The translations under genes and the position numbers were made by a program. Below are positions 1-64,000 of a DNA stretch of 64,000 bases, in pieces. The stretch covers positions 6,477-70,476 of the forward strand of contig JAGAQI010000075.1 of the NCBI GenBank assembly GCA_017622795.1. The letters are read 5' to 3'. Each line of letters starts with the position of its first letter. The stretch's first letter is position 1. Below the pieces are notes generated by a model. The model was not told where the DNA came from. It did not search any database and saw only the letters and a program-made list of their open reading frames with translations. The DNA comes from Lachnospiraceae bacterium (lineage in GTDB: Bacteria > Bacillota > Clostridia > Lachnospirales > Lachnospiraceae).

Positions 1-166
1 ATGTCAAGAAAAAAAGATGGAAAATTTCTTCCACCTGAATTCTGTAATAATTATAGCATAGTCTCCAAAAAATATCCAGTCTTTATTTTTTTGCGCCGCA
101 TGATATAATCAAAGCTACCATTGTATAAGAGAAGGTCTGCGCAAGGGCGCAAAACGAAAGGGGACG

Positions 167-2203
167 ATGCGGATGAATCAGGAACAGTATTTAAGCCATG
201 TACTTGGTAAACTGGAAACGGCCATTGCGGAATTAGAAGGTAAAATGGAGTTCCGGCGGTCGGAGATTGCCAAAATGCAGGAGTATTACTGGGAAAGCTA
301 TAACGAATACGATGAGTTCGGTTATGAGAAATTTGATAACGACCGTCTGTTGAAAGAAGAATTGGATTCCCATGGTGAGTTGATAAAAACCTATGCCCGC
401 TATCAGAAAATGAAGGATTCTCCGTATTTTGCCGCAATTACTTTCCGCTATGAGGATGAAGATGATCCGGATACTTATTACATCGGTATCGGTGACTTTT
501 CACCGACAAAAGGGGATGTTCCATTGGTATGTGACTGGCGCGCGCCGATTTCCGGTTTGTTCTATGATTATGAAGTGGGAAAGGCAGCTTTTAAAGCCCC
601 GATGGGAGAGATTTTCGGAGAACTTTTACGCAAGCACCAGTATAAGATAAAGAACGGCAAGCTGCTTTATATGATTGACAGCGATATTGTGATTAACGAT
701 GAGGTTTTACAAAAAGAGTTGTCCATGAACGCCAATGCCAGACTGAAAAGCATTGTGACAACCATCCAAAAGGAGCAGAATGCCATTATCCGCAATGAAC
801 AGGACAAAATTCTGGTGATCCAGGGGTGTGCGGGATCCGGAAAAACTTCGGTAGCGCTACACCGGGTGGCATATTTGTTATATCATCACAGAAACCAGCT
901 GAATGCAAAACAGGTGTTGATTTTGTCACCCAATCCGGTGTTTTCAGAGTATATTTCCCATATTCTGCCGGAACTGGGGGAAGAAAATATTTTGGAAATG
1001 TCCTTTGATTTGTATGCTTACAAGGAATTAAAAAAGTATAAGGATACGGAAGACCGTTATGTCTATTTGGAACGTCTGCTTACGCTGCCGGAAGAGGAAG
1101 CATGGGAATATCAGGCGAAGGTGGCAGAAAAGCAGTCCAAAGACTATGTACTGGAACTCAATGAATTCGTACTGTTTTTGGAAGATTCTTTAATGAATTT
1201 TCGGGATTTTAACTATAAGAAAATTCACCGTACCGCCCAGGAACTCCGGACGCTGTTTTACGATAAATTCCCGGATATTCCGATTTTGGAAAGAATGAAA
1301 ACAGTGGCGGAGTATGTAATTGATGAAGAAGAAACCCTGTCCGGAAAAGAACTGGATATTTTGGAACGGGAAATTGTAGTGGATAAGCTGGAGCAAATGT
1401 ACGAATCCAAGGATTTTTATAAACTGTATAACCGCTTCTTGTCGGAAAGCGGAAGGGAACCGATAAAGGAAACGGCAAAGGCGATTCCTTATGAGGATGT
1501 GTATGCGCTTCTTTACCTGCGTCATTTGCTGCATGGCAGCATCAAACGAAGTGCCATTAAGCATCTGATTGTGGACGAAATGCAGGACTATTCCTACATG
1601 CAGTTTCTGGTACTCAGCAAGATGTTTTCCTGTCCGATGACTATTCTGGGTGACCGGGAGCAGCAGGCTGCACCGGGAAAACTGGACACCCAGACATTAT
1701 GTAAAGAGATTTTTGGTAAAGAAGCCAAGCTTTTAACTTTAAAGAAGAGCTATCGTTCTACTTCCGAGATTACCCGCTTTGCAAACCGCATCGCCGGCAT
1801 TGAAAACGAGGAGGCATTTGAGCGTCCGGGGAAGGAACCGGAGTGGATTATGTCGAAAAATGAGTCTGAAATGCAGGAAAAAATCATCGAAAAACTGATA
1901 AATGAGCAGAACGGTGCTTTTGAGACCACGGCAATTCTTACTACAACGGAAGAACAGGCAGAACGACTATATGTAGCGCTTAAGGATAGACTGGACGTCC
2001 ATATGTTGTCCCCAAACAGCAATAAAATGGAAAAAGGAATTATAATTACCACCTTCTATCTTGCCAAAGGTTTGGAGTTTGACAGCGTGCATATTGCCTA
2101 CGCTCCGGAGGAAGAAAATCTGACGCAGTACCAGCGTCAGATTCTGTATATCGGAGCGACCCGGGCGCTGCACGAACTGAGAGTGTATAGTATTGTGCCT
2201 TGA
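167..2203 (+). CDS. helD: UvrD-family helicase, HelD/helicase IV-like
   Basis: 678-aa ORF; Walker A GCAGSGKT, Walker B-like LIVDEMQDY, C-terminal YIGATRA helicase motif; RBS AAAGGGGA upstream. Confidence 0.8.
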   Translation: MRMNQEQYLSHVLGKLETAIAELEGKMEFRRSEIAKMQEYYWESYNEYDEFGYEKFDNDRLLKEELDSHGELIKTYARYQKMKDSPYFAAITFRYEDEDDPDTYYIGIGDFSPTKGDVPLVCDWRAPISGLFYDYEVGKAAFKAPMGEIFGELLRKHQYKIKNGKLLYMIDSDIVINDEVLQKELSMNANARLKSIVTTIQKEQNAIIRNEQDKILVIQGCAGSGKTSVALHRVAYLLYHHRNQLNAKQVLILSPNPVFSEYISHILPELGEENILEMSFDLYAYKELKKYKDTEDRYVYLERLLTLPEEEAWEYQAKVAEKQSKDYVLELNEFVLFLEDSLMNFRDFNYKKIHRTAQELRTLFYDKFPDIPILERMKTVAEYVIDEEETLSGKELDILEREIVVDKLEQMYESKDFYKLYNRFLSESGREPIKETAKAIPYEDVYALLYLRHLLHGSIKRSAIKHLIVDEMQDYSYMQFLVLSKMFSCPMTILGDREQQAAPGKLDTQTLCKEIFGKEAKLLTLKKSYRSTSEITRFANRIAGIENEEAFERPGKEPEWIMSKNESEMQEKIIEKLINEQNGAFETTAILTTTEEQAERLYVALKDRLDVHMLSPNSNKMEKGIIITTFYLAKGLEFDSVHIAYAPEEENLTQYQRQILYIGATRALHELRVYSIVP

Positions 2204-2269
2204 CAATTTTAATTCCAGCGTGTATACTGTTTTCAACAAAAAAATCAAACCGATGCGTAAGAAGAGTAG

Positions 2270-2535
2270 CTTTATCTGCAATCTTCAGAGACCTGCCGGT
2301 AGGTGCAAGGCAGGGAGGAGGATATGGTGAATGGACTTACAAGGGCCGGAGGAAAGCAGTAGCAAGTAATGCCGGACGGAACCCTGACCGTTATTCAGAA
2401 AGCCTGATAGGATGACAACCGTCATTAGTCAGGGAACAGAGGTGGGCATCAAAGAATGCCAAACCGGGTGGTACCGCAGAAGTAACTATGAGCTTCTGTC
2501 CCAGTGCAGATTGGGGCAGAAGCTTTCTTTTATTA
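2270..2535 (+). promoter_or_regulatory. T-box leader (Trp specifier) controlling trpS
   Basis: AGAGA stem I motif at about 2286; GAA-TGG-A specifier context with TGG at 2332-2334; T-box sequence AAACCGGGTGGTACCGCAGAAG at 2461-2482; terminator follows. Confidence 0.8.
2491..2535 (+). terminator. Intrinsic terminator of the trpS T-box
   Basis: AGCTTCTGTCCC (2491-2502) pairs with GGGGCAGAAGCT (2513-2524), followed by TTTCTTTTATT. Confidence 0.8.
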
Positions 2536-2595
2536 ATCCTTTTGTCCCGGAAAAATATTAAGTGGGGAATGGCCCCAAAATAAGGAGGATTAACC

Positions 2596-3600
2596 ATGGA
2601 AGATTCCAAAAAGACTTTATTCAGTGGCATGCAGGCCACCGGAAACTTAACCTTAGGTAACTATTTAGGAGCATTAAAGAACTGGGTGGCATTAAGTGAT
2701 GAGTACAACTGCTTCTACTGCGTTGTTGACGAGCACTCCATCACTGTAAGACAGGACCCGGCAGAACTCAGAAACCGTGCAAGAAAGCTGTTAACCCTTT
2801 ATCTGGCAGCAGGTCTTGACCCGGAGAAAAACTGCATTTATTACCAGAGTCATGTATCTGCCCACGCAGAGCTGGCATGGATTTTAAACTGCTTTACTTA
2901 CATGGGCGAGCTGCAGAGAATGACCCAGTTTAAGGATAAGTCCGCAAAACATGCCGACAATATCAATGCCGGTTTATTCACCTATCCGGTATTGATGGCA
3001 GCAGACATTTTACTGTTCCAGTCTGACGTGGTTCCGGTTGGTATCGACCAGATGCAGCACCTTGAGCTGACCAGAGACATTGCACAGCGTTTCAACGGTA
3101 TTTACGGCGATGTATTTAAGATTCCGGAAGCTTACATCGGAAAGTCCGGTGCCAAGATTATGAGCTTACAGGAGCCAACCAAGAAGATGTCCAAGTCCGA
3201 TGAAAATCCAAACGCAAGCATCTACTTACTGGATGATCCGGATACCATCATGAGAAAGTTTAAACGTGCGGTTACCGATTCCGAAGGAACTATTTTATAC
3301 CGTGATGAGCAGCCGGGTGTAAAGAATTTAATTGATATTTATAGTGCATGTACCGGCAAAGCTCCTGCTGATATTGAAAAGGAATTTGACGGCAAGGGTT
3401 ACGGCGATTTCAAGATGGAAGTAGGTGAAACCGTAGTATCCGTACTTAAGCCTCTTCAGGACAGAATGGCAGATATCGCCAAGGATAAGGCATATGTGGA
3501 TAATGTAATTAAGACCAATGCAGAAAAGGCAAACTACTTTGCAAATAAGACCTTACGCAAGGTACAGAAGAAGGTTGGTTTCCCGGAGAGAATAAGATAA
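2596..3600 (+). CDS. trpS: Tryptophan--tRNA ligase
   Basis: 334 aa; class I aaRS KMSKS motif (KKMSKSD); typical TrpRS N-terminus (FSGMQATGNLTLGNYLGA); strong RBS AAGGAGG. Confidence 0.95.
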   Translation: MEDSKKTLFSGMQATGNLTLGNYLGALKNWVALSDEYNCFYCVVDEHSITVRQDPAELRNRARKLLTLYLAAGLDPEKNCIYYQSHVSAHAELAWILNCFTYMGELQRMTQFKDKSAKHADNINAGLFTYPVLMAADILLFQSDVVPVGIDQMQHLELTRDIAQRFNGIYGDVFKIPEAYIGKSGAKIMSLQEPTKKMSKSDENPNASIYLLDDPDTIMRKFKRAVTDSEGTILYRDEQPGVKNLIDIYSACTGKAPADIEKEFDGKGYGDFKMEVGETVVSVLKPLQDRMADIAKDKAYVDNVIKTNAEKANYFANKTLRKVQKKVGFPERIR

Positions 3601-4409
3601 TGGATTATAAATTAATTGTATTAGACATTGACGGAACATTAACCAATTCCCAAAAAGAAATTACGCCCCGCACCAAAGAGGCGTTAATCAAGATTCAGGA
3701 GCAGGGCGTGTATGTGGCAATCGCCAGCGGCCGCCCGACTCCGGGTACCAAGAAAGTAGCACAGGAACTGGAGCTTGCTCGCTTTGGCAACTATGTGCTG
3801 TCCTTTAACGGCGGCCGTGTTGTCAACTGCAAAACCGGAGAAGTGGTACTGGATAAGACGATTCCGGCTGAGATGGCAGGTATCCTTTGCGAGGAAGCCA
3901 GACAGCACGGTGTGGGTATCATGACCTATGACAGCGAGTGTGCTCTGGGTGGTACGGTCGTGGATCAGTATATGGAACTGGAAGCCCGCATCAACAGTAT
4001 CGAATTGAAGCAGGTGGGTCACTTTAAGGATTATGTAGATTTTCCGGTGAATAAATGCCTGATGACCGGAGAACCGGAACGCATGGCAGAACTGGAAAAA
4101 GAATTAAAGGAAAAGTATGCCGGAAGTCTGAATATCTTCCGTTCCGAGCCGTTCTTCCTGGAACTGATGCCAAAGGGCATAGATAAGGCCTCCGTACTGA
4201 AAAATTTCCTGCCGTTCCTTGGCATCACCAGAGACCAGGTGATTTGCTGCGGCGACGGTTATAACGACAAAACAATGATTGAGTTCGCCGGTCTTGGCGT
4301 GGCCATGGCCAATGCCAGAGATGAAGTAAAGGAAGTGGCGGATTATATCACAAAGTCTAACGATGAAGACGGCATTGCCGAGGTTGTGGAGCGGTTTATT
4401 TTGAAGTAA
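3600..4409 (+). CDS. Cof-type HAD-IIB family phosphatase
   Basis: 269 aa; HAD motif I LDIDGTL, motif IV GDGYNDKTM; start overlaps the trpS stop (TAATG). Confidence 0.85.
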   Translation: MDYKLIVLDIDGTLTNSQKEITPRTKEALIKIQEQGVYVAIASGRPTPGTKKVAQELELARFGNYVLSFNGGRVVNCKTGEVVLDKTIPAEMAGILCEEARQHGVGIMTYDSECALGGTVVDQYMELEARINSIELKQVGHFKDYVDFPVNKCLMTGEPERMAELEKELKEKYAGSLNIFRSEPFFLELMPKGIDKASVLKNFLPFLGITRDQVICCGDGYNDKTMIEFAGLGVAMANARDEVKEVADYITKSNDEDGIAEVVERFILK

Positions 4410-4437
4410 GTGTTTATAGTGTCTTTCCAAAGGGGAA

Positions 4438-6075
4438 ATGAAAAGCATGAATTATCGCACTATATTCACAATTAAAGAATCAGAAAAAGCAACTGTAGAG
4501 TTGGCAGATGTAGAGGGCTTGAAAGGTCCTGCCGTGGTAAAACGGCTAAAGGGTGCAAATGCCGATATTTACAGGTTGCTTTGTTGCACCCAAAATTTCC
4601 ATATTCCCCGGGTGTTTTTTTGTGAGGAGCAAAGCTGTGAGCTTCTTGTAGCAGAAGAATATGTGGATGGAGAAAATCTGGGTGAACTTCTGCAGAAAAG
4701 GCTGATTTCTGATGAGCAAAAGATTAATTATGCCCTGCAGCTTTGTGAAGCTGTGGGCTTTTTGCATACCCTGAAGCCGACCGTTATTCATAGGGATATC
4801 AAACTCTCCAACATTTTAATCAATGGAAAAAATGAATTGAAGCTGATAGATTTTGATGCGTCCAGACAGTATAAGAATTTCTCAAATGAAGAAGATACTA
4901 GATTGCTCGGAACAAAAGGATATGCTGCTCCGGAGCAGTTTGGGTATTCCCAGACGGATGTGCGCAGCGATATTTATTCCATGGGTGTGGTTTTTCACAA
5001 AATGTGCCCGTTGGAAAATAAAGTGTTGGCAAAACAGTGGGATAAAATTGCTGAAAAATGTACCAGCTTTGACCCGAAAAACCGTTATCAGAATGTGGCG
5101 GAATTAAAGCGGGAATTGGAAAAGCTGGCAGCGTGGAAGAAGGCAAGAAGAATAAAAAACACAGCTTGGATTGGCAGTATAACAGTGGTTTTGGTAGTGG
5201 CAGCGTTGGTGGCAGTATTGTGGCCGAAGGAAACAGAGGCCGGGGATATGGGCGGAATAACTGTGACAACTGCACCGACAACTGCACCGACAACTGTGCC
5301 GACAGATGCACCGACGTTGATACCGACAAGTATACCTACCCCGGAACCAACGGCAACAAGTACACCGACGCCGAAACCAACGGCAACAAATACACCAATG
5401 CCAACGGCAACAAGTGTACCGACGCCGACAATAAAGCCGGAGCTTTCGACGGTTCCGACATCAATAAACCAACACTATTATAAGGGTATGACGGAAGAAA
5501 CGGAACTAATATTAAAGCATGGTTCGGATACTGCGCCGTTACCGGTAACATGGAGTGGGGAATGCTATGATTATGTCACAGGTAAGAATTATTCTATTCC
5601 GATGGATGAGATAGAAATCGGTCCGGGATATATCCGGCTTTTGGATAGCGGACTGATGCAACTGGAACCGTCCATCTATGAGCTTACGATAACGATGCAT
5701 TATGCCAGCAGATGGCCTCAAAGTACCAGCCGGGTGTTAAAAATATATCCGGAAGATGAGTATCCGAAGAAGTCGAATGCAGTGATGGCGACTGGGACAA
5801 ATTATTTTTATTTGAATGATCCCACTGATTTTGTAAAGAATGTTCTGAGTACGGTGACCAGCAAATTCGTAGGGGTATCTGCAGAAATTCCGGGAATGGC
5901 TGCAGTGGAAGTGGATTCTGACTGGTATGAAATTCTTTGCGATGGTAAGGTGATGATTATTCAAAAAGAATTCTTGCAACAGTATTATGAAAACGACCAG
6001 AAAATTAATCTGATTTACCACTTTGATGATGGGAAGAATCAGACGATGGTGATTAATTACAAGGAGACAAGATAA
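4438..6075 (+). CDS. Atypical membrane Ser/Thr protein kinase with extracytoplasmic C-terminal domain (paralog 1)
   Basis: 545 aa; catalytic loop HRDIKLSNIL, DFD in place of DFG (LIDFDASR), APE (GYAAPEQ), VVKRLK lysine, no GxGxxG loop; TM WIGSITVVLVVAALVAVLW; Pro/Thr linker; ~210-aa C-terminal domain. Confidence 0.8.
   Translation: MKSMNYRTIFTIKESEKATVELADVEGLKGPAVVKRLKGANADIYRLLCCTQNFHIPRVFFCEEQSCELLVAEEYVDGENLGELLQKRLISDEQKINYALQLCEAVGFLHTLKPTVIHRDIKLSNILINGKNELKLIDFDASRQYKNFSNEEDTRLLGTKGYAAPEQFGYSQTDVRSDIYSMGVVFHKMCPLENKVLAKQWDKIAEKCTSFDPKNRYQNVAELKRELEKLAAWKKARRIKNTAWIGSITVVLVVAALVAVLWPKETEAGDMGGITVTTAPTTAPTTVPTDAPTLIPTSIPTPEPTATSTPTPKPTATNTPMPTATSVPTPTIKPELSTVPTSINQHYYKGMTEETELILKHGSDTAPLPVTWSGECYDYVTGKNYSIPMDEIEIGPGYIRLLDSGLMQLEPSIYELTITMHYASRWPQSTSRVLKIYPEDEYPKKSNAVMATGTNYFYLNDPTDFVKNVLSTVTSKFVGVSAEIPGMAAVEVDSDWYEILCDGKVMIIQKEFLQQYYENDQKINLIYHFDDGKNQTMVINYKETR
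5265..5437 (+). repeat. In-frame low-complexity Pro/Thr linker with imperfect tandem DNA repeats
   Basis: Reiterated acaactgcaccgaca and ccaacggcaacaa(g/a)tacacc units encode TTAPTTAPTT...PTATSTPTPKPTATNTPMPTATS. Confidence 0.8.
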
Positions 6076-6512
6076 TGGGGAACAAGGCGGGAGAAAAAGA
6101 TACTGCGTTTCTGCAGTCGGAGTTGAAAAAGACAGAGAACCTGGAACAATTTCTTCAGGAAAATTCCGAGGTTTTGAAACCAAAAACTGTACAGGAATAC
6201 TTAAATGAAATGTTGATAAAGTATAATTTGGAGAAAAGTGAAATCATTCGGAAATCAGGGTTATCGGGAACGTATGCCTACCAGATTTTTGACGGCAAGA
6301 AAAGTGCCGGACGGGACAAACTCATTCAGCTGGCATTTGGTTTTCCACTTAATCTGGAGGAGACCCAGAAACTGCTCCGCTTTGGTGGTCACAATGAGCT
6401 GTATGTGAAAAAGAAGAGAGAAGCTTTCGTGATGTATGCGTTGGGAAAAGAATATGATATTAATCAGGTAAACGATTTATTATATCAAAATGAGGAGAAG
6501 ACCTTTGAGTAG
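6075..6512 (+). CDS. Small XRE-like HTH protein (paralog 1), translationally coupled to kinase 1
   Basis: 145 aa; start overlaps the kinase stop (TAATG); HTH-like segment IIRKSGLSGTYAYQIFDGKKSAGRDKLIQLAFGFPLNLEETQKLL; paralogs at 6655, 12242 and 13026. Confidence 0.65.
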   Translation: MGNKAGEKDTAFLQSELKKTENLEQFLQENSEVLKPKTVQEYLNEMLIKYNLEKSEIIRKSGLSGTYAYQIFDGKKSAGRDKLIQLAFGFPLNLEETQKLLRFGGHNELYVKKKREAFVMYALGKEYDINQVNDLLYQNEEKTFE

Positions 6513-6526
6513 GTCTTCTTTTTTTT
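6497..6526 (+). terminator. Intrinsic terminator
   Basis: GAAGACCT (6497-6504) / AGGTCTTC (6511-6518) followed by T8. Confidence 0.7.
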
Positions 6527-6552
6527 AGTGTTTTTTTAACAAAATGGAAAAA

Positions 6553-6596
6553 TTATGCTGGCGGCACAAGAATTTCTGAAATAATTGCTTTAATAT
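6553..6596 (+). promoter_or_regulatory. Degenerate copy of the island palindrome box plus -10 (TAATAT)
   Basis: TTATGCTG-G-CGGCACAA (2 mismatches in the right arm) at 6553-6569; TAATAT at 6591-6596, the same 21-nt gap as the seven strong copies. Confidence 0.4.
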
Positions 6597-6654
6597 AAAT
6601 ATGTGGCATATCTGAGCAGATGGCCATGGGAGAAAAGAACGAGGTGTGCACTGC

Positions 6655-7113
6655 ATGAAAAAAGCAACGGAAGAATTGTTGAATGAACTGAAAGAGGCAA
6701 AGGCAATCAGCGAGTTTACCAGTATAAACGAGGGAGAATTTGAGAATATTTCTTTAACAGAAATTCTTGCACAAATGTTGGAAAAATATAAAAAGGCAAG
6801 AATAGATGTCATCAAAGCGGCAAGATTTGATTATACCTACGGATATCAGATTTTTGACGGAAAAAAGCGGCCCAAGAGGGAAAAACTGCTGCAGATGGCC
6901 TTTGGCTTTCCACTAAGCCTGGAGGATACCAACCGCTTACTACGTGCCGGTGGTGTAAATGGGCTGTATGTCCGCTGCAAGCGGGATGTAATCTGCATGT
7001 ACTGTCTTCATAAGGGGATGAGCCTGGAGGAATGTAATTCCTATTTATATCAGCTGGGAGAAGAGACTCTCATTGAGGAGGATAATGATGGGAGTGAAGG
7101 AATGAGAAAATAA
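6655..7113 (+). CDS. Small XRE-like HTH protein (paralog 2)
   Basis: ATG at 6655 (the ORF track begins at GTG 6646); YTYGYQIFDGKKRPKREKLLQMAFGFPLSLEDTNRLLRAGG aligns with the other paralogs. Confidence 0.65.
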   Translation: MKKATEELLNELKEAKAISEFTSINEGEFENISLTEILAQMLEKYKKARIDVIKAARFDYTYGYQIFDGKKRPKREKLLQMAFGFPLSLEDTNRLLRAGGVNGLYVRCKRDVICMYCLHKGMSLEECNSYLYQLGEETLIEEDNDGSEGMRK

Positions 7114-7160
7114 TTAAGAAATTAATTATAAATATACTTATTTAGAGAAGGAGAAAGAAA

Positions 7161-7346
7161 ATGATTTTACTATTAATTATCTATTGGATTGCCGGTTATT
7201 GGGCATATGGAGTTGTATTTTATGAAGGAAAGATTGTTATGGCAAGACAAGGGCAGATTTTTGCAACAAAATTAGTGCAGGGACTTGTTTTTGGTTGGTT
7301 ATGGATTCCGGTGGCACTCGTAAAGAAAATTTTTGGAATAAGATAA
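7161..7346 (+). CDS. Small two-TM membrane protein
   Basis: 61 aa; RBS GAAGGAGAAAG; two hydrophobic segments. Confidence 0.5.
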   Translation: MILLLIIYWIAGYWAYGVVFYEGKIVMARQGQIFATKLVQGLVFGWLWIPVALVKKIFGIR

Positions 7347-7371
7347 AGAAAAAATAAGGAGATTTTTAGAA

Positions 7372-8220
7372 ATGTGTAAAAGGTGTGAGTTGTGCCATTC
7401 AACTGATGCATATGAAACGAGGTTCGGTATTCAGCTTTGTATGGATTGTATGGATGGTTTTTGGAAAATAATGAAAAATGATACGATTGCAATACAAAAG
7501 TATGCGAAGGAAGAAATGTTTCCAAATGCAACGATGAATGCAAAACAGCAGATTGTTGGTTTAGCAAAGAGAAAGCTGGATGAAGGTCTTGAAAAGCTGG
7601 AACCCAGACATGTTGAAAAAATCGAACCATTACATATGGAGAAAGTTGAGACAAGAAATAAGATGACTACGGAAGACACTAAAGAAAATACTAAAGAAAA
7701 TATAAAACCACAGCAAGGAATTACTTTAACTTCCCCGGAGAGCTTGGACGATTTGTCTGCAAAGTGCAATATTATTTATGTGATTGGCATAATTGTGATG
7801 GCGCTTTTCTTTGGGAATATTATTCTCGGCATAATTTTTGGGCTGGTTGCAGGGTGGATTATAAAAGGACCGATGATATTAAAATCCGCAACCTATAAAT
7901 TTAGGACAATGGAATTTTTAATGCCTGCAAATATTACTCTTGAGGAAATATACAGGGAAATTTCCCCAAAGTTAAATTCACAGGAGCTGGATGTTACTTT
8001 ACAAGAAAATAATTTGGAGTTTCATCATGGTTCTATTCACTATCAGTTTTTGACGGACGGAACGGAAGGTACATTCCGGCTGAGATGGTATTATTCGGTG
8101 GCAAAAGCTATGCTTGGCTCAAGAGATATCCATGACTATAAGGTAGTAAGACAGGATACAGGTCTCATTGCGTATGCGATTCAGAATGTGTCGGTGGAAA
8201 ACGGAGATACGGTAAAATAA
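7372..8220 (+). CDS. Zinc-ribbon / TM / C-terminal domain protein, function unknown
   Basis: 282 aa; N-terminal CxxC...CxxC (CKRCELC...CMDC); TM IIYVIGIIVMALFFGNIILGIIFGLVAGWII; RBS AAGGAGA. Confidence 0.6.
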   Translation: MCKRCELCHSTDAYETRFGIQLCMDCMDGFWKIMKNDTIAIQKYAKEEMFPNATMNAKQQIVGLAKRKLDEGLEKLEPRHVEKIEPLHMEKVETRNKMTTEDTKENTKENIKPQQGITLTSPESLDDLSAKCNIIYVIGIIVMALFFGNIILGIIFGLVAGWIIKGPMILKSATYKFRTMEFLMPANITLEEIYREISPKLNSQELDVTLQENNLEFHHGSIHYQFLTDGTEGTFRLRWYYSVAKAMLGSRDIHDYKVVRQDTGLIAYAIQNVSVENGDTVK

Positions 8221-8300
8221 AAAAGCACCGGTACCATATTATTGTTTGAAGGTATCGGTTTTGATGCTACGAAATCAGTGATGGTTAACTAAATTATTTA

Positions 8301-8375
8301 TCATAATAAGAAAACTCGTCAAGGATGCGGATTCGTCCTGCTTTTCAGCAAGTCCTTGACGAGTTTTTATTATGA
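8301..8375 (+). terminator. Long composite hairpin, probable terminator
   Basis: TCATAATAAGAAAACTCGTCAAGGA (8301-8325) pairs with TCCTTGACGAGTTTTTATTATGA (8353-8375); 27-nt interior with small hairpins. Confidence 0.6.
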
Positions 8376-8446
8376 TATCCTGAACTTTGATTCCTCCCCA
8401 ACTTTCCGTATGTCTGATTATGATGTGGAGTATCTTTTTTGTGAAA

Positions 8447-8490
8447 TTATGCTGACAGCATAAGAAAAATAAATTAGAAAGTTTTATAAT
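8447..8490 (+). promoter_or_regulatory. Island palindrome box TTATGCTG-A-CAGCATAA plus -10 TATAAT
   Basis: Perfect 8+1+8 dyad at 8447-8463; TATAAT at 8485-8490 after a 21-nt gap; no -35 hexamer; 74 nt upstream of the 8564 start. Confidence 0.6.
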
Positions 8491-8563
8491 AGGATTGCAG
8501 CAAGCCCTCGGGCTTTATCGAACGGGTAAAAGCTGGTAGATAGTAAAGACATAGGAGGAAAAC

Positions 8564-9553
8564 ATGAAAAAGAATATTATTTGCATTATTTTGTTATCAA
8601 TGGTTTGTATGATGGCTGGCTGCCAGTCCAAGGAGGAAAAGGCTTATAAGACTTTAGATAAGGTTGAAGAGCTGACGGCAGAGGGAAAATATGAGGATGC
8701 CCTTAAAAAGCTTGATAAAATCCGGGAAGTAATTGACGTGGAGGATGCAGAGGAAGAAGTACTGTTGGAACGTAAGTATGCAAAGATTCCGGAGGGGGAT
8801 CTTACGGAAAAGGTTCAGGCAGACATAGAATTGGTTGGGGCTACTGACGAAGAACTGATAGGCTTTGACATTTCCTCTGTTACAGAAATTATTACAGACA
8901 GGGATACCATTGAGGATTATCTGGATTCCTATTTTTATGGGGATTGGTATAAGGAAGGTAAAAATAAGTCAATTGAATTTAACGAGTGGGAACTTGACGA
9001 GGAACAATATGGTGTATCCTATATGTTCCGTGTGTCAAATGAATACATAGATAACATTGTTGTAAAAATGTATGAAATGGGTAAGGCTGACAAAGTTTTT
9101 TGCGTTATGCTGGGCAGTTATTATCTGGGGCAGTTACTTGATGGTTACGCGAGCTACTATGAAATTTCTGTTGTGGATTCGAAAGGGAATGTGGAATCAT
9201 ACAGAGATCTTTCCAAGGATGACTTTGAGGAATTAGAGGCAGAGGTTGCCATGGTTTCTGACATGGCCATGATAGAGGAAGAAATTGTTGAAACCACCCA
9301 TGATTCTTTTCTGGAACGGAAAAAAGGAGAGTTTTCCAATATTTTGGATACGGCGTTTGTTTCTTCCGAAATCGTAGATTATTCCGTTACATATTCGGAA
9401 GGAAGCATTATTTGTAGCATGAAAGTGAAATATTATGAGAATAAGTATTCTGCTTTATGGGGTGGAAATTCGCAGATTTTCTACGTAACAGGAACATTTA
9501 ATTACAATAAAAGTACCGGTACCGCATCATTAGTTTCTTTGAATGTGGAGTAA
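8564..9553 (+). CDS. Lipoprotein, function unknown
   Basis: 329 aa; signal peptide with lipobox MMAGC; RBS AGGAGG. Confidence 0.7.
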   Translation: MKKNIICIILLSMVCMMAGCQSKEEKAYKTLDKVEELTAEGKYEDALKKLDKIREVIDVEDAEEEVLLERKYAKIPEGDLTEKVQADIELVGATDEELIGFDISSVTEIITDRDTIEDYLDSYFYGDWYKEGKNKSIEFNEWELDEEQYGVSYMFRVSNEYIDNIVVKMYEMGKADKVFCVMLGSYYLGQLLDGYASYYEISVVDSKGNVESYRDLSKDDFEELEAEVAMVSDMAMIEEEIVETTHDSFLERKKGEFSNILDTAFVSSEIVDYSVTYSEGSIICSMKVKYYENKYSALWGGNSQIFYVTGTFNYNKSTGTASLVSLNVE

Positions 9554-9571
9554 GAAAAGGAGAAACAGAGG

Positions 9572-10198
9572 ATGGAGATTTTTTCGATTATATTGGGCAT
9601 TGTAGTGATACTTGTAATTATTGCATATATCTCGTCACAGATAAGAAAAAACCAGATGGATGAAGAAAGTAAGACAGATGAGAAAAGTGAAGAAGATGCA
9701 TTGTTTGAAGGCATCGATTTTGACGCAATGAAACCGGAAGAAGTTATTCCTTTAGAAGTGTATGAAGTAGAAGAGAATGTAATTACTGAAGAGGAACCGG
9801 TTCCCGGGGAACAGCAAGCTTCAACGCAAGAACCTCAAGCAGACGCTGCTCCTGCTAAACCGGTATTTGTTACAGATGCAGAAACAAGCAGCGGACAAAC
9901 GTATGAAAAGGTTCTTTCCACAGAAGATAAGAGGGAATGGATTGCAAATTTCGTTAGTATTAAGCGGTTTGTTGCTGCGGGTTGGACCTGCATGGGACTC
10001 GGTCTGGGATTCATTTTAGGGCGGCTTCTTGGCGATAATGTTGTCATGGTCTTGCTGATTATACTTGGAGGATTTATCGGGGGAGTATTCGGAACAAACT
10101 CTGTAGGCGCTGCCATGATGAAAGTTATTGCGGCAGAGCAAAGTATTTTAAATGAGGAACTGCTGAAAGAAATTTTAAAACGGTTGGAGGAAAAGTAA
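9572..10198 (+). CDS. Membrane protein with acidic linker and C-terminal glycine-zipper TM pair
   Basis: 208 aa; N-terminal TM; acidic stretch; GLGLGFILGRLLG...LGGFIGGVFG glycine-zipper segments. Confidence 0.65.
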   Translation: MEIFSIILGIVVILVIIAYISSQIRKNQMDEESKTDEKSEEDALFEGIDFDAMKPEEVIPLEVYEVEENVITEEEPVPGEQQASTQEPQADAAPAKPVFVTDAETSSGQTYEKVLSTEDKREWIANFVSIKRFVAAGWTCMGLGLGFILGRLLGDNVVMVLLIILGGFIGGVFGTNSVGAAMMKVIAAEQSILNEELLKEILKRLEEK

Positions 10199-10374
10199 AA
10201 GGGTGAATGAAACGTTTGTATTAACAGGATGTGGAGAGTACACCCTTCAAGAGAATTCAAACAGTAGTGTGCTTAAAGCAAGCAACCGGAGAACAAATAG
10301 AAGATTTGCTTTTAGCCGCTAAAAAGGCAGGTGTAACAGCAACGGATTTGCAGAAACTTGGATTGGAATAATGC

Positions 10375-10411
10375 GAAAAGCATGTCGAGTTTAATCTGGC
10401 ATGCTTTTTTT
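10375..10411 (+). terminator. Intrinsic terminator
   Basis: AAAAGCATG (10376-10384) / CATGCTTTT (10400-10408) running into a T tract. Confidence 0.6.
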
Positions 10412-10425
10412 CAATATAACTTCTT

Positions 10426-10454
10426 TTGACTTTTATCGGAAATAGGTATATACT
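10426..10454 (+). promoter_or_regulatory. Sigma-A type promoter for the kinase 2 operon
   Basis: TTGACT (10426-10431), 17-nt spacer, TATACT (10449-10454). Confidence 0.6.
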
Positions 10455-10484
10455 ATACGTAGATTTTTAAAGGTGGGGAAACCT

Positions 10485-12221
10485 ATGGGATTCGAGTATA
10501 TTACGTTGGAGACATTAAAGAAATCGGATAAAGCCATTATCGAAGTTGCCATGATGGATGACTATCCGGAAAGGGTAGTTGTAAAGCACTTAAAAGGTGT
10601 AAACATCAATTTGTTTCACCAGATATCTTTTTTACATAGTGTTTATATCCCAAAGATTTATAAATGCGAGTTGGATGGAGAATGGTTTGTTGTTATAGAA
10701 GAGTATCTGGAAGGTGAGAATCTGGAAAAATATTTGCGCGAACACCGCCTTACGGATAAGCAGAAATTGGATATTGCCCTGCAATTATGTGAGGCAGTAA
10801 AGTGTCTGCATGCGTTGCAACCGCCAATTATTCACCGTGATATTAAACCGCATAATATTATTGTTAACGAACATGGAGCATTAAAATTAATAGATTTTGA
10901 TGCTTCCCGCTATTATAGAGAAGATGATAACCGTCAGGACACCCGTCTCCTTGGTACTCCGGAATATGCACCGCCGGAACAATACGGCTATTCCCAGACA
11001 GACGTCCGCAGCGATATCTATTCTATGGGTATGGTATTTAAGGAATTGAATCTGACGGAAAAGAAGTTTCTTGTTTCCGAATGGGAAAAAATGGTTGGCA
11101 AGTGCAGAAATTTTGACCCGAAGCATCGGTACCAGACTGTGGATGAGCTGGAAAAAGAAATTAAGAAAATGGCGTTCTTACGCACGATTACCGGAAAAAC
11201 AGTGCTTGGCTGGACAGCAGCCGTTTTACTGTTATTGATAGTATTGTGGCAAGGCTGTATGCTTACCCGCAATAATGATGCAGGTGCAAGTAATCAAAAT
11301 GAAGTAACCGGTATGCCAACTCCAACGGAGGTTGTGCAGGAATCAGTAACACTGGAGCCGAAAGCAACAAGTACACCTGTGCCAACGGAAACACCAACAC
11401 AAGCGGTTGAACCAACTGCAGAACCAACGGCAACAAATACGCCTGTGCCGACAGAAACGCCAACGCCTGTGCCGACGGAAATGCCGGCGAGTGTAAATTC
11501 GCTGATTCCGGGAGTAGAAACAGTAGAAGAATTGGATGCATATTTTGCAAGTACGAATTTATATGTGTACAATTTTTATCGAAGCATTGCAGAACAAACA
11601 AAATTTTATATCGGTGTGGATAGTTTACTTGATACAAGCTGGAAATTTGATAAAATTACCTTTACAAATTATGAAACCGGGGTGGAAGTAGAGGTTCCGG
11701 CTTCGATGATAGATTTGGAAAGCGAAATCATATCGGTATCTAATGATTTTTTATTGGGGCTGGAAGATACCTATTACCAAGTAATAATATATATAACAAA
11801 TGGTGAGAGTTCACTTCCAGCCATGAGTACGGTAGTTAAAGTTTCCGAAGCTGTGGATGAAACAGGACATATACGTGCATTAGGGCGTGACTGGGTAACA
11901 TTCTATGCGCAGTATCCGACAGATATTATTATCACTTCAAACAGCGAGAATGTTTTGAAGATGGAAAAGCTTTATATTTGCCAAAGTGGTATTTATCCGG
12001 ATGGTATCCCTGAGATTTTGGATGCGGAAATATTAACTGAAGTTAATCCGGCTAATTATGAAATCATGGATGCCGGAAAAATGATGAAGCTTAGTAAAGA
12101 ACTTTTAGCAGGTTATTCTAATGAAAGCCGGGTGATTTTTGCTGCACTATGCAATGATGGAAATTATTGGCGGATTGTAGTAGAATATGATAACGGAAAG
12201 CCATACTGGATGCCACAATAA
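10485..12221 (+). CDS. Atypical membrane Ser/Thr protein kinase with extracytoplasmic C-terminal domain (paralog 2)
   Basis: ATG 10485 behind RBS AAAGGTGGGG (the track starts at GTG 10473); HRDIKPHNII, LIDFDASR, EYAPPEQ; TM; Pro/Thr linker; kinase domain clearly paralogous to 4438-6075, C-terminal domain divergent. Confidence 0.8.
   Translation: MGFEYITLETLKKSDKAIIEVAMMDDYPERVVVKHLKGVNINLFHQISFLHSVYIPKIYKCELDGEWFVVIEEYLEGENLEKYLREHRLTDKQKLDIALQLCEAVKCLHALQPPIIHRDIKPHNIIVNEHGALKLIDFDASRYYREDDNRQDTRLLGTPEYAPPEQYGYSQTDVRSDIYSMGMVFKELNLTEKKFLVSEWEKMVGKCRNFDPKHRYQTVDELEKEIKKMAFLRTITGKTVLGWTAAVLLLLIVLWQGCMLTRNNDAGASNQNEVTGMPTPTEVVQESVTLEPKATSTPVPTETPTQAVEPTAEPTATNTPVPTETPTPVPTEMPASVNSLIPGVETVEELDAYFASTNLYVYNFYRSIAEQTKFYIGVDSLLDTSWKFDKITFTNYETGVEVEVPASMIDLESEIISVSNDFLLGLEDTYYQVIIYITNGESSLPAMSTVVKVSEAVDETGHIRALGRDWVTFYAQYPTDIIITSNSENVLKMEKLYICQSGIYPDGIPEILDAEILTEVNPANYEIMDAGKMMKLSKELLAGYSNESRVIFAALCNDGNYWRIVVEYDNGKPYWMPQ
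11313..11486 (+). repeat. In-frame Pro/Thr-rich linker, low complexity
   Basis: Encodes PTPTEVVQESVTLEPKATSTPVPTETPTQAVEPTAEPTATNTPVPTETPTPVPTE with reiterated cctgtgccgac(a/g)gaaa units. Confidence 0.75.
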
Positions 12222-12241
12222 ATTACATCGGAGGAATATTT

Positions 12242-12697
12242 ATGGGAATCAAAGACGAAAAACCAACGGTACTCATGGATTCTGAAATGACAAAGCTCAG
12301 AAATGAAAATGATTTGGATAAGTTTCTGGAAGAGAATGATGACAATATGTTTACTCTTCGGGTAAGGGACTTTCTGATGAAGATGATGGTTCAGTATGAT
12401 ATGGATAAAAAGGATATCATTCCACGTTCCGGCCTAGCTACCTCTTATGCTCATAATATATTCAATGGCGATAAAGGGGACAAAGCAAAATACGGCAGAG
12501 ATAAGCTGATTATGTTGGCAATTGGTTTTCCTCTTACTTTGGAAGAAACCAATAAACTGTTGAAATATGGCGGACATAGTCCGTTGTATTCCAAGAACAG
12601 ACGGGATGCTATTATAATGTTTGCCATCGGGAAGCAATATTCTTATATAAAAACCAATGAGTGTTTGGATGAGCACGGGGAAGAACCGTTAGTGTAA
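12242..12697 (+). CDS. Small XRE-like HTH protein (paralog 3), downstream partner of kinase 2
   Basis: 151 aa; RBS GGAGGAA; SYAHNIFNGDKGDKAKYGRDKLIMLAIGFPLTLEETNKLLKYGG aligns with the paralogs. Confidence 0.65.
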   Translation: MGIKDEKPTVLMDSEMTKLRNENDLDKFLEENDDNMFTLRVRDFLMKMMVQYDMDKKDIIPRSGLATSYAHNIFNGDKGDKAKYGRDKLIMLAIGFPLTLEETNKLLKYGGHSPLYSKNRRDAIIMFAIGKQYSYIKTNECLDEHGEEPLV

Positions 12698-12712
12698 AAT
12701 AAGTAAAATGAA

Positions 12713-12753
12713 GAGAACAAGTAGTGTTTTTAAATACTGCTTGTTCTTTTTTT
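12713..12753 (+). terminator. Intrinsic terminator
   Basis: AGAACAAGTAGT / ACTGCTTGTTCT stem followed by T7. Confidence 0.7.
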
Positions 12754-12769
12754 GTGCAAAGAAACAGGT

Positions 12770-12813
12770 TTATGCTGCCAGCATAACAAGTGGGGTAGGA
12801 AAAGAAGTAAACT
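12770..12813 (+). promoter_or_regulatory. Island palindrome box TTATGCTG-C-CAGCATAA plus -10 TAAACT
   Basis: Perfect dyad at 12770-12786; TAAACT at 12808-12813 after a 21-nt gap. Confidence 0.55.
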
Positions 12814-12870
12814 AAAGTTGCAAAATCAAACAAAGCAGAGCTTTCTTAAAAGTAAAGGAGGATCAATATT

Positions 12871-13026
12871 ATGACTATAGTGATGGAATTAAGAAAATGT
12901 ACTGCATGCGGAAAAAAATATAGCTTTAATCCTGCTATAGGACATTTTAACTGTCCACATTGCAGAGGTTTAGGAAAAATCAAAAAGGGGCCGAAGAGAA
13001 AACCCAAGAAGGGAGGAATTTTCTGA
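12871..13026 (+). CDS. 51-aa zinc-ribbon microprotein with basic tail
   Basis: Absent from the ORF track (under 60 aa); RBS AAGGAGGA 7 nt upstream; MTIVMELRKCTACGKKYSFNPAIGHFNCPHCRGLGKIKKGPKRKPKKGGIF has CxxC...CxxC. Confidence 0.5.
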   Translation: MTIVMELRKCTACGKKYSFNPAIGHFNCPHCRGLGKIKKGPKRKPKKGGIF

Positions 13027-13241
13027 TGCAGGAAACCTATAAGAGAGTTGAACTGCTAAAAAAATCTTTGGCAAATGCACTATCTTTAGAAGCCACTAAT
13101 CAAATGCTACGTTTGGGTGGTGAACCGGAATTGTATTCGAAAAACAGACGGGATGCAATTTGTATGTTTTGCATAAATCTGCAGATGGGATTGGAAAAGT
13201 GCAACGAATTGCTGGAGCGGTACGATGAGGTGACACTGTAA
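13026..13241 (+). CDS. Truncated paralog of the island HTH family (C-terminal half only)
   Basis: ATG 13026 overlaps the upstream TGA (TGATG); LSLEATNQMLRLGGEPELYSKNRRDAICMFCI matches the C-terminal half of the paralogs; recognition-helix region absent. Confidence 0.5.
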   Translation: MQETYKRVELLKKSLANALSLEATNQMLRLGGEPELYSKNRRDAICMFCINLQMGLEKCNELLERYDEVTL

Positions 13242-13401
13242 GAGAACTAAATATTGGAAAACTTGGCAGAAACTATGGATGTCAAGCTTGTTGTTTTTAC
13301 AAATGAAATAGGAATATACAACAATTGTGAGGAAATGGATGCTCGGACAGTTGGTGCGTCCGAAAAGAAACTCTTTAAACTATTCCGTTGGTTAGGTAGT
13401 T

Positions 13402-13445
13402 TTATGCCGGCAGCATAACAAAATGGACGTGAAGTGAGGTAAGCT
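13402..13445 (+). promoter_or_regulatory. Island palindrome box TTATGCCG-G-CAGCATAA plus weak -10 TAAGCT
   Basis: Dyad with one mismatch at 13402-13418; TAAGCT at 13440-13445 after a 21-nt gap. Confidence 0.45.
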
Positions 13446-13485
13446 GAAATTACAAAGAAACCATTGTAGTGAAGGAGGAACGAAC

Positions 13486-13719
13486 ATGAGCTTAGAAAAC
13501 AAAATAATTGATTATGCAATCAGTCATTATTATGAAATGCCAAAAACAATTCAAAAGAAAATGGTAACGGAAGGAAAGAAGTATATTGAGAGAGAGCATC
13601 CGATTGCAAGTATGTTTATGCCGGATTCGACCAAAGAGAAATGTGTGAAAAGTTATTTTAATTCAAAAGCAAACTGCACATCAATTGGGACTTGTTTTAG
13701 CAAATGTATTAGCGTATAG
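13486..13719 (+). CDS. Hypothetical 77-aa protein
   Basis: RBS GAAGGAGGAA; no recognisable motif; Cys/Ser/Thr-rich C-terminus NCTSIGTCFSKCISV. Confidence 0.5.
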   Translation: MSLENKIIDYAISHYYEMPKTIQKKMVTEGKKYIEREHPIASMFMPDSTKEKCVKSYFNSKANCTSIGTCFSKCISV

Positions 13720-13741
13720 ACGCGGAAAGAGAGGAAATATC

Positions 13742-14128
13742 ATGACTACAGAAAAAGAATTAGCAAACGCTATCGAGAGAAATGAAAATGAAATCGTAAT
13801 TGAAGGCGACTTAAGTAACAAGGTAATTCGAATTAAGGCCACCGGAGCTGTAGCCTGGGGCGCCTGTATTATAGGACTCGGCGCAGTGGTTGCTCTTGGA
13901 ATTGCCACCGCAGGAAGCGGAGGAACAGCTACTCTGATTACGCTACCGGCAATGGGCGCTGCGTTAATGACTACTGCTCCGGTTGCAGTTGCCAGCATGG
14001 GTCTTCCAGCAGCGGTTTCTGCAGTGGGAATTGCTATGGCAGGCGGTGGTTGCGGTGTATTGAATAAGCTCAGGGATTACAAGCTGGTTAAGGTAAGCAA
14101 GGATAAAGTGATTCTTTACCGGAAGTAA
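13742..14128 (+). CDS. Gly/Ala-rich membrane protein (glycine-zipper type)
   Basis: ATG 13742 behind GAGAGGAAA (the track starts earlier, at 13685); soluble N-terminus TEKELANAIERNENEIVIEGDL, then a long Gly/Ala hydrophobic region, then a basic tail. Confidence 0.6.
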   Translation: MTTEKELANAIERNENEIVIEGDLSNKVIRIKATGAVAWGACIIGLGAVVALGIATAGSGGTATLITLPAMGAALMTTAPVAVASMGLPAAVSAVGIAMAGGGCGVLNKLRDYKLVKVSKDKVILYRK

Positions 14129-14129
14129 T

Positions 14130-14173
14130 TTATGCTACCAGCATAACAAACATAAAGCTACAACATATATAAT
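14130..14173 (+). promoter_or_regulatory. Island palindrome box TTATGCTA-C-CAGCATAA plus -10 TATAAT
   Basis: Dyad with one mismatch at 14130-14146, starting 2 nt after the upstream stop codon; TATAAT at 14168-14173 after a 21-nt gap. Confidence 0.6.
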
Positions 14174-14236
14174 TACAAATGTAAACAACAGACAAGTAAG
14201 TCTGAAAACGAATTTAATCCATAGGAGGAAAATGAA

Positions 14237-15205
14237 ATGAAAAAAGATTTTTATGAAGCATTAGAACAAGACATCGTAGGTTTAGGACTAGCAGAAGAGG
14301 AAAAGAGTAAGTTGTTAAAGCATATTATGCAGCTGAAGGCTCAGAAACTGAATATCATGGTAGTCGGAGGAACCGGCTGTGGTAAGAGTTCCACTATCAA
14401 CGCATTATTTGATGCTCCGGTTGCCAAAGTAGGAGAACGTCCGGATCCGGAAACCATGACGATTGAAAAGTATGAATTAGACAACCTGATTTTGTGGGAC
14501 ACACCGGGACTTGGTGATGGTAAAGAAGCCGACAAAAAGCATGCAAAAAACATTATTGACAAGCTTGTTGAAAAGGATAGCGATGGTAAGGCACTAATCG
14601 ATTTGGTATTAGTAATTCTCGATGGTTCCAGTAGAGACATGGGAACGTCCTTTGAGTTAATTAACAATGTGATCATTCCTAATTTAGGCGAAGAGCAAAA
14701 GGAAAGAATTCTGGTTGCTATCAACAAAGCTGATATGGCTAAGCCAAGACATTGGGATTACAACAAAAATGAACCGGATGAGATTCTGAAAGAGTTTCTG
14801 GAAGAGAAAATCAAGTCCGTGAAAAAGAGAATCAAGGAATCTACCGGCGTTGATGTAAATCCGATTTATTATTGCGCAGGCGATATGGATGATGGTGAGC
14901 AGCGCAAGGCATACAATCTGACAAAGCTCTTATGTTGGATGATTAAGGCAACTCCAACAGAAAAAAGAATTGTTTATGCAAATAATATGAATCAACAGCC
15001 TGAAATATGGGTAGATGACGATGAAATCATGGACTATGGTCAGGAAATCAGAAAAGATATCTGGGGCTCTGTTACAGAGGGTGCAGGTGTTGGCGGTGCC
15101 ATTGGTGAAGCAATCGGAACTATTTTCCATTGTGGACCGATAGGAAGAGCTGTCGGCACGGCAGTTGGTGCTGTAGTAGGATTCTTCTGTGGTATCTTTG
15201 GTTAA
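14237..15205 (+). CDS. Small P-loop GTPase (MMR_HSR1/YfjP-like) with C-terminal glycine-zipper tail (paralog 1)
   Basis: 322 aa; G1 GGTGCGKSS, G3 WDTPGLGD, G4 NKAD; C-terminal GAGVGGAIGEAIGTIF...GRAVGTAVGAVVGFFCGIFG. Confidence 0.8.
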   Translation: MKKDFYEALEQDIVGLGLAEEEKSKLLKHIMQLKAQKLNIMVVGGTGCGKSSTINALFDAPVAKVGERPDPETMTIEKYELDNLILWDTPGLGDGKEADKKHAKNIIDKLVEKDSDGKALIDLVLVILDGSSRDMGTSFELINNVIIPNLGEEQKERILVAINKADMAKPRHWDYNKNEPDEILKEFLEEKIKSVKKRIKESTGVDVNPIYYCAGDMDDGEQRKAYNLTKLLCWMIKATPTEKRIVYANNMNQQPEIWVDDDEIMDYGQEIRKDIWGSVTEGAGVGGAIGEAIGTIFHCGPIGRAVGTAVGAVVGFFCGIFG

Positions 15206-15213
15206 TAGAGTTG

Positions 15214-15255
15214 GAAGCCCAAGCGTGATTTGTACCGTTTGGGCTTCTCTTAATA
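15214..15255 (+). terminator. Probable terminator
   Basis: GAAGCCCAAGCG / CGTTTGGGCTTC stem; weak T tract (TCTTAATAAT). Confidence 0.55.
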
Positions 15256-15265
15256 ATAAACAACT

Positions 15266-15309
15266 TTATGCTGCCAGCATAACAAACCATGGTAAAAACA
15301 AGTTATAAT
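15266..15309 (+). promoter_or_regulatory. Island palindrome box TTATGCTG-C-CAGCATAA plus -10 TATAAT
   Basis: Perfect dyad at 15266-15282; TATAAT at 15304-15309 after a 21-nt gap. Confidence 0.6.
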
Positions 15310-15354
15310 AAAATTACAAAATAACACAAAACAAATCCAAAGGGGGTAAATAAT

Positions 15355-15591
15355 ATGTTTTTTGATTTTATTTCTGATTTAGTAATTGGCGCCTGTGATC
15401 TGGGATTTAAGCTGGATAGTGCTATATTTGGTGATTCTTCTGCTGATGCCGATGCACTTATGAAAGTGATTTTAAATGCGACTCAGAATGAAGAGGCAGA
15501 GGATACATACGTAGAAGCTGACGTTAAGTCCGCGGACGGAACAAGTACGATAGCTACAAGTATTGAAGGCATTAAAAAACACGTTTATTAA
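15355..15591 (+). CDS. Small hydrophobic-acidic protein with conserved KHVY C-terminal tail (paralog 1)
   Basis: 78 aa; RBS AAGGGGG; hydrophobic N-terminus, acidic middle, C-terminus IATSIEGIKKHVY matching 17262-17474. Confidence 0.6.
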   Translation: MFFDFISDLVIGACDLGFKLDSAIFGDSSADADALMKVILNATQNEEAEDTYVEADVKSADGTSTIATSIEGIKKHVY

Positions 15592-15617
15592 TAGGAACCG
15601 TTAAGGAGGAAAAAGAG

Positions 15618-16322
15618 ATGAAGAGAAATATTATGTTAGTCGGAGGAACCGGCTATGGTAAAAGTTCTACAATCAATGCATTGTGTAATACTCCGGTGGC
15701 AGCGGTAGCGGCTCTTGAAGAACCGGAAACAAAAGAAATCAGGAAGTATGAAACGGATAACATGGTTCTTTGGGACACACCGGGAATCGGTAGCAGTGTA
15801 GAAGAAGACAGTAAAAATATAGAGGCTTTAAAAAGTATGCTTCGTGAAAAAGACGAAGCAGGAAATCTGTTAATTGCTCAGGTGGTGCTTGTGATGGATG
15901 CCGGAAGCAGAGATATGGGGACTTCTTTTGAACTGCTCAATGACGTAATTGTTCCAAACTTAGGTGACAACCGTAAAGACAGAATTTTAGTGGCTTTAAA
16001 CCGTTGCGATGCAGTAAAGCCTAGAAACTGGAACTATGAAGCAAATGAGCCGGATGAAGTACTTAAGCAATTTCTAGAGGAAAAGGCAGAATCTGTAAAA
16101 ACAAGAATTTCAGAGTCTATCGGTATAGATGTTGAAGTTATTTATTACTGTGCCGGCGAGACAGAGAATGACGAACAGAGTCCGGCTTATAATTTGGATA
16201 AACTGGTTGCTAAGCTGATGGAGGTGACAACAACTGAGAGTGTGGTGGCTGAAAGAAACATCACTGTACAAAAGAAGGAATCTTTTATCAAGAGAATGAT
16301 CCGCAGACTTTTTGGTCGCTAA
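15618..16322 (+). CDS. Small P-loop GTPase (paralog 2)
   Basis: 234 aa; G1 GGTGYGKSS, G3 WDTPGIG, G4 variant NRCD; basic amphipathic C-terminus KESFIKRMIRRLFGR; RBS AAGGAGGA. Confidence 0.8.
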   Translation: MKRNIMLVGGTGYGKSSTINALCNTPVAAVAALEEPETKEIRKYETDNMVLWDTPGIGSSVEEDSKNIEALKSMLREKDEAGNLLIAQVVLVMDAGSRDMGTSFELLNDVIVPNLGDNRKDRILVALNRCDAVKPRNWNYEANEPDEVLKQFLEEKAESVKTRISESIGIDVEVIYYCAGETENDEQSPAYNLDKLVAKLMEVTTTESVVAERNITVQKKESFIKRMIRRLFGR

Positions 16323-16330
16323 TTCATAAT

Positions 16331-16369
16331 GAGGCAGACAGTATAAGCTGTTTGCCTCTCCTTCTTTTA
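16331..16369 (+). terminator. Intrinsic terminator
   Basis: GAGGCAGACAG / CTGTTTGCCTC stem followed by TCCTTCTTTTAT. Confidence 0.65.
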
Positions 16370-16387
16370 TGGCGAAAAGAACTGATA

Positions 16388-16431
16388 TTATGCTGTCAGC
16401 ATAACAATATGAGTTACAAAAGATCTATACT
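16388..16431 (+). promoter_or_regulatory. Island palindrome box TTATGCTG-T-CAGCATAA plus -10 TATACT
   Basis: Perfect dyad at 16388-16404; TATACT at 16426-16431 after a 21-nt gap. Confidence 0.6.
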
Positions 16432-16477
16432 TAAGATACAAGATAACAAATGAATTGTTACATAAGAGGAGGTAAAT

Positions 16478-17161
16478 ATGAATAGCGTATATAGACAAAA
16501 TGATATTGAAAGAAATGCCAAGAGAGCAGGGTTTTACCCAATGGATATTGTGGTAGTCGGAGGAACCGGAGCCGGAAAATCATCTACAATGAATGCACTT
16601 TTTGAGAAGGAAGTAGCGAAGGTAGGACACGGATGTGACCCGGAAACCAGCAAGAACAGTCATAAAGAATTGAACCAGTATTTACGTTTCTGGGATACAC
16701 CGGGATTCGGAGACAGCGTGGAAAAGGATAAAAAATATGCAAAGGACTTAATTAAGCTGCTAAATGAGTCCTGGACGGATAATGGAAGAACAATATATGG
16801 TGCAATCGATATGGTTATCGTTATTTTGGATGGTTCTGGTAGGGATATGGGAACCACCTATAAAATTTTGAATGAGGTAGTGCTTCCAAACTTCCCAAGT
16901 GATCGGATTTTGATGGCAATCAACCAGGCAGATGCAGCAAAGAGTCCAAAGCATTGGAATAATCAAAAAAATGAACCGGATGAAGTGTTGAAGAGCTTTT
17001 TAGAAGAAAAAGCAATTTCTGTAAAACGGAGAATTGAAGAAGCCACTGGAACCAGAGTATGTAAGCCGGTGTACTATTCAGCAGAAAAGGAATATAACGT
17101 TGAAAAATTATTAGATATGATAATTGATAATATGCCAACTTCGAGAAGAAAGATACAATAA
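16478..17161 (+). CDS. Small P-loop GTPase (paralog 3)
   Basis: 227 aa; G1 GGTGAGKSS, G3 WDTPGFGD, G4 variant NQAD; shares the DMGT..(L/I)N.V..PN and NEPDE(I/V)LK.FLEEK blocks with paralogs 1 and 2. Confidence 0.8.
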   Translation: MNSVYRQNDIERNAKRAGFYPMDIVVVGGTGAGKSSTMNALFEKEVAKVGHGCDPETSKNSHKELNQYLRFWDTPGFGDSVEKDKKYAKDLIKLLNESWTDNGRTIYGAIDMVIVILDGSGRDMGTTYKILNEVVLPNFPSDRILMAINQADAAKSPKHWNNQKNEPDEVLKSFLEEKAISVKRRIEEATGTRVCKPVYYSAEKEYNVEKLLDMIIDNMPTSRRKIQ

Positions 17162-17164
17162 AGT

Positions 17165-17208
17165 TTATGCTGTCAGCATAACAATTGAACGGAGAAAAGA
17201 AATATAAT
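17165..17208 (+). promoter_or_regulatory. Island palindrome box TTATGCTG-T-CAGCATAA plus -10 TATAAT
   Basis: Perfect dyad at 17165-17181, starting 4 nt after the GTPase 3 stop; TATAAT at 17203-17208 after a 21-nt gap. Confidence 0.6.
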
Positions 17209-17261
17209 TAAATCATAAAGAAACACAAAAAAGAAAAAAGATGTTTAAGGGAGCAAAAAAA

Positions 17262-17474
17262 ATGGCATTAGGTTTATTAACTAGTTTAGCATTAGGAGCA
17301 GTAGGGTTGGTCAGTGCAGGAGCAATTGTTACAAACAGTTCCGGTGGTTCTGTTTATTACGGTTCTACTTATGAGGATAACGATGAAGAATGGGATGATG
17401 AGTGGGAAGATGAAGATGAGGAAATCACAGAGGTGGCTACCAGTATTAGAGGCATCAGCAAGCATGTGTATTAA
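17262..17474 (+). CDS. Small hydrophobic-acidic protein with conserved KHVY C-terminal tail (paralog 2)
   Basis: ATG 17262 behind AAGGGAG (the track starts at 17241); hydrophobic N-terminus MALGLLTSLALGAVGLVSAGAIV, acidic run EDNDEEWDDEWEDEDEE, C-terminus VATSIRGISKHVY. Confidence 0.6.
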   Translation: MALGLLTSLALGAVGLVSAGAIVTNSSGGSVYYGSTYEDNDEEWDDEWEDEDEEITEVATSIRGISKHVY

Positions 17475-17498
17475 ATATAACATTAGTTAGTTCATAAT

Positions 17499-17543
17499 AA
17501 ATCCTTTCTTGTTTTTCTAAAGTATCTACAAGGATTTTTATTG
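17499..17543 (+). terminator. Intrinsic terminator
   Basis: AAATCCTT (17499-17506) / AAGGATTT (17530-17537) followed by TTTATT. Confidence 0.6.
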
Positions 17544-17691
17544 AAAGGCCTTATCACCCTTGCAGTAAGATAAAAATCCCGGTGACTCAGCAGGAGACAA
17601 AGTCCGGTGAAGCAAAAAGCTTTGCCGGAACTTAGAGGGGATGAAAAGATAGTAACTTGGCTAACATAAATTTTTTTACGGAGATGGAAAC

Positions 17692-18042
17692 ATGATCTTA
17701 GGAAACTTATTAAAAGCAGTTAGCAGTACGGTAGGCACTGGAATTTCTCTGAAGAATGCAACAAAGAGTGCTCCGAACTCTATGGGATGTTACAAAATTT
17801 ACTACCATGGCTTAAAGTATGTTGGAAAATCAGAGGATGGCATCCGAAAGCGTTTTGTGCAGTATTACAATGGTACAACAGCGCATTATCCGTCTGCTAA
17901 AAAGATTTACCAGCATCGGAATGAGATTACGGTAACCTGGCAGGTGTGCAACAGCCGTGAAGAGACCCGTGCCCTGGAGGCAAAGTGGATTAGGCAGTAT
18001 GATCCGGAATGGAACGACAGAAGGGGATGGGAAAGTGATTAA
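17692..18042 (+). CDS. Stand-alone GIY-YIG domain protein
   Basis: 116 aa; GCYKIYY...LKYVGKS (GIY...YIG-like), conserved Arg in IRKRF, Glu in ALEAKWI, Asn in EWND. Confidence 0.6.
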   Translation: MILGNLLKAVSSTVGTGISLKNATKSAPNSMGCYKIYYHGLKYVGKSEDGIRKRFVQYYNGTTAHYPSAKKIYQHRNEITVTWQVCNSREETRALEAKWIRQYDPEWNDRRGWESD

Positions 18043-18117
18043 AGTGTCGGTCAAGAACAGAATAGGGAACAAGTTTCTTGAAATTTAATACATTTGTAAA
18101 AATCTTTTTCTTGAGAT

Positions 18118-18158
18118 AAACCTGGTTTTAGTATATACTTAAACTAGGTTTTTCTTTC
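18118..18158 (+). terminator. Intrinsic terminator
   Basis: AAACCTGGTTT (18118-18128) / AAACTAGGTTT (18141-18151) followed by TTTCTTTC. Confidence 0.65.
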
Positions 18159-18162
18159 ATTT

Positions 18163-18284
18163 GCGGGTATAAGCAAAGGTCAGACGGAAGAAATTTGTAA
18201 GAAATATATTTCATTACAAATTTTCTTCGACAGACCGCGCAACGCGACTGAGAGAGCATTAGCTCTCGAAGTGCTTATACACGC
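18163..18284 (+). other. Nested inverted repeat predicting a three-way-junction structure in the sbcD upstream region
   Basis: Outer GCGGGTATAAGCA (18163-18175) / TGCTTATACACGC (18272-18284); long arm 18178-18200 / 18214-18236; side hairpin GAGAGC-atta-GCTCTC (18252-18267). Confidence 0.5.
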
Positions 18285-18317
18285 AAAATATACAACATAC
18301 CCTTAGGAGAGCATCCC

Positions 18318-19490
18318 ATGAAACTACTTCACCTTGCAGACCTTCATATCGGAAAAAGAGTGTATGAATATTCCATGCTGGAAGAGCAGAAAGCTGCCCT
18401 TACCCAGGCATTCCGTATGGCCGTAGAACGTAAGGTGGATGCAGTATTAATTGCAGGGGATGTGTATGATAAGAATATTCCGACCATCGAAGGTGTTAAG
18501 CTGTTTGATACCTTCCTTACGGCGTTAAAACAAAAGGATATTCCGACCTTTATTATCAGCGGCAATCATGATTCGGCGGAGCGTCTGTCTTTTGGGCGGC
18601 ATTTGTTTGAGAGTTCCAGAATTTATTTGTCCGGAACCTATGAAGAAGAAATTTTTAAGAAGACATTATGCGATGAATTCGGAGAAGTGGATATTTACCT
18701 GTTACCTTTCTTAAAACCACAGCAGATTGAAGTGAAAGAGGAAGAAGAAAAACCGCAGGATTATACCGGGGCAATAAAACTGGTACTAAACCGGTTAGAC
18801 ATAAATAAAAACAACCGTAATGTGCTTCTTGCCCATCAGTTTGTAGGCGGCGGAAGTACAGAGCCTTTCAGGGCTGATTCCGAAACCCAGTCGGTAGGCG
18901 GTGTGGATATGGTGGATTACCGGGTGTTTGATAATTTTGACTATGTGGCGCTCGGCCATTTACACGGAGCACAGCATGTAGGCAGGGAAACCGTGCGGTA
19001 TGCAGGTTCTCCGGTAAAGTATTCCTTTTCTGAGGCAAGGCAGGAAAAGTCAGCAACCCTGATTACACTTGGAAAGAAGCAATCGGAAGCTTCTGGGCAG
19101 GAAATGATAACCGATATTTCTATCGAAAAACTTCCGTTTACCCCGGTACATGACATGCGGGAAATAAAAGGTACACTGCAGCAGCTAACAAATCCGGATG
19201 TACTTTCAGAAAGTGACTGCAATGACTATATGCATATTACATTAACGGATGAAGAAGAAATTTACGATGTTTTCGGTAAACTCCGTGCTGCATATCCAAA
19301 CCTGATGACGCTGGATTTTGATAATGCCAGAACCAGAGCTGAAGGTGCGGTAATGTTAACCGGAGAAGTTATGAAAGAAAAATCAACTATGGAGTTATTC
19401 CGTGATTTTTTTGAAAAGCAGACGGGAAGCATGCTTTCCCCGATGCAGGAACAAATTTTAACAGACATCATTGAGAAAAACAGGGAGTAG
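18318..19490 (+). CDS. sbcD: Exonuclease SbcD (Mre11-like nuclease subunit)
   Basis: 390 aa; phosphoesterase motifs DLHIGK, GDVYDK, GNHDS, GHLHG; followed by sbcC. Confidence 0.9.
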   Translation: MKLLHLADLHIGKRVYEYSMLEEQKAALTQAFRMAVERKVDAVLIAGDVYDKNIPTIEGVKLFDTFLTALKQKDIPTFIISGNHDSAERLSFGRHLFESSRIYLSGTYEEEIFKKTLCDEFGEVDIYLLPFLKPQQIEVKEEEEKPQDYTGAIKLVLNRLDINKNNRNVLLAHQFVGGGSTEPFRADSETQSVGGVDMVDYRVFDNFDYVALGHLHGAQHVGRETVRYAGSPVKYSFSEARQEKSATLITLGKKQSEASGQEMITDISIEKLPFTPVHDMREIKGTLQQLTNPDVLSESDCNDYMHITLTDEEEIYDVFGKLRAAYPNLMTLDFDNARTRAEGAVMLTGEVMKEKSTMELFRDFFEKQTGSMLSPMQEQILTDIIEKNRE

Positions 19491-19496
19491 AGAAAA

Positions 19497-22400
19497 ATGA
19501 AACCGACATACTTGGAACTTTGTGCATTTGGTCCTTTTGCAGGACAGGTGATTTTACCGCTGGAACGAATTGTTTCAGAGGGTGTGTTTTTGGTGCACGG
19601 AGCAACCGGTGCCGGTAAAACTACTATTTTCGATGCAGTTTCCTTTGCTTTGTTTGGCAACGCCAGCGGTGAAAATCGTCCGGCGGATTCCTTCCGTTCC
19701 GACTTTGCCAAAGAAGACAGCAAAACCTATGTGATTTTAGAATTTACCCATAACGGACAGAACTATAAAATCGAAAGAAGTCCTGCATACCGTCGTCCGA
19801 AGCAGCGGGGAGAAGGTTTTACGGACAGCAAGGCGGAGGCTGTGCTTATCTTGCCAAATGGCATGAAGGTAGTCGGATATCAGATGGTAACAGATAAAGT
19901 GGAAGAAATTCTTTCGGTAGACTGGAAGCAGTTTAAGCAGATTTCCATGATTGCCCAGGGGGAATTTTTGCGTTTACTTACGGTGGAAAGTAAAGAACGT
20001 GGTGAGATTTTCCGCAAAGTATTTCACACGGGTAATTTAAGCCGTATCGGTAAAGAATTAAAGGAGCAGATGCTGAAGGTTAAGCGTTTTTGCGACGAAT
20101 TGGATAAATCTATTGTACAATATTACTGCGGCATCGATAATTCTGCTGACAGTGTATATAAAGCGCAGATTGAAGAATTTTTTGTAAGCAAAGATATTCA
20201 TAAAACAGAGGAATTTCAGAAAATTTTGGAAGAGCTTATCAGGGCAGATGGGGCAGAACTCAAGCATACGAAAGAACGGTTGGAAGTAATTGAGCAAAGA
20301 CTGACAGAGTTAAAGGTTAAAGAATCCAAAGCGGCAGAATGGATAGAAAAAAAGCAGGAATTTTCCCGACTTTCCGAACAGCTTCCGGACATGTTGGCCC
20401 TGGAGCAGAAAAACAAAATTGACAAGCAGCGTCTTGCTCTTGTGAAGCGTGCCATGACGGCAGTACGTCCGCAGAAAGAAGCCTATTTGGCAGCGAGAGA
20501 AGAAAGCGAACAATTGCTTAGAAGTATTGCGGAAAAAGAAAAGCAGATGGCAGAACTCCGTGCGTTGGAAGAGCATGTTACTTTGTCATACCAGAAAGCT
20601 CAGGCAGATAAAATCAATATGGAGCAGTTACTGCGCCGAATAGAGCAATTGCGTAGTGAGGTAAAGCTTCTTGCGCAAAAGGAAGAATTGGAAGAGGAAT
20701 TCCGGCAGCTGGAGCAGTCTGCAGCAGAATTGTTAGAGCTGGAAAGCACTAAGAAATTGCTTATGAAAGAAAAAGAATCTCGATTCAAGGAGTGCCGGGC
20801 AAAGCAGGACAAGCTTACGGAAATTTATCAGTCAGGACGTGCCCTGGAAGCAGAAGAAAGAGAGTTAAAGCATACGCTTGAAGAACTTGAAAATCAGGAA
20901 AAACGTTTTGAAAGTTTTGAAAAAATCAGAATTAATTATGAGAATTTAACAGCACAGATTTCAGAACTGCTGGAGGAAAAACAAAGGCAGAATGCAGTGC
21001 TGCAAAAGCTGGAGGCAGCTTATACTTATGAGCAGGCCGGCATGCTTGCTATGGATTTGGAAGCGGGCAGTCCGTGTCCGGTATGCGGTTCCACAGATCA
21101 TCCGGATCCTGCAAAGCCGGCTGGTGGCGTTGTGTCCAGAGAAGAACTGGCAACACGCAAACAGGAATATCAGGAAATCAGCGGAAAACTAGAGGAACTT
21201 GGTAAAGAAGCGGCATCAGAAAAAGGCACCATGGAATTATTACTGCAGCAGTTAGGTATCCGTGGCGATATTTCCCAGGTTCAGCAGCTGATTGCAGAAC
21301 GTATGGAGCAAAAAGAAAAAGTGAAGGAAACGCTTTCCGAAGTGGAGAAGCAGCTGGACGAGCTGGTAAAACAGCAGGAAGAAGGTATGAAGGCAAGGGA
21401 AGAAGCTTCTGTGTTGGAGCAGGAACTTTCAACGCTGAAAAAAGATCTGGATGCCCTGCAGGAAAAAACTCTTCGCATCCGTTCGGAACAGGAGGCAATT
21501 AATCAGTCGGTCAAGAGAATTCTTTTGGATGCTTCTTTTGAAAGTGTGGCAGCGGCGTCAGCGGCTCTGGAAGCTGCAGAAGCAGAGCAGGCAATGAAGA
21601 AAGATGCCATTGCGTTGGCAGAAAAAAATTATCAGGATTGGAATAACAGAAAACAGAGTGAAAGCGCAGTATTGGAACAGTTGTCCGGTCAGAAACTGAT
21701 GCGTATGCAAAAGGAGCAGTACGCACTGGAAGACTATGAAAAGGCTATTCGTATGGCGGGCTTTGATAATGAAGCGGACTTTGAAAAAAATGTACTTTCA
21801 GAGGAAGAACTGCAGAATCTGGAAGAAGCAACATTAGAAAACGAAAGTTCGGTAATACGGTTCAGGGAGCGGTATGCCCTGTTGGAGCAGGAACTGCAAA
21901 AAGCAGCTCCGGATTTAGATTCTGACTATGAAGAAAAAGTGGGAGCATTGACTGAAGAAAAAGATTTCCTCAGCCATCAGATAACCAGAGTGACTGCCCG
22001 TGCAGAAACAAACGGAAAAGTCCGTAAAAATGTGGAAACCCAGTTGGCAATCCGCAGCAACATGCAGAAGGAATACAGTAATGTGGCAGTACTTAGTGAT
22101 GTGGCAAACGGGGAACTGTCCGGAAAAGATCGTCTTCCGTTTGAACAGTATGTGCAGGCGTTCTACTTTGAGCAGGTAATTTACGAAGCGAATCTTCGTC
22201 TGAAAAAGATGAGTGGCGGCAGATATGCCTTAAAGCGTCGTGCGGAGGCTGAAAACAAAAGAAGTGTAACCGGTCTTGATTTGGAAATCATGGATTATTT
22301 TACCGGAAAGGCAAGAAGTGTAAAATCTTTATCCGGCGGCGAATCTTTTAAGGCAGCATTGTCTCTGGCTCTGGGGTTATCAGATGTGATTCAGGGGTAT

Positions 22401-22619
22401 GCCGGCGGCGTTGTAGTGGAAACCATGTTTGTAGATGAAGGCTTTGGCAGTCTGGATAAGGATTCCTTAGAGCAGGCGGTGGCAATTTTGAAAGAATTGG
22501 CTACCGAAAACCGTATTGTGGGGATTATTTCCCACGTAGAGGAATTAAAGGAGTGTATTGACAAGAAAATACTGCTTACCAAAAGTACCAAGGGCAGCAG
22601 TATTTCCTGGGATGAATAG
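19497..22619 (+). CDS. sbcC: Exonuclease SbcC (Rad50-like ATPase subunit)
   Basis: 1040 aa; Walker A GATGAGKTT, long coiled coils, CPVC zinc hook, LSGGE signature, Walker B FVDEGFG. Confidence 0.9.
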   Translation: MKPTYLELCAFGPFAGQVILPLERIVSEGVFLVHGATGAGKTTIFDAVSFALFGNASGENRPADSFRSDFAKEDSKTYVILEFTHNGQNYKIERSPAYRRPKQRGEGFTDSKAEAVLILPNGMKVVGYQMVTDKVEEILSVDWKQFKQISMIAQGEFLRLLTVESKERGEIFRKVFHTGNLSRIGKELKEQMLKVKRFCDELDKSIVQYYCGIDNSADSVYKAQIEEFFVSKDIHKTEEFQKILEELIRADGAELKHTKERLEVIEQRLTELKVKESKAAEWIEKKQEFSRLSEQLPDMLALEQKNKIDKQRLALVKRAMTAVRPQKEAYLAAREESEQLLRSIAEKEKQMAELRALEEHVTLSYQKAQADKINMEQLLRRIEQLRSEVKLLAQKEELEEEFRQLEQSAAELLELESTKKLLMKEKESRFKECRAKQDKLTEIYQSGRALEAEERELKHTLEELENQEKRFESFEKIRINYENLTAQISELLEEKQRQNAVLQKLEAAYTYEQAGMLAMDLEAGSPCPVCGSTDHPDPAKPAGGVVSREELATRKQEYQEISGKLEELGKEAASEKGTMELLLQQLGIRGDISQVQQLIAERMEQKEKVKETLSEVEKQLDELVKQQEEGMKAREEASVLEQELSTLKKDLDALQEKTLRIRSEQEAINQSVKRILLDASFESVAAASAALEAAEAEQAMKKDAIALAEKNYQDWNNRKQSESAVLEQLSGQKLMRMQKEQYALEDYEKAIRMAGFDNEADFEKNVLSEEELQNLEEATLENESSVIRFRERYALLEQELQKAAPDLDSDYEEKVGALTEEKDFLSHQITRVTARAETNGKVRKNVETQLAIRSNMQKEYSNVAVLSDVANGELSGKDRLPFEQYVQAFYFEQVIYEANLRLKKMSGGRYALKRRAEAENKRSVTGLDLEIMDYFTGKARSVKSLSGGESFKAALSLALGLSDVIQGYAGGVVVETMFVDEGFGSLDKDSLEQAVAILKELATENRIVGIISHVEELKECIDKKILLTKSTKGSSISWDE

Positions 22620-22651
22620 ATAGTTTACAAGGGAGAAGGAGGCTTGACAAT

Positions 22652-25600
22652 ATGATGATTCGCGATTTTGCATTAAATGCAGTGGAATTACAGGACGATT
22701 ATTTAAAAAATGCGTTCCGGCTGGAACAGGAATATCTGCTAAAGCTGGATGCGGACCGTTTGTTAGCCGGATTTTATGAAATTGCCGGAAAAACCGCCAA
22801 GGGTAAGCGTTATCCGGGGGGATGGGAAGATCAGGACATTGCGGGTCATACCATGGGGCATTATCTGACTGCTTTGGCGCAAAGCTATAAAGCAACCGGT
22901 GATAAAAAAATGTTGGAGCGGCTTACCTATGTGGTAAGTTCCCTGGCGGAATGTCAGGCAGAATCCGGGTATCTTTCCGCATTCAAAGAAGAATTATTTG
23001 ATAATCTGGAGCAGGGAAAGCAGGCCTGGGTACCTTGGTATACCATGCACAAAATACTTGCCGGTTTAATCAGCGTGTATCAGTTGACGGAAATGCCTGC
23101 TGCATTGGATGTAGCAATTCGTCTCGGCTCCTGGGTGTCAGGCCGGGTGAACCGCTGGGATGAGACTATGAAGGCGCAGGTACTGGCAACAGAATACGGC
23201 GGTATGAATGATTGTCTGTATGAGCTTTATAAAGAAAGCGGAAAAATTGAGTTTATGATGGCGGCAGAAAAATTTGATGAACTGCCTCTGTTCCGGGAAA
23301 TATACAACGATAATGATATTTTAGACGGCAAGCATGCCAATACCACAATACCAAAATTTTTAGGTGCATTAAATCGTTACATTACGGTAGGGGAAGAACA
23401 GGAATTCTATTTGGATGCTGCCAGAAAATTTTTTGATATCGTAGTACAAAATCATACCTATGTCACCGGCGGGAACAGTGAATGGGAACATTTCGGTGCA
23501 CCAAAAATTTTAGCTGAAGAGCGGACAAATTGTAATTGTGAAACTTGTAATACTTACAACATGTTAAAGCTTGCCAGAGGATTATTCCGGGTAACCGGTG
23601 AAAAAAAATATTTGGATTTTTATGAAGGAACCTTTTGGAATGCCATTGTTTCATCCCAAAATCCAAAGACAGGTATGTCTATGTATTTTCAGCCAATGGC
23701 TACCGGCTATTTCAAGGTGTTTAGCCGTCCGTTTGACAATTTCTGGTGCTGTACCGGTACCGGAATGGAAAATTTTACAAAACTGAATGACAGTATTTAC
23801 TATACCAGAGATAACATTATTTATCTCGGTATGTATGTTTCTTCCCGGCTGAAAGAAGAAACCTTAGGAATTGATATAAAGATGACAGCAGACCTTCCGG
23901 CAAATCCGGTGGTAAAGGTAGTGGTGGATAAAGAATCGGAAGGAGAAACAAAGCTGGCATTCCGTAAGCCGGAATGGAGTAAAAACGGTTTTTCTGTTAC
24001 AAGAAAAGGCAAAAACCTGAAAACAGAAGAGCGAGGCGGATTTGTCTATGTTTCTGTAGATAAAGGAACTACCGAAATTGAGGCGGCTTTTCTGCCGGAG
24101 GTGGCAATCCATGAATTGCCGGATAATCCGAATGTAGTGGCATTCACCTATGGTCACCTTGTTTTATCTGCGGGATTAGGTAAAGAGGAAATGGTTTCGT
24201 CCACTACGGGAGTCAATGTAACAGTACCGACAAGGGAAATCAAGATAAAAGATTCTCTCGTTATTACCGCAGGAACCGTGGAGGAGTGGAAGCAGAATCC
24301 GGACAAAGTATTGGTCCGTCAGGGAAATACGCTGAATTTTAAATTATCCGGTACGGATGAAGATAAAAATCTGGTTTTTTCACCGCATTATGCACGGTTT
24401 GAAGAAAGATACGGTATTTACTGGGAACTGGTACAGGGAGAGGAGATGATACAGAAAATGCCGGAGAAAAAGGAAAAGAAAGAAAAGAAGAAATCAAGAA
24501 AAACTTTAATGATAGTGATGCTGGTTGTCGTATTGCTGTTGCTTCTTGCAACAGGGTTCTTTGTGGCATTAGAAGTATCGGAAGGCTTCCGTAATGCCGT
24601 GATGAACCGTTTTGGAAGTAAGCAGACCAGTGGAGAAAATACGATGCCGACAGAGGTGCCGATACCGACAATAGCAGAATATGATAACCATGGTGACATT
24701 GTGGTAACAGTAGCGCCGACAGAGGAGCCTGTCCGGATGGTACAGAGTATGAGTCCGGAGCAATTGGAAAAAGAAGTAGCACTGGCAAACGCCGGAGATC
24801 TTCGGGGATTTACGGCTCTGATTGAAAACAGAAACGGAAGACAGTACCTTACTTTTACGAACGGTCTGTACAAGGTTTCTTACAAGTATGAAAATACTCC
24901 GTCCATTATGTCTTCCATCGTGTTGAATGAAGTGATTGTTTCTAACGGAACTAAAGCAGAAACTTTCTACTGGGACTACTATTTTGAAAGTGGTGAAGCT
25001 GTAAAGCTTTGTCCTTATGTGGGGGATTTCTGCAAAAACGGAAGAGAGCAGTTAGCGTTTTCCTTTATGGAAGGAAAATCGGATTCCTATGATACTCTGC
25101 ATGTGGTAGCCGGAAATACGTTACAGGAATACTTTGTAATCCGTCCGGAAAATATACTTGGAAAGCTGATTACGGTAAACGGATATTTGGATGTAGGGCA
25201 GAAGGTTTTGGCGGATCTTACTTCTGACGGAAGAAATTATTATGTTTCTTTGGAGGATTGTAAAATGGATCTGGCAGAAGAAATATATGCTGTGAAACCA
25301 AATTCCCGCTTAACCTATGAAATTTCGGAAGAAGGTATTGTACTGCAGAGCTTTGTGGAAGTCGGCGAAGGACAGTTTATCGGAAGAATCAGGGGTAATG
25401 TGATATACAATTCCAGAGATGTATTCCGGTTAACATCTCCAAGCTTTTATGCTTTTGCGGAGGACGATTACGACGATGTGGATTCTATGGGTATTATTCA
25501 GCCGGTAACAGAAGACCAGCTTTATATTACCAGAATCCCGATAACCGCAGGAAACGGTGAACGTCTGTTAGTAAGAGCGCGGCAGGAGATTCCGTTCAAT

Positions 25601-26287
25601 GATTTTGATGTAAATAATTTCAGATTAGACGAGAATGGTTTCCTGGCATATTATGAAAATAATGTGAAGGTGAGCATGACCGGTATCGACGTTTCCAAAT
25701 GGCAGTATGACATTAACTGGAAGAAGGTTGCGGCAGCCGGCATTGATTACGCAATTATCCGCCTTGGCTACCGCGGTACGGCCGCGGAAGGAAATACCGC
25801 TATGGATCCGTATTTTGAGCAGAATATCAAGGGTGCCTTGGATGCCGGACTTCACGTGGGTGTATACTACTTCACTCAGGCAATTACCGTGGAAGAAGCC
25901 ATTGAGGAAGCGAATATTGTAATTGATGCGTTAAAGGGTTATAATATAACTTTCCCGGTTGTATATGACACGGAGTATAGAGAAGGAGGTCGTGCCAACG
26001 ATTTACCGAATGAGCTCCGGACGGCCTGTGCCAAAGCGTTTTGCGACACTGTTTTGGCAGCAGGATACACTCCTGTAGTTTATACAAGCACCAATTGGAG
26101 TGTCCTGGATTTAAATTTAGAAGAATTGACGAATTATGACTTGTGGTATGCTTATTACGGTAATCCGGAAGACTTATACTATCCATATGAATATACGATG
26201 TGGCAGTATACTGACAGCGGCAAGGTGGACGGTATTAACGGTGCCGTAGATATGAATATCAGTTTTATGGATTATTCCACAAGATAA
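22652..26287 (+). CDS. Fusion protein: GH127-like (DUF1680) domain, single TM, unknown middle region, C-terminal GH25 muramidase
   Basis: 1211 aa; N-terminal DUF1680/GH127-like block with CNCETC and WCCTG Cys motifs; KKEKKEKKKSRK then TM LMIVMLVVVLLLLLATGFFVAL; C-terminus GIDVSKWQYDINWKKVAAAGIDYAIIRLGYRG...GVYYF...PVVYDTE is GH25-like. Confidence 0.8.
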   Translation: MMIRDFALNAVELQDDYLKNAFRLEQEYLLKLDADRLLAGFYEIAGKTAKGKRYPGGWEDQDIAGHTMGHYLTALAQSYKATGDKKMLERLTYVVSSLAECQAESGYLSAFKEELFDNLEQGKQAWVPWYTMHKILAGLISVYQLTEMPAALDVAIRLGSWVSGRVNRWDETMKAQVLATEYGGMNDCLYELYKESGKIEFMMAAEKFDELPLFREIYNDNDILDGKHANTTIPKFLGALNRYITVGEEQEFYLDAARKFFDIVVQNHTYVTGGNSEWEHFGAPKILAEERTNCNCETCNTYNMLKLARGLFRVTGEKKYLDFYEGTFWNAIVSSQNPKTGMSMYFQPMATGYFKVFSRPFDNFWCCTGTGMENFTKLNDSIYYTRDNIIYLGMYVSSRLKEETLGIDIKMTADLPANPVVKVVVDKESEGETKLAFRKPEWSKNGFSVTRKGKNLKTEERGGFVYVSVDKGTTEIEAAFLPEVAIHELPDNPNVVAFTYGHLVLSAGLGKEEMVSSTTGVNVTVPTREIKIKDSLVITAGTVEEWKQNPDKVLVRQGNTLNFKLSGTDEDKNLVFSPHYARFEERYGIYWELVQGEEMIQKMPEKKEKKEKKKSRKTLMIVMLVVVLLLLLATGFFVALEVSEGFRNAVMNRFGSKQTSGENTMPTEVPIPTIAEYDNHGDIVVTVAPTEEPVRMVQSMSPEQLEKEVALANAGDLRGFTALIENRNGRQYLTFTNGLYKVSYKYENTPSIMSSIVLNEVIVSNGTKAETFYWDYYFESGEAVKLCPYVGDFCKNGREQLAFSFMEGKSDSYDTLHVVAGNTLQEYFVIRPENILGKLITVNGYLDVGQKVLADLTSDGRNYYVSLEDCKMDLAEEIYAVKPNSRLTYEISEEGIVLQSFVEVGEGQFIGRIRGNVIYNSRDVFRLTSPSFYAFAEDDYDDVDSMGIIQPVTEDQLYITRIPITAGNGERLLVRARQEIPFNDFDVNNFRLDENGFLAYYENNVKVSMTGIDVSKWQYDINWKKVAAAGIDYAIIRLGYRGTAAEGNTAMDPYFEQNIKGALDAGLHVGVYYFTQAITVEEAIEEANIVIDALKGYNITFPVVYDTEYREGGRANDLPNELRTACAKAFCDTVLAAGYTPVVYTSTNWSVLDLNLEELTNYDLWYAYYGNPEDLYYPYEYTMWQYTDSGKVDGINGAVDMNISFMDYSTR

Positions 26288-26305
26288 TTTAGAAAGCAGA
26301 GTTTT

Positions 26306-27403
26306 ATGACATACGACTATTCAGAAATTGTGCCATATTTACTTCACTGGTATGAACGGAATGCCAGAATCCTCCGGTGGCGGGAGGAACCGAAGCCGTA
26401 TTATGTTTGGGTTTCGGAAATTATGTTGCAGCAAACAAGAGTAGAAGCGGTCAAAGGATACTTTGACCGCTTCCTTGCGGAACTTCCGGACATAAAAGCT
26501 CTTGCGGAGGCAGAGGAAGAAAAGCTGTTGAAATTGTGGGAAGGACTTGGTTATTACAACCGGGTCCGGAACATGCAAAAAGCAGCTAAGCTGGTTGTGG
26601 AACAATATGGCGGTGAGCTTCCGGCAGATTATGAGGCATTGAAAAAATTGCCCGGTATCGGTTCTTACACAGCAGGAGCAATTGCTTCCATTGCTTTCGG
26701 TATTCCGGAGCCTTCGGTGGACGGAAATGTTTTGCGTGTGTTAAAACGTATTTCGGCAAGCTTTGATGATATTACAAAGGAAAAGGTAAAAAAAGAGCTG
26801 GAAGAGGACGTGCGGCAGATTATGCCGAAAAACCGGCCGGGAGATTTCAATCAGTCGTTAATGGAACTGGGGGCAACGGTTTGCCTTCCAAACGGGAAAC
26901 CACTTTGTGACCAATGTCCGGTAATGCATCTGTGTAAGGCATTTCATCAGGGAGTGGAATTACAGATTCCGGTGAAGCCTCCGAAAAAAGCAAGAAAGCT
27001 GGAAGAGCGTACGGTATTTGTTATAAAACAGGAATGTAACGATACATTGGAAATTGTCCTTCATAAGCGTCCGGATACAGGTCTTCTTTCCGGTATGTGG
27101 GAGCTTCCGAATGTGGAGGGCCATTTGACGGAAAGGGAGATATCAGTCCGGTTCCCGGAAGCGGAAATCAGGCGTCTTCCGGACGGAAAACATATCTTTT
27201 CCCATGTGGAGTGGCGATTGTGGTGTTATGAAATTAAACTGGCAGAAGCAATAGCTTTACCTGTGAACACAGAGCAGGGAACAAAATCATTTACTTTGCA
27301 GGAAATCAAAGAGCAGATATCCATCCCGTCTGCTTTTGACTGTTGTAAAAAATATATGGATGGAACAACGGAAGAACAAAAGAAATCGAGGAAAAAGTCA
27401 TGA
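26306..27403 (+). CDS. mutY: A/G-specific adenine DNA glycosylase
   Basis: 365 aa; HhH-GPD (LPGIGSYTAGAIASIAFG), 4Fe-4S Cys cluster CLPNGKPLCDQCPVMHLC, NUDIX-like C-terminal domain. Confidence 0.9.
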   Translation: MTYDYSEIVPYLLHWYERNARILRWREEPKPYYVWVSEIMLQQTRVEAVKGYFDRFLAELPDIKALAEAEEEKLLKLWEGLGYYNRVRNMQKAAKLVVEQYGGELPADYEALKKLPGIGSYTAGAIASIAFGIPEPSVDGNVLRVLKRISASFDDITKEKVKKELEEDVRQIMPKNRPGDFNQSLMELGATVCLPNGKPLCDQCPVMHLCKAFHQGVELQIPVKPPKKARKLEERTVFVIKQECNDTLEIVLHKRPDTGLLSGMWELPNVEGHLTEREISVRFPEAEIRRLPDGKHIFSHVEWRLWCYEIKLAEAIALPVNTEQGTKSFTLQEIKEQISIPSAFDCCKKYMDGTTEEQKKSRKKS

Positions 27404-29667
27404 ATCACAAAACAAAATCTATGTTAAGTCTGCTGTTGATTACAGTAGTTACCGTGGCACTGGCTGTTGTCAGTGTGGTGGGAATCGGTCCGGATAAGAA
27501 GTTTTCTGCAGCGAATATTAAGCGGGGACTTGATTTGGCAGGGGGCTTAAGTATTACTTACCAGACGGTAAAGGAAGAGCCGACGGTGGAAGAAATGTCC
27601 GATACCAGATATAAGCTTCAGCTCCGTGTGGATAATTACTCTACGGAAGCAGCAGTGTATCAGGAAGGAAACAACAGAATTAACGTAGATATTCCGGGTG
27701 TTTCCGATGCAGAAAAGATATTAAGAGAGCTGGGACAGGCAGGTTCTATCTACTTTATCCATGGCAGCGGAAATATTGCTTACGACTATGAACAGGGAAG
27801 CTTTGTTTTAGCCAGAACCATGGAAGAAATCCAGGCAGACGGTGATGTGGTGCTGACCGGATCTGATATTGCAAAAGCAGAAGCAATGATGCAGGATTCC
27901 CAGAATGGTGTGGGAAAAGAATATGTGGTTTCTCTGTCTTTAAATGACGAAGGAAAAATAAAATTTGCAGATGCAACAAGAAAGAGCATCGGCAAGCAGA
28001 TTGCTATTGTATATGACGGTGAAGTAATCAGTGCTCCGACCGTAAACAGTGCAATTACGGATGGTCATGCGATTATTACTATGGGAAGCTCCGATTTTGA
28101 TGAAGCGAATAAGCTGGCATCTACCATCCGAATCGGTGCCCTTCCTTTGGAACTTGTAGAGATACGTTCCACCGTGGTTGGTGCGCAGCTGGGAGAAGAG
28201 GCAATCAGCACCAGCTTGTTGGCAGCTGCCATCGGCTTTGCGTGCGTTATCATTTTTATGATTGCATATTACCGTATTCCGGGTCTTGCAGCAAGTATTG
28301 CACTTATAATTTATGCGGGATTAAATGTTGTCGTTTTAAATTTGTTTGATGTAACTCTGACGCTTCAGGGAATGGCGGGTATTATTTTGTCTGTCGGAAT
28401 GGCAGTGGATGCCAACGTCATTATTTTCCAAAGAATCAGAGAAGAACTGGCCACAGGAAAAACAGTCCGCTCTGCCATGAAACTGGGCTTCGGCAAAGCA
28501 CTGTCTGCCATTGTGGATGGTAATGTAACAACCCTGATTGCAGCGTTTGTATTATATTTCCTCGGCTCCGGCGGAGTGAAGGGTTTTGCGATTACACTGG
28601 CTATCGGTATTCTTCTGTCCATGTTTACTGCCCTTACCGTAACCAGATTTATTTTAAATGCGTTATACGGTGCCGGCTTTGATCATGAAAAATTTTATGG
28701 TATCCAAAAGGAAAGAAAGATGCTTCCTTTTGTAAAGAATTTTAAGAAGTTTTGTGCGGTGTCTGCAATTGTAGCAATTATTGGTTTTGTATCAATGGCA
28801 TTGTATGCTTCGAAGGGACAGAGCGCTTTAAATTACGGACTGGATTTTAAGGGGGGAACTTCCCTTAGTGTGACATTTCCTGACGAACTGACGGAAAAGC
28901 TGAACCCGCGTTTGGAAAAGACGGTATCGAAAACTCTTTCTACAACAGCGGAAATCGTGCAGGTTACCGGAGAAAACACCTATATTATTAAAACAATGGA
29001 GCTTACCCAGGAGCAGCGCGCAGAGCTTACCAATGCTCTGGTGGCAGAATACGGGGTGGATGAAACACTGATTCAGACCGAAAATATCAGTGCGAAAGTA
29101 AGCGGTGAGATGAAGGCGGATGCGGTGAAGGCTGTTATTGTTGCCACAATCTGTATGCTGATTTATATTTGGATCCGCTTTAAGAACTTTAATTTTGCCG
29201 GTAGTGCCGTTGCGGCTTTGCTGCACGATGTATTGATTGTGCTTGCCGTGTATGCGGTAGGAAGAATTGCCGTGGGTAATACATTTATTGCCTGTATGCT
29301 GACCATTGTTGGTTATTCCATCAATGCAACTATTGTGGTGTTTGACCGTATCCGTGAAAATATGGCGTTAGCGGCGCAGAATAAAGAAATACCGGAGCTT
29401 GCAGAGGTAGTAAACCGCAGTGTGACGGAAACACTCTCCAGAAGTATTAATTCTTCTTTAACTACGTTTGTTATGGTTTTGATGCTTGCTGTTTTCGGAG
29501 TAGACACTATCCGCGAATTTGCGGTTCCGCTTATGGCAGGTATTCTTGCCGGCGGATGGTCTTCCGTATGTATTACCGGTGGACTATGGTATGTGTTGGA
29601 AACAAAGGTAAAAAGACATTCCGTGGAAGAAATTGCAGGAATTGAGGAAGAAGAAAAAAGTTTATAA
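27400..29667 (+). CDS. secDF: Protein translocase subunit SecDF (fused)
   Basis: 755 aa; N-terminal TM plus periplasmic-type domain, two 5-6 TM bundles; start overlaps the mutY stop (ATGA). Confidence 0.9.
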   Translation: MNHKTKSMLSLLLITVVTVALAVVSVVGIGPDKKFSAANIKRGLDLAGGLSITYQTVKEEPTVEEMSDTRYKLQLRVDNYSTEAAVYQEGNNRINVDIPGVSDAEKILRELGQAGSIYFIHGSGNIAYDYEQGSFVLARTMEEIQADGDVVLTGSDIAKAEAMMQDSQNGVGKEYVVSLSLNDEGKIKFADATRKSIGKQIAIVYDGEVISAPTVNSAITDGHAIITMGSSDFDEANKLASTIRIGALPLELVEIRSTVVGAQLGEEAISTSLLAAAIGFACVIIFMIAYYRIPGLAASIALIIYAGLNVVVLNLFDVTLTLQGMAGIILSVGMAVDANVIIFQRIREELATGKTVRSAMKLGFGKALSAIVDGNVTTLIAAFVLYFLGSGGVKGFAITLAIGILLSMFTALTVTRFILNALYGAGFDHEKFYGIQKERKMLPFVKNFKKFCAVSAIVAIIGFVSMALYASKGQSALNYGLDFKGGTSLSVTFPDELTEKLNPRLEKTVSKTLSTTAEIVQVTGENTYIIKTMELTQEQRAELTNALVAEYGVDETLIQTENISAKVSGEMKADAVKAVIVATICMLIYIWIRFKNFNFAGSAVAALLHDVLIVLAVYAVGRIAVGNTFIACMLTIVGYSINATIVVFDRIRENMALAAQNKEIPELAEVVNRSVTETLSRSINSSLTTFVMVLMLAVFGVDTIREFAVPLMAGILAGGWSSVCITGGLWYVLETKVKRHSVEEIAGIEEEEKSL

Positions 29668-29733
29668 AGGTTTTATTTCATTTTGAACCGGTATGTGGTA
29701 ACATGTGTTCAGAAATAAAATTCGGAGATTATT

Positions 29734-30462
29734 ATGAACCTGAAAAATAAAAAAACTGTATTAGGCGATGACGCTGCTCTCTATAGCCATAAAGAGGATG
29801 TCAGTGAAAAAGAAAAATGGGAGAATATGAGCCGGAGGGAGCGCTTACGGTATTTTGCGGATTACTACCTCGGAAAAATTGTAATTACCGTTATTGTTCT
29901 GGCTGTTGTAGGCTCTATTGCTTATACCATGTTAAAACCAAGGCCGGAAACTGTATTGGCTGTGGCGGTGGTAAATGATGCAGTGAACCAGCCGGCGTAC
30001 GATGAACTGCAAAGAAAATTTGAAGAATATATTTCTTTGAATGCGGAAGAGCAGCAGACAGTTTTTGATACCGGTTATACATTTAACAACTATGATTACC
30101 AGTCATGGCAAAAGTTCTCCATGTACAACATGGTAGGTGATTTGGATGTCAGCATTCTGCCAATGGAATATTTTGAAGAATATGCCCCGGGAGAGTATTT
30201 TTCTCCGGTGGCCGCGCATTTGTCCAGCAGTCTTTACGGCGCATTATCAGAGTATTTACTGGAAACAAAAAAGACGGATGATCAGGGAAATCTGATACCG
30301 GGTTCGGAAACCGTATTCGGAATCGATCTTTCTTCTACCTGGCTTTATCAGGACAGGCAGCTGGAAGAGCCTATGGTGCTTGTAATCAATGCAGCACCTA
30401 AGAATCCAAACAATATTGAATGCTTTTTAAATCTTTTATTCTTTCCTGATGATGTGAAATAG
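29734..30462 (+). CDS. Membrane-anchored hypothetical protein
   Basis: 242 aa; single N-terminal TM (IVITVIVLAVVGSIAYTML). Confidence 0.6.
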   Translation: MNLKNKKTVLGDDAALYSHKEDVSEKEKWENMSRRERLRYFADYYLGKIVITVIVLAVVGSIAYTMLKPRPETVLAVAVVNDAVNQPAYDELQRKFEEYISLNAEEQQTVFDTGYTFNNYDYQSWQKFSMYNMVGDLDVSILPMEYFEEYAPGEYFSPVAAHLSSSLYGALSEYLLETKKTDDQGNLIPGSETVFGIDLSSTWLYQDRQLEEPMVLVINAAPKNPNNIECFLNLLFFPDDVK

Positions 30463-30491
30463 AATTGCAAACGGAATAAATTTATTATATA

Positions 30492-30526
30492 ATAGATATG
30501 TCCTAGGGGCATATCTATTTTTCTTC
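30492..30526 (+). terminator. Intrinsic terminator
   Basis: ATAGATATG / CATATCTAT stem followed by TTTTTCTT. Confidence 0.6.
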
Positions 30527-30545
30527 CAAAACAAGGAGGTTATTT

Positions 30546-31493
30546 ATGGCGACTACAAAAAATAATACAAATAAATCAGGAAAAACAAATTATTCGGGTA
30601 AGGGTACAAGAAAGAAGAAAAAGTCATCGGATGATACTATGAAATTTTTATTGGTACTTGTAATTGCAGCAATTGCAATTGCATTGATTTTCTTTTCACA
30701 ATCAAAAGAAAATCCTGCTGACAGTAAGCCGACAGCAACACCGACTCCTGCCACTGCAGGAACTGATACAACAATAAATACACCTGCACCGGATGCTGCA
30801 GCCACACCTACAGAAGCTCCGGAACCGGGTCAGGATAACCGGGAGGAAACACCTACTGTTACTCCGACACCGCTGGCAACCAATACACCTATGCCAACAG
30901 CAACTCCAACTCCTACCAATACTCCAACACCTACACCGACTCCCGCTTTAAGTGTAACCGAGGCGGAAAAGGTAGTAAAGGATAAAGTGGATACGGAAGT
31001 ATATGATGTGCAGCTTGTAAGCGAAAATCTGGTGGTTGGTAATGGAAGATATTATCAGTTTGGAGCAATAAAAAATCAGGAATTTGTATACCCGTTCCTT
31101 GTAGTCAGTCAGGCAGACGGAAGCCTGCATTTTTATGATTCTACGGAAGGAACCGTATTTGATTTTTCTAAGTTCCCGTTAAAGGCTGAGGCAACTCCGA
31201 CTCCGACAGTAACACCGGCACCATCCGGAGTTCTCACGGCAAAAGAGGCATACGAGGTTTTATGTACTTACTCCAAAGATGCGTTACATATTGCTAAAGA
31301 AGTGAAAGAATATGATGCAGAATACGGAGATGAGTTGACATTTATTGATGGTGTGGATTGTTACCGCATCAATTTATCTGAATTCAGTAACGGAAAGATA
31401 AGAAACAGGGGTGAATTTTACATTTCCGTAGATGGTACAAAGTGCTACTATATTGACAGCGATACCAATGAATTTGTTGAGGCAGTTAAGTAA
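30546..31493 (+). CDS. Membrane-anchored protein with Pro/Thr-rich linkers
   Basis: 315 aa; basic N-terminus, TM LLVLVIAAIAIALIFF, PT-rich region, two small globular segments. Confidence 0.6.
   Translation: MATTKNNTNKSGKTNYSGKGTRKKKKSSDDTMKFLLVLVIAAIAIALIFFSQSKENPADSKPTATPTPATAGTDTTINTPAPDAAATPTEAPEPGQDNREETPTVTPTPLATNTPMPTATPTPTNTPTPTPTPALSVTEAEKVVKDKVDTEVYDVQLVSENLVVGNGRYYQFGAIKNQEFVYPFLVVSQADGSLHFYDSTEGTVFDFSKFPLKAEATPTPTVTPAPSGVLTAKEAYEVLCTYSKDALHIAKEVKEYDAEYGDELTFIDGVDCYRINLSEFSNGKIRNRGEFYISVDGTKCYYIDSDTNEFVEAVK
30726..30945 (+). repeat. In-frame Pro/Thr-rich low-complexity region
   Basis: Encodes KPTATPTPATAG...TPTPLATNTPMPTATPTPTNTPTPTPTP. Confidence 0.7.
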
Positions 31494-31529
31494 GACAGAA
31501 GTTACAGAGGATATAAGGGGTTAGCAAAC

Positions 31530-34500
31530 GTGAAAGAGAAGATTGAGCGACTTTCCAAAGGAATATTTGAATATGAGATGCCGGAACTAATTGTATCGGA
31601 AACGGAGCTCGATATTGTCGTAGAAGCCGGAATACGAAAAACAGGCAGTATCAGAATCACCAATGAAAAGGGTAAAAGAATGAAGGGAGTCCTTTATGTT
31701 ACCGGAAAAATATTGACGCTTGGCAGAAACGATTTTATCGGTGCAGAATGCGAACTGGAATATGATGTGGACGCTTCTACTCTGCAGGCCGGTGAGGAGC
31801 ATGTGGGCACAATCGATATTGTCAGTGACTGTGGAGAATGTCAGATTCCGTTCCGGATTCATGTATCAGAGCCGGTGTTCCGTACTTCTGTCGGAACTGT
31901 CCGGGATTTATTCCAGTTTGCAAATCTTGCCCGTTTAAATTGGAAAGAAGCAGTGGATTTATTTTCCTCGGAAGACTTTTCTAAGGTTGTGTTGCAAAAA
32001 GAACCCAAATATCGTTTGGCGTATGAGCAACTGTCTTTTTCCAATGATAAGTCCCAGGCGATGGAAGAATTTTTAGTACTGGTACATAAAAAGAAACGTT
32101 GTGAATTTTATGTGGAAAACGGTGTGGCAGAGTATACTGCCGGTGACCGTAACTTTATGGAAAGCCTTATCATTAAAAAAGAACAGTGGGGATATTTGAA
32201 TATCAGCCTGCAGGTAGCTGCTCCTTATGTTTCTTTGACCAAAAACGAAATTACGATGGATGATTTTGTAGGAGGTCAGGCGGAAGTTAATTTTGTTGTA
32301 GAAGCGGAAAAAATGAAACGGGGTACCTACTATACAGAAATTATCCTTTCTGCGGGGAGAAAAGAAATCCGGGTGCCGATTACCATCCATAAGCAAATAC
32401 AGGAAGAAGCTACGGGGCTTTTCGGAAAAAGTATGCACCGTCTGGAATACCGGCTGACAGAGTTGTATCTGCAGTTTAGAAACAATACCGTATCCAGTGG
32501 TAATTATTTGTCAGAATCGGCCCGTTTGATAGAGTCCATTCTCCTGTTACTGGACAAACAGGAAATGGAAAATACGGATCCTGCTGCAAAGACAGGAATT
32601 GAAGAAAAGAAATGTTTGTATGAATTGTATCGTGCGTATCTTTCTATCGTGGACGGAAAAAACAGAGGCATGGATGATTCTTACGAATTGATTTTAAGCC
32701 GAAAATCTTATTTTGAGCGGAATAACCGCACATTTTATTGTGCGGTATTGTACCTGGAGGCTATGAAATCCAGAGACAGGCGTCAAATCGAAGAATCCGT
32801 TAATATAATCCGAAGATATTATGAACAGGATAATAAAGAGGATATTATACTCTGGTTCCTGTTATATATGGATAAACGTTTTGAAAGCAGCAAATTATTG
32901 CGCTATGACACTATAAAAAAGCACTGTGAAGAGGGAAACGTCAGCAGTCTTTTAGCTTTCGAGGCTGCTTTGGTCTGGAATGCAGAGCCAATGGCAGTAT
33001 CGGAACTAGGAAATTTTGAATGTCAGGTGATGCAGTATCTGATTAAATATAAGATGGCATCAAAAGAAACGGCGTTACAGTTTGCGTATCTTTCGGAAAA
33101 AAATACAGAGAAAGACAAAGCATTAATCCGTATATTAAGGCAGTTGTATGAACAGTTTAAGCATAAGGACATTTTATTTGCTCTGTGTAAAAAAATGATT
33201 CGTAATAATTATTGCAGTAAAGAGGATCATCCATACTACAAGCAGGGGCTAAAGGAACAGTTGCGCTTGGATCGTCTGCATGAATATTATCTTATGACAT
33301 TGGATAAAACGGCAAACCAGCTGATTGATCCGCAGGTATTGCTGTATTTCAGTATGACAAATTTTACGACGGAAGAAGATGCAGCTTTCGTATATTCTTA
33401 TGTTGTAAGAAATAAAGATACGAATCCGGCTATTTATCGGGCTTATTTGAAAAAAATGGAGCAATTTGCCGTAAATCAGATGAAAGCAGGAGTTATTTCC
33501 GAATTTCATGCGGTTCTTTATGCAGATGTATTGCGGGCTTCCATCATTGACCGTGAAATGGCAGAAAAACTTCCGGAGTTGATTTTTACGTATCAGGTAG
33601 AGTGTAAAGATCATAAAATGCAAAGTATTTGTGTGGCTCATAAAGAAGAGAAAACAGTGCAAATGGTGCCGCTGGAAGAGAAGCGCGGTATACGACAGGC
33701 TCTGGTGAGAATCTATACGGAAAATGCAGAAGTTTTTTTGGTAGACAAGGAAGGAAACTATTATTTGCCGAATCGGGATGATAAAATGTTCCGGCTGATG
33801 CATGCAGAGAATTTTCTCGAAACCTGCTATGAAATCGGAAGTGATAATCGCAAGCTTTTGCTTCATATGTGGGAGAAAAACAAAAACTATAATCGTCACG
33901 ACGACCTGATGATAGAACTTCAAAAACAAATTTCACAAATGGAAGATATCAGGGAAGAAGTGCAGAACAACTGTGTTGTAGCTTTGGTGGACTATTATTA
34001 TGACCACTATAATGTGGAACTTTTGGAATCCTACCTAAATGCGGTCAATTTAAAACTTCTGCCTACAAAAGAACGCGAAAAAATGTTGGAGATGATGATT
34101 CTTCGTGACATGTATGACAAAGTTATTGAGAGCGTGGAAATTTTCGGTTGTTCTACCGGAATGCAGGCAAAACGTCTTTCTAAGCTTTGCGTCCGGGGCA
34201 TTGCTTCTTCACGTGAAGAAAAAGACCGTGCGACGCTTTTGACCATGGGTTTTTATGCATTCCGCTACGGACGGGTGGAAGAAAGATTACTGCAATATCT
34301 GGTTGACCGATATAACGGCACTACCGGTGACATGTGTGAACTATGGAAAGCGGCAAAAGAAAGAGAATTGGAAACAACCAGTCTGGAAGAGCGTCTGCTG
34401 GCGCAAATGTTGTTTGCGGAAAGCTACGTGGAAGATTCCTTTGCAGTTTTTGTAAGTTATTGCGGAAGCGGCTTAAACCGCAAACTTATCCGCTCTTATT

Positions 34501-35144
34501 TCTCCTATTGCGCATATAAATATTTTGTGAAAGACCGGATGACTAATACGGAACTATTTGAAATGCTGAAAAAAGAGTCTTTTTTGGAAAACAATCAGAT
34601 TTGTATTTTAGCATTGTTAAAGTATTATGCTCAAAAAGCCACATTGGTGGAAGCGGAAAAGGCCTTTGTTAATTTCCATATTCAAAGATTAGTGCAGAAA
34701 AAGCTTATTTTTGGTTTCTACAAGGAATTTGAAGGGAAGATTGCTTTACCTGCTTATATGCTGGATAAGTATTTTGTGGAGTATAGGACAAATCCGGAGC
34801 ATAAGCTGACGATTCACTATTCCTGCGGCATGGAAGATGAAGAATTAAAAGCAGAGGAAATGACAGATGCCGGATACGGTATTTTTGAAAAGGAACTGAT
34901 TTTATTCTATGGTGAGAGCCTGCAGTATTTTATAACGGAAGAAAGCGAACGGGGAACCGAAATTGTAGAAAGCCGTATTATCAGTCATACAGAAACGGAT
35001 GTTTCTTTCGGGACAACAAAATACGGTAAAATCAATGAAATTCTTGTTACAAAAGAACTGCAGGACGAAAAGACCCTGTATAGTCTGTTAGAGCAGTATT
35101 ATAAAGAGGAGTATGCGATAAAACGGCATTTTACACCGCTGTAA
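31530..35144 (+). CDS. Large (1204 aa) hypothetical protein, first gene of a tight four-gene operon
   Basis: GTG start behind AAGGGG; N-terminal beta-rich segments, then a long helical-repeat-like region; no catalytic motif recognised. Confidence 0.7.
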   Translation: MKEKIERLSKGIFEYEMPELIVSETELDIVVEAGIRKTGSIRITNEKGKRMKGVLYVTGKILTLGRNDFIGAECELEYDVDASTLQAGEEHVGTIDIVSDCGECQIPFRIHVSEPVFRTSVGTVRDLFQFANLARLNWKEAVDLFSSEDFSKVVLQKEPKYRLAYEQLSFSNDKSQAMEEFLVLVHKKKRCEFYVENGVAEYTAGDRNFMESLIIKKEQWGYLNISLQVAAPYVSLTKNEITMDDFVGGQAEVNFVVEAEKMKRGTYYTEIILSAGRKEIRVPITIHKQIQEEATGLFGKSMHRLEYRLTELYLQFRNNTVSSGNYLSESARLIESILLLLDKQEMENTDPAAKTGIEEKKCLYELYRAYLSIVDGKNRGMDDSYELILSRKSYFERNNRTFYCAVLYLEAMKSRDRRQIEESVNIIRRYYEQDNKEDIILWFLLYMDKRFESSKLLRYDTIKKHCEEGNVSSLLAFEAALVWNAEPMAVSELGNFECQVMQYLIKYKMASKETALQFAYLSEKNTEKDKALIRILRQLYEQFKHKDILFALCKKMIRNNYCSKEDHPYYKQGLKEQLRLDRLHEYYLMTLDKTANQLIDPQVLLYFSMTNFTTEEDAAFVYSYVVRNKDTNPAIYRAYLKKMEQFAVNQMKAGVISEFHAVLYADVLRASIIDREMAEKLPELIFTYQVECKDHKMQSICVAHKEEKTVQMVPLEEKRGIRQALVRIYTENAEVFLVDKEGNYYLPNRDDKMFRLMHAENFLETCYEIGSDNRKLLLHMWEKNKNYNRHDDLMIELQKQISQMEDIREEVQNNCVVALVDYYYDHYNVELLESYLNAVNLKLLPTKEREKMLEMMILRDMYDKVIESVEIFGCSTGMQAKRLSKLCVRGIASSREEKDRATLLTMGFYAFRYGRVEERLLQYLVDRYNGTTGDMCELWKAAKERELETTSLEERLLAQMLFAESYVEDSFAVFVSYCGSGLNRKLIRSYFSYCAYKYFVKDRMTNTELFEMLKKESFLENNQICILALLKYYAQKATLVEAEKAFVNFHIQRLVQKKLIFGFYKEFEGKIALPAYMLDKYFVEYRTNPEHKLTIHYSCGMEDEELKAEEMTDAGYGIFEKELILFYGESLQYFITEESERGTEIVESRIISHTETDVSFGTTKYGKINEILVTKELQDEKTLYSLLEQYYKEEYAIKRHFTPL

Positions 35145-35160
35145 GCAAAGGAGTAATAGT

Positions 35161-36393
35161 ATGGCATCATTAATGCTTGGCATTGATTTCAGTAAAACAG
35201 ATATGCAAATCGGTATATGGAATGAAGAACGCACCTGTGCAGATGTTTATCAATTTCCTGAATACATGGGAGGAGATATTATTCCTACTATGGTGATTGC
35301 CAATGAAGAAGGTAATTTGCTGGTGGCCAAGGAAGCATTGGACTACAGCATGAAGACACAGCAACATGGTGTAACATCACTGTATGGAAATTTGTCCAAC
35401 GATAAAATTGATTTGGGCACCAGGCAGATGAGTGTAAACCAATTATTTGCACACTACCTTCAGGAAACACTTGCAGTAATAAGAAAACGTTTCGGAAGTG
35501 CTTCCATTGCAAGAATCGGGATTACCGGTGAGCGGATGACAGAGGAAAAGAAGCATCATTTGGCAGAAATTATGGAATCTATCGGATATTCCGGAGACAA
35601 ATTGTTTTTTGCTTCTCATGCAGATACCGTATTGTGGTATGAAATATGTGAGAGTACCAAAGGCAGCTCTATGACTCTTGATTTTGACAGCAAGGGAATG
35701 ATGGCTTATTTGATGAATCCGGGTAATGAAGATATGGATATCCCGTATTATGTGGAGACCATTGACTACACCGGTTTGATGCCTGGAGGATTAACCGGCA
35801 TTTTAGATGAAGAAGAGAGGAAAAACAGTTTTACCGGAGTAACAGAGCTGGCGATTGCAAGAAAGGCAGTGGCAAGGCTGTATGTTACGGGAGACATTGT
35901 GGATACACCGGGAGTTTCTACCATTTTGGGGCGGTTTTATAATAACGGCCGGAGAATATTCACCGGACGTAGTCTGTATTGCCTGGGAGCCTGCTATTAT
36001 GCCGTAAAAGAAAAACTTCCAAAGAAAGCCATCGGAGATGCTCAAATTTTCCATGATGTGACATTGGAAGCGTATGAAGATGCGGTGATACATCAGGTGC
36101 TGCTGCTGAAGGCAGGAACCGACCTTTCCAAAGCCGGTGCCGGTATTCAGGTAATATTGGACGATACAAGGGAAATGAAATTCCAAATTACGGATGTGCG
36201 TACTGCGGAATCGATTAATTGTACGTTACATCCGGAGGAGTTTCCTTTTAGGGAGAATAAAACCCTCCGCTTAGAAATTGAAGCAAGGTTTTTAGATTAT
36301 GAAACCTTGGTATTGAAAATCCGGGATGTGGGTTTCGGCGATATTTGTCCGGCATCCTATCGTGTATGGGAACAAACTGTTAATTTAGGCTAG
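35161..36393 (+). CDS. Hsp70/actin-fold-like protein with degenerate phosphate loops
   Basis: 410 aa; LGIDFSKTDMQIG (compare Hsp70 GIDLGTTNS), ARIGITGERMTEEKK (compare AVITVPAYFND), LTLDFDSKGMMAYL (compare FDLGGGTFD). Confidence 0.6.
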   Translation: MASLMLGIDFSKTDMQIGIWNEERTCADVYQFPEYMGGDIIPTMVIANEEGNLLVAKEALDYSMKTQQHGVTSLYGNLSNDKIDLGTRQMSVNQLFAHYLQETLAVIRKRFGSASIARIGITGERMTEEKKHHLAEIMESIGYSGDKLFFASHADTVLWYEICESTKGSSMTLDFDSKGMMAYLMNPGNEDMDIPYYVETIDYTGLMPGGLTGILDEEERKNSFTGVTELAIARKAVARLYVTGDIVDTPGVSTILGRFYNNGRRIFTGRSLYCLGACYYAVKEKLPKKAIGDAQIFHDVTLEAYEDAVIHQVLLLKAGTDLSKAGAGIQVILDDTREMKFQITDVRTAESINCTLHPEEFPFRENKTLRLEIEARFLDYETLVLKIRDVGFGDICPASYRVWEQTVNLG

Positions 36394-36406
36394 AGAGGAC
36401 CTTGTT

Positions 36407-37243
36407 ATGGGAAAGTTAATCGTTACAACAGGTAATTATGCAAAAACAGGATATCTGTTAAAAAATTCAAAACAGAATATTTATTCCATTGAAGAACTGT
36501 GCTATTGCATTATGCGGAATCCGGAACTGTGTGATGATTATCTGTATGATGAAGGTCTGGCACGTTATATCAGAGAGTCCTTAGGGCTTAAAGAACGTGG
36601 TGCTTTGCTTGCAGATTTGATTAAAAGAGATGCCCCGCTAAAGGATTTGATTACGGTAGTTTTTTGCAGTTGTGATTATTATACCAAAGAAGAAATTGAA
36701 GAATTTCTTCAGGAGCAGTCCAAGGTGGAGCGCAGTGAGGAGTGGGTTCGCACAAAAAGTAAGGCAGACAGTTATTTAACCCATGGCAACTTTAGAGATG
36801 CGGTAATGAATTACCGTTTTTTATTGAAAGAAAAAGAAACCTACGGAATTACATCGGAAACCTTAGGAGATATTTATCATAACCTGGCGATTGCATTGCT
36901 TCATACGGATGGTTTTGGTGAAGCAGCAGACTATTTCAGGGAGGCATATGAACGGAATAACCGTGAAGAAACATTGAAGCAGTATCTTTTAGCCTTACGG
37001 TTTTCCGGTGACCGGGTAATGTATGAATCGGCATTGGATATTTATCAGGTGTCGGAAAGTATTTCGAAATGGTTGGATGTGGCTTTTTTTCAGACAGAAC
37101 TGGAAACACAGGAAATTTCTGATTTTAATGATATCAATTTGCTTCGTCAGTTGTTGAGAGATGGAAAAATTAACGAATTTTACATCAATGTCAACCGGAT
37201 AACAGAGCAGATGAAAGAGCAGTACAGAAAATACAACGAATAA
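36407..37243 (+). CDS. Hypothetical protein with TPR-like helical segment
   Basis: 278 aa; 13-nt gap to the upstream gene; NLAIALLHTDGFGEAADYFREAYERNN is TPR-like. Confidence 0.6.
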   Translation: MGKLIVTTGNYAKTGYLLKNSKQNIYSIEELCYCIMRNPELCDDYLYDEGLARYIRESLGLKERGALLADLIKRDAPLKDLITVVFCSCDYYTKEEIEEFLQEQSKVERSEEWVRTKSKADSYLTHGNFRDAVMNYRFLLKEKETYGITSETLGDIYHNLAIALLHTDGFGEAADYFREAYERNNREETLKQYLLALRFSGDRVMYESALDIYQVSESISKWLDVAFFQTELETQEISDFNDINLLRQLLRDGKINEFYINVNRITEQMKEQYRKYNE

Positions 37244-37258
37244 CGAGTGGGGAAAGCA

Positions 37259-38428
37259 ATGGGATTTTTTCGGAATTTGTTTCAGAGAAAAAAGAAAAAA
37301 GAGCAGACTGCCGAGATAAAGCAGGAGGATAAGCTGGTATTAAAGGATGGCATTTACAGCACAACGGAAGAACGGACCGGATTTGTGCAAAGCTGCTGCG
37401 ATTTGATTAACGAGGCGGGACGCCAGCGGTTTGAAGCGAAGAAGGAGTATGAAGTAGTCACCTCATATTTGGCAGATATTCAAAAAATTGATTTACTTCC
37501 TGCCCAGGCAAAAAAATCCATTGATGATATGGCAAGAAAGCTGATTGCTCTCAATCAGGAACGGCAGAAAATGCAGAAAATTACTCCAAAAATTACAATA
37601 GCCCAGCGTTTGGCGTTGGAGCCTTATGAGGATACCATTTTAGAAGAGATAAGAAAAATGGAAGAGCAGGAGAATTATTTGCAGGTAATTAATTCAGACA
37701 TCCGTTATTTGGAAAGTGAAAAGGCTTCTTTGGATTATGAACTGCAGGATGTTACGGAACGTGATGAACAGGGCAGAAAAATGCTGACGGTAGCCGGTGT
37801 CTTTATCATTATTTTCCTTATTTTCCTGTTTACTTTGCAGGAAGTGGCTAATAAGAATGTGCAGTTGCCATTTATTTTTACGATTGCCTTTGGTATTATT
37901 GTGATTGCCTACTTCTATTTTTCCAACCGTAAGAATCAATATGATTTAAAAATGGCAGAACTTAAAATGAACCGTGCCATTATGTTACTGAATAAGGTAA
38001 AAATAAAGTATGTGAACTGTACTAATCTGCTGGATTACTTATATGAAAAGTTTCATGTAAATAATGCGCAGGAATTACATTATCACTGGCAGGAGTATAT
38101 GCGTATTGTGGAAGAGGAACGCCGTTTCAAAAAGACAGCAGAGTCCATCGATTTTTATACGGAAGAAATTGTCCGTGAGTTAAAGAAAAACGGTGTTTCG
38201 GATGCGGCGGTCTGGGGATATCAGATAGAGGCATTGGTAGATCCGAAGGAAATGGTAGAGGTCAGACACCGCTTAAATGTGCGCCGTCAGAAACTTCGTC
38301 AGCGGATTGATTACAACAATAATCAGGAAGAAATGGCCAGAAAGTCGTTACGTACCTTCCGGGAACGCCATGTGGCATTTGATTCGGAAACATTAATGAT
38401 TTTGGCAAAAAATGAGGTGGAAGTGTAG
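37259..38428 (+). CDS. Coiled-coil membrane protein (two central TM helices)
   Basis: ATG 37259 behind GTGGGGAAAG (the track starts at GTG 37247); TM pair MLTVAGVFIIIFLIFLF / LPFIFTIAFGIIVIAYFYF flanked by coiled-coil-like segments. Confidence 0.6.
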   Translation: MGFFRNLFQRKKKKEQTAEIKQEDKLVLKDGIYSTTEERTGFVQSCCDLINEAGRQRFEAKKEYEVVTSYLADIQKIDLLPAQAKKSIDDMARKLIALNQERQKMQKITPKITIAQRLALEPYEDTILEEIRKMEEQENYLQVINSDIRYLESEKASLDYELQDVTERDEQGRKMLTVAGVFIIIFLIFLFTLQEVANKNVQLPFIFTIAFGIIVIAYFYFSNRKNQYDLKMAELKMNRAIMLLNKVKIKYVNCTNLLDYLYEKFHVNNAQELHYHWQEYMRIVEEERRFKKTAESIDFYTEEIVRELKKNGVSDAAVWGYQIEALVDPKEMVEVRHRLNVRRQKLRQRIDYNNNQEEMARKSLRTFRERHVAFDSETLMILAKNEVEV

Positions 38429-38509
38429 AATTTAAGAGAAATTTTGATTTTATCTCTTGACATTTCTCTAAAATTTCTTTACTATACAAAGAAGATATAG
38501 TTAAATGTA

Positions 38510-38760
38510 ATGATGAAGAGGAGTAAGCAAAGAAACTTTTCAGAGAGCAGACCGGTAATTGCTGTGAGGTCTGTATGGCGAATTTGCTGAAGGTAGCTTC
38601 GGAACAGTATTTCTGAACAGTGTAAACTTAAGTAGGAGGTACCGGCTCACACCGTTATCCGTGACGTCTGTGTCAGCAGACAATGAGGCAGTAGTAATAC
38701 TGTGAAAAAAGGTGGTACCACGAATGACCCGTCGTCCTTTTAGGATGACGGGTCTTTTTA
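38510..38760 (+). promoter_or_regulatory. T-box leader controlling valS
   Basis: AGAGAG at 38542; candidate specifier GUA at 38593-38595 within GAAGGTAG; T-box AAAAAGGTGGTACCACGAATG at 38706-38726; terminator GACCCGTCGTCC / GGATGACGGGTC plus T5 at 38726-38760. Confidence 0.8.
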
Positions 38761-38781
38761 CGTTGATAAAGGAGGTCTATT

Positions 38782-41469
38782 ATGAGAAAAGAATTAGCAA
38801 AGAACTACGATCCAAAAGACATTGAAGACAGATTGTATTCCAAGTGGCTGGATAAGAAATATTTCCACGCCGAAGTGGATGAAACCAAGAAACCGTTTAC
38901 CATTGTGATTCCACCGCCAAACATTACCGGTCAGCTTCACATGGGCCATGCACTGGACAACACCATGCAGGATATTTTAATCCGTTTTAAGAGAATGCAG
39001 GGTTATAACGCTCTGTGGCAGCCGGGTACCGACCATGCCAGCATTGCGACAGAGGTAAAGATTATCGAAAAGATGAAGGAAGAGGGTATTTCCAAGGAAG
39101 ATCTTGGCCGTGAAGGCTTTTTAGAGCGTGCCTGGGACTGGAAGAAAGAATACGGCGGCAGAATTATCAGCCAGTTAAAGAAGCTTGGTTCCTCCTGTGA
39201 CTGGGACAGAGAGCGCTTCACCATGGATGAAGGCTGTAACAAGGCCGTAGAAGAAGTATTCTGCAAGATGCATCAGAAGGGACTTATCTACAAGGGCTCC
39301 AGAATTATCAACTGGTGTCCGGTATGTCATACTTCTATCTCCGATGCAGAAGTAGTTTATGAGGAACAGGCGGGCCATTTCTGGCATATTAAGTATCCGG
39401 TAGTAGGTACTGACGACTTCTTACAGTTTGCTACCACCAGACCGGAAACCATGCTTGGTGATACCGCTATCGCCGTTCATCCGGAAGATGAAAGATATAC
39501 TCACTTAGTTGGCAAGATGGTAAAGGTTCCGTTTGTTGACCGTGAAATTCCGATTATTGCAGATACTTACGTTGAAAAGGATTTTGGTACCGGTGTAGTT
39601 AAGATTACTCCTGCCCATGACCCTAACGACTACGAAGTTGGTAAGCGTCATAACCTTCCTGAAATCAATATTATGAATGACGATGCTACCATCAATGCCA
39701 ACGGCGGAAAGTTTGAAGGCATGGACCGTTACGAAGCTAGAAAGCAGATTGTAGCAGAACTCGATGAAATGGGTCTTCTTGTAAAGGTAGAAGATTACAC
39801 CCATAATGTAGGTACCCACGACCGTTGTAAGACCACCGTTGAACCGATGATTAAGCCACAGTGGTTCGTAAAGATGGACGAACTGATTAAGCCGGCGGTT
39901 GAGGCTGTTAAGAATAACGAGATTACTTTAATACCGGAACGTATGGAAAAGACTTACTACAACTGGACCGATAACATCCGAGACTGGTGTATCTCCAGAC
40001 AATTATGGTGGGGCCACAGAATTCCTGCGTATTACTGCCAAAAGTGCGGTGAAGTTATTGTTGCTAAGACGAAGGACGCTCCAAGTGTATGTCCAAAGTG
40101 CGGATGCAACCACTTAGAGCAGGATCCGGACACTTTAGATACCTGGTTTTCCTCTGCATTATGGCCATTCTCCACTCTTGGCTGGCCGGAAAAGACCAAG
40201 GATTTAGAGTACTTCTATCCAACCGACGTTTTAGTTACCGGTTATGATATTATCTTCTTCTGGGTAATCCGTATGATTTTCTCCGGTTACGAGCATATGC
40301 AGGAGAAACCGTTTAAGACTGTATTGTTCCACGGCTTAGTACGTGACTCCCAGGGTCGTAAGATGAGTAAGTCCTTAGGAAACGGTATCGATCCACTGGA
40401 AGTGATTGATAAGTACGGTGCGGATGCACTCAGATTTACACTGATTACCGGTAATGCACCTGGTAACGACATGCGTTTCTACTGGGAAAGAGTAGAAGCG
40501 AGCAGAAACTTTGCCAATAAGGTTTGGAATGCTTCCCGTTTCATCATGATGTACATGGACCAGATGGCAGAAGCGGGTCTTAAGTTTGATTTAAAGAACG
40601 TTGATAAGGCAAACTTAGAAGATGCGGACTGTTGGATTTTATCCAGATTCAATACTGTAGTAAAAGAAGTAACCGACAATATGGAAAGCTTTGAGCTTGG
40701 TGTAGCGGCCCAGAAGATTTATGATTTCATTTATGATGATTTGTGCGACTGGTACATTGAAATGGTTAAGCCTCGTTTCTTTGGTGATAATGCAACTTCC
40801 AAGGAAACTGCTATGTGGACACTTCGCCATGTTCTCACCGGTGCATTAAAGTTATTACATCCATATATGCCATTTATTACAGAAGAAATTTTCTGCACGT
40901 TAAAGGAAGCAGAAGGTACACTTGATGAGAACGAATCCATTATGATTTCCGAGTGGCCGACCTACAATGCAGAATTTGATTTTGCAGAAAAGGCAGCTGC
41001 GGTAGAAATGATTAAGGAAGCAGTTAAGGGTATCCGTAATGTTCGTACCCAGATGAATGTACCGCCAAGTAGAAAGGCAACCGTTTATGTTGTTTCTGCA
41101 GAAGAGGCAGTTCGTAACACGTTTGAGGGAAGTAAGGTATTCTTTGCAACTCTCGGTGGTGCCAGCGAAGTACTTATTCAGGAAGATAAGGCAGGAATCG
41201 CAGAAGATGCAGTATCTGCAGTACTTCCACAGGCAGTAATCTACATTCCGTTCTCTGATTTAGTTGATATCGAGAAGGAAATTGAGCGTCTGAATAAAGA
41301 AAAGGCACGTCTTACCGGTGAAATTAAGCGTGGTGAGGGCATGCTTTCTAATGCTAACTTCGTAGCTAAGGCGCCGGAGGCAAAGATTGCAGAAGAAAGA
41401 GCAAAGTTAGAAAACTACAAGAGCATGATGGCTCAGGTAGAAGAAAGACTGGCAGCTCTCAGCAAGTAA
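38782..41469 (+). CDS. valS: Valine--tRNA ligase
   Basis: 895 aa; HIGH-type HMGHAL, KMSKS, C-terminal coiled coil. Confidence 0.95.
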
Positions 41470-41638
41470 AAAAGAAATAAAACGAATATACATTCTGAGG
41501 AATCCGCCAGTTTATGGCGGATTTCCGCAGTTTGTGCGGTGATTTACTAAATTCCTTTATAGTTTTTCTTGCATTTTTGTGTTGGGAAAGGTAAGATGGT
41601 AAAGTAACATAGATTTGCGAAGGAAAGGATGAAAGCAA

Positions 41639-41773
41639 ATGATTAATTATGAAGAAGAACTTGCTAAATTTCAGCCGAGTCTTGAAATTGATGAAGCGGA
41701 AGAAGCAATTTTGCATAACGATTTAACGGATATTTCTGACATTATTGAACTGATTGTGAAATCCGGTAAATAG
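41639..41773 (+). CDS. Possible 44-aa acidic microprotein
   Basis: Absent from the ORF track; MINYEEELAKFQPSLEIDEAEEAILHNDLTDISDIIELIVKSGK; RBS-like GGAAAGGA upstream; ends 17 nt before the next gene. Confidence 0.3.
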   Translation: MINYEEELAKFQPSLEIDEAEEAILHNDLTDISDIIELIVKSGK

Positions 41774-41790
41774 AAGGAACGAGGTATACT

Positions 41791-43224
41791 ATGAATTGTC
41801 CGAAGTGTGGCCATGAGATAATAAAATGGCGGAAACGCTGCGAAATCTGCGGACAGGACATCAGTGTTTATGAGCGTCTCAGAAAAATATCCAATGCATT
41901 TTATAATAAAGGCTTGGAGCGTGCTAAAGTTAGGGATTTAAGCGGCGCTATAGAAATGCTGAAAAAAAGTCTGGAGATAAATAAAGAAAATACGGATGCC
42001 AGAAATCTGTTGGGTCTTGTCTATTTTGAAATGGGAGAAGTTGTGGCTGCTTTAAGTGAATGGGTAATCAGCCAGAATTTTCAGCCGGAAGATAATGCCG
42101 CAGCTGATTTTTTGAAGAAGGTTCAGTCTGATACCGTGGCATTCGATGGAATGAATCAGACCATAAAGAAGTATAATATTGCCCTAATGAATGCAAAGCG
42201 TCAGGATGATGATTTAGCTATTTTGCAGCTAAAGCGTGTGATTAGCCAGAATCCTAAGTTTGTGCAGGCATTGTTATTACTTGCATTGATTTATCTGAAA
42301 AATTGTGAATACGAGAAAGCAAGACGTTGTCTTGTGCGAGTGCAAAAAATTGACGTGGCAAATGTCACGGCGTTGCGCTATTTGGAAGAAATCCGTTTAA
42401 ATACCCAGCAGGGTGGACAGGCGCAGCAGGAGGTAAGTAAAGATTTTGATGATTCCTCTGTTTCTTCCCAAATTGTGCCAATTAGTACGTACCGTGAAGA
42501 CAAACCGAACTTCATTGCCTTTATTACATTTTTCCTTGGAATTCTGATCGGAGTTGCTGTTATTTATTATATGGCAGTACCAAATATCCGCCAGAGTATT
42601 ATGGAGGAATATAATAAAAAAGAACGGGATTACAGTGCGGTTGTCAGTGCTAAGGATGTGGAGATTTCTTCCCTGAAAAGTGATATCCGGATTTTGGAAA
42701 ATAAAGTAGATGATTTGGAGCGCACACTCAGAAGAGAAGAAGGCTATACCTTAATTGACTATGAACCGCTGATTGATTTGCTTCATTCCTATCAGGAGTA
42801 TTTAAAAACGGAAAAACCTTCCCTGGAGCAGACGGAAGAATTGTTGTTGGCTGCAGAGGGATTGGATATGACCGATATGACTGATTTGTCAGCAGTGGCT
42901 TTGTATAACGATATGGTAAAGGGGCTTAAGCAAAAGGCAGGTGCATTCTATCTGGAAGAGGGCATGTTCTTTTATGCAGGAGGAAACCAGGAAGAGGCAT
43001 TGCTCTGGTTTGAAAAGGCATACAATTGTATTCCAAACGAGCCGGAAGTACTTTACCACCTGGCAAGAATTTACCATAATCTTGGCGATTTAGAACAGGC
43101 AAAGGCATTGTATGAGATTTTGATAGACGAGCATCAGGATTCTACCAGAAGCCAGGAGGCAGCAACTTATTTGGAATATGTAAATAAAACCCTGGAGGAT
43201 GCGGCACAAAATCCTGCGGAATAA
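41791..43224 (+). CDS. Zinc-ribbon / TPR / TM / coiled-coil / TPR protein
   Basis: 477 aa; N-terminal CPKCG...CEICG, TPR-like repeats, TM FIAFITFFLGILIGVAVIYYMAV. Confidence 0.7.
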   Translation: MNCPKCGHEIIKWRKRCEICGQDISVYERLRKISNAFYNKGLERAKVRDLSGAIEMLKKSLEINKENTDARNLLGLVYFEMGEVVAALSEWVISQNFQPEDNAAADFLKKVQSDTVAFDGMNQTIKKYNIALMNAKRQDDDLAILQLKRVISQNPKFVQALLLLALIYLKNCEYEKARRCLVRVQKIDVANVTALRYLEEIRLNTQQGGQAQQEVSKDFDDSSVSSQIVPISTYREDKPNFIAFITFFLGILIGVAVIYYMAVPNIRQSIMEEYNKKERDYSAVVSAKDVEISSLKSDIRILENKVDDLERTLRREEGYTLIDYEPLIDLLHSYQEYLKTEKPSLEQTEELLLAAEGLDMTDMTDLSAVALYNDMVKGLKQKAGAFYLEEGMFFYAGGNQEEALLWFEKAYNCIPNEPEVLYHLARIYHNLGDLEQAKALYEILIDEHQDSTRSQEAATYLEYVNKTLEDAAQNPAE

Positions 43225-43327
43225 AAACAGAATAAGTTTACAGAGGATAAAAGACGAGAGTCTGAAGAAAGTTTCTTTGGATTCCCGTCTTTTTTTATCG
43301 CTAAAAATGCTAATAAGGAGGATAACA

Positions 43328-43654
43328 GTGAGAGCAGAAGAATTTGAAGTGAACGGAACAACCATGGTGATTCATTTACAGGAGGAACTGGATCACCATA
43401 ATGCGGTTTATATCCGGGAAATGGCGGATGGATATGTGGATAAGTATCCAATCAATACCATTGTTTTTGATTTCAGCAACGTGAAGTTTATGGACAGTTC
43501 CGGAATCGGAGTAATTATGGGACGGTATAAGCAGATGTCTTATGTAGGCGGCTCCGTATATGTGTACGGAATAGGAAGCAATGTAGACAGAATATTTGAA
43601 ATGTCCGGATTATACAAGATTGTAAAGAAGTGGAATCAGGCGGAGGTGAAATAA
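43328..43654 (+). CDS. spoIIAA: Anti-sigma-F factor antagonist SpoIIAA (STAS)
   Basis: GTG 43328 behind TAAGGAGGA; STAS domain with phosphorylatable Ser context FMDSSGIGVI; operon context. Confidence 0.85.
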   Translation: MRAEEFEVNGTTMVIHLQEELDHHNAVYIREMADGYVDKYPINTIVFDFSNVKFMDSSGIGVIMGRYKQMSYVGGSVYVYGIGSNVDRIFEMSGLYKIVKKWNQAEVK

Positions 43655-43656
43655 AC

Positions 43657-44118
43657 ATGAGAGAGAATAATAAAAATATATGTGAACTCAGTTTTTTAGC
43701 AATATCAGAGAATGAATCATTTGCCAGAATGGCAGCAGCGGCATTTGTGATGCCGCAAAATCCTACCTTGGAAGAAATCTCTGATATTAAAACTGCTATT
43801 TCGGAGGCAGTAACCAATGCAATCCTACATGGATATAACCAGGATGCGAAGGGAATGGTACATATGAGGTGTGAACAGATGGGAGAAATTTTTACGTTTA
43901 TTATATCTGACGAGGGTGTGGGAATAGACAACGTAGAACAGGCGATGGAGCCTTTATTTACCTCAAAACCGGAATTGGAGCGGTCCGGTATGGGATTTTC
44001 CTTTATGGAAGCTTTTATGGATACATTGTCAGTAGAGTCAGAACCGGGAAAAGGAACAAGGGTTATCATGACAAAGCGGCTTGGAGCAGATGTGCCGTCA
44101 TCATCTTTTGACGAGTAG
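43657..44118 (+). CDS. spoIIAB: Anti-sigma-F factor SpoIIAB (Ser kinase)
   Basis: ATG 43657 behind GGAGGTG; HATPase_c motifs EAVTNAILHG, DEGVGI, SGMGFS. Confidence 0.85.
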   Translation: MRENNKNICELSFLAISENESFARMAAAAFVMPQNPTLEEISDIKTAISEAVTNAILHGYNQDAKGMVHMRCEQMGEIFTFIISDEGVGIDNVEQAMEPLFTSKPELERSGMGFSFMEAFMDTLSVESEPGKGTRVIMTKRLGADVPSSSFDE

Positions 44119-44127
44119 GAGGTGGCC

Positions 44128-44847
44128 ATGGATACCCAGTTACTTATCCGGAAAGCACAAGAAGGGGATAAAGTGGCAAGGGAACAGGTGATAAATGAAA
44201 ATGTGGGGCTGGTATGGAGTATTGTCAGACGTTTTTTGGGAAGAGGGCAAGAGGCGGAAGATTTATTTCAAATTGGTGCTATAGGATTAATGAAGGCGGT
44301 GGACAAGTTTGATTTATCCTATGAAGTAATGTTCAGTACGTATGCGGTTCCGATGATCAGTGGCGAAATTAAGCGATATTTAAGGGACAACAACAGTTTG
44401 ATTAAAATGAGCCGTTCCATTAAAGAAAACGGTTGGAAAATAAAGGCGGCCCAGGAGCGTCTGAACTTTGAACTCGGCAGGGATGCAACACTGGAAGAAT
44501 TGGCGGCAGCGACCGAACTTTCCATGGAAGATGTGGTAACAGCATTAGAAGCAGGAAGTGAAATTGAATCCATTTATAAAACGGTATATCAGGGAGATGG
44601 CAATGAAATATATTTGGTGGATCGTATCAGAGAGGAGAAAAATGAAGCAGAACTTCTGATTGACCGCATGACAGTAGAGCAGTTGCTGAACAGTCTTACA
44701 GAGGAAGAAAAGCTTCTGATTACATCCCGGTATTTCGAAGATAAAACTCAGATGGAAACGGCAAAATTGCTGGGTATCAGTCAGGTGCAGGTGAGTCGTT
44801 TGGAAAAGAAAATTTTATTAAAAATGAGAAAAAATGTGCAAGGGTGA
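44128..44847 (+). CDS. sigF: Sporulation sigma factor SigF
   Basis: Sigma-70 region 2 (FSTYAVPMISGEIKRYLRD) and region 4 HTH (TQMETAKLLGISQVQVSRLEKK); follows spoIIAA-AB. Confidence 0.85.
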   Translation: MDTQLLIRKAQEGDKVAREQVINENVGLVWSIVRRFLGRGQEAEDLFQIGAIGLMKAVDKFDLSYEVMFSTYAVPMISGEIKRYLRDNNSLIKMSRSIKENGWKIKAAQERLNFELGRDATLEELAAATELSMEDVVTALEAGSEIESIYKTVYQGDGNEIYLVDRIREEKNEAELLIDRMTVEQLLNSLTEEEKLLITSRYFEDKTQMETAKLLGISQVQVSRLEKKILLKMRKNVQG

Positions 44848-44898
44848 ATAAACAGGAATAATTTGCGGATACTAACAAAAATTCCAAAACAGAAAGGA

Positions 44899-45054
44899 AT
44901 GGTGAGAGTAGTGTCTGCAAAACAGCGAACGATTGTGATTTTTGCTATTCTGGCAGTGGTTCTGGTTGCTGTCGGTCTGATTATATATTCCGTAGTAAAT
45001 GCCGGGGAATATGACGGTATTTTTGTGAATGGGGTAAGGCAGGTGCTTTTATAG
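44899..45054 (+). CDS. Possible small membrane protein; start uncertain
   Basis: Single TM TIVIFAILAVVLVAVGLIIYSVV; stop abuts the spoVAA ATG; no clear RBS. Confidence 0.35.
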   Translation: MVRVVSAKQRTIVIFAILAVVLVAVGLIIYSVVNAGEYDGIFVNGVRQVLL

Positions 45055-45672
45055 ATGAGTACGGTTTATATTAAACCGGAGTTGAGTTGTCTTGTTTCTC
45101 ACAAAAAAATAACGGTAGCTGATGTGTGTCAGGTATATGCAGCAGAGGAAAATATCGCAAAACAGGTACGTCAGGTACCGTTGTTTCAAATAAGTAAGTC
45201 ACAGGAGAAAAATAAAATTTCGCTATCTTCCCTGTATGTAATTCGTCATATTATGGAAGCTGTGCATGGTGTAACGGTAATTAACTTGGGGGAACCGGAT
45301 TTTCTTGTGGAGTATCTTCCGCCCGGACCGAAAAAGAAATGGCTGGACTATGTAAAGGCAGTACTTGTGGGAATTGTGGTGTTTTTTGGCTCCGCTTTTA
45401 CCATAATGACGTTTAATGAGGATGCCAGTTTGCCTGTGATTTTTGGCAGAATATATGAAAGTGTGAGTGGTGATCCGGCAGGAAACGGATGGTTGGAGGT
45501 ATTTTATTCCCTGGGCCTTCCGTTGGGGATTATTTTATTCTTCAATCATTTTGCTTCTGCAAAGCTGAGCAACGATCCGACACCTCTGCAGATTCAGATG
45601 CGCCAGTATGAAATGCAAGAAGATACTACCATTATTGAGAATGCTGCAAGGAAAGGGGAGCGGCTGGAATAA
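45055..45672 (+). CDS. spoVAA: Stage V sporulation protein AA
   Basis: 205 aa; soluble N-terminal domain plus C-terminal TMs; position and length as for SpoVAA; resembles the Bacillus SpoVAA N-terminus. Confidence 0.7.
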   Translation: MSTVYIKPELSCLVSHKKITVADVCQVYAAEENIAKQVRQVPLFQISKSQEKNKISLSSLYVIRHIMEAVHGVTVINLGEPDFLVEYLPPGPKKKWLDYVKAVLVGIVVFFGSAFTIMTFNEDASLPVIFGRIYESVSGDPAGNGWLEVFYSLGLPLGIILFFNHFASAKLSNDPTPLQIQMRQYEMQEDTTIIENAARKGERLE

Positions 45673-46082
45673 TGTGGTGGCAGAATGTGATATATGCCGG
45701 TGTGGGACTTTGCGGCGGACTTTTGGTAGCAGGCGGACTGTTTGCGTTTTTGGCTTTGGTAGGGGTCATTACCAGATTGGCGGCAGGCACCGCTACAGCG
45801 AAATATTTGACCTTTTACGAAGATATGGCACTGCTTGGCTGTGTGGGAGGAAACTTACTGTTTATATACCGATTCGGTTTACCGCCGGGGAACTTGTTTC
45901 TTGCAATGTATGGAATAGGCTCCGGCATATTCACAGGATGTCTGGCAGCGGCATTATCGGAGGTGGTAAATATGTTTCCGGTACTAAGTGAAAGAGTCAG
46001 TTTAAAAAAAGGAATGGCAGGGATTATGGCCATGTTTGCAATAGGCAAGCTGGTGGGCTCATTATTTGGATTACTGTGGTAA
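45672..46082 (+). CDS. spoVAB: Stage V sporulation protein AB
   Basis: 136 aa, polytopic membrane protein; 1-nt overlap with the spoVAA stop; operon context. Confidence 0.65.
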   Translation: MWWQNVIYAGVGLCGGLLVAGGLFAFLALVGVITRLAAGTATAKYLTFYEDMALLGCVGGNLLFIYRFGLPPGNLFLAMYGIGSGIFTGCLAAALSEVVNMFPVLSERVSLKKGMAGIMAMFAIGKLVGSLFGLLW

Positions 46083-46119
46083 TCAGAATGGACAGAGAGT
46101 AACAATACAGGAGGTAACT

Positions 46120-46638
46120 ATGGGGAATCAGGACAGTGGTAAAAAGCCAATTAATGCAAAAACAATTATGCAGGAGAAGAATGAGCAGGAAAAAGCAAAA
46201 AAATATAATAAATATGTGGAAAATAAAACGCCGAAGCCGGATTTGTTGAAGGATATGTTTAACGCGTTTTGGGTGGGCGGAGTAATCTGTACCATTGGAC
46301 AGGCATTTACAAATTTCTATTCTTCTAAAGGACTGGCAGAAGAGGATGCAGCCGCATATACTACCATTTCTCTGATTTTGCTGGCAGTGCTATTGACCGC
46401 TTTTAACGTTTTTTCAAAGATTACAAAAATCGGTGGTGCAGGAAGTCTGGTTCCGATTACCGGGTTTGCGAACTCTGTGGCAGCACCCGCCATTGAATTT
46501 GGCGTGGAAGGCGAGGTCTATGGTAAAGGTTGCAAAATTTTTACCATTGCCGGACCGGTAATTTTATTTGGTATTTTTTCAAGCTGGGTATTGGGATTTA
46601 TATACTGGATAGGAATGATAACAGGAGTGGTTGGATAA
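46120..46638 (+). CDS. spoVAC: Stage V sporulation protein AC
   Basis: ATG 46120 behind GGAGGT; FWVGGVICTIGQ and GAGSLVPITGFANS blocks typical of SpoVAC. Confidence 0.85.
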   Translation: MGNQDSGKKPINAKTIMQEKNEQEKAKKYNKYVENKTPKPDLLKDMFNAFWVGGVICTIGQAFTNFYSSKGLAEEDAAAYTTISLILLAVLLTAFNVFSKITKIGGAGSLVPITGFANSVAAPAIEFGVEGEVYGKGCKIFTIAGPVILFGIFSSWVLGFIYWIGMITGVVG

Positions 46639-46657
46639 CTGCTCCTGTTTTATTATT
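46620..46657 (+). terminator. Intrinsic terminator
   Basis: ACAGGAG (46621-46627) / CTCCTGT (46642-46648) followed by TTTTATTATT. Confidence 0.6.
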
Positions 46658-46760
46658 ACTTGCTTAAGTTATGGTAAAGATTTGGTAAAGACAATTGCTT
46701 TTGATTTTTTATTCATGTATACTGAAATAGTATGATGATAAATTACTTTGGAAAGGGAAG

Positions 46761-48290
46761 TTGCGTGTGAGATTAAACAAATTATTGATGGAAAAAGTGT
46801 ATGAATCCATTGCTGCCGTGTTACCGATTACGGCGATAGTACTTGCTTTAAGCATCAGTATTGCGCCCTTAACGCCGGGAACCTGGACGTTATTCTTTTT
46901 TGGCGCGTTACTGCTTATTTTTGGTATGGGCTTGTTTACACTTGGTGTTGACATGTCTATGATTCCAATGGGCGAAGGTATCGGTGTAATGATGAGTAAG
47001 GCAAAAAAATATGCGATACCACTTATTATTTGTTTTGTTTTGGGTGTAGTTATTACTATTGCGGAGCCTGATTTAACGGTACTTGCCAACCAGGTGCCAT
47101 CCATTCCGAATATGGTGCTTATTTTGACCGTTGCAGTGGGGGTTGGTCTGTTTCTTATGTTGGCACAAGTACGTATCAGGAAGCAGATTCCGCTGTCATA
47201 TTTACTTGTGTTTTTTTATGTGACGGTTTTTATTTTAGCTTTTATCATTCCAAAGAATTTCGTTCCGGTATCCTTCGATTCCGGCGGTGTTACCACCGGA
47301 CCTATCACGGTTCCGTTTATTATGGCTCTTGGTATTGGTATGGCTTCTGTCAGAAGTGATAAAAATTCCAGTACGGACAGCTTCGGTTTAACTGCCCTTT
47401 GCAGTGTGGGACCGATTCTTGCAGTTATGATTCTTGGTATTTGTTATAAGCCGGAAGATGCTTCTTATACGCCGGTATCCCTGGTGGAACTGGACACCAC
47501 TAAGGAAGTGGCACGGGAGTTTTTGCGGGCATTTCCTCATTATGCGGAAGAGGTAGCTATTGCGATTATTCCGATTGTGATAATGTTTGTGATTTTCCAG
47601 GCAATTTCTAAACGATTCCACAAGCATCAGATTCTTCGAATTGTATTAGGTCTTATTTATACATACATTGGTTTAGTTATGTTTTTAACCGGTGTTAATG
47701 TAGGATTTATGCCGGCCGGTCAGTTTATCGGACAGTCTCTGGCAGGGGGTGCTGTACCTTTCCTGCTTATTCCGATTGGTGCCCTTATCGGTTATTACAT
47801 TGTAAAAGCAGAGCCGGCGGTTCGTGTGCTTACCAAGCAGGTAGAAGAAATTACGAACGGTTCCATATCCCAGAAATCTTTAGGAACGGCGCTTTCCATC
47901 GGTATAGCGGTGTCGGTAGGTTTGGCGATGCTTCGTATTTTAACCGGACTTAACATTATGTATTTTTTAGTGCCGGGATATGCTGTTTCTTTAATCATGA
48001 CATTTTTTGTACCACAGATTTTCACCGGTATTGCCTTCGACTCCGGCGGTGTTGCCAGTGGTCCGATGACAACTACCTTTTTGCTTCCGCTTGCTATGGG
48101 TGCCTGTGAAGCAGCAGGTGGCAACATTTTAACCGATGCGTTTGGTATTGTGGCCATGGTTGCCATGACTCCGTTACTTACCATTCAGTTGTTAGGTCTT
48201 TACAGTAAAATTAAGAAAAAGCTGGCAAAGCACCAACAGATTTCTTTGGAGTATCTGGAAGACTGTATTGTATTCTTTGATGAAAATTAG
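46761..48290 (+). CDS. DUF1538-family membrane protein; start uncertain (TTG 46761 or GTG 46767)
   Basis: 509 aa polytopic; internal duplication marked by SFDSGGVTTGPITVPF and AFDSGGVASGPMTTTF. Confidence 0.75.
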   Translation: MRVRLNKLLMEKVYESIAAVLPITAIVLALSISIAPLTPGTWTLFFFGALLLIFGMGLFTLGVDMSMIPMGEGIGVMMSKAKKYAIPLIICFVLGVVITIAEPDLTVLANQVPSIPNMVLILTVAVGVGLFLMLAQVRIRKQIPLSYLLVFFYVTVFILAFIIPKNFVPVSFDSGGVTTGPITVPFIMALGIGMASVRSDKNSSTDSFGLTALCSVGPILAVMILGICYKPEDASYTPVSLVELDTTKEVAREFLRAFPHYAEEVAIAIIPIVIMFVIFQAISKRFHKHQILRIVLGLIYTYIGLVMFLTGVNVGFMPAGQFIGQSLAGGAVPFLLIPIGALIGYYIVKAEPAVRVLTKQVEEITNGSISQKSLGTALSIGIAVSVGLAMLRILTGLNIMYFLVPGYAVSLIMTFFVPQIFTGIAFDSGGVASGPMTTTFLLPLAMGACEAAGGNILTDAFGIVAMVAMTPLLTIQLLGLYSKIKKKLAKHQQISLEYLEDCIVFFDEN

Positions 48291-48304
48291 AAAGGAGGAG
48301 GCTT

Positions 48305-48976
48305 ATGGCTAAAACAGGAGCAATGAAGCTGATGGTCAGCTTTGTAGAGCGCGGTCAGGGTAATGACCTGGCAAAATTTTATGCAGAGCATAACGTAAAC
48401 TTTAATTACCGCTGTGTAGGCGTTGGTACTGCCTCTTCCGACTTATTGGATGTCCTTGGTATCGGTTCTGCGGAAAAAGATGTAATTTTCAGTCTGGCTT
48501 CCAAAGTAAATGCGGAGCGTCTGATGACAAGACTGACAGACAGCCTTCGGAGTATCAGAGAAAAAGGTATTGTGTTTACGATGCCGTTAACCGGTTTAAA
48601 TAACGTGGTAGCAACCGTATTGGAACGTCAGGGTGATGTAGAGAATAAAGGAGGAAATGACATGGATGCTAACGTGGCAAACAGTCTGGTTCTTGTTATG
48701 GTGAATCAGGGCAATACCGACGAGGTTATGAATACAGCAAGAGCAGCCGGTGCCAGGGGAGGTACAATTATCCGTTCCCGATTTATGGGTGTGGAAGAAT
48801 TAGACGGTCTGTATGAAAGCATGCAGGAGGGAGAAAAGGAGATTATCGCCATGGTGGTGCCAACTGCACAGAGAAACACCATTATGGAAACTATTAATAA
48901 AAAGCATGGATTAAAAAACGAAGCGGGTGCAGTGCTCCTGTCATTAGGTATTGACCAGATAGCGAAACTTGGATAA
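48305..48976 (+). CDS. P-II-like regulatory protein (two-domain), partner of the DUF1538 protein
   Basis: 223 aa; two ~100-aa halves of beta-alpha-beta type; known DUF1538/P-II gene pairing. Confidence 0.65.
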   Translation: MAKTGAMKLMVSFVERGQGNDLAKFYAEHNVNFNYRCVGVGTASSDLLDVLGIGSAEKDVIFSLASKVNAERLMTRLTDSLRSIREKGIVFTMPLTGLNNVVATVLERQGDVENKGGNDMDANVANSLVLVMVNQGNTDEVMNTARAAGARGGTIIRSRFMGVEELDGLYESMQEGEKEIIAMVVPTAQRNTIMETINKKHGLKNEAGAVLLSLGIDQIAKLG

Positions 48977-48981
48977 AATGA

Positions 48982-49018
48982 AAGGGAACATTTATCTTTT
49001 GTAAATGTTCCCTTTTAC
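48982..49018 (+). terminator. Intrinsic terminator
   Basis: AAGGGAACATTTA / TAAATGTTCCCTT stem followed by TTAC; weak T tract. Confidence 0.6.
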
Positions 49019-49058
49019 TGTGTGTAACAGGCAGAAAAGAGAGAAGCGGAGAAAAGGT

Positions 49059-51122
49059 ATGGAGTACAAATTTAAAAATTATGAGAAAAAAGAGTTATTG
49101 AGAAACCACATTAAGGTAGGAGGAGCCGACAACAAAGGCAACCGCATTGATGTGACAAATTTATATTTTGAGAAAAACGGAAAACCATGGATTGGCGTTA
49201 TGGGCGAGTTTCATTTTGCACGTTGTAAAAAAGAAAACTGGAATGATGTTTTGTGTAAAATGAAGGCCGGTGGAGTCACAGTAGTGGCGACCTATCTGTT
49301 TTGGATTTATCATGAAGAAATGGAGGGACAATTTGACTTTTCCGGTGATTTGGATATCCGGGCATTTATTTTAGAGTGTCAAAAGGTGGGCTTGGAAGTG
49401 GTTATCCGAATCGGTCCTTGGGCCCATGGCGAGTGCAGAAACGGCGGCTTCCCGGACTGGCTGATGGAAAAGCCTTATGCTCTTCGCGACAATAACCCGG
49501 ACTATATGGCAAAGGCAAGAATTTTTTATGAAAAGATTTTTGAGCAGGTAAAAGGGCTGTTTTATAAGGACGGCGGCAATATCATCGGTATTCAGTTTGA
49601 AAATGAACTGGTAGACAATGCAGAACATCTGCTGTCATTAAAGAACATGGCGCTGGAAATCGGATATGAAGCACCGCTGTATACAGTTACCGGTTGGAAC
49701 AGTCAGTATGGTGCAAAAATTCCAGTGGATGAGGTGGTACCGGTATTTGCGGCTTATCCGGAAGCTCCGTGGTCTGATACCACAGAAAGATTACCATTGT
49801 CTCCGCATTATGCGTTTAATCAAATGAGAAATGATTCTGCCGTTGGCGTGGATTTAATCAAGGCATCTGATGAGGATGGCTGGCGTCTTCCGTACGAGCG
49901 TTATCCGTTTGCTACTTGTGAACTGGGTGGCGGTATGCAGGTGACCCATCACCGCAGACCATTAATCAAAGGGATGGATATTTACGCCATGTCCCTTTGT
50001 AAGCTTGGTTCCGGCAATAATTTAATCGGTTACTATATGTATGTAGGCGGCACCAATAAGATTGGCAAACTGTCTACGTTCCAGGAGAGCAAGGCAAGCG
50101 GGTATCCAAATGACTACAGCATTTTGTCCTATGACTTCCAAACTATGATTTCCGAATACGGTGAACTCCGGGAACAGTATCGCTTGACTAATTTGTTACA
50201 CCTGTTTGCTCAGGACTTTGGCGAGATTCTGGCACCAATGACTACGGTAGACAGCGAAACAGCGGTTTCTGTGGAGAATATGGATTCTTTACGATACAGC
50301 ATGCGTACCGACGGTAAAAGCGGCTTTATCTTTGTGAACCATTATCAACGTCTGGCAAAGTTAAATGATGTAAAAGATGTGGTGATTGATACCGGAAGCG
50401 TGAAGTTTCCTGCGTTTGACGTGAAGGGGGACGTGGCTTTTGTATTACCATATAATATTATGCTTGGCAACGAAAAACTGGAATATGCAACTGCACAGCC
50501 GATTTGTAACTGCGGCAACACCTATTTCTTTGCGGAAATTCCGGGCATTACGGCAGAATACAAATTTGCAGGACGGGAAGTATTAACCGAAAATGGCAGG
50601 GGTAATACGGTACTTACCATTGGAGAGGTTCAGGTTGTTACCATAAAGTGGGAACTGGCAAGATATCTCCGTAAGCTGGATGGCAAGATATATCTTGGCG
50701 CAGAATGCGACCTGGTCTATAAGGACGGTGAAGTTGTTTCTGCAGCTCCGGGTGAGTTTATGTACTTCTTATGGAACGGAACTGAGTTTGAAAAGAAAAC
50801 CGGCGGAGCATCTTATAACCGGGCAGAAATCAGTATTGTTCCGCTAAACGCAGCTCCGTTTGAACCAAAATATATGGAGCAGCTGCAGTTTAACGGTCCA
50901 AGAAAAGTAGAGTACAGCAAGATTTCCGTAACTACAGAGGAGGGCTTTGTGGAAATTCCGAACGTGGGTGATGTGCTGCAGCTTTATACTGCAGAGAATG
51001 AATTGCTGGCGGACAATTTCTACTATGGAAAGCCTTGGAGACTTCCGGCAAGTCTGATTTATGGCAAGGAATGTATTTTGGCGGTATCGGAACTGAAGGA
51101 TGATTTTTATAAAGAAATATAA
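49059..51122 (+). CDS. Glycoside hydrolase family 35 beta-galactosidase-like
   Basis: ATG 49059 (MEYKFKNY); GKPW...GEFHFAR...KAGG...TYLFW..HEE..GQFDFSG...IGPW..GEC.NGGFPDWL and IQFENE acid/base motif. Confidence 0.85.
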   Translation: MEYKFKNYEKKELLRNHIKVGGADNKGNRIDVTNLYFEKNGKPWIGVMGEFHFARCKKENWNDVLCKMKAGGVTVVATYLFWIYHEEMEGQFDFSGDLDIRAFILECQKVGLEVVIRIGPWAHGECRNGGFPDWLMEKPYALRDNNPDYMAKARIFYEKIFEQVKGLFYKDGGNIIGIQFENELVDNAEHLLSLKNMALEIGYEAPLYTVTGWNSQYGAKIPVDEVVPVFAAYPEAPWSDTTERLPLSPHYAFNQMRNDSAVGVDLIKASDEDGWRLPYERYPFATCELGGGMQVTHHRRPLIKGMDIYAMSLCKLGSGNNLIGYYMYVGGTNKIGKLSTFQESKASGYPNDYSILSYDFQTMISEYGELREQYRLTNLLHLFAQDFGEILAPMTTVDSETAVSVENMDSLRYSMRTDGKSGFIFVNHYQRLAKLNDVKDVVIDTGSVKFPAFDVKGDVAFVLPYNIMLGNEKLEYATAQPICNCGNTYFFAEIPGITAEYKFAGREVLTENGRGNTVLTIGEVQVVTIKWELARYLRKLDGKIYLGAECDLVYKDGEVVSAAPGEFMYFLWNGTEFEKKTGGASYNRAEISIVPLNAAPFEPKYMEQLQFNGPRKVEYSKISVTTEEGFVEIPNVGDVLQLYTAENELLADNFYYGKPWRLPASLIYGKECILAVSELKDDFYKEI

Positions 51123-51168
51123 CAAATTCTATTGTACAAAAAAGTAAATAAAACAAGTAGCTTCATAG

Positions 51169-51258
51169 AAAAAAAGAATTCCGATTATTTCAAAGCAACG
51201 ACCTCGGCGGGGCTTGCCCCGGCCGGAGAGTGCGTGAAATAATCGGAATTCTTTTTTT
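51169..51258. terminator. Composite bidirectional terminator between convergent genes
   Basis: AAAAAAGAATTCCGATTATTTCA (51169-51192) pairs with TGAAATAATCGGAATTCTTTTTTT (51235-51258); inner GC hairpin GGGGC-tt-GCCCC. Confidence 0.75.
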
Positions 51259-51270
51259 GAAAAACTTGTT

Positions 51271-52731
51271 TTACTTACTTTTCGGTTCGTTCGTGACATC
51301 GCATTTCAGTTTTTTGAAAATCTTCTTATCCTGAGAAGATAAAATTACACTGGAATGTACCTGACTGCCACGCAGCTTGGATAACTGCTGCAGTACTTGA
51401 AATGCTTCTTTGTTCACTGCTGCATTGGATGATAGGGCAATCAGCATTTCGTCTGTATGGAGACGTGGGTTTTTACTGCCAAGATACTGTGTTTTTAAAG
51501 TCTGGATAGGAGATAAGGACTCCGGAGACAGGACCTTTTGCGCATGAGGAATTCCGGCCAGATGCTTTAAGGAATTCATTAAGGTAGCGGCACTGGCCCC
51601 AAGTAAGTCGCCGGTTTTGCCGGTAATGATGGTACCGTCAGGAAGCTCGATGGCAACAGCCGGAGCATTGGTACGTGCTGCACGTTCTAAGGCTGGTCCT
51701 ACCGGCTTGCGGTCTGCCGGGGATAAATTTTCGTTACTCATAATCAGGTTGATTTTGTTAAGCTCTTCCTGACTGCGGGTTCCTTCGGCTACACCGGATA
51801 ATGCCTGATAATAACGGCGGATAATTTCCTGATGGGAAGCAGCACGACAGGCGTCATCATCAAAGATACAGTTGCCTACCTGGTTTACACCCATATCGGT
51901 TGGGGAAGCATAAGGGCTGGTTCCGTAAATTTTCATGAACATAGCATTTAACACCGGGAAGATTTCTACGTCGCGGTTGTAGTTTACGGTAGTTTCACCA
52001 TAAGCCTTTAAATGGTATGGGTCAATCATGTTGACATCGTTTAAGTCAGCAGTGGCCGCTTCATATGCCAGGTTAACCGGATGGTCTAACGGAAGATTCC
52101 ATACCGGGAATGTTTCAAATTTTGCATAGCCTGCACGGATACCATGCTTATGTTCGTGATAAAGCTGGGAAAGACAGGTACACATTTTGCCGCTGCCGGG
52201 ACCCGGTGCGGTAACCACAACCAACGGACGGGTGGTTTCAATATAATCATTTTTACCAAAGCCTTCGTCGCTGACAATAAACGGAACATTGGTTGGGTAG
52301 CCGGGAATCATATAGTGATGATATACCGGAATGCCCATTTTTGCCAAACGGGTTTGGAATTTTGTTGCACTTATTTGGTTTGCAAACATAGAAAGCACAA
52401 CGCTGCCGACATATAATCCTCTGGAACGGAACTCGTTAATCAGGCGGATTACATCTTCATCGTAAGTGATTCCAAGATCGGCACGTATTTTGTTACGTTC
52501 AATATCGTCGGCACTTACCACGATAACAATTTCTGCCTGGTCTGCTACGGTCATTAACATTTGCAGCTTACTGTCTGCGGCAAATCCCGGCAGTACTCTG
52601 GAGGCATGGTAATCGTCAAATAATTTTCCGCCAAACTCCAGATATAGCTTGTTATCGAATTTTCCGATACGTTCCATAATGTGTTCCGACTGCGTTTTAA
52701 GGTATTTTTCATTATCAAATCCGATTTGCAT
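51271..52731 (-). CDS. DUF1846 (UPF0371) family protein
   Basis: Start at MQIGFDNEKYL (52731) behind GGAATGAGGGA; FDNKLYLEFGGKLFDDYHASRVLPGF block typical of UPF0371. Confidence 0.8.
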   Translation of the reverse strand: MQIGFDNEKYLKTQSEHIMERIGKFDNKLYLEFGGKLFDDYHASRVLPGFAADSKLQMLMTVADQAEIVIVVSADDIERNKIRADLGITYDEDVIRLINEFRSRGLYVGSVVLSMFANQISATKFQTRLAKMGIPVYHHYMIPGYPTNVPFIVSDEGFGKNDYIETTRPLVVVTAPGPGSGKMCTCLSQLYHEHKHGIRAGYAKFETFPVWNLPLDHPVNLAYEAATADLNDVNMIDPYHLKAYGETTVNYNRDVEIFPVLNAMFMKIYGTSPYASPTDMGVNQVGNCIFDDDACRAASHQEIIRRYYQALSGVAEGTRSQEELNKINLIMSNENLSPADRKPVGPALERAARTNAPAVAIELPDGTIITGKTGDLLGASAATLMNSLKHLAGIPHAQKVLSPESLSPIQTLKTQYLGSKNPRLHTDEMLIALSSNAAVNKEAFQVLQQLSKLRGSQVHSSVILSSQDKKIFKKLKCDVTNEPKSK

Positions 52732-52884
52732 AAGTCCCTCATTCCCCGCGTGTTGCGGCATGTTGTGGTGAAATACATTTAAAAAACAACTTTTAGTATA
52801 CCACAAAGAGTTTGGTTTCTCAATAAATAATTATACTCATTTAAAAAAAGATTTTTATGGGACGCGGAAAAATGTCGATTGCAG

Positions 52885-52913
52885 TTGAAAATTTGTTCAG
52901 GTAATGCTACAAT
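52885..52913 (+). promoter_or_regulatory. Sigma-A type promoter
   Basis: TTGAAA (52885-52890), 17-nt spacer, TACAAT (52908-52913). Confidence 0.5.
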
Positions 52914-52945
52914 AAATGTAATCTAATTTGAAAGGAGATATAAAG

Positions 52946-53170
52946 ATGGGCATTCTTTGGACAATTCTTATGGGTGCTTTAACCGGTTGGCTGGCAGGCA
53001 AAATTATGAAGAGCCAGGGGGGTTGGATCAGAAATATCATCATCGGTGTAATCGGTGGTTTTATTTCCGGTTTAATTTTTGGAAGCACTACATTAATCGG
53101 TGGTCTTATTCTTTCTGTTATTTGTACCTGTGTTGTTATTTGGGTATGGGAAAAATACATTAAGAAGTAA
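52946..53170 (+). CDS. GlsB/YeaQ/YmgE family small membrane stress protein
   Basis: ATG 52946 behind AAAGGAGA; MGILWTILMGALTGWLAGKIM...IIIGVIGGFISGLIFG. Confidence 0.8.
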   Translation: MGILWTILMGALTGWLAGKIMKSQGGWIRNIIIGVIGGFISGLIFGSTTLIGGLILSVICTCVVIWVWEKYIKK

Positions 53171-53190
53171 GATACTTACATACGAACAAA

Positions 53191-53231
53191 AAAGGAGACC
53201 GTACGGATTTTACCACATGGTCTCCCTTTTT
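53191..53231 (+). terminator. Intrinsic terminator
   Basis: GGAGACC (53194-53200) / GGTCTCC (53219-53225) followed by CTTTTT. Confidence 0.65.
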
Positions 53232-53252
53232 ACTATATGGAGGAAATTTCAA

Positions 53253-54527
53253 ATGAAATTAAATTATAAACGGACCTTTTTTATTGGCTTTGCTTTTCTT
53301 GCCATCAGTGCTTTCTGGCAGATGTACGATAATATTATTCCGCTGATTTTGCAGAATACCTTTCATTTAAGCGAGTCTGTCATTGGTGTTATTATGGCGG
53401 CGGATAATGTTTTAGCAGTATTTTTACTGCCGATTATCGGTACTTTTTCTGATAAAGTGGACACGCCTCTCGGCAAACGTACACCGTTTATTATCGGTGG
53501 TACCGCTGCGGCAGTTTTAATGATGATGATGCTTCCTACGGCAGATAAAATGGGCAACGTGATTTTATTTATTGTAGCGCTTGGGGCAACACTTCTTGCC
53601 ATGGCAATGTACCGTTCTCCGGCAGTGGCTTTAATGCCTGATTTAACACCGAAGCCTCTCCGCAGTAAGGCGAATGCCATTATTAATTTGATGGGAGCCA
53701 TCGGTGGGGTGTATACACTTATTTTAATCAGTACTTTAGTTGGTGAGGGGAAAACCCCAAGCTATCTTCCGGTATTTCTTGGTGTGGCATTCATTATGGT
53801 GCTTTCCGTAGTCATGCTTCTTTTAACTACTAATGAAAAAAAGATTGCTAAGCAGGTTGCTTTGGAATATCCGGAGCAGGAGGAAGAGGTAAAAACAACA
53901 GCGGACGGCAAGCTGGACCCAGAGGTAAAAAAGAGTCTGATTTTAATTTCATTGTCCGTATTATTCTGGTTTGCTGCATATAATGCAGTAACTACAGCGT
54001 TTTCCCGCTATGCGGTCACCGTGTGGGGAATGGAAAACGGTGGTTATGCCAACTGCCTTATGACAGCAACGGTGGCGGCAATTATCAGCTATATCCCAAT
54101 CGGTATGATTGCTTCTAAAATCGGCAGAAAAAAGACAATTCTTATCGGTATTGCGTTAATGGGTTCCTGTTTTCTGATGGCAGCATTTATGCCGGAATAT
54201 CATCCGATGATTAACGTAGGATTTTGTATGATAGGATTCGGCTGGGCAGCTATCGGTGTAAATTCTCTGCCAATGGTAGTAGAAATGAGTAAAAGCGGGG
54301 ATATTGGTAAATATACGGGATTGTATTACACCTTTTCCATGTTGGCACAGATTGCAACCCCGATTTTGTCCGGTATGCTGCTTGATTTTGTATCCTATCG
54401 CACTTTGTTCCCGTATGCAGTAGTTTTTTCTGTTTTGGCATTCATCACTATGTCCATGGTAAAACATGGTGATAACCGGCCGGAAAAGAAAAAAGATGTA
54501 TTGGAAAATTTTGATGTAGAGGACTAA
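53253..54527 (+). CDS. MFS transporter
   Basis: ATG 53253 behind GGAGGAAA (the track start at 53100 overlaps the previous gene); about 12 TM; MFS loop motif GTFSDKVDTPLGKRTPF. Confidence 0.8.
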   Translation: MKLNYKRTFFIGFAFLAISAFWQMYDNIIPLILQNTFHLSESVIGVIMAADNVLAVFLLPIIGTFSDKVDTPLGKRTPFIIGGTAAAVLMMMMLPTADKMGNVILFIVALGATLLAMAMYRSPAVALMPDLTPKPLRSKANAIINLMGAIGGVYTLILISTLVGEGKTPSYLPVFLGVAFIMVLSVVMLLLTTNEKKIAKQVALEYPEQEEEVKTTADGKLDPEVKKSLILISLSVLFWFAAYNAVTTAFSRYAVTVWGMENGGYANCLMTATVAAIISYIPIGMIASKIGRKKTILIGIALMGSCFLMAAFMPEYHPMINVGFCMIGFGWAAIGVNSLPMVVEMSKSGDIGKYTGLYYTFSMLAQIATPILSGMLLDFVSYRTLFPYAVVFSVLAFITMSMVKHGDNRPEKKKDVLENFDVED

Positions 54528-54549
54528 TTTTTGTTTGGAGTTTTGACGT

Positions 54550-55359
54550 ATGACAGTTAGTATTTGTGTTGTTGTAATTCTTGTGATATTATACAACTTT
54601 TTAATTATGCCACGCTTTACACCCCGGCCAATGCACGAATTTAAAGGCTGGCTGTATGCTCATCGGGGATTCCACGATAATAACTCCGATGCTCCGGAAA
54701 ATTCTGCAAAAGCAATGAAGCTTGCGGTAGAAAAAGGCTATGGCATAGAATTGGATGTTCAGCTTACTAAAGATGAAAAGGTAGTGGTATTCCATGATGC
54801 GACCTTAAAGCGTGTCTGCGGAGTGGATGCACCGGTGAATTCCATGACTTATGAGGAACTGCAACAATTGCGCTTGTTGGATTCTGATGAAAAAATACCA
54901 TTGTTCTCAGAGGTATTAAAAATTATTGACGGAAAAGTTCCTCTGATTATGGAAGTAAAGATGGTAAATACAAAAACAAGAGTATGTGAGCTTGCAAATA
55001 AAGAATTGGAAACCTATAAAGGAATTTACTGCATGGAGTCGTTTCATCCTTTTGCGGTACAGTGGTATAAAAAGAACCGGCCGGATGTGGTCAGAGGTCA
55101 GCTTTCTGCTAACTTTAAAAAAGAGGGTCAGAAGGAAGGCTTTCAGGAGTGGCTGGTGCATATGCTTTTGACAAATGTTTTGGCACGTCCGGATTTTGTG
55201 GCGTATTCCCATAAATCCGCAAATAATATCAGCAGAAGATTAACCCGTAGGTATGGGGCAACAGCGGTGGCATGGACCATCCGTTCCCAAGAGGAGTTAG
55301 ATAAAAACCGTAAGAAATTTGACCTATTTATTTTTGAAAGCTTTGTTCCGAAAAAATAA
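54550..55359 (+). CDS. Glycerophosphodiester phosphodiesterase family protein (membrane-anchored)
   Basis: 269 aa; N-terminal TM; AHRGFH..APENS and ELDVQLTKD, VVFHD motifs. Confidence 0.85.
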   Translation: MTVSICVVVILVILYNFLIMPRFTPRPMHEFKGWLYAHRGFHDNNSDAPENSAKAMKLAVEKGYGIELDVQLTKDEKVVVFHDATLKRVCGVDAPVNSMTYEELQQLRLLDSDEKIPLFSEVLKIIDGKVPLIMEVKMVNTKTRVCELANKELETYKGIYCMESFHPFAVQWYKKNRPDVVRGQLSANFKKEGQKEGFQEWLVHMLLTNVLARPDFVAYSHKSANNISRRLTRRYGATAVAWTIRSQEELDKNRKKFDLFIFESFVPKK

Positions 55360-55386
55360 GCAGAAAAACAGAAAGAAGGACTTTAC

Positions 55387-56514
55387 GTGGAAGAATCTAT
55401 TTTACACGGCGGTGAAAAGGAACTATTAGAGTTGAAAAAGACGCTTCAGGAGAAAAACCGGTATAATGCGGTTTTAGATTCTATGGATGCCGCGGTGGAT
55501 GAGCAAAAATTGAATATTGAAAAACGTAAGGCAGAAATTGAAAAAGAGATGAATCTGGAGGTCATACGCCGCAGAGAAGCAGTAGCGGCACCGTTTTATA
55601 CTGAAATTGCAGCCTGTGAGGCAGAATTGAAATCTGCCTTGGAGGAACGCTCCAAAAAGCGTATCGAACTGATTGCCCAGATTATGCAGGAAGAAAATGA
55701 AATGTATGAAAAGCGAAAGGAAAACCTGGAAAATCAGAGAAAACTGGTAGGACAGACCGATGGTGTTCCGGGTATATGTACCACCAGACTGTTTCTTGCA
55801 TTTTTTTGCCCGAGGAGCGGCAAAGATGCCTTGATTTTGGTGATTGGTTTACTTGTTTTGTTTTTAATTCTTCCACTGTCAGTATATTTTGGTGTTTACG
55901 GTGGTAATAACAGATCTATGCTTACTACGATTTATCTTGTATTTATTGTCATTTTCTACACGTTGTATCTGCTTATCAACAATTTGGTTAAGGACAAATA
56001 CTTGATAGGAATCAATAAATTATTAAAAATAATGGAAGATCTGGATAAGCTGGAGGCAAATAAAAAGAAGCGGGAGAAAGAATTGGAAAATCTTCCGGAT
56101 TCAGCCCTGGATTTGGGAGAGTTTGATGAAGAAGTGAACCGCTTACAGGCAGTTATTGAAGAACTGACAAAGCAGAAAGATTTAGCGGTCATGAATTTTG
56201 ATTCCGACGAACGGTTACATGTTGCAATCGGCCAGGAAGTGCAGGAGAAGTTTAAACCGGAACTGGATCATATGCGAGCTGTTTTGCAGGACCATATGGA
56301 TTCCTATGAAAGGATGCAGGTAGAGTATAATAAATTCCTGGATGACCGCCGAATAGAAGAACGGTATGGAATTTTACTCCAGGCAGAGCCGGATATTTTC
56401 AGCCAGACGGTTATTGATGAGTTAATTTTCTACATTACCCACAGCGATGCGGAAAATATCAGTAAAGCAATTATTAAGAGAAAGAAAAAACTTGGACAAC
56501 CTATGAGTTTATAA
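55387..56514 (+). CDS. Coiled-coil membrane protein, function unknown
   Basis: 375 aa; GTG start; coiled-coil N- and C-terminal regions around two TM helices. Confidence 0.55.
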   Translation: MEESILHGGEKELLELKKTLQEKNRYNAVLDSMDAAVDEQKLNIEKRKAEIEKEMNLEVIRRREAVAAPFYTEIAACEAELKSALEERSKKRIELIAQIMQEENEMYEKRKENLENQRKLVGQTDGVPGICTTRLFLAFFCPRSGKDALILVIGLLVLFLILPLSVYFGVYGGNNRSMLTTIYLVFIVIFYTLYLLINNLVKDKYLIGINKLLKIMEDLDKLEANKKKREKELENLPDSALDLGEFDEEVNRLQAVIEELTKQKDLAVMNFDSDERLHVAIGQEVQEKFKPELDHMRAVLQDHMDSYERMQVEYNKFLDDRRIEERYGILLQAEPDIFSQTVIDELIFYITHSDAENISKAIIKRKKKLGQPMSL

Positions 56515-56553
56515 AAGAAAAGGCAGTTGCTTTTGGGCAACTGCCTTGCTTTT
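56513..56553. terminator. Bidirectional terminator between convergent genes
   Basis: AAGGCAGTTGC (56520-56530) / GCAACTGCCTT (56537-56547), flanked by an A-run and a T-run. Confidence 0.75.
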
Positions 56554-57231
56554 TTAATATCCGCGATTTCCGATTACATAAGCCAATATACTGGCAATCA
56601 GGAAAGCCCCCTCTGCGTTTGGATGAAGCCCGTCTTCCTGATAAATGGCAGAAAGCTTTTCTTCACCGAGCTTTAAAAACTCTTCATGCAAATCTACCAG
56701 CTGGGTGCCGTTAACTTCCGCCAGATGTTTAATATGCGGAATCAATTGTAACAGGTACTTTTCCTGGTGCTTCCGCCAGATGCAGTTACGCACCGGAACC
56801 GGAGTAACGAGGTAAATCAGAGCATTTGGATTGGCTGATTTTAAAGCGTCTATTATGTACTGATAAAAGGTTTCGAACATTGGCTCAAAGGAAATCAGAT
56901 TGTTGTAAGTGTCCTGCCAGTCTTCCGTGTCGTGCATACCGTCCTGGGCATCGTTTGTGCCCAACATGATGATGTAGATATCGCCGGCGAGAGAAAGCGC
57001 TTCGTCGTATTCCGGCTGCAAAACGTATGGCAAGCCAAAGGTGCGTCCGGTATCGTCCTCCATCATGGTGACGCAGCTACAGGTAACACCTTCGTTGAAT
57101 ACGGCGTAATCTTCACCGAGAAATTCCTGCAAAAGGGATGGGTAATAGACGGATGGGTCGTCGCCTAAGCCAAAACCCTCCGTAATACTGTCACCTATGC
57201 AGACTACTCGTAATTTGGTTTCCTGATCCAT
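56554..57231 (-). CDS. SGNH/GDSL hydrolase
   Basis: 225 aa; block I IGDSITEG, block III GTNDA, block V DGLHPN. Confidence 0.8.
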   Translation of the reverse strand: MDQETKLRVVCIGDSITEGFGLGDDPSVYYPSLLQEFLGEDYAVFNEGVTCSCVTMMEDDTGRTFGLPYVLQPEYDEALSLAGDIYIIMLGTNDAQDGMHDTEDWQDTYNNLISFEPMFETFYQYIIDALKSANPNALIYLVTPVPVRNCIWRKHQEKYLLQLIPHIKHLAEVNGTQLVDLHEEFLKLGEEKLSAIYQEDGLHPNAEGAFLIASILAYVIGNRGY

Positions 57232-57247
57232 TGTTTACCTCATTGGT

Positions 57248-58465
57248 TTATTTTTCGTTTTCAGCCATCATCATTGCACGAACCTTTAAGGAAAGGCCGA
57301 ACAGGTTAATGAAGCCTTCTGCGTCATGGTGGTCGTAAAGATCACCGGTAGTGAAGGAAGCGATGCTTTCGTTGTATAAGGAGTACTTGGAAGTAGTTCC
57401 CTGATTGATGATGTTGCCCTTATATAATTTAAGCTTAACGTCGCCGGTTACATACTGCTGTGTGGATTCTACGAAAGCCTGGAGAGCTTCACGAAGTGGT
57501 GTGAACCACTTGCCTTCGTAAACGATATCTGCGTACTTGTCACCGATACCCTTCTTGTAAGCAAGAGTGTCACGGTCTAAAATGAGCTCTTCTAACTGCT
57601 CATGAGCTGCCATTAAGATGGTTCCGCCCGGAGTTTCATAAACACCGCGGGACTTCATGCCAACAACACGGTTTTCTACGATATCAACGATACCAACGCC
57701 GTGCTTGCCGCCGAGGGCGTTTAATTCCTTTAAAATATCGGAAGCCTTCATAGCCTTGCCGTTTAATGCAACAGGAGCACCCTTTTCAAAGGTAAGAGTG
57801 ATGATTTCGCCTTCATCCGGAGCCTTTTCAGGGGAAACACCGAGAACCAGTAAGTGGTCATAGTTTGGTGCGTTTGCAGGATCCTCTAATTCAAGACCTT
57901 CATGGCTGATGTGCCATAAGTTACGGTCACGGCTGTAGCTGTGGCTTGCGTCGAACGGAAGGTCGATACCATGCTGCTTGCAGTATTCGATTTCGTCTTC
58001 ACGGGACTGCATCTTCCAAGTGTCGTTGCAACGCCATGGAGCGATAATCTTTAAGTCAGGAGCGAGAGCCTTGATACCAAGCTCGAAACGTACCTGGTCG
58101 TTACCCTTACCGGTAGCACCGTGACAGATGGCAACTGCGCCTTCCTTACGGGCAATTTCAACTAACTTCTTTGCGATGAGCGGACGAGCCATGGAAGTAC
58201 CCAGTAAGTACTTGTTTTCATAAACAGCACCGGCCTTTACGCAAGGAACTGCATATTCATCAACGAATTCATCTACAACATCAAGGATGTAAAGCTTTTC
58301 TGCACCGGAGTATTTAGCACGTTCTTCGAGACCGTCAAGCTCATTGCCCTGACCAACGTCGATACAGCAGCAAACTACATCATAATCGTAATTTTCTTTT
58401 AACCATGGAATAATGGCGGTAGTATCAAGACCACCGGAGTACGCAAGAATAACTTTTTCTTTCAT
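57248..58465 (-). CDS. argG: Argininosuccinate synthase
   Basis: 405 aa; [11 protein letters not shown]-loop; full-length match to the ArgG pattern; RBS GGGAGG. Confidence 0.95.
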
Positions 58466-58684
58466 AATTGTTATGCCTCCCTAATTTCCCGTATGGGTTT
58501 TTGATTAAAAATTTATAATTATACATTCAATATACACCACGATGAAAAATTATGCAAGATGGAAGTGAAAAATTATGTAAAAATTTTTTGCGACCGTTTT
58601 TCGGGTTTTGCTTGCATGATAATTCTATTTGAGCTACAATAAAATTTAAGGGTTTATTTTCAGATAGAAATGAGAGGTTACGGC

Positions 58685-59269
58685 ATGAAATACCAGGTGA
58701 TTCTTGCATCCGGTTCTCCAAGAAGAAAGGAACTTTTAGAGTTAATCGGTGTGGAGTTTAAAATTATTACCAGCAATAAGGAAGAAGTTATTACAAGTAC
58801 TAATCCGGAGGAAGTAGTAAAAGAGCTTTCTATGATGAAGGCAGAGGATGTGGCAGCAGGCGTGGCAGGTCCGGCAATTATTCTCGGTGCGGATACGGTG
58901 GTTGCCCACGGCGGACGGATTCTCGGTAAGCCAAAGGATAAGGCAGATGCAGTAAATATGATTCGTTCTTTTGCGGGAGATGACCACTATGTCTATACCG
59001 GTGTGTGTATAATAAGGAAAGAAGCAGATGGTTCGGTAAACAAGATTTCCTTTGCGGAAGGCACCAAAGTTACGGTATATCCGATGACAGAGGAGGCAAT
59101 TGAGCAATACGTGGCTACCAATGAGCCTATGGACAAAGCAGGCGCGTACGCAATTCAGGGTTTATTTGCTCCTTATATTAAAGGAATTGAAGGCGATTAC
59201 TATAATATTGTAGGTTTCCCGATTGCAGGGATTTACCAGCGTTTAAAAGCGGAGGGAATCGACTTATAA
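58685..59269 (+). CDS. maf: Maf-like nucleoside triphosphate pyrophosphatase
   Basis: ATG 58685 behind GAGAGG; ILASGSPRRKELL, GADTVV, GAYAIQG motifs. Confidence 0.85.
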   Translation: MKYQVILASGSPRRKELLELIGVEFKIITSNKEEVITSTNPEEVVKELSMMKAEDVAAGVAGPAIILGADTVVAHGGRILGKPKDKADAVNMIRSFAGDDHYVYTGVCIIRKEADGSVNKISFAEGTKVTVYPMTEEAIEQYVATNEPMDKAGAYAIQGLFAPYIKGIEGDYYNIVGFPIAGIYQRLKAEGIDL

Positions 59270-59309
59270 TTATTATTAGAAATAATTCTAAAAAAATTAA
59301 AAATAGGTA

Positions 59310-59338
59310 TTGCATAAAATTGCATAAGAATGTATAAT
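59310..59338 (+). promoter_or_regulatory. Sigma-A type promoter of the GNAT-argJ-argB-argD block
   Basis: TTGCAT (59310-59315), 17-nt spacer, TATAAT (59333-59338) preceded by TG. Confidence 0.55.
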
Positions 59339-59385
59339 TATGAAAAATAAAATGGAAGAGAGTTTTTTGTCGGGAGGAAAATCCA

Positions 59386-59835
59386 ATGATTACCTACAGA
59401 GTGATGACAATGGAAGACTATGACGGGGTCTATGCCCTGTGGATGACCATTCAAGGTTTTGGTATCCGAAGTATTGATGATTCCAGAGAAGGAGTAGAAA
59501 AGTTTTTAAAGCGTAATCCCACCACCAGTGTAGTGGCGTTGGACGGTGATAAAATCATCGGCAGTATATTGTGCGGACACGATGGCCGTAGGGCATGCTT
59601 CTATCATGTATGTGTGGCAGAAAGCTACCGGCAGCAGGGTATCGGTAAAAAGATGGCTGCCTTTGCCCAGGAGGCATTAAAGAAAGAAGGCATCAATAAG
59701 GTAGGCTTGCAGGCATTTGTTACCAATGAAAAGGGTAACAAGTTCTGGCGCAGTCTTAAATGGACCGAACGTACCGATTTGAATTATTACGATTTGTCCT
59801 TAAATGATGACAATATTACTACTTTTAATAAGTAG
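59386..59835 (+). CDS. GNAT family N-acetyltransferase
   Basis: 149 aa; acetyl-CoA binding motif RQQGIGKKM. Confidence 0.8.
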   Translation: MITYRVMTMEDYDGVYALWMTIQGFGIRSIDDSREGVEKFLKRNPTTSVVALDGDKIIGSILCGHDGRRACFYHVCVAESYRQQGIGKKMAAFAQEALKKEGINKVGLQAFVTNEKGNKFWRSLKWTERTDLNYYDLSLNDDNITTFNK

Positions 59836-59882
59836 TTTGAAGTATTACATAATGAAGTTGAAAAATAAGGAGGAAGTTTCTT

Positions 59883-61112
59883 ATGTTCAAGCAGACAGAA
59901 GGCGGTGTAACCGCAGCAAAGGGTTTTATGGCTGCATCTACAGCGGCAGGTATCAAATATAAAGACAGAACCGACATGGCAATGGTGTATTCCGAAGTGC
60001 CATGTACTGTGGCAGGTACCTTTACTACAAACGTGGTTAAGGCAGCTCCGGTTTTATGGGATAAGATGATTGCGGACGAAAAGAAAACTGCCCAGGTGGT
60101 GGTAATCAATGCAGGTATCGCCAATGCCTGCACCGGTGAAATCGGATACAGCTATTGCGAACAAACCGCAAAGGCAGCAGAGGAAGCATTAAACATTCCT
60201 TATGATAATGTATTTGTGGCATCCACCGGCGTTATCGGAAAGCAGCTTCCGATTGATAAGATTATGGCAGGTACCAAGGTGCTGGCAGGCAAGCTTAACG
60301 GCTCTATCGAAGCAGGTACCGATGCGGCAAAGGCGATTATGACTACCGACACTAAAAAGAAGGAAATTGCGGTTTCCATGATGCTCGGCGGCAAAGAAGT
60401 TACCCTTGGCGGTATGTGTAAGGGTTCCGGTATGATTCATCCGAATATGTGCACCATGCTTGGATTTATCACAACCGATGCCAACATTTCTAAGGAATTA
60501 CTGGACAAGGCGTTAAAGGAGGACGTTCAGGACACCTACAACATGGTTTCCGTAGACGGTGACACTTCCACTAACGATACCGTACTTCTTATGGCAAACG
60601 GTCTGGCAGGTAATGAAAAGATTACATCCGCAGACAGCGAAGATTACAAGACCTTTGCAGCGGCACTTCATTTTGTAAATGAGTATCTTTCCATGCGTAT
60701 TGCAGAGGACGGCGAAGGTGCAACCAAGTTATTTACCGCAAAGGTTATCAATGCAAAGACAAAGGCAGCAGCTAAGGTTCTTGCAAAGTCCGTGATTACC
60801 TCCAGCCTTACCAAGGCAGCGGTTTACGGCAACGATGCCAACTGGGGCAGAATTCTTTGTGCACTGGGCTACTCCGGTGAGCAGTTCGACCCATACAAGG
60901 TAGATATTACCATTACCGATGGTACCGATACCTTAATGCTGGTAGAAAACGGCATGGCAACCGATTATTCCGAAGAATTTGCAACAAAGATTCTTTCCGG
61001 CAAGGAAGTTACCGCAGTTGCAAATATGAAAGACGGCGAAGCAACCGCAACCGCATGGGGCTGCGACCTGACTTATGATTATGTAAAGATTAATGCGGAC
61101 TACCGTTCTTAA
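59883..61112 (+). CDS. argJ: Bifunctional ornithine acetyltransferase / N-acetylglutamate synthase
   Basis: 409 aa; autoprocessing site context HPNMCTMLGFITTDA; RBS AAGGAGGA. Confidence 0.95.
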   Translation: MFKQTEGGVTAAKGFMAASTAAGIKYKDRTDMAMVYSEVPCTVAGTFTTNVVKAAPVLWDKMIADEKKTAQVVVINAGIANACTGEIGYSYCEQTAKAAEEALNIPYDNVFVASTGVIGKQLPIDKIMAGTKVLAGKLNGSIEAGTDAAKAIMTTDTKKKEIAVSMMLGGKEVTLGGMCKGSGMIHPNMCTMLGFITTDANISKELLDKALKEDVQDTYNMVSVDGDTSTNDTVLLMANGLAGNEKITSADSEDYKTFAAALHFVNEYLSMRIAEDGEGATKLFTAKVINAKTKAAAKVLAKSVITSSLTKAAVYGNDANWGRILCALGYSGEQFDPYKVDITITDGTDTLMLVENGMATDYSEEFATKILSGKEVTAVANMKDGEATATAWGCDLTYDYVKINADYRS

Positions 61113-61172
61113 TTTGGAAGGATAATGCGCATTCATAATAGGGAGTTTGAAAAGAATAGGAGAGTATAAGTG

Positions 61173-62048
61173 ATGGAAAATAATGTACCGGATATGTTAA
61201 AAACCCAAGTGTTGATTGAGGCACTGCCTTATATCCAGAAGTTCAACAATAAGAAGGTTGTGGTAAAGTACGGCGGAAGTGCCATGTTAGACCCAAATCT
61301 TCAGTTAAATGTTATCCGCGATGTAGCCCTGCTTAAGTTGGTTGGCATGAAGCCGATCATTGTACACGGCGGAGGTAAGGAAATCAGCAAATGGGTTGGC
61401 CTGCTTGGCAAGGAACCTGTATTTGTGGAAGGTCTTCGTGTCACTGATGCTGAAACCATGGAAGTGGCAGAAATGGTGCTTAACAAAGTAAATAAAAATC
61501 TGGTGCAGATGATGGAGCAGATTGGTGTAAAAGCGGTGGGTATCTGCGGTAAGGACGGTTCCACCCTTCACGTTACCAAGAAGCTGGCAAACGGTCAGGA
61601 CATCGGTTTTGTAGGAAATATTGATAAGGTAGATACTTCCTTGATTGATACCTTAATTGAACAGGGTTTTGTACCGGTAATTGCGCCAATCGGTATCGAC
61701 GATGCTTATCAGTCCTACAATATCAATGCTGACGATGCGGCTTGTGCCATTGCAACTGCAGTAGGTGCGGAAAAGCTTGCTTTCTTAACTGACATTGAGG
61801 GCGTATGCATGGATCCGAAGGATAAGAGCACCTTGATTTCCGAGCTGACTCTTTCTAAGGCTGATGAACTGATTCAGGACGGTTTTATCGGCGGCGGCAT
61901 GCTTCCGAAGATTAAGAACTGTATCGACGCTGTTAAGGAAGGCGTTGGCGGCGTACATATTTTAGACGGCAGAATGGAGCACAGTCTGTTACTTGAATTC
62001 TTTACCGATAAGGGTATCGGAACTGCTATTTACGACGAAAATAAATAG
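61173..62048 (+). CDS. argB: Acetylglutamate kinase
   Basis: AAK family [13 protein letters not shown]; ATG 61173 (GTG 61170 also possible). Confidence 0.95.
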
Positions 62049-62223
62049 GGCATTTAAAAATTGTTTTTCAGAGTACATTTCAATATATATTTTTGATGTT
62101 ACAATATCCATGTCCGTTCTGTTCGAACAACTATTGGCTGAGATGTCGGACAGATTGGATATTGTAATATCAAAAATAATGGTTTGAAACGTTATTAGTG
62201 AAAACAATGTTTTAAAAGTGCCC
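62048..62223 (+). other. Nested, rod-like ~176-nt inverted repeat in the argB-argD spacer
   Basis: Outer arms GGGCATTTAAAAATTGTTTT (62048-62067) / AAAACAATGTTTTAAAAGTGCCC (62201-62223); inner arms GATGTTACAATATCCATGTCCG (62095-62116) / CGGACAGATTGGATATTGTAATATC (62147-62171). Confidence 0.6.
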
Positions 62224-62248
62224 TAAGTTATTAAGGAGGAAAAGAAGA

Positions 62249-63430
62249 ATGAATTCGATAGAGTGTAGAAATAGAGCAGAAAACGTGCTGATGCACACCT
62301 ACGGACGTTATCCGGTAGTGCTTGACCACGGCGACGGTGTTTATCTTTACGATACCGACGGCAAGCAGTATCTGGATTTTTCCGCAGGTATCGGTGTATT
62401 TGCCCTGGGTTATAACAATACAGCATATAATGATGCGTTAAAGGCGCAGATTGATAAATTATTACATACATCCAACTATTACTATAATGAGCCGGCCCTG
62501 CTGGCAGCAGAGGGCCTTGCCAAGGCTTCCGGCATGGACCGTGTATTCTTTACCAACAGCGGTACGGAAGCAGTGGAAGGTGCTATCAAGCTGGCAAGAA
62601 AGTATTATTACAAAAAGACCGGTGTGGCAGACAGCGAAATTATTGCCATGGACCATTCCTTCCACGGAAGAAGTATGGGTGCCCTTTCGGTCACCGGTAC
62701 AAAGAAGTACCGCGAGCCGTTTGAACCTTTAATTGGCGGTGCGGTATTTGCGGAATTCAACAATTTAGAGGATGTAAAATCTAAGATTACCGATAAAACA
62801 GCAGCTATCATTATGGAAACCCTGCAGGGTGAGGGTGGTATCCATCCGGCAACCAAGGAGTTTATTGAAGGTGTTGCTGCAATCTGTAAGGAAAAGGATA
62901 TCGTTCTGATTTTAGATGAAATCCAGTGCGGTATGGGCCGTTCCGGCAACATGTTCTGCTATCAGAAGTACGGTGTACAGCCGGATATTGTAACCTGTGC
63001 CAAGGCTCTTGGCTGTGGTGTTCCGGTAGGCGCATTTGCAGCAACCGAAAAAGTGGCAGCCGCTTTTGAACCGGGCGACCACGGCACTACTTATGGTGGT
63101 AATCCGTTTGTATGCGCGGCAGTAGCAAAGGTATTCGACCTGTTTGAAGAGCAGAAGGTGCTGGATAATGTAAAAGAAAACGGAGAGTATCTCTACGAAA
63201 AGTTAGAAGAATTTGCAAAGGAAAATGCTTGCGTCAAAGAGCACAGGGGCTTTGGATTTATGCAGGGTCTGGAATTCACCATGCCGGTAAAGGAAATTGC
63301 ATCCAAAGCATTAGAGAATGGTCTGATTCTGATTTCTGCGGGAGCGAATACCATCCGTTTCTTGCCTCCATTGGTAATGCAGAAGGCTCAGATTGATGAG
63401 ATGATTGAGAAATTGAAGAAGTGCTTATAG
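62249..63430 (+). CDS. argD: Acetylornithine aminotransferase
   Basis: 393 aa; class III PLP aminotransferase LILDEIQCGMGRSG, PLP-Lys context TCAKALG; RBS AAGGAGGA. Confidence 0.9.
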   Translation: MNSIECRNRAENVLMHTYGRYPVVLDHGDGVYLYDTDGKQYLDFSAGIGVFALGYNNTAYNDALKAQIDKLLHTSNYYYNEPALLAAEGLAKASGMDRVFFTNSGTEAVEGAIKLARKYYYKKTGVADSEIIAMDHSFHGRSMGALSVTGTKKYREPFEPLIGGAVFAEFNNLEDVKSKITDKTAAIIMETLQGEGGIHPATKEFIEGVAAICKEKDIVLILDEIQCGMGRSGNMFCYQKYGVQPDIVTCAKALGCGVPVGAFAATEKVAAAFEPGDHGTTYGGNPFVCAAVAKVFDLFEEQKVLDNVKENGEYLYEKLEEFAKENACVKEHRGFGFMQGLEFTMPVKEIASKALENGLILISAGANTIRFLPPLVMQKAQIDEMIEKLKKCL

Positions 63431-63484
63431 TTGATTGTGGGGGCAGGAGAAATCTTTCCCCCTTGTTTTTAACCGGGAGTCTAT

Positions 63485-64000
63485 ATGAAACTGAAAGTAG
63501 CCATCTGTGATGATGAAGAAAGACAAAGAAAATATGTGCTGGAGCTATTGGGAGCATGGGCAAAGCTGGGACGTCATTTATTGGAAGTAAAGGAATTTCC
63601 GAACGCAGAGTCCTTTTTATTCCAGTATGAAACCGAAAAAGATTTTGACATTCTTTTGCTGGACGTGGAAATGGAAAAACTTTCCGGAATTGATTTAGCA
63701 AAAGAAGTACGCAAAGATAACAAGGCGGTGCAGATTGTGTTTATCACCGGATATTATGAGTATTTCAGTGACGGATTTGATGTATCGGCACTGCATTATC
63801 TGATAAAGCCGGTGGATGAAAGAAAACTGTATCCGGTGCTTGACCGTGCAGTAAGCAATTTAAGTTACCGCGAGCGTTCTGTACTGTTGTCAACGGCAGA
63901 GGCTGATATCCGGGTGCCTCTGGCAGATATTTTGTATGTGGAATCTGAAAATGTATATGTGGTGGTACATACGGTAAGCGGAATCTATCGTAGCAGAATT
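63485..64000 (+). CDS. LytTR-family response regulator (3' end truncated by the window edge)
   Basis: Open to the window end; receiver domain (ICDDEE, LLLDVEM, LHYLIKP), then LytTR onset ADILYVESENVYVVVHT; absent from the ORF track because no stop lies in the window. Confidence 0.85.
   Translation, partial: MKLKVAICDDEERQRKYVLELLGAWAKLGRHLLEVKEFPNAESFLFQYETEKDFDILLLDVEMEKLSGIDLAKEVRKDNKAVQIVFITGYYEYFSDGFDVSALHYLIKPVDERKLYPVLDRAVSNLSYRERSVLLSTAEADIRVPLADILYVESENVYVVVHTVSGIYRSRI

Follow-up and report, generated by a model that had tools for sequence, protein, structure and literature searches.

The three paralogous P-loop GTPases encoded at 14237-17161 in the stretch of DNA analysed here (64,000 nucleotides from a gut bacterium of the Lachnospiraceae, hereafter the window) belong to an uncharacterised, horizontally mobile, YfjP-like family of small TRAFAC GTPases, with a fold nearest to those of Toc34, IRG and GIMAP. 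The promoter box that precedes these genes tracks a kinase-adjacent family of XRE-fold proteins in both near and distant relatives, and therefore the GTPase cluster is the cargo end of a kinase/XRE regulon of approximately 13 kb (4438-17474). We infer that it is a credible candidate for defence, or for protection from stress, at the level of the membrane. To the combined reading, in which a mobile YfjP-like GTPase family under kinase/XRE control would act on membranes during conflict or envelope damage, we assign an even chance.

The gene layout described in the initial annotation, three GTPases with interleaved small proteins, was recovered with every open reading frame at the same coordinates (all features given here lie on the plus strand). 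GTPase 1 (14237-15205), of a "long" type, comprises an N-terminal helical pair, the G domain, C-terminal helices and a hydrophobic glycine-zipper tail. GTPase 2 (15618-16322) is derived from the long type by loss of the N-terminal helices and carries a basic amphipathic tail, ending in KKESFIKRMIRRLFGR, in place of the glycine zipper, while GTPase 3 (16478-17161) is of a "short", soluble and tailless type. The three are 54-55% identical in pairwise comparisons and share the motifs G1 GGTGxGKSST, G3 WDTPG and G4 NKAD/NRCD/NQAD, together with the blocks RDMGT..(L/I)N.V..PN and NEPDE(I/V)LKxFLEEK. Both the common core and the differing tails stand as initially described. The tail of GTPase 1 (~45 residues, Gly-rich) is marginally hydrophobic (Kyte-Doolittle 1.69 over residues 302-320) and scores 20 bits against Pfam Gly-zipper_Omp, under the 25-bit cutoff. 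In the AF2 model of this protein (pTM 0.77) the tail has a pLDDT below 50; given this value and the marginal hydrophobicity, integral membrane insertion is not established by the prediction.

The proposed assignment to MMR_HSR1-type TRAFAC GTPases agrees with Pfam (E 1e-9 to 1e-12), in which AIG1 and IIGP also match above their cutoffs. The top structural matches of the GTPase 1 model in Foldseek are Toc34/33, Irgb6/Irga6, GIMAP7/2/5, mitofusin and a Campylobacter dynamin-like protein (DLP) pair, and the PDB profile matches are septin, GIMAP4, EngB, IRG and Toc34. Toc34/Toc159, GIMAP/AIG1 and IRG (p47) proteins, the best matches in both comparisons, share with the present family a small G domain extended by helices at both termini, a membrane anchor at the C-terminus and an arrangement in tandem paralog clusters; some of them are transcriptionally induced in immunity. 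However, identity is 14-22% with TM-scores of 0.4-0.5, those proteins are eukaryotic with a single TM helix whereas the present ones are bacterial with a glycine-zipper tail, and the likeness to IRG and GIMAP comes without a demonstrated dimer-dependent arginine finger or the GIMAP "conserved box". The initial guess of a relationship to YfjP turned out to reflect distant homology, with 28% identity and an hhalign probability of 98.2% (E 4e-14). Escherichia coli YfjP/YeeP/YkfA (cd11383), of CP4-type cryptic prophages, aligns over the N-terminal helices and G domain (208 columns) and has a similar length and a hydrophobic C-terminal tail, but it has neither a "short" partner GTPase nor a glycine zipper. 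YfjP itself is uncharacterised, and our literature search returned it in gene lists only.

Databases name homologs of these proteins "50S ribosome-binding GTPase" after Pfam MMR_HSR1, and weak partial matches to YlqF, EngB and Era models could likewise be taken to indicate housekeeping enzymes of ribosome assembly or translation. Yet their scores against NCBIfam equivalogs of families such as Era, Der or YqeH reach ~20-39 bits versus cutoffs of 100-440, KH or other RNA-binding domains are absent, and hydrophobic tails, three paralogs, a patchy distribution and plasmid copies do not fit such a role. In addition, one genome carrying a long and short pair of the family has a true Era gene elsewhere (L023, 19848-20759). 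GTPases 1-3 are thus not housekeeping enzymes: the sub-cutoff scores, missing RNA-binding domains, tails and patchy spread effectively refute that identity, and what probability we leave to it is negligible.

The wider family, which comprises 280 clusters at 50% identity (E<=1e-30), reveals the core unit behind the local arrangement. Long and short genes are adjacent in loci L001-L003, L005-L007, L013, L015 and L020-L027, and natural short+long fusions occur (P0003, P0005, P0011). What the family conserves is thus an operon of two tightly coupled genes, one for a long GTPase with a glycine-zipper tail and one for a short soluble GTPase. Here the pair consists of GTPases 1 and 3, the latter being the ortholog of the second gene (57-64% identity to short partners in L001-L007), and GTPase 2 is a gained third paralog. 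In the window the genes are split into separately promoted units, and small membrane and acidic proteins peculiar to this lineage are encoded between them.

The small proteins of the cluster comprise a 77-residue soluble protein (13486-13719) and a 128-residue Gly/Ala-rich membrane protein with two to three hydrophobic segments by hydropathy (13742-14128), both 79% identical in a syntenic locus of another organism (L036; dN/dS 0.11), and two proteins in which we find the initially noted layout of a hydrophobic N-terminus followed by an acidic linker. Small protein A (15355-15591; 78 residues; dN/dS 0.24), encoded in one operon with GTPase 2, has a hydrophobic/amphipathic N-terminus and the C-terminal sequence ATSIEGIKKHVY; small protein B (17262-17474; 70 residues; dN/dS 0.34) has a TM-like or signal-like N-terminus (Kyte-Doolittle 2.09 over residues 1-24) and ends in ATSIRGISKHVY. 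The whole cluster recurs in L036, small open reading frames and six boxes included, and the former are kept under purifying selection (dN/dS 0.10-0.34). The overall interpretation put forward initially holds for the GTPase family, its non-housekeeping nature and its conservation, but is incomplete as to the microproteins and the Gly/Ala-rich protein, which are lineage-specific and outside the family's conserved core.

The distribution of the family indicates horizontal mobility. Proteobacterial plasmids carry members at 45-58% identity (57% when Clostridia are compared with Comamonas or Acinetobacter plasmids), and in two lineages type III CRISPR-Cas loci enclose the pair. Of 21 non-redundant loci, 9 have WYL/WCX regulators (10 genes) close to the GTPases. 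Matches to NERD-helicase, HerA, CARF and Cas proteins are also found near family GTPases, one member lies at the edge of a prophage-like region, and an LRAT-like enzyme is encoded 3' of a single long GTPase in five loci. Taken together, the association with defence is qualitative, its base being some 21 loci of shared ancestry. The role in conflict or at the membrane that had been suggested for the cluster fits these contexts, although in the window itself no recognised defence genes are found among the immediate neighbours and no PADLOC system model fits the cluster.

The same distribution could mean that the family serves mobile elements, in establishment, exclusion or anti-defence, the copies examined here being domesticated or hitch-hiking cargo. 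In favour of this, the plasmid relatives are on mobilizable and conjugative replicons and adjoin IS elements, TA modules, AlpA, RadC and DUF2787; YfjP resides in the cryptic prophage CP4-57, adjoining the anti-phage genes RnlAB and AbpAB and upstream of DUF932 and antirestriction genes; and both GTPase 1 and the Gly/Ala-rich protein match PHROG families (phrog_16468, E 4.5e-72, and phrog_25580, E 2.7e-9). In L003, the pair follows a run of open reading frames that, read by eye, resembles a phage lysis-type cassette. Against this, 50,697 phage genomes contained no match to the family and IMG/VR a single contig, the genes are chromosomal both in the window and in L020-L025, where neither integrase nor relaxase nor phage genes lie near them, and the receptor kinases to which the cluster is wired are of a host type. 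We consider service to mobile elements unlikely.

That wiring extends well beyond the GTPases. The promoter box noted initially is real, but the unit ascribed to it was too narrow: copies also lie upstream of the genes at 6646, 8564, 12871 and 13486, and an eight-promoter regulon with its own kinases and XRE-like regulators had been overlooked. The box is a 17-nt palindrome, TTATGCTGnCAGCATAA, present in eight good copies (zero to two mismatches, all on the plus strand) versus 0.37 expected; 0 of 100 shuffles attained the number observed. Six are clustered in 12770-17181, at 12770-12786 (exact), 13402-13418 and 14130-14146 (one mismatch each), and 15266-15282, 16388-16404 and 17165-17181 (exact), the last starting 4 nt past the GTPase 3 stop codon; the others are at 6553-6569 (two mismatches) and 8447-8463 (exact). 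In all eight, a -10 hexamer TAnAnT lies 21 nt past the palindrome in the same register (e.g., TATAAT at 15304-15309), and a usable -35 element is absent. The palindrome is centred near -42, where the site of a class II activator would lie. A ninth match at 23253, with three mismatches, is probably due to chance. Further features are an intrinsic-terminator-like hairpin followed by a T-run (16331-16358, from the hairpin scan) and a terminator-like hairpin 3' of GTPase 1 (15215-15247), seen by eye and absent from the scan output.

At the head of the island, receptor Ser/Thr kinase 1 (4438-6075; Pfam Pkinase E 1e-29) consists of a Hanks-type kinase domain, one TM segment, a Pro/Thr-rich linker and an extracellular domain, and its stop codon overlaps the start of HTHa (6075-6512), a translationally coupled protein of 145 residues and a candidate box binder. 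Kinase 2 (10473-12221; E 6e-29) is 35% identical to kinase 1 over the full length and also has an extracellular domain; both lack the canonical glycine-rich loop. HTHa belongs to a family of 3207 proteins and has no Pfam match. Its AF2 model (pLDDT 92) resembles the XRE HTH domains of DdrO, 434 Cro, C.AhdI, C.Esp1396I and CapH (TMt 0.65-0.78, rmsd ~2 Å), with weak Foldseek E-values (0.05-0.4). Its paralogs are HTHb (6646-7113; 155 residues; 42% identity), HTHc (12242-12697; 151 residues; 46% identity), 20 nt past kinase 2, and the truncated HTHd (13026-13241; 71 residues), which retains the C-terminal half without the HTH core. Downstream of HTHb are a small 2-TM protein (7161-7346) and a Zn-ribbon plus TM protein (7372-8220), recognised from open reading frames and hydropathy and with nothing significant in Pfam. 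Box-driven cargo also includes a putative lipoprotein (8564-9553; signal LSMVCMMAGC by eye) and a membrane protein identified by hydropathy (9572-10198). A 51-residue Zn-ribbon protein with a basic tail (12871-13026; weak Pfam Zn-ribbon matches) has homologs adjoining family GTPases in L006, L009, L011 and L016 (tblastn E 2e-4 to 2e-11).

Comparative data link the box to these regulators. It occurs in 6 of 6 loci with the XRE-like family versus 0 of 29 other loci compared; L036 keeps its six copies at the same positions, and the position before HTHb is also boxed in L030-L035. Among 120 metagenome stretches with the exact palindrome, 17 encode a member of the XRE-like family (31-38% identity), mostly no more than 100 nt away from the box; a Pkinase is encoded as well in 13 of these 17. 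The box is thus probably read by a kinase-linked DNA-binding protein. The predicted small XRE fold, a palindromic operator over the -35 region and boxes before both the regulator's own paralog and the cargo recall C proteins and other small XRE regulators (C.AhdI, C.Esp1396I, 434 Cro, DdrO, CapH). In contrast to these, the present proteins are ~145 residues long with extra N- and C-terminal helices and match no Pfam HTH model, their genetic partners are Hanks-type receptor kinases instead of a protease or restriction-modification system, and eight promoters are served.

Both small protein genes are box-driven, and proteins A and B share the C-terminal motif ATSI(E/R)GI(K/S)KHVY. Their N-terminus is hydrophobic, the acidic spacer that follows is variable and the C-terminal motif is invariant, a layout resembling that of Gram-positive quorum-sensing pro-peptides, and the half-sites TATG...CATA of the palindrome presumably resemble the PlcR box. 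A and B might accordingly be exported pro-peptides, the extracellular domains of the kinases sensing a released C-terminal 12-mer, with positive feedback through the box and the GTPases as output. Nevertheless, the island was found to encode neither a TPR/RRNPP receptor nor a processing protease or an exporter, the N-terminus of A is acidic and not signal-like (Kyte-Doolittle maximum 1.27), and A and B occur only with this GTPase cluster (five clusters) while the kinase/XRE/box module is widespread without them. Peptide signalling is to us a slim prospect.

A stronger contender is a regulon for envelope stress or membrane repair that plays no part in immunity, in which the kinases would sense wall or membrane damage and the GTPases and small proteins would stabilise or reseal the bilayer. 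Most box-driven genes encode membrane or exported proteins (from open reading frames and hydropathy), the kinases have extracellular domains, and the island is chromosomal, flanked by the housekeeping genes trpS, sbcCD, mutY and secDF. A patchy, mobile family so similar between Clostridia and proteobacterial plasmids, with CRISPR loci and WYL neighbours, would be unusual for a core stress function. We give this explanation perhaps one chance in four, noting that its mechanism overlaps with an immune one and the two are hard to separate by sequence alone.

Returning to the preferred reading of a mobile GTPase family acting on membranes in conflict or envelope damage, we put forward that an extracellular or envelope cue would act through a receptor kinase on an XRE-like activator, leading to coordinated induction of the eight units. 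The small XRE-fold proteins encoded beside the two kinases, often in translational coupling, would most likely bind the palindrome as a dimer; their DNA binding, their phosphorylation and their action as activators rather than repressors are all putative. The GTPases may assemble in a nucleotide-dependent manner into hetero-dimers or oligomers on the cytoplasmic membrane, where the tails of GTPases 1 and 2 would anchor them; such assemblies could remodel, seal or perturb the membrane, most likely during phage or mobile-element conflict or upon envelope damage, giving the cluster a presumed role in defence or membrane protection.

Such an assembly would parallel, in miniature and without a stalk, the paired dynamin-like DynA and LeoA/LeoBC (Eleos) proteins. 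Bacterial DLP genes are mostly operon-paired (PMC6104087), both P-loops are needed in a paired dynamin-like defence operon (bioRxiv 10.1101/2022.05.11.491447), and phage defence by DynA requires membrane binding (PMC12998192). With the anti-phage system Eleos ("Dynamins"), Bacillus subtilis DynA and Campylobacter DLP1/DLP2 the present family shares two different TRAFAC GTPases side by side, fused into one protein in some members as in DynA and LeoBC, a hydrophobic membrane element on one partner and a location in defence islands and mobile elements. Unlike those proteins (~550-1200 residues), the present ones have 227-334 residues and lack both the paddle and the helical neck/trunk (stalk) with which dynamin-like proteins perform mechanical work. 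The PADLOC LeoA/LeoBC profiles match only ~100 residues around the P-loop, at the N-terminus of the G domain, and the cluster is not detected as Eleos; LeoB also weakly matches the tail of GTPase 1 (E 5.8e-4).

The ORFs named by the initial annotation are all found at their coordinates, and the three GTPases among them, here GTPase 1 (14237-15205, 322 aa), GTPase 2 (15618-16322, 234 aa) and GTPase 3 (16478-17161, 227 aa), are paralogs as it proposed, with a pairwise identity of 54-55% and the two family-specific blocks that it quoted common to all. The G1 (GGTGxGKSST), G3 (WDTPG) and G4 (NKAD, NRCD or NQAD) motifs are intact in each. The three types of C-terminus are also as described there: a Gly-rich hydrophobic tail in GTPase 1, a basic amphipathic stretch (KKESFIKRMIRRLFGR) in GTPase 2, and no tail in GTPase 3. 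Pfam scores for MMR_HSR1 (PF01926) are 45.7, 40.8 and 36.4 bits for GTPases 1-3 against a gathering cutoff of 21.9, and together with the intact motifs they uphold the suggested assignment to the MMR_HSR1-type TRAFAC GTPases. AIG1/GIMAP (PF04548) likewise passes its cutoff of 27, at 35.0, 29.1 and 33.7 bits, values below those of MMR_HSR1, and in GTPase 3 the match spans residues 23-95 only. A GxxxG/A repeat is visible in the Gly-rich tail and is kept across 17 homologs, while the glycine-zipper profiles PF13488, PF13441 and PF05433 score 20.0, 16.5 and 14.7 bits, each below cutoffs of 24-29. This tail has a KD value of 1.69; the AlphaFold model of GTPase 1 (pTM 0.77) leaves it disordered, with pLDDT below 50 there. 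Foldseek matches of the same model comprise Toc34/Toc33, Irgb6/Irga6/GM4951, GIMAP7/2/5 (the GIMAP structures at TM 0.3-0.5), mitofusin and a Campylobacter DLP pair, and the top PDB matches in a sequence profile search are septins, GIMAP4, EngB, IRGs and Toc34. In fold, the cluster GTPases resemble the Toc, GIMAP and IRG GTPases.

About 280 clusters at 50% identity (E<=1e-30) make up the family, whose thousands of sequences come chiefly from Lachnospiraceae and other gut Clostridia; a literature search returned no description of it. Its database name, "50S ribosome-binding GTPase," is a mislabel. Against the NCBIfam equivalogs for Era, Der/EngA, YlqF, YqeH, YsxC/EngB, HflX, MnmE and HydF, the proteins score at most 37-39 bits where the cutoffs are 100-440. 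Furthermore, synteny is not conserved, neighborhoods differing in almost every locus, and both the occurrence on plasmids and the presence of three paralogs here contradict a housekeeping identity. That these are housekeeping GTPases of the ribosome is thus refuted by the curated cutoffs and the genomic context, and we give it almost no credence. The resemblance to YfjP noted earlier, on the other hand, reflects distant homology to the E. coli protein (BLASTP identity 28%, E 3e-13), and an hhalign comparison extends over 208 columns, N-terminal helices included (probability 98.2%, E 4e-14). YfjP is encoded at 7711-8574 of locus L029, the CP4-57 cryptic prophage of E. coli K-12, and has a hydrophobic C-terminal tail (…VRSSVVSVARAVWDFFF); its gene lies directly after rnlAB and near abpAB, both of them anti-phage. 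In our literature search, no paper addressed what YfjP, YeeP or YkfA do.

The conservation of the cluster and of its small ORFs, on which the earlier interpretation depended, holds on both counts. All seven genes recur in unchanged order on a 5.2-kb contig of another organism (L036), their products 74-88% identical in amino-acid sequence, and six of the palindromic promoter boxes described below are kept there, with positions and spacing to the -10 hexamer as in the window. Comparison of the two shows purifying selection throughout: the GTPases have dN/dS values of 0.10-0.15, the 77-aa protein (13486-13719) and the Gly/Ala protein (13742-14128) 0.11 each, and the small proteins at 15355-15591 and 17262-17474 values of 0.24 and 0.34. 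This identifies the small ORFs as genuine genes. Common to the two small proteins are a hydrophobic N-terminus, an acidic linker and a near-identical C-terminal ATSI(E/R)GI(K/S)KHVY; relative to the syntenic contig the linkers vary by in-frame indels, whereas both ends, N-terminus and C-terminal motif, are retained. The small ORFs are confined to a narrow lineage, with five clusters in 5.8 billion proteins. An origin of the small KHVY proteins by fission, from the N-terminal extension that longer members of the family have, was considered, but the resemblance seen by eye is only vague. The Gly/Ala protein was compared with cluster C4, a small membrane protein without a Pfam match that precedes GTPase pairs in other loci, and a relationship was rejected (hhalign probability 0.1%). 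Such a C4 protein, small and Gly/Ala-rich, precedes a tandem array of five GTPases of the family in the gammaproteobacterium Succinimonas sp. (MAG, L019, 6866-11682), a paralog expansion outside Firmicutes. Neither the Rfam nor the tRNA scan gave a match within the island (4438-17474).

The promoter box that the initial annotation saw repeated in the cluster is real and more widely distributed than it described. A perfect 17-nt palindrome, TTATGCTGnCAGCATAA, is present in eight good copies in the 64-kb window (6553, 8447, 12770, 13402, 14130, 15266, 16388 and 17165), each of them on the + strand, where chance would give 0.37; a further, ninth match (23253) carries three mismatches and is probably due to chance. 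The spacing is fixed, a -10-like TAnAnT following exactly 21 nt after the box in 8/8 good copies. These promoters have neither a -35 hexamer nor an extended -10, and a simple sigma-70 scan detects none of the eight. The center of the palindrome falls at about -42, and from this geometry we infer a class II activator site. The copies at 6553, 8447 and 12770 lie outside the cluster first recognized, and the regulatory unit is accordingly larger than that cluster; the boxed region starts right behind a kinase and small-protein gene pair. In most of the eight promoters a leader A(A/T)TACAAA(G/A)(A/T)AAC stands just 3' of the -10, within the 20-25 nt that follow each hexamer (e.g., 15310-15331 and 17209-17230); it may be a second conserved element or a trace of the common origin of the promoter cassettes. 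The exact box has no match in the 19 genome loci that we reached through the GTPases, and so belongs to the lineage of the regulator and not to the GTPase family.

The gene pair in question, encoding a receptor Ser/Thr kinase and a small protein of about 150 aa, is present twice in the island. The small gene 6075-6512 begins on the stop codon of kinase 1 (4438-6075), and kinase 2 (10473-12221) is followed 20 nt later by the small gene 12242-12697. The two kinases (35% identity to each other) are of the Hanks type, with Pkinase scores of 104 and 102 bits where the cutoff is 31.7 (E about 1e-29); each also has an extracellular domain, a Pro/Thr-rich linker and a single TM segment. The VxxK, HRDIKxxN and APE motifs are present and DFD replaces DFG, while the glycine-rich loop is degenerate in both, without GxGxxG, which makes kinase activity uncertain. 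Boxes also precede the genes of two more paralogs of the small protein, one full-length (6646-7113) and one truncated to 71 aa (13026-13241), which retains the C-terminal half only, without the HTH core. The truncated copy could be an anti-activator or feedback element; it is co-transcribed, behind a box, with the gene of a Zn-ribbon protein.

Sequence searches with the small proteins 6075-6512, 6646-7113 and 12242-12697 gave no Pfam, NCBIfam or PDB match, HTH_3-type included, and a profile of their family, which comprises over 3200 proteins, found nothing significant in the PDB. The AlphaFold model (pLDDT 92) points to a five-helix XRE fold: nearly all of its best Foldseek matches are XRE HTH domains (DdrO, 434 Cro, C.AhdI, C.Esp1396I, CapH and HipB), fitted at an rmsd of 1.8-3 A over 52-70 residues with TMt 0.65-0.78, at weak E-values of 0.05-0.4. 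Thr10, Thr97 and Thr143 of the 6075-6512 protein are nearly invariant, which makes them candidate phosphorylation sites. Loci reached via close relatives of this XRE-like protein all contain the box (6/6, with two or three copies each, preceding a paralog or variable cargo genes); loci fetched by other routes do not (0/29). A metagenome scan for the exact palindrome returns mostly single chance sites and becomes informative once filtered for the XRE-like gene: 17 of 120 stretches encode a member of this family at 31-38% identity, the gene usually lying less than 100 nt from the box, and 13 of these 17 also encode a Pkinase, which together with the regulator is often transcribed divergently around the box. 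This co-occurrence of box and genes leads us to regard kinase, XRE-like protein and palindrome as one conserved regulatory module, with the GTPase cluster as part of its cargo. It is also what links the XRE-like protein to the palindrome, a candidate operator. The module is seen in the window at 4438-6512 and 10473-12697 and in loci L030-L035 and L049-L155. At the corresponding chromosomal site (uvrD/pcrA, trpS, HAD hydrolase), sister genomes have the module with other cargo, among it an LRR protein, a Band_7 protein and DUF4230, and the G+C content of the island, 37-40%, is below that of its flanks (mostly 43-46%). The module resembles R-M controller proteins and XRE control in general, but here it is coupled to Hanks-type kinases; our literature search yielded no description of it. 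A peptide-signaling loop was also considered, in which the small proteins of the cluster would be exported pro-peptides sensed by the kinases. No RRNPP-type receptor, TPR domain or processing gene occurs among the island proteins, and the peptides are missing from most places where the widespread module is found, making this a very unlikely account.

Outside the window, the recurring unit of the family is a long GTPase (326-334 aa, with the putative Gly-zipper tail) followed by a short one (226-237 aa), orthologs of GTPase 1 and GTPase 3, respectively, separated by 2-13 nt or overlapping. GTPase 2 is nearest the long type, its N-terminal helices being gone and the amphipathic tail standing in place of the Gly zipper. 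Unlike the adjacent pairs of relatives, the paralogs in the window occupy separate transcription units. Natural short+long fusions exist (P0003, P0005 and P0011; the Gly-zipper tail is kept in P0003, while P0005 and P0011 end before it), which constitutes Rosetta-stone evidence that the long and short types work together. The family is mobile. Pairs with 57-58% identity are carried by plasmids of Comamonas (pC11-unnamed5) and Acinetobacter baumannii, and a Proteus conjugative plasmid has a single copy beside AlpA, RadC and DUF2787. PHROGs includes one full-length family that matches GTPase 1 and another that matches the Gly/Ala protein. Nevertheless, a tblastn search of phage genomes gave no match and a single IMG/VR contig carries the family, so that the family, its PHROG entries notwithstanding, is not typical of phages. 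A function in the service of mobile elements themselves, for instance in their establishment, in exclusion or in anti-defense, we hold to be unlikely.

The family also keeps defense-type company. Two separate lineages have the pair at a type III CRISPR-Cas locus. In Blautia stercoris (L020-L022, 10001-11687) it is flanked by the adaptation genes cas1-cas2 on one side, with a WYL/WCX regulator next to it there, and by the effector genes (cas10/RAMP) on the other, and in Eubacterium sp. (L001, L023-L025, 10001-11702) it lies directly 3' of a type III locus with RAMP, cas6, cas1-cas2 and an array-like stretch. A second subfamily, 43-50% identical, has a single long GTPase in a recurrent cassette, with a WYL/WCX regulator and then a small Zn-ribbon protein (56 aa) before it and an LRAT/NlpC-P60-like enzyme (Pfam LRAT E 1e-24) after it, often with a NERD-helicase upstream (L009, L011, L012, L014 and L016, ~8500-11900 in each). 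This cassette, absent from PADLOC, looks like a candidate defense operon. Ten WYL regulators are found less than 8 kb from the GTPases, in 9/21 non-redundant loci, and Cas, CARF, HerA and RT-NERD-helicase matches also occur near family members. The window, too, encodes a homolog of the Zn-ribbon protein, at 12871-13026 and with a box to itself, tying the window's regulon to the usual partners of the family. In this setting, a purely physiological regulon of envelope stress or repair, whose mechanism would overlap with the reading that we favor, is argued against by the mobility of the family and its CRISPR and WYL company; we regard it as rather improbable, less so than a role for mobile elements.

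Among known systems, the nearest functional parallel may be the paired bacterial dynamin-like systems (Eleos, DynA), by analogy, yet the cluster falls outside Eleos/BDLP. PADLOC matches to the two dynamin-like proteins of Eleos are partial and centered on the P-loop region: residues 12-108 of the GTPase match positions 31-131 of the 559 in the profile of LeoA, and residues 21-109 match positions 58-150 of 601 in that of LeoBC; the LeoB profile matches the GTPase 1 tail weakly. Full-length matches and the neck/trunk and paddle are absent from these stalk-less proteins of 227-322 aa. PADLOC mad8 also gives weak matches; the MADS preprint, whose profiles were built from PDB homologs, leaves the nature of mad8 unstated, so that this is a lead only. 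The two-gene operon layout of Eleos/BDLP is, in contrast, shared by the adjacent pairs and fusions of relatives; the short+long fusions parallel both DynA and LeoBC, and the two-headed layout of DynA is analogous. Phage defense by DynA needs membrane binding (PMC12998192), a two-gene "dynamin" system needs both P-loops for phage defense (bioRxiv 10.1101/2022.05.11.491447), and Eleos has been linked to GIMAPs (bioRxiv 10.1101/2022.12.12.520048).

We put forward that an XRE-like dimer would bind the palindrome at about -42 and activate promoters devoid of a -35, as R-M controller proteins do at C-boxes. The adjacent receptor kinase would set the activity of the XRE-like protein upon a cue from the envelope or from outside the cell, and the truncated paralog may have a damping effect. 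Once induced, the GTPases would form nucleotide-dependent hetero-oligomers on the membrane via the tails of GTPases 1 and 2, possibly acting as a minimal version of paired dynamin-like proteins. We are confident in the anatomical and regulatory part of this scheme, and give even odds to the whole, in which a regulon, membrane GTPases and a role in conflict or membrane protection are combined. The function in conflict or membrane protection, suggested by genomic context, we would place at even or marginally below. A bolder version, doubtful at present, is that of a receptor-kinase-controlled, inducible membrane immunity regulon: Hanks-type kinases would sense phage attack or envelope breach and switch on the XRE-like activator, co-inducing mini GIMAP/IRG/dynamin-like GTPases and small membrane partners that assemble on the membrane and stop or limit infection. 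It would amount to a bacterial equivalent of interferon-inducible GTPase immunity, with the long+short pair as a new, widespread defense system that in two lineages is placed within type III CRISPR-Cas loci.

Should the pair be a defense or membrane-protection system, a mislabeled family that includes the long-unexplained E. coli cryptic-prophage genes yfjP, yeeP and ykfA would acquire a function, and a stalk-less, minimal form of dynamin-like and GIMAP-like immunity would be at hand, small enough for mechanistic study. The family is experimentally tractable, with YfjP as a ready genetic handle in E. coli in addition to the plasmid-borne pairs. Kinase, XRE-like protein and palindrome would together represent a way of coupling Ser/Thr-kinase signaling to transcription in gut Clostridia that is compact, undescribed and, with over 3000 proteins, widespread; here it has eight easily assayed target promoters.

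Several other features of the window deserve mention. Between the island and sbcD lies a stand-alone, 116-aa GIY-YIG nuclease-domain protein (17692-18042; Pfam E 1.8e-7), at whose position the syntenic contig L036 has instead a gene that by eye resembles the metallo-beta-lactamase fold. The intergenic stretch after the GIY-YIG gene (18086-18290) is dense in inverted repeats (palindrome 18114-18155; 18178-18236; 18160-18287). T-box leaders of ordinary type precede trpS (2244-2506) and valS (38501-38742), with Rfam scores of 102 and 126 bits. A protein of 1211 aa (22652-26287) joins a GH127 beta-L-arabinofuranosidase to a C-terminal GH25 lysozyme domain, an unusual fusion, and large tandem proteins with DUF5717 (1204 aa) and DUF5716 (410 aa) are encoded at 31530-36393.
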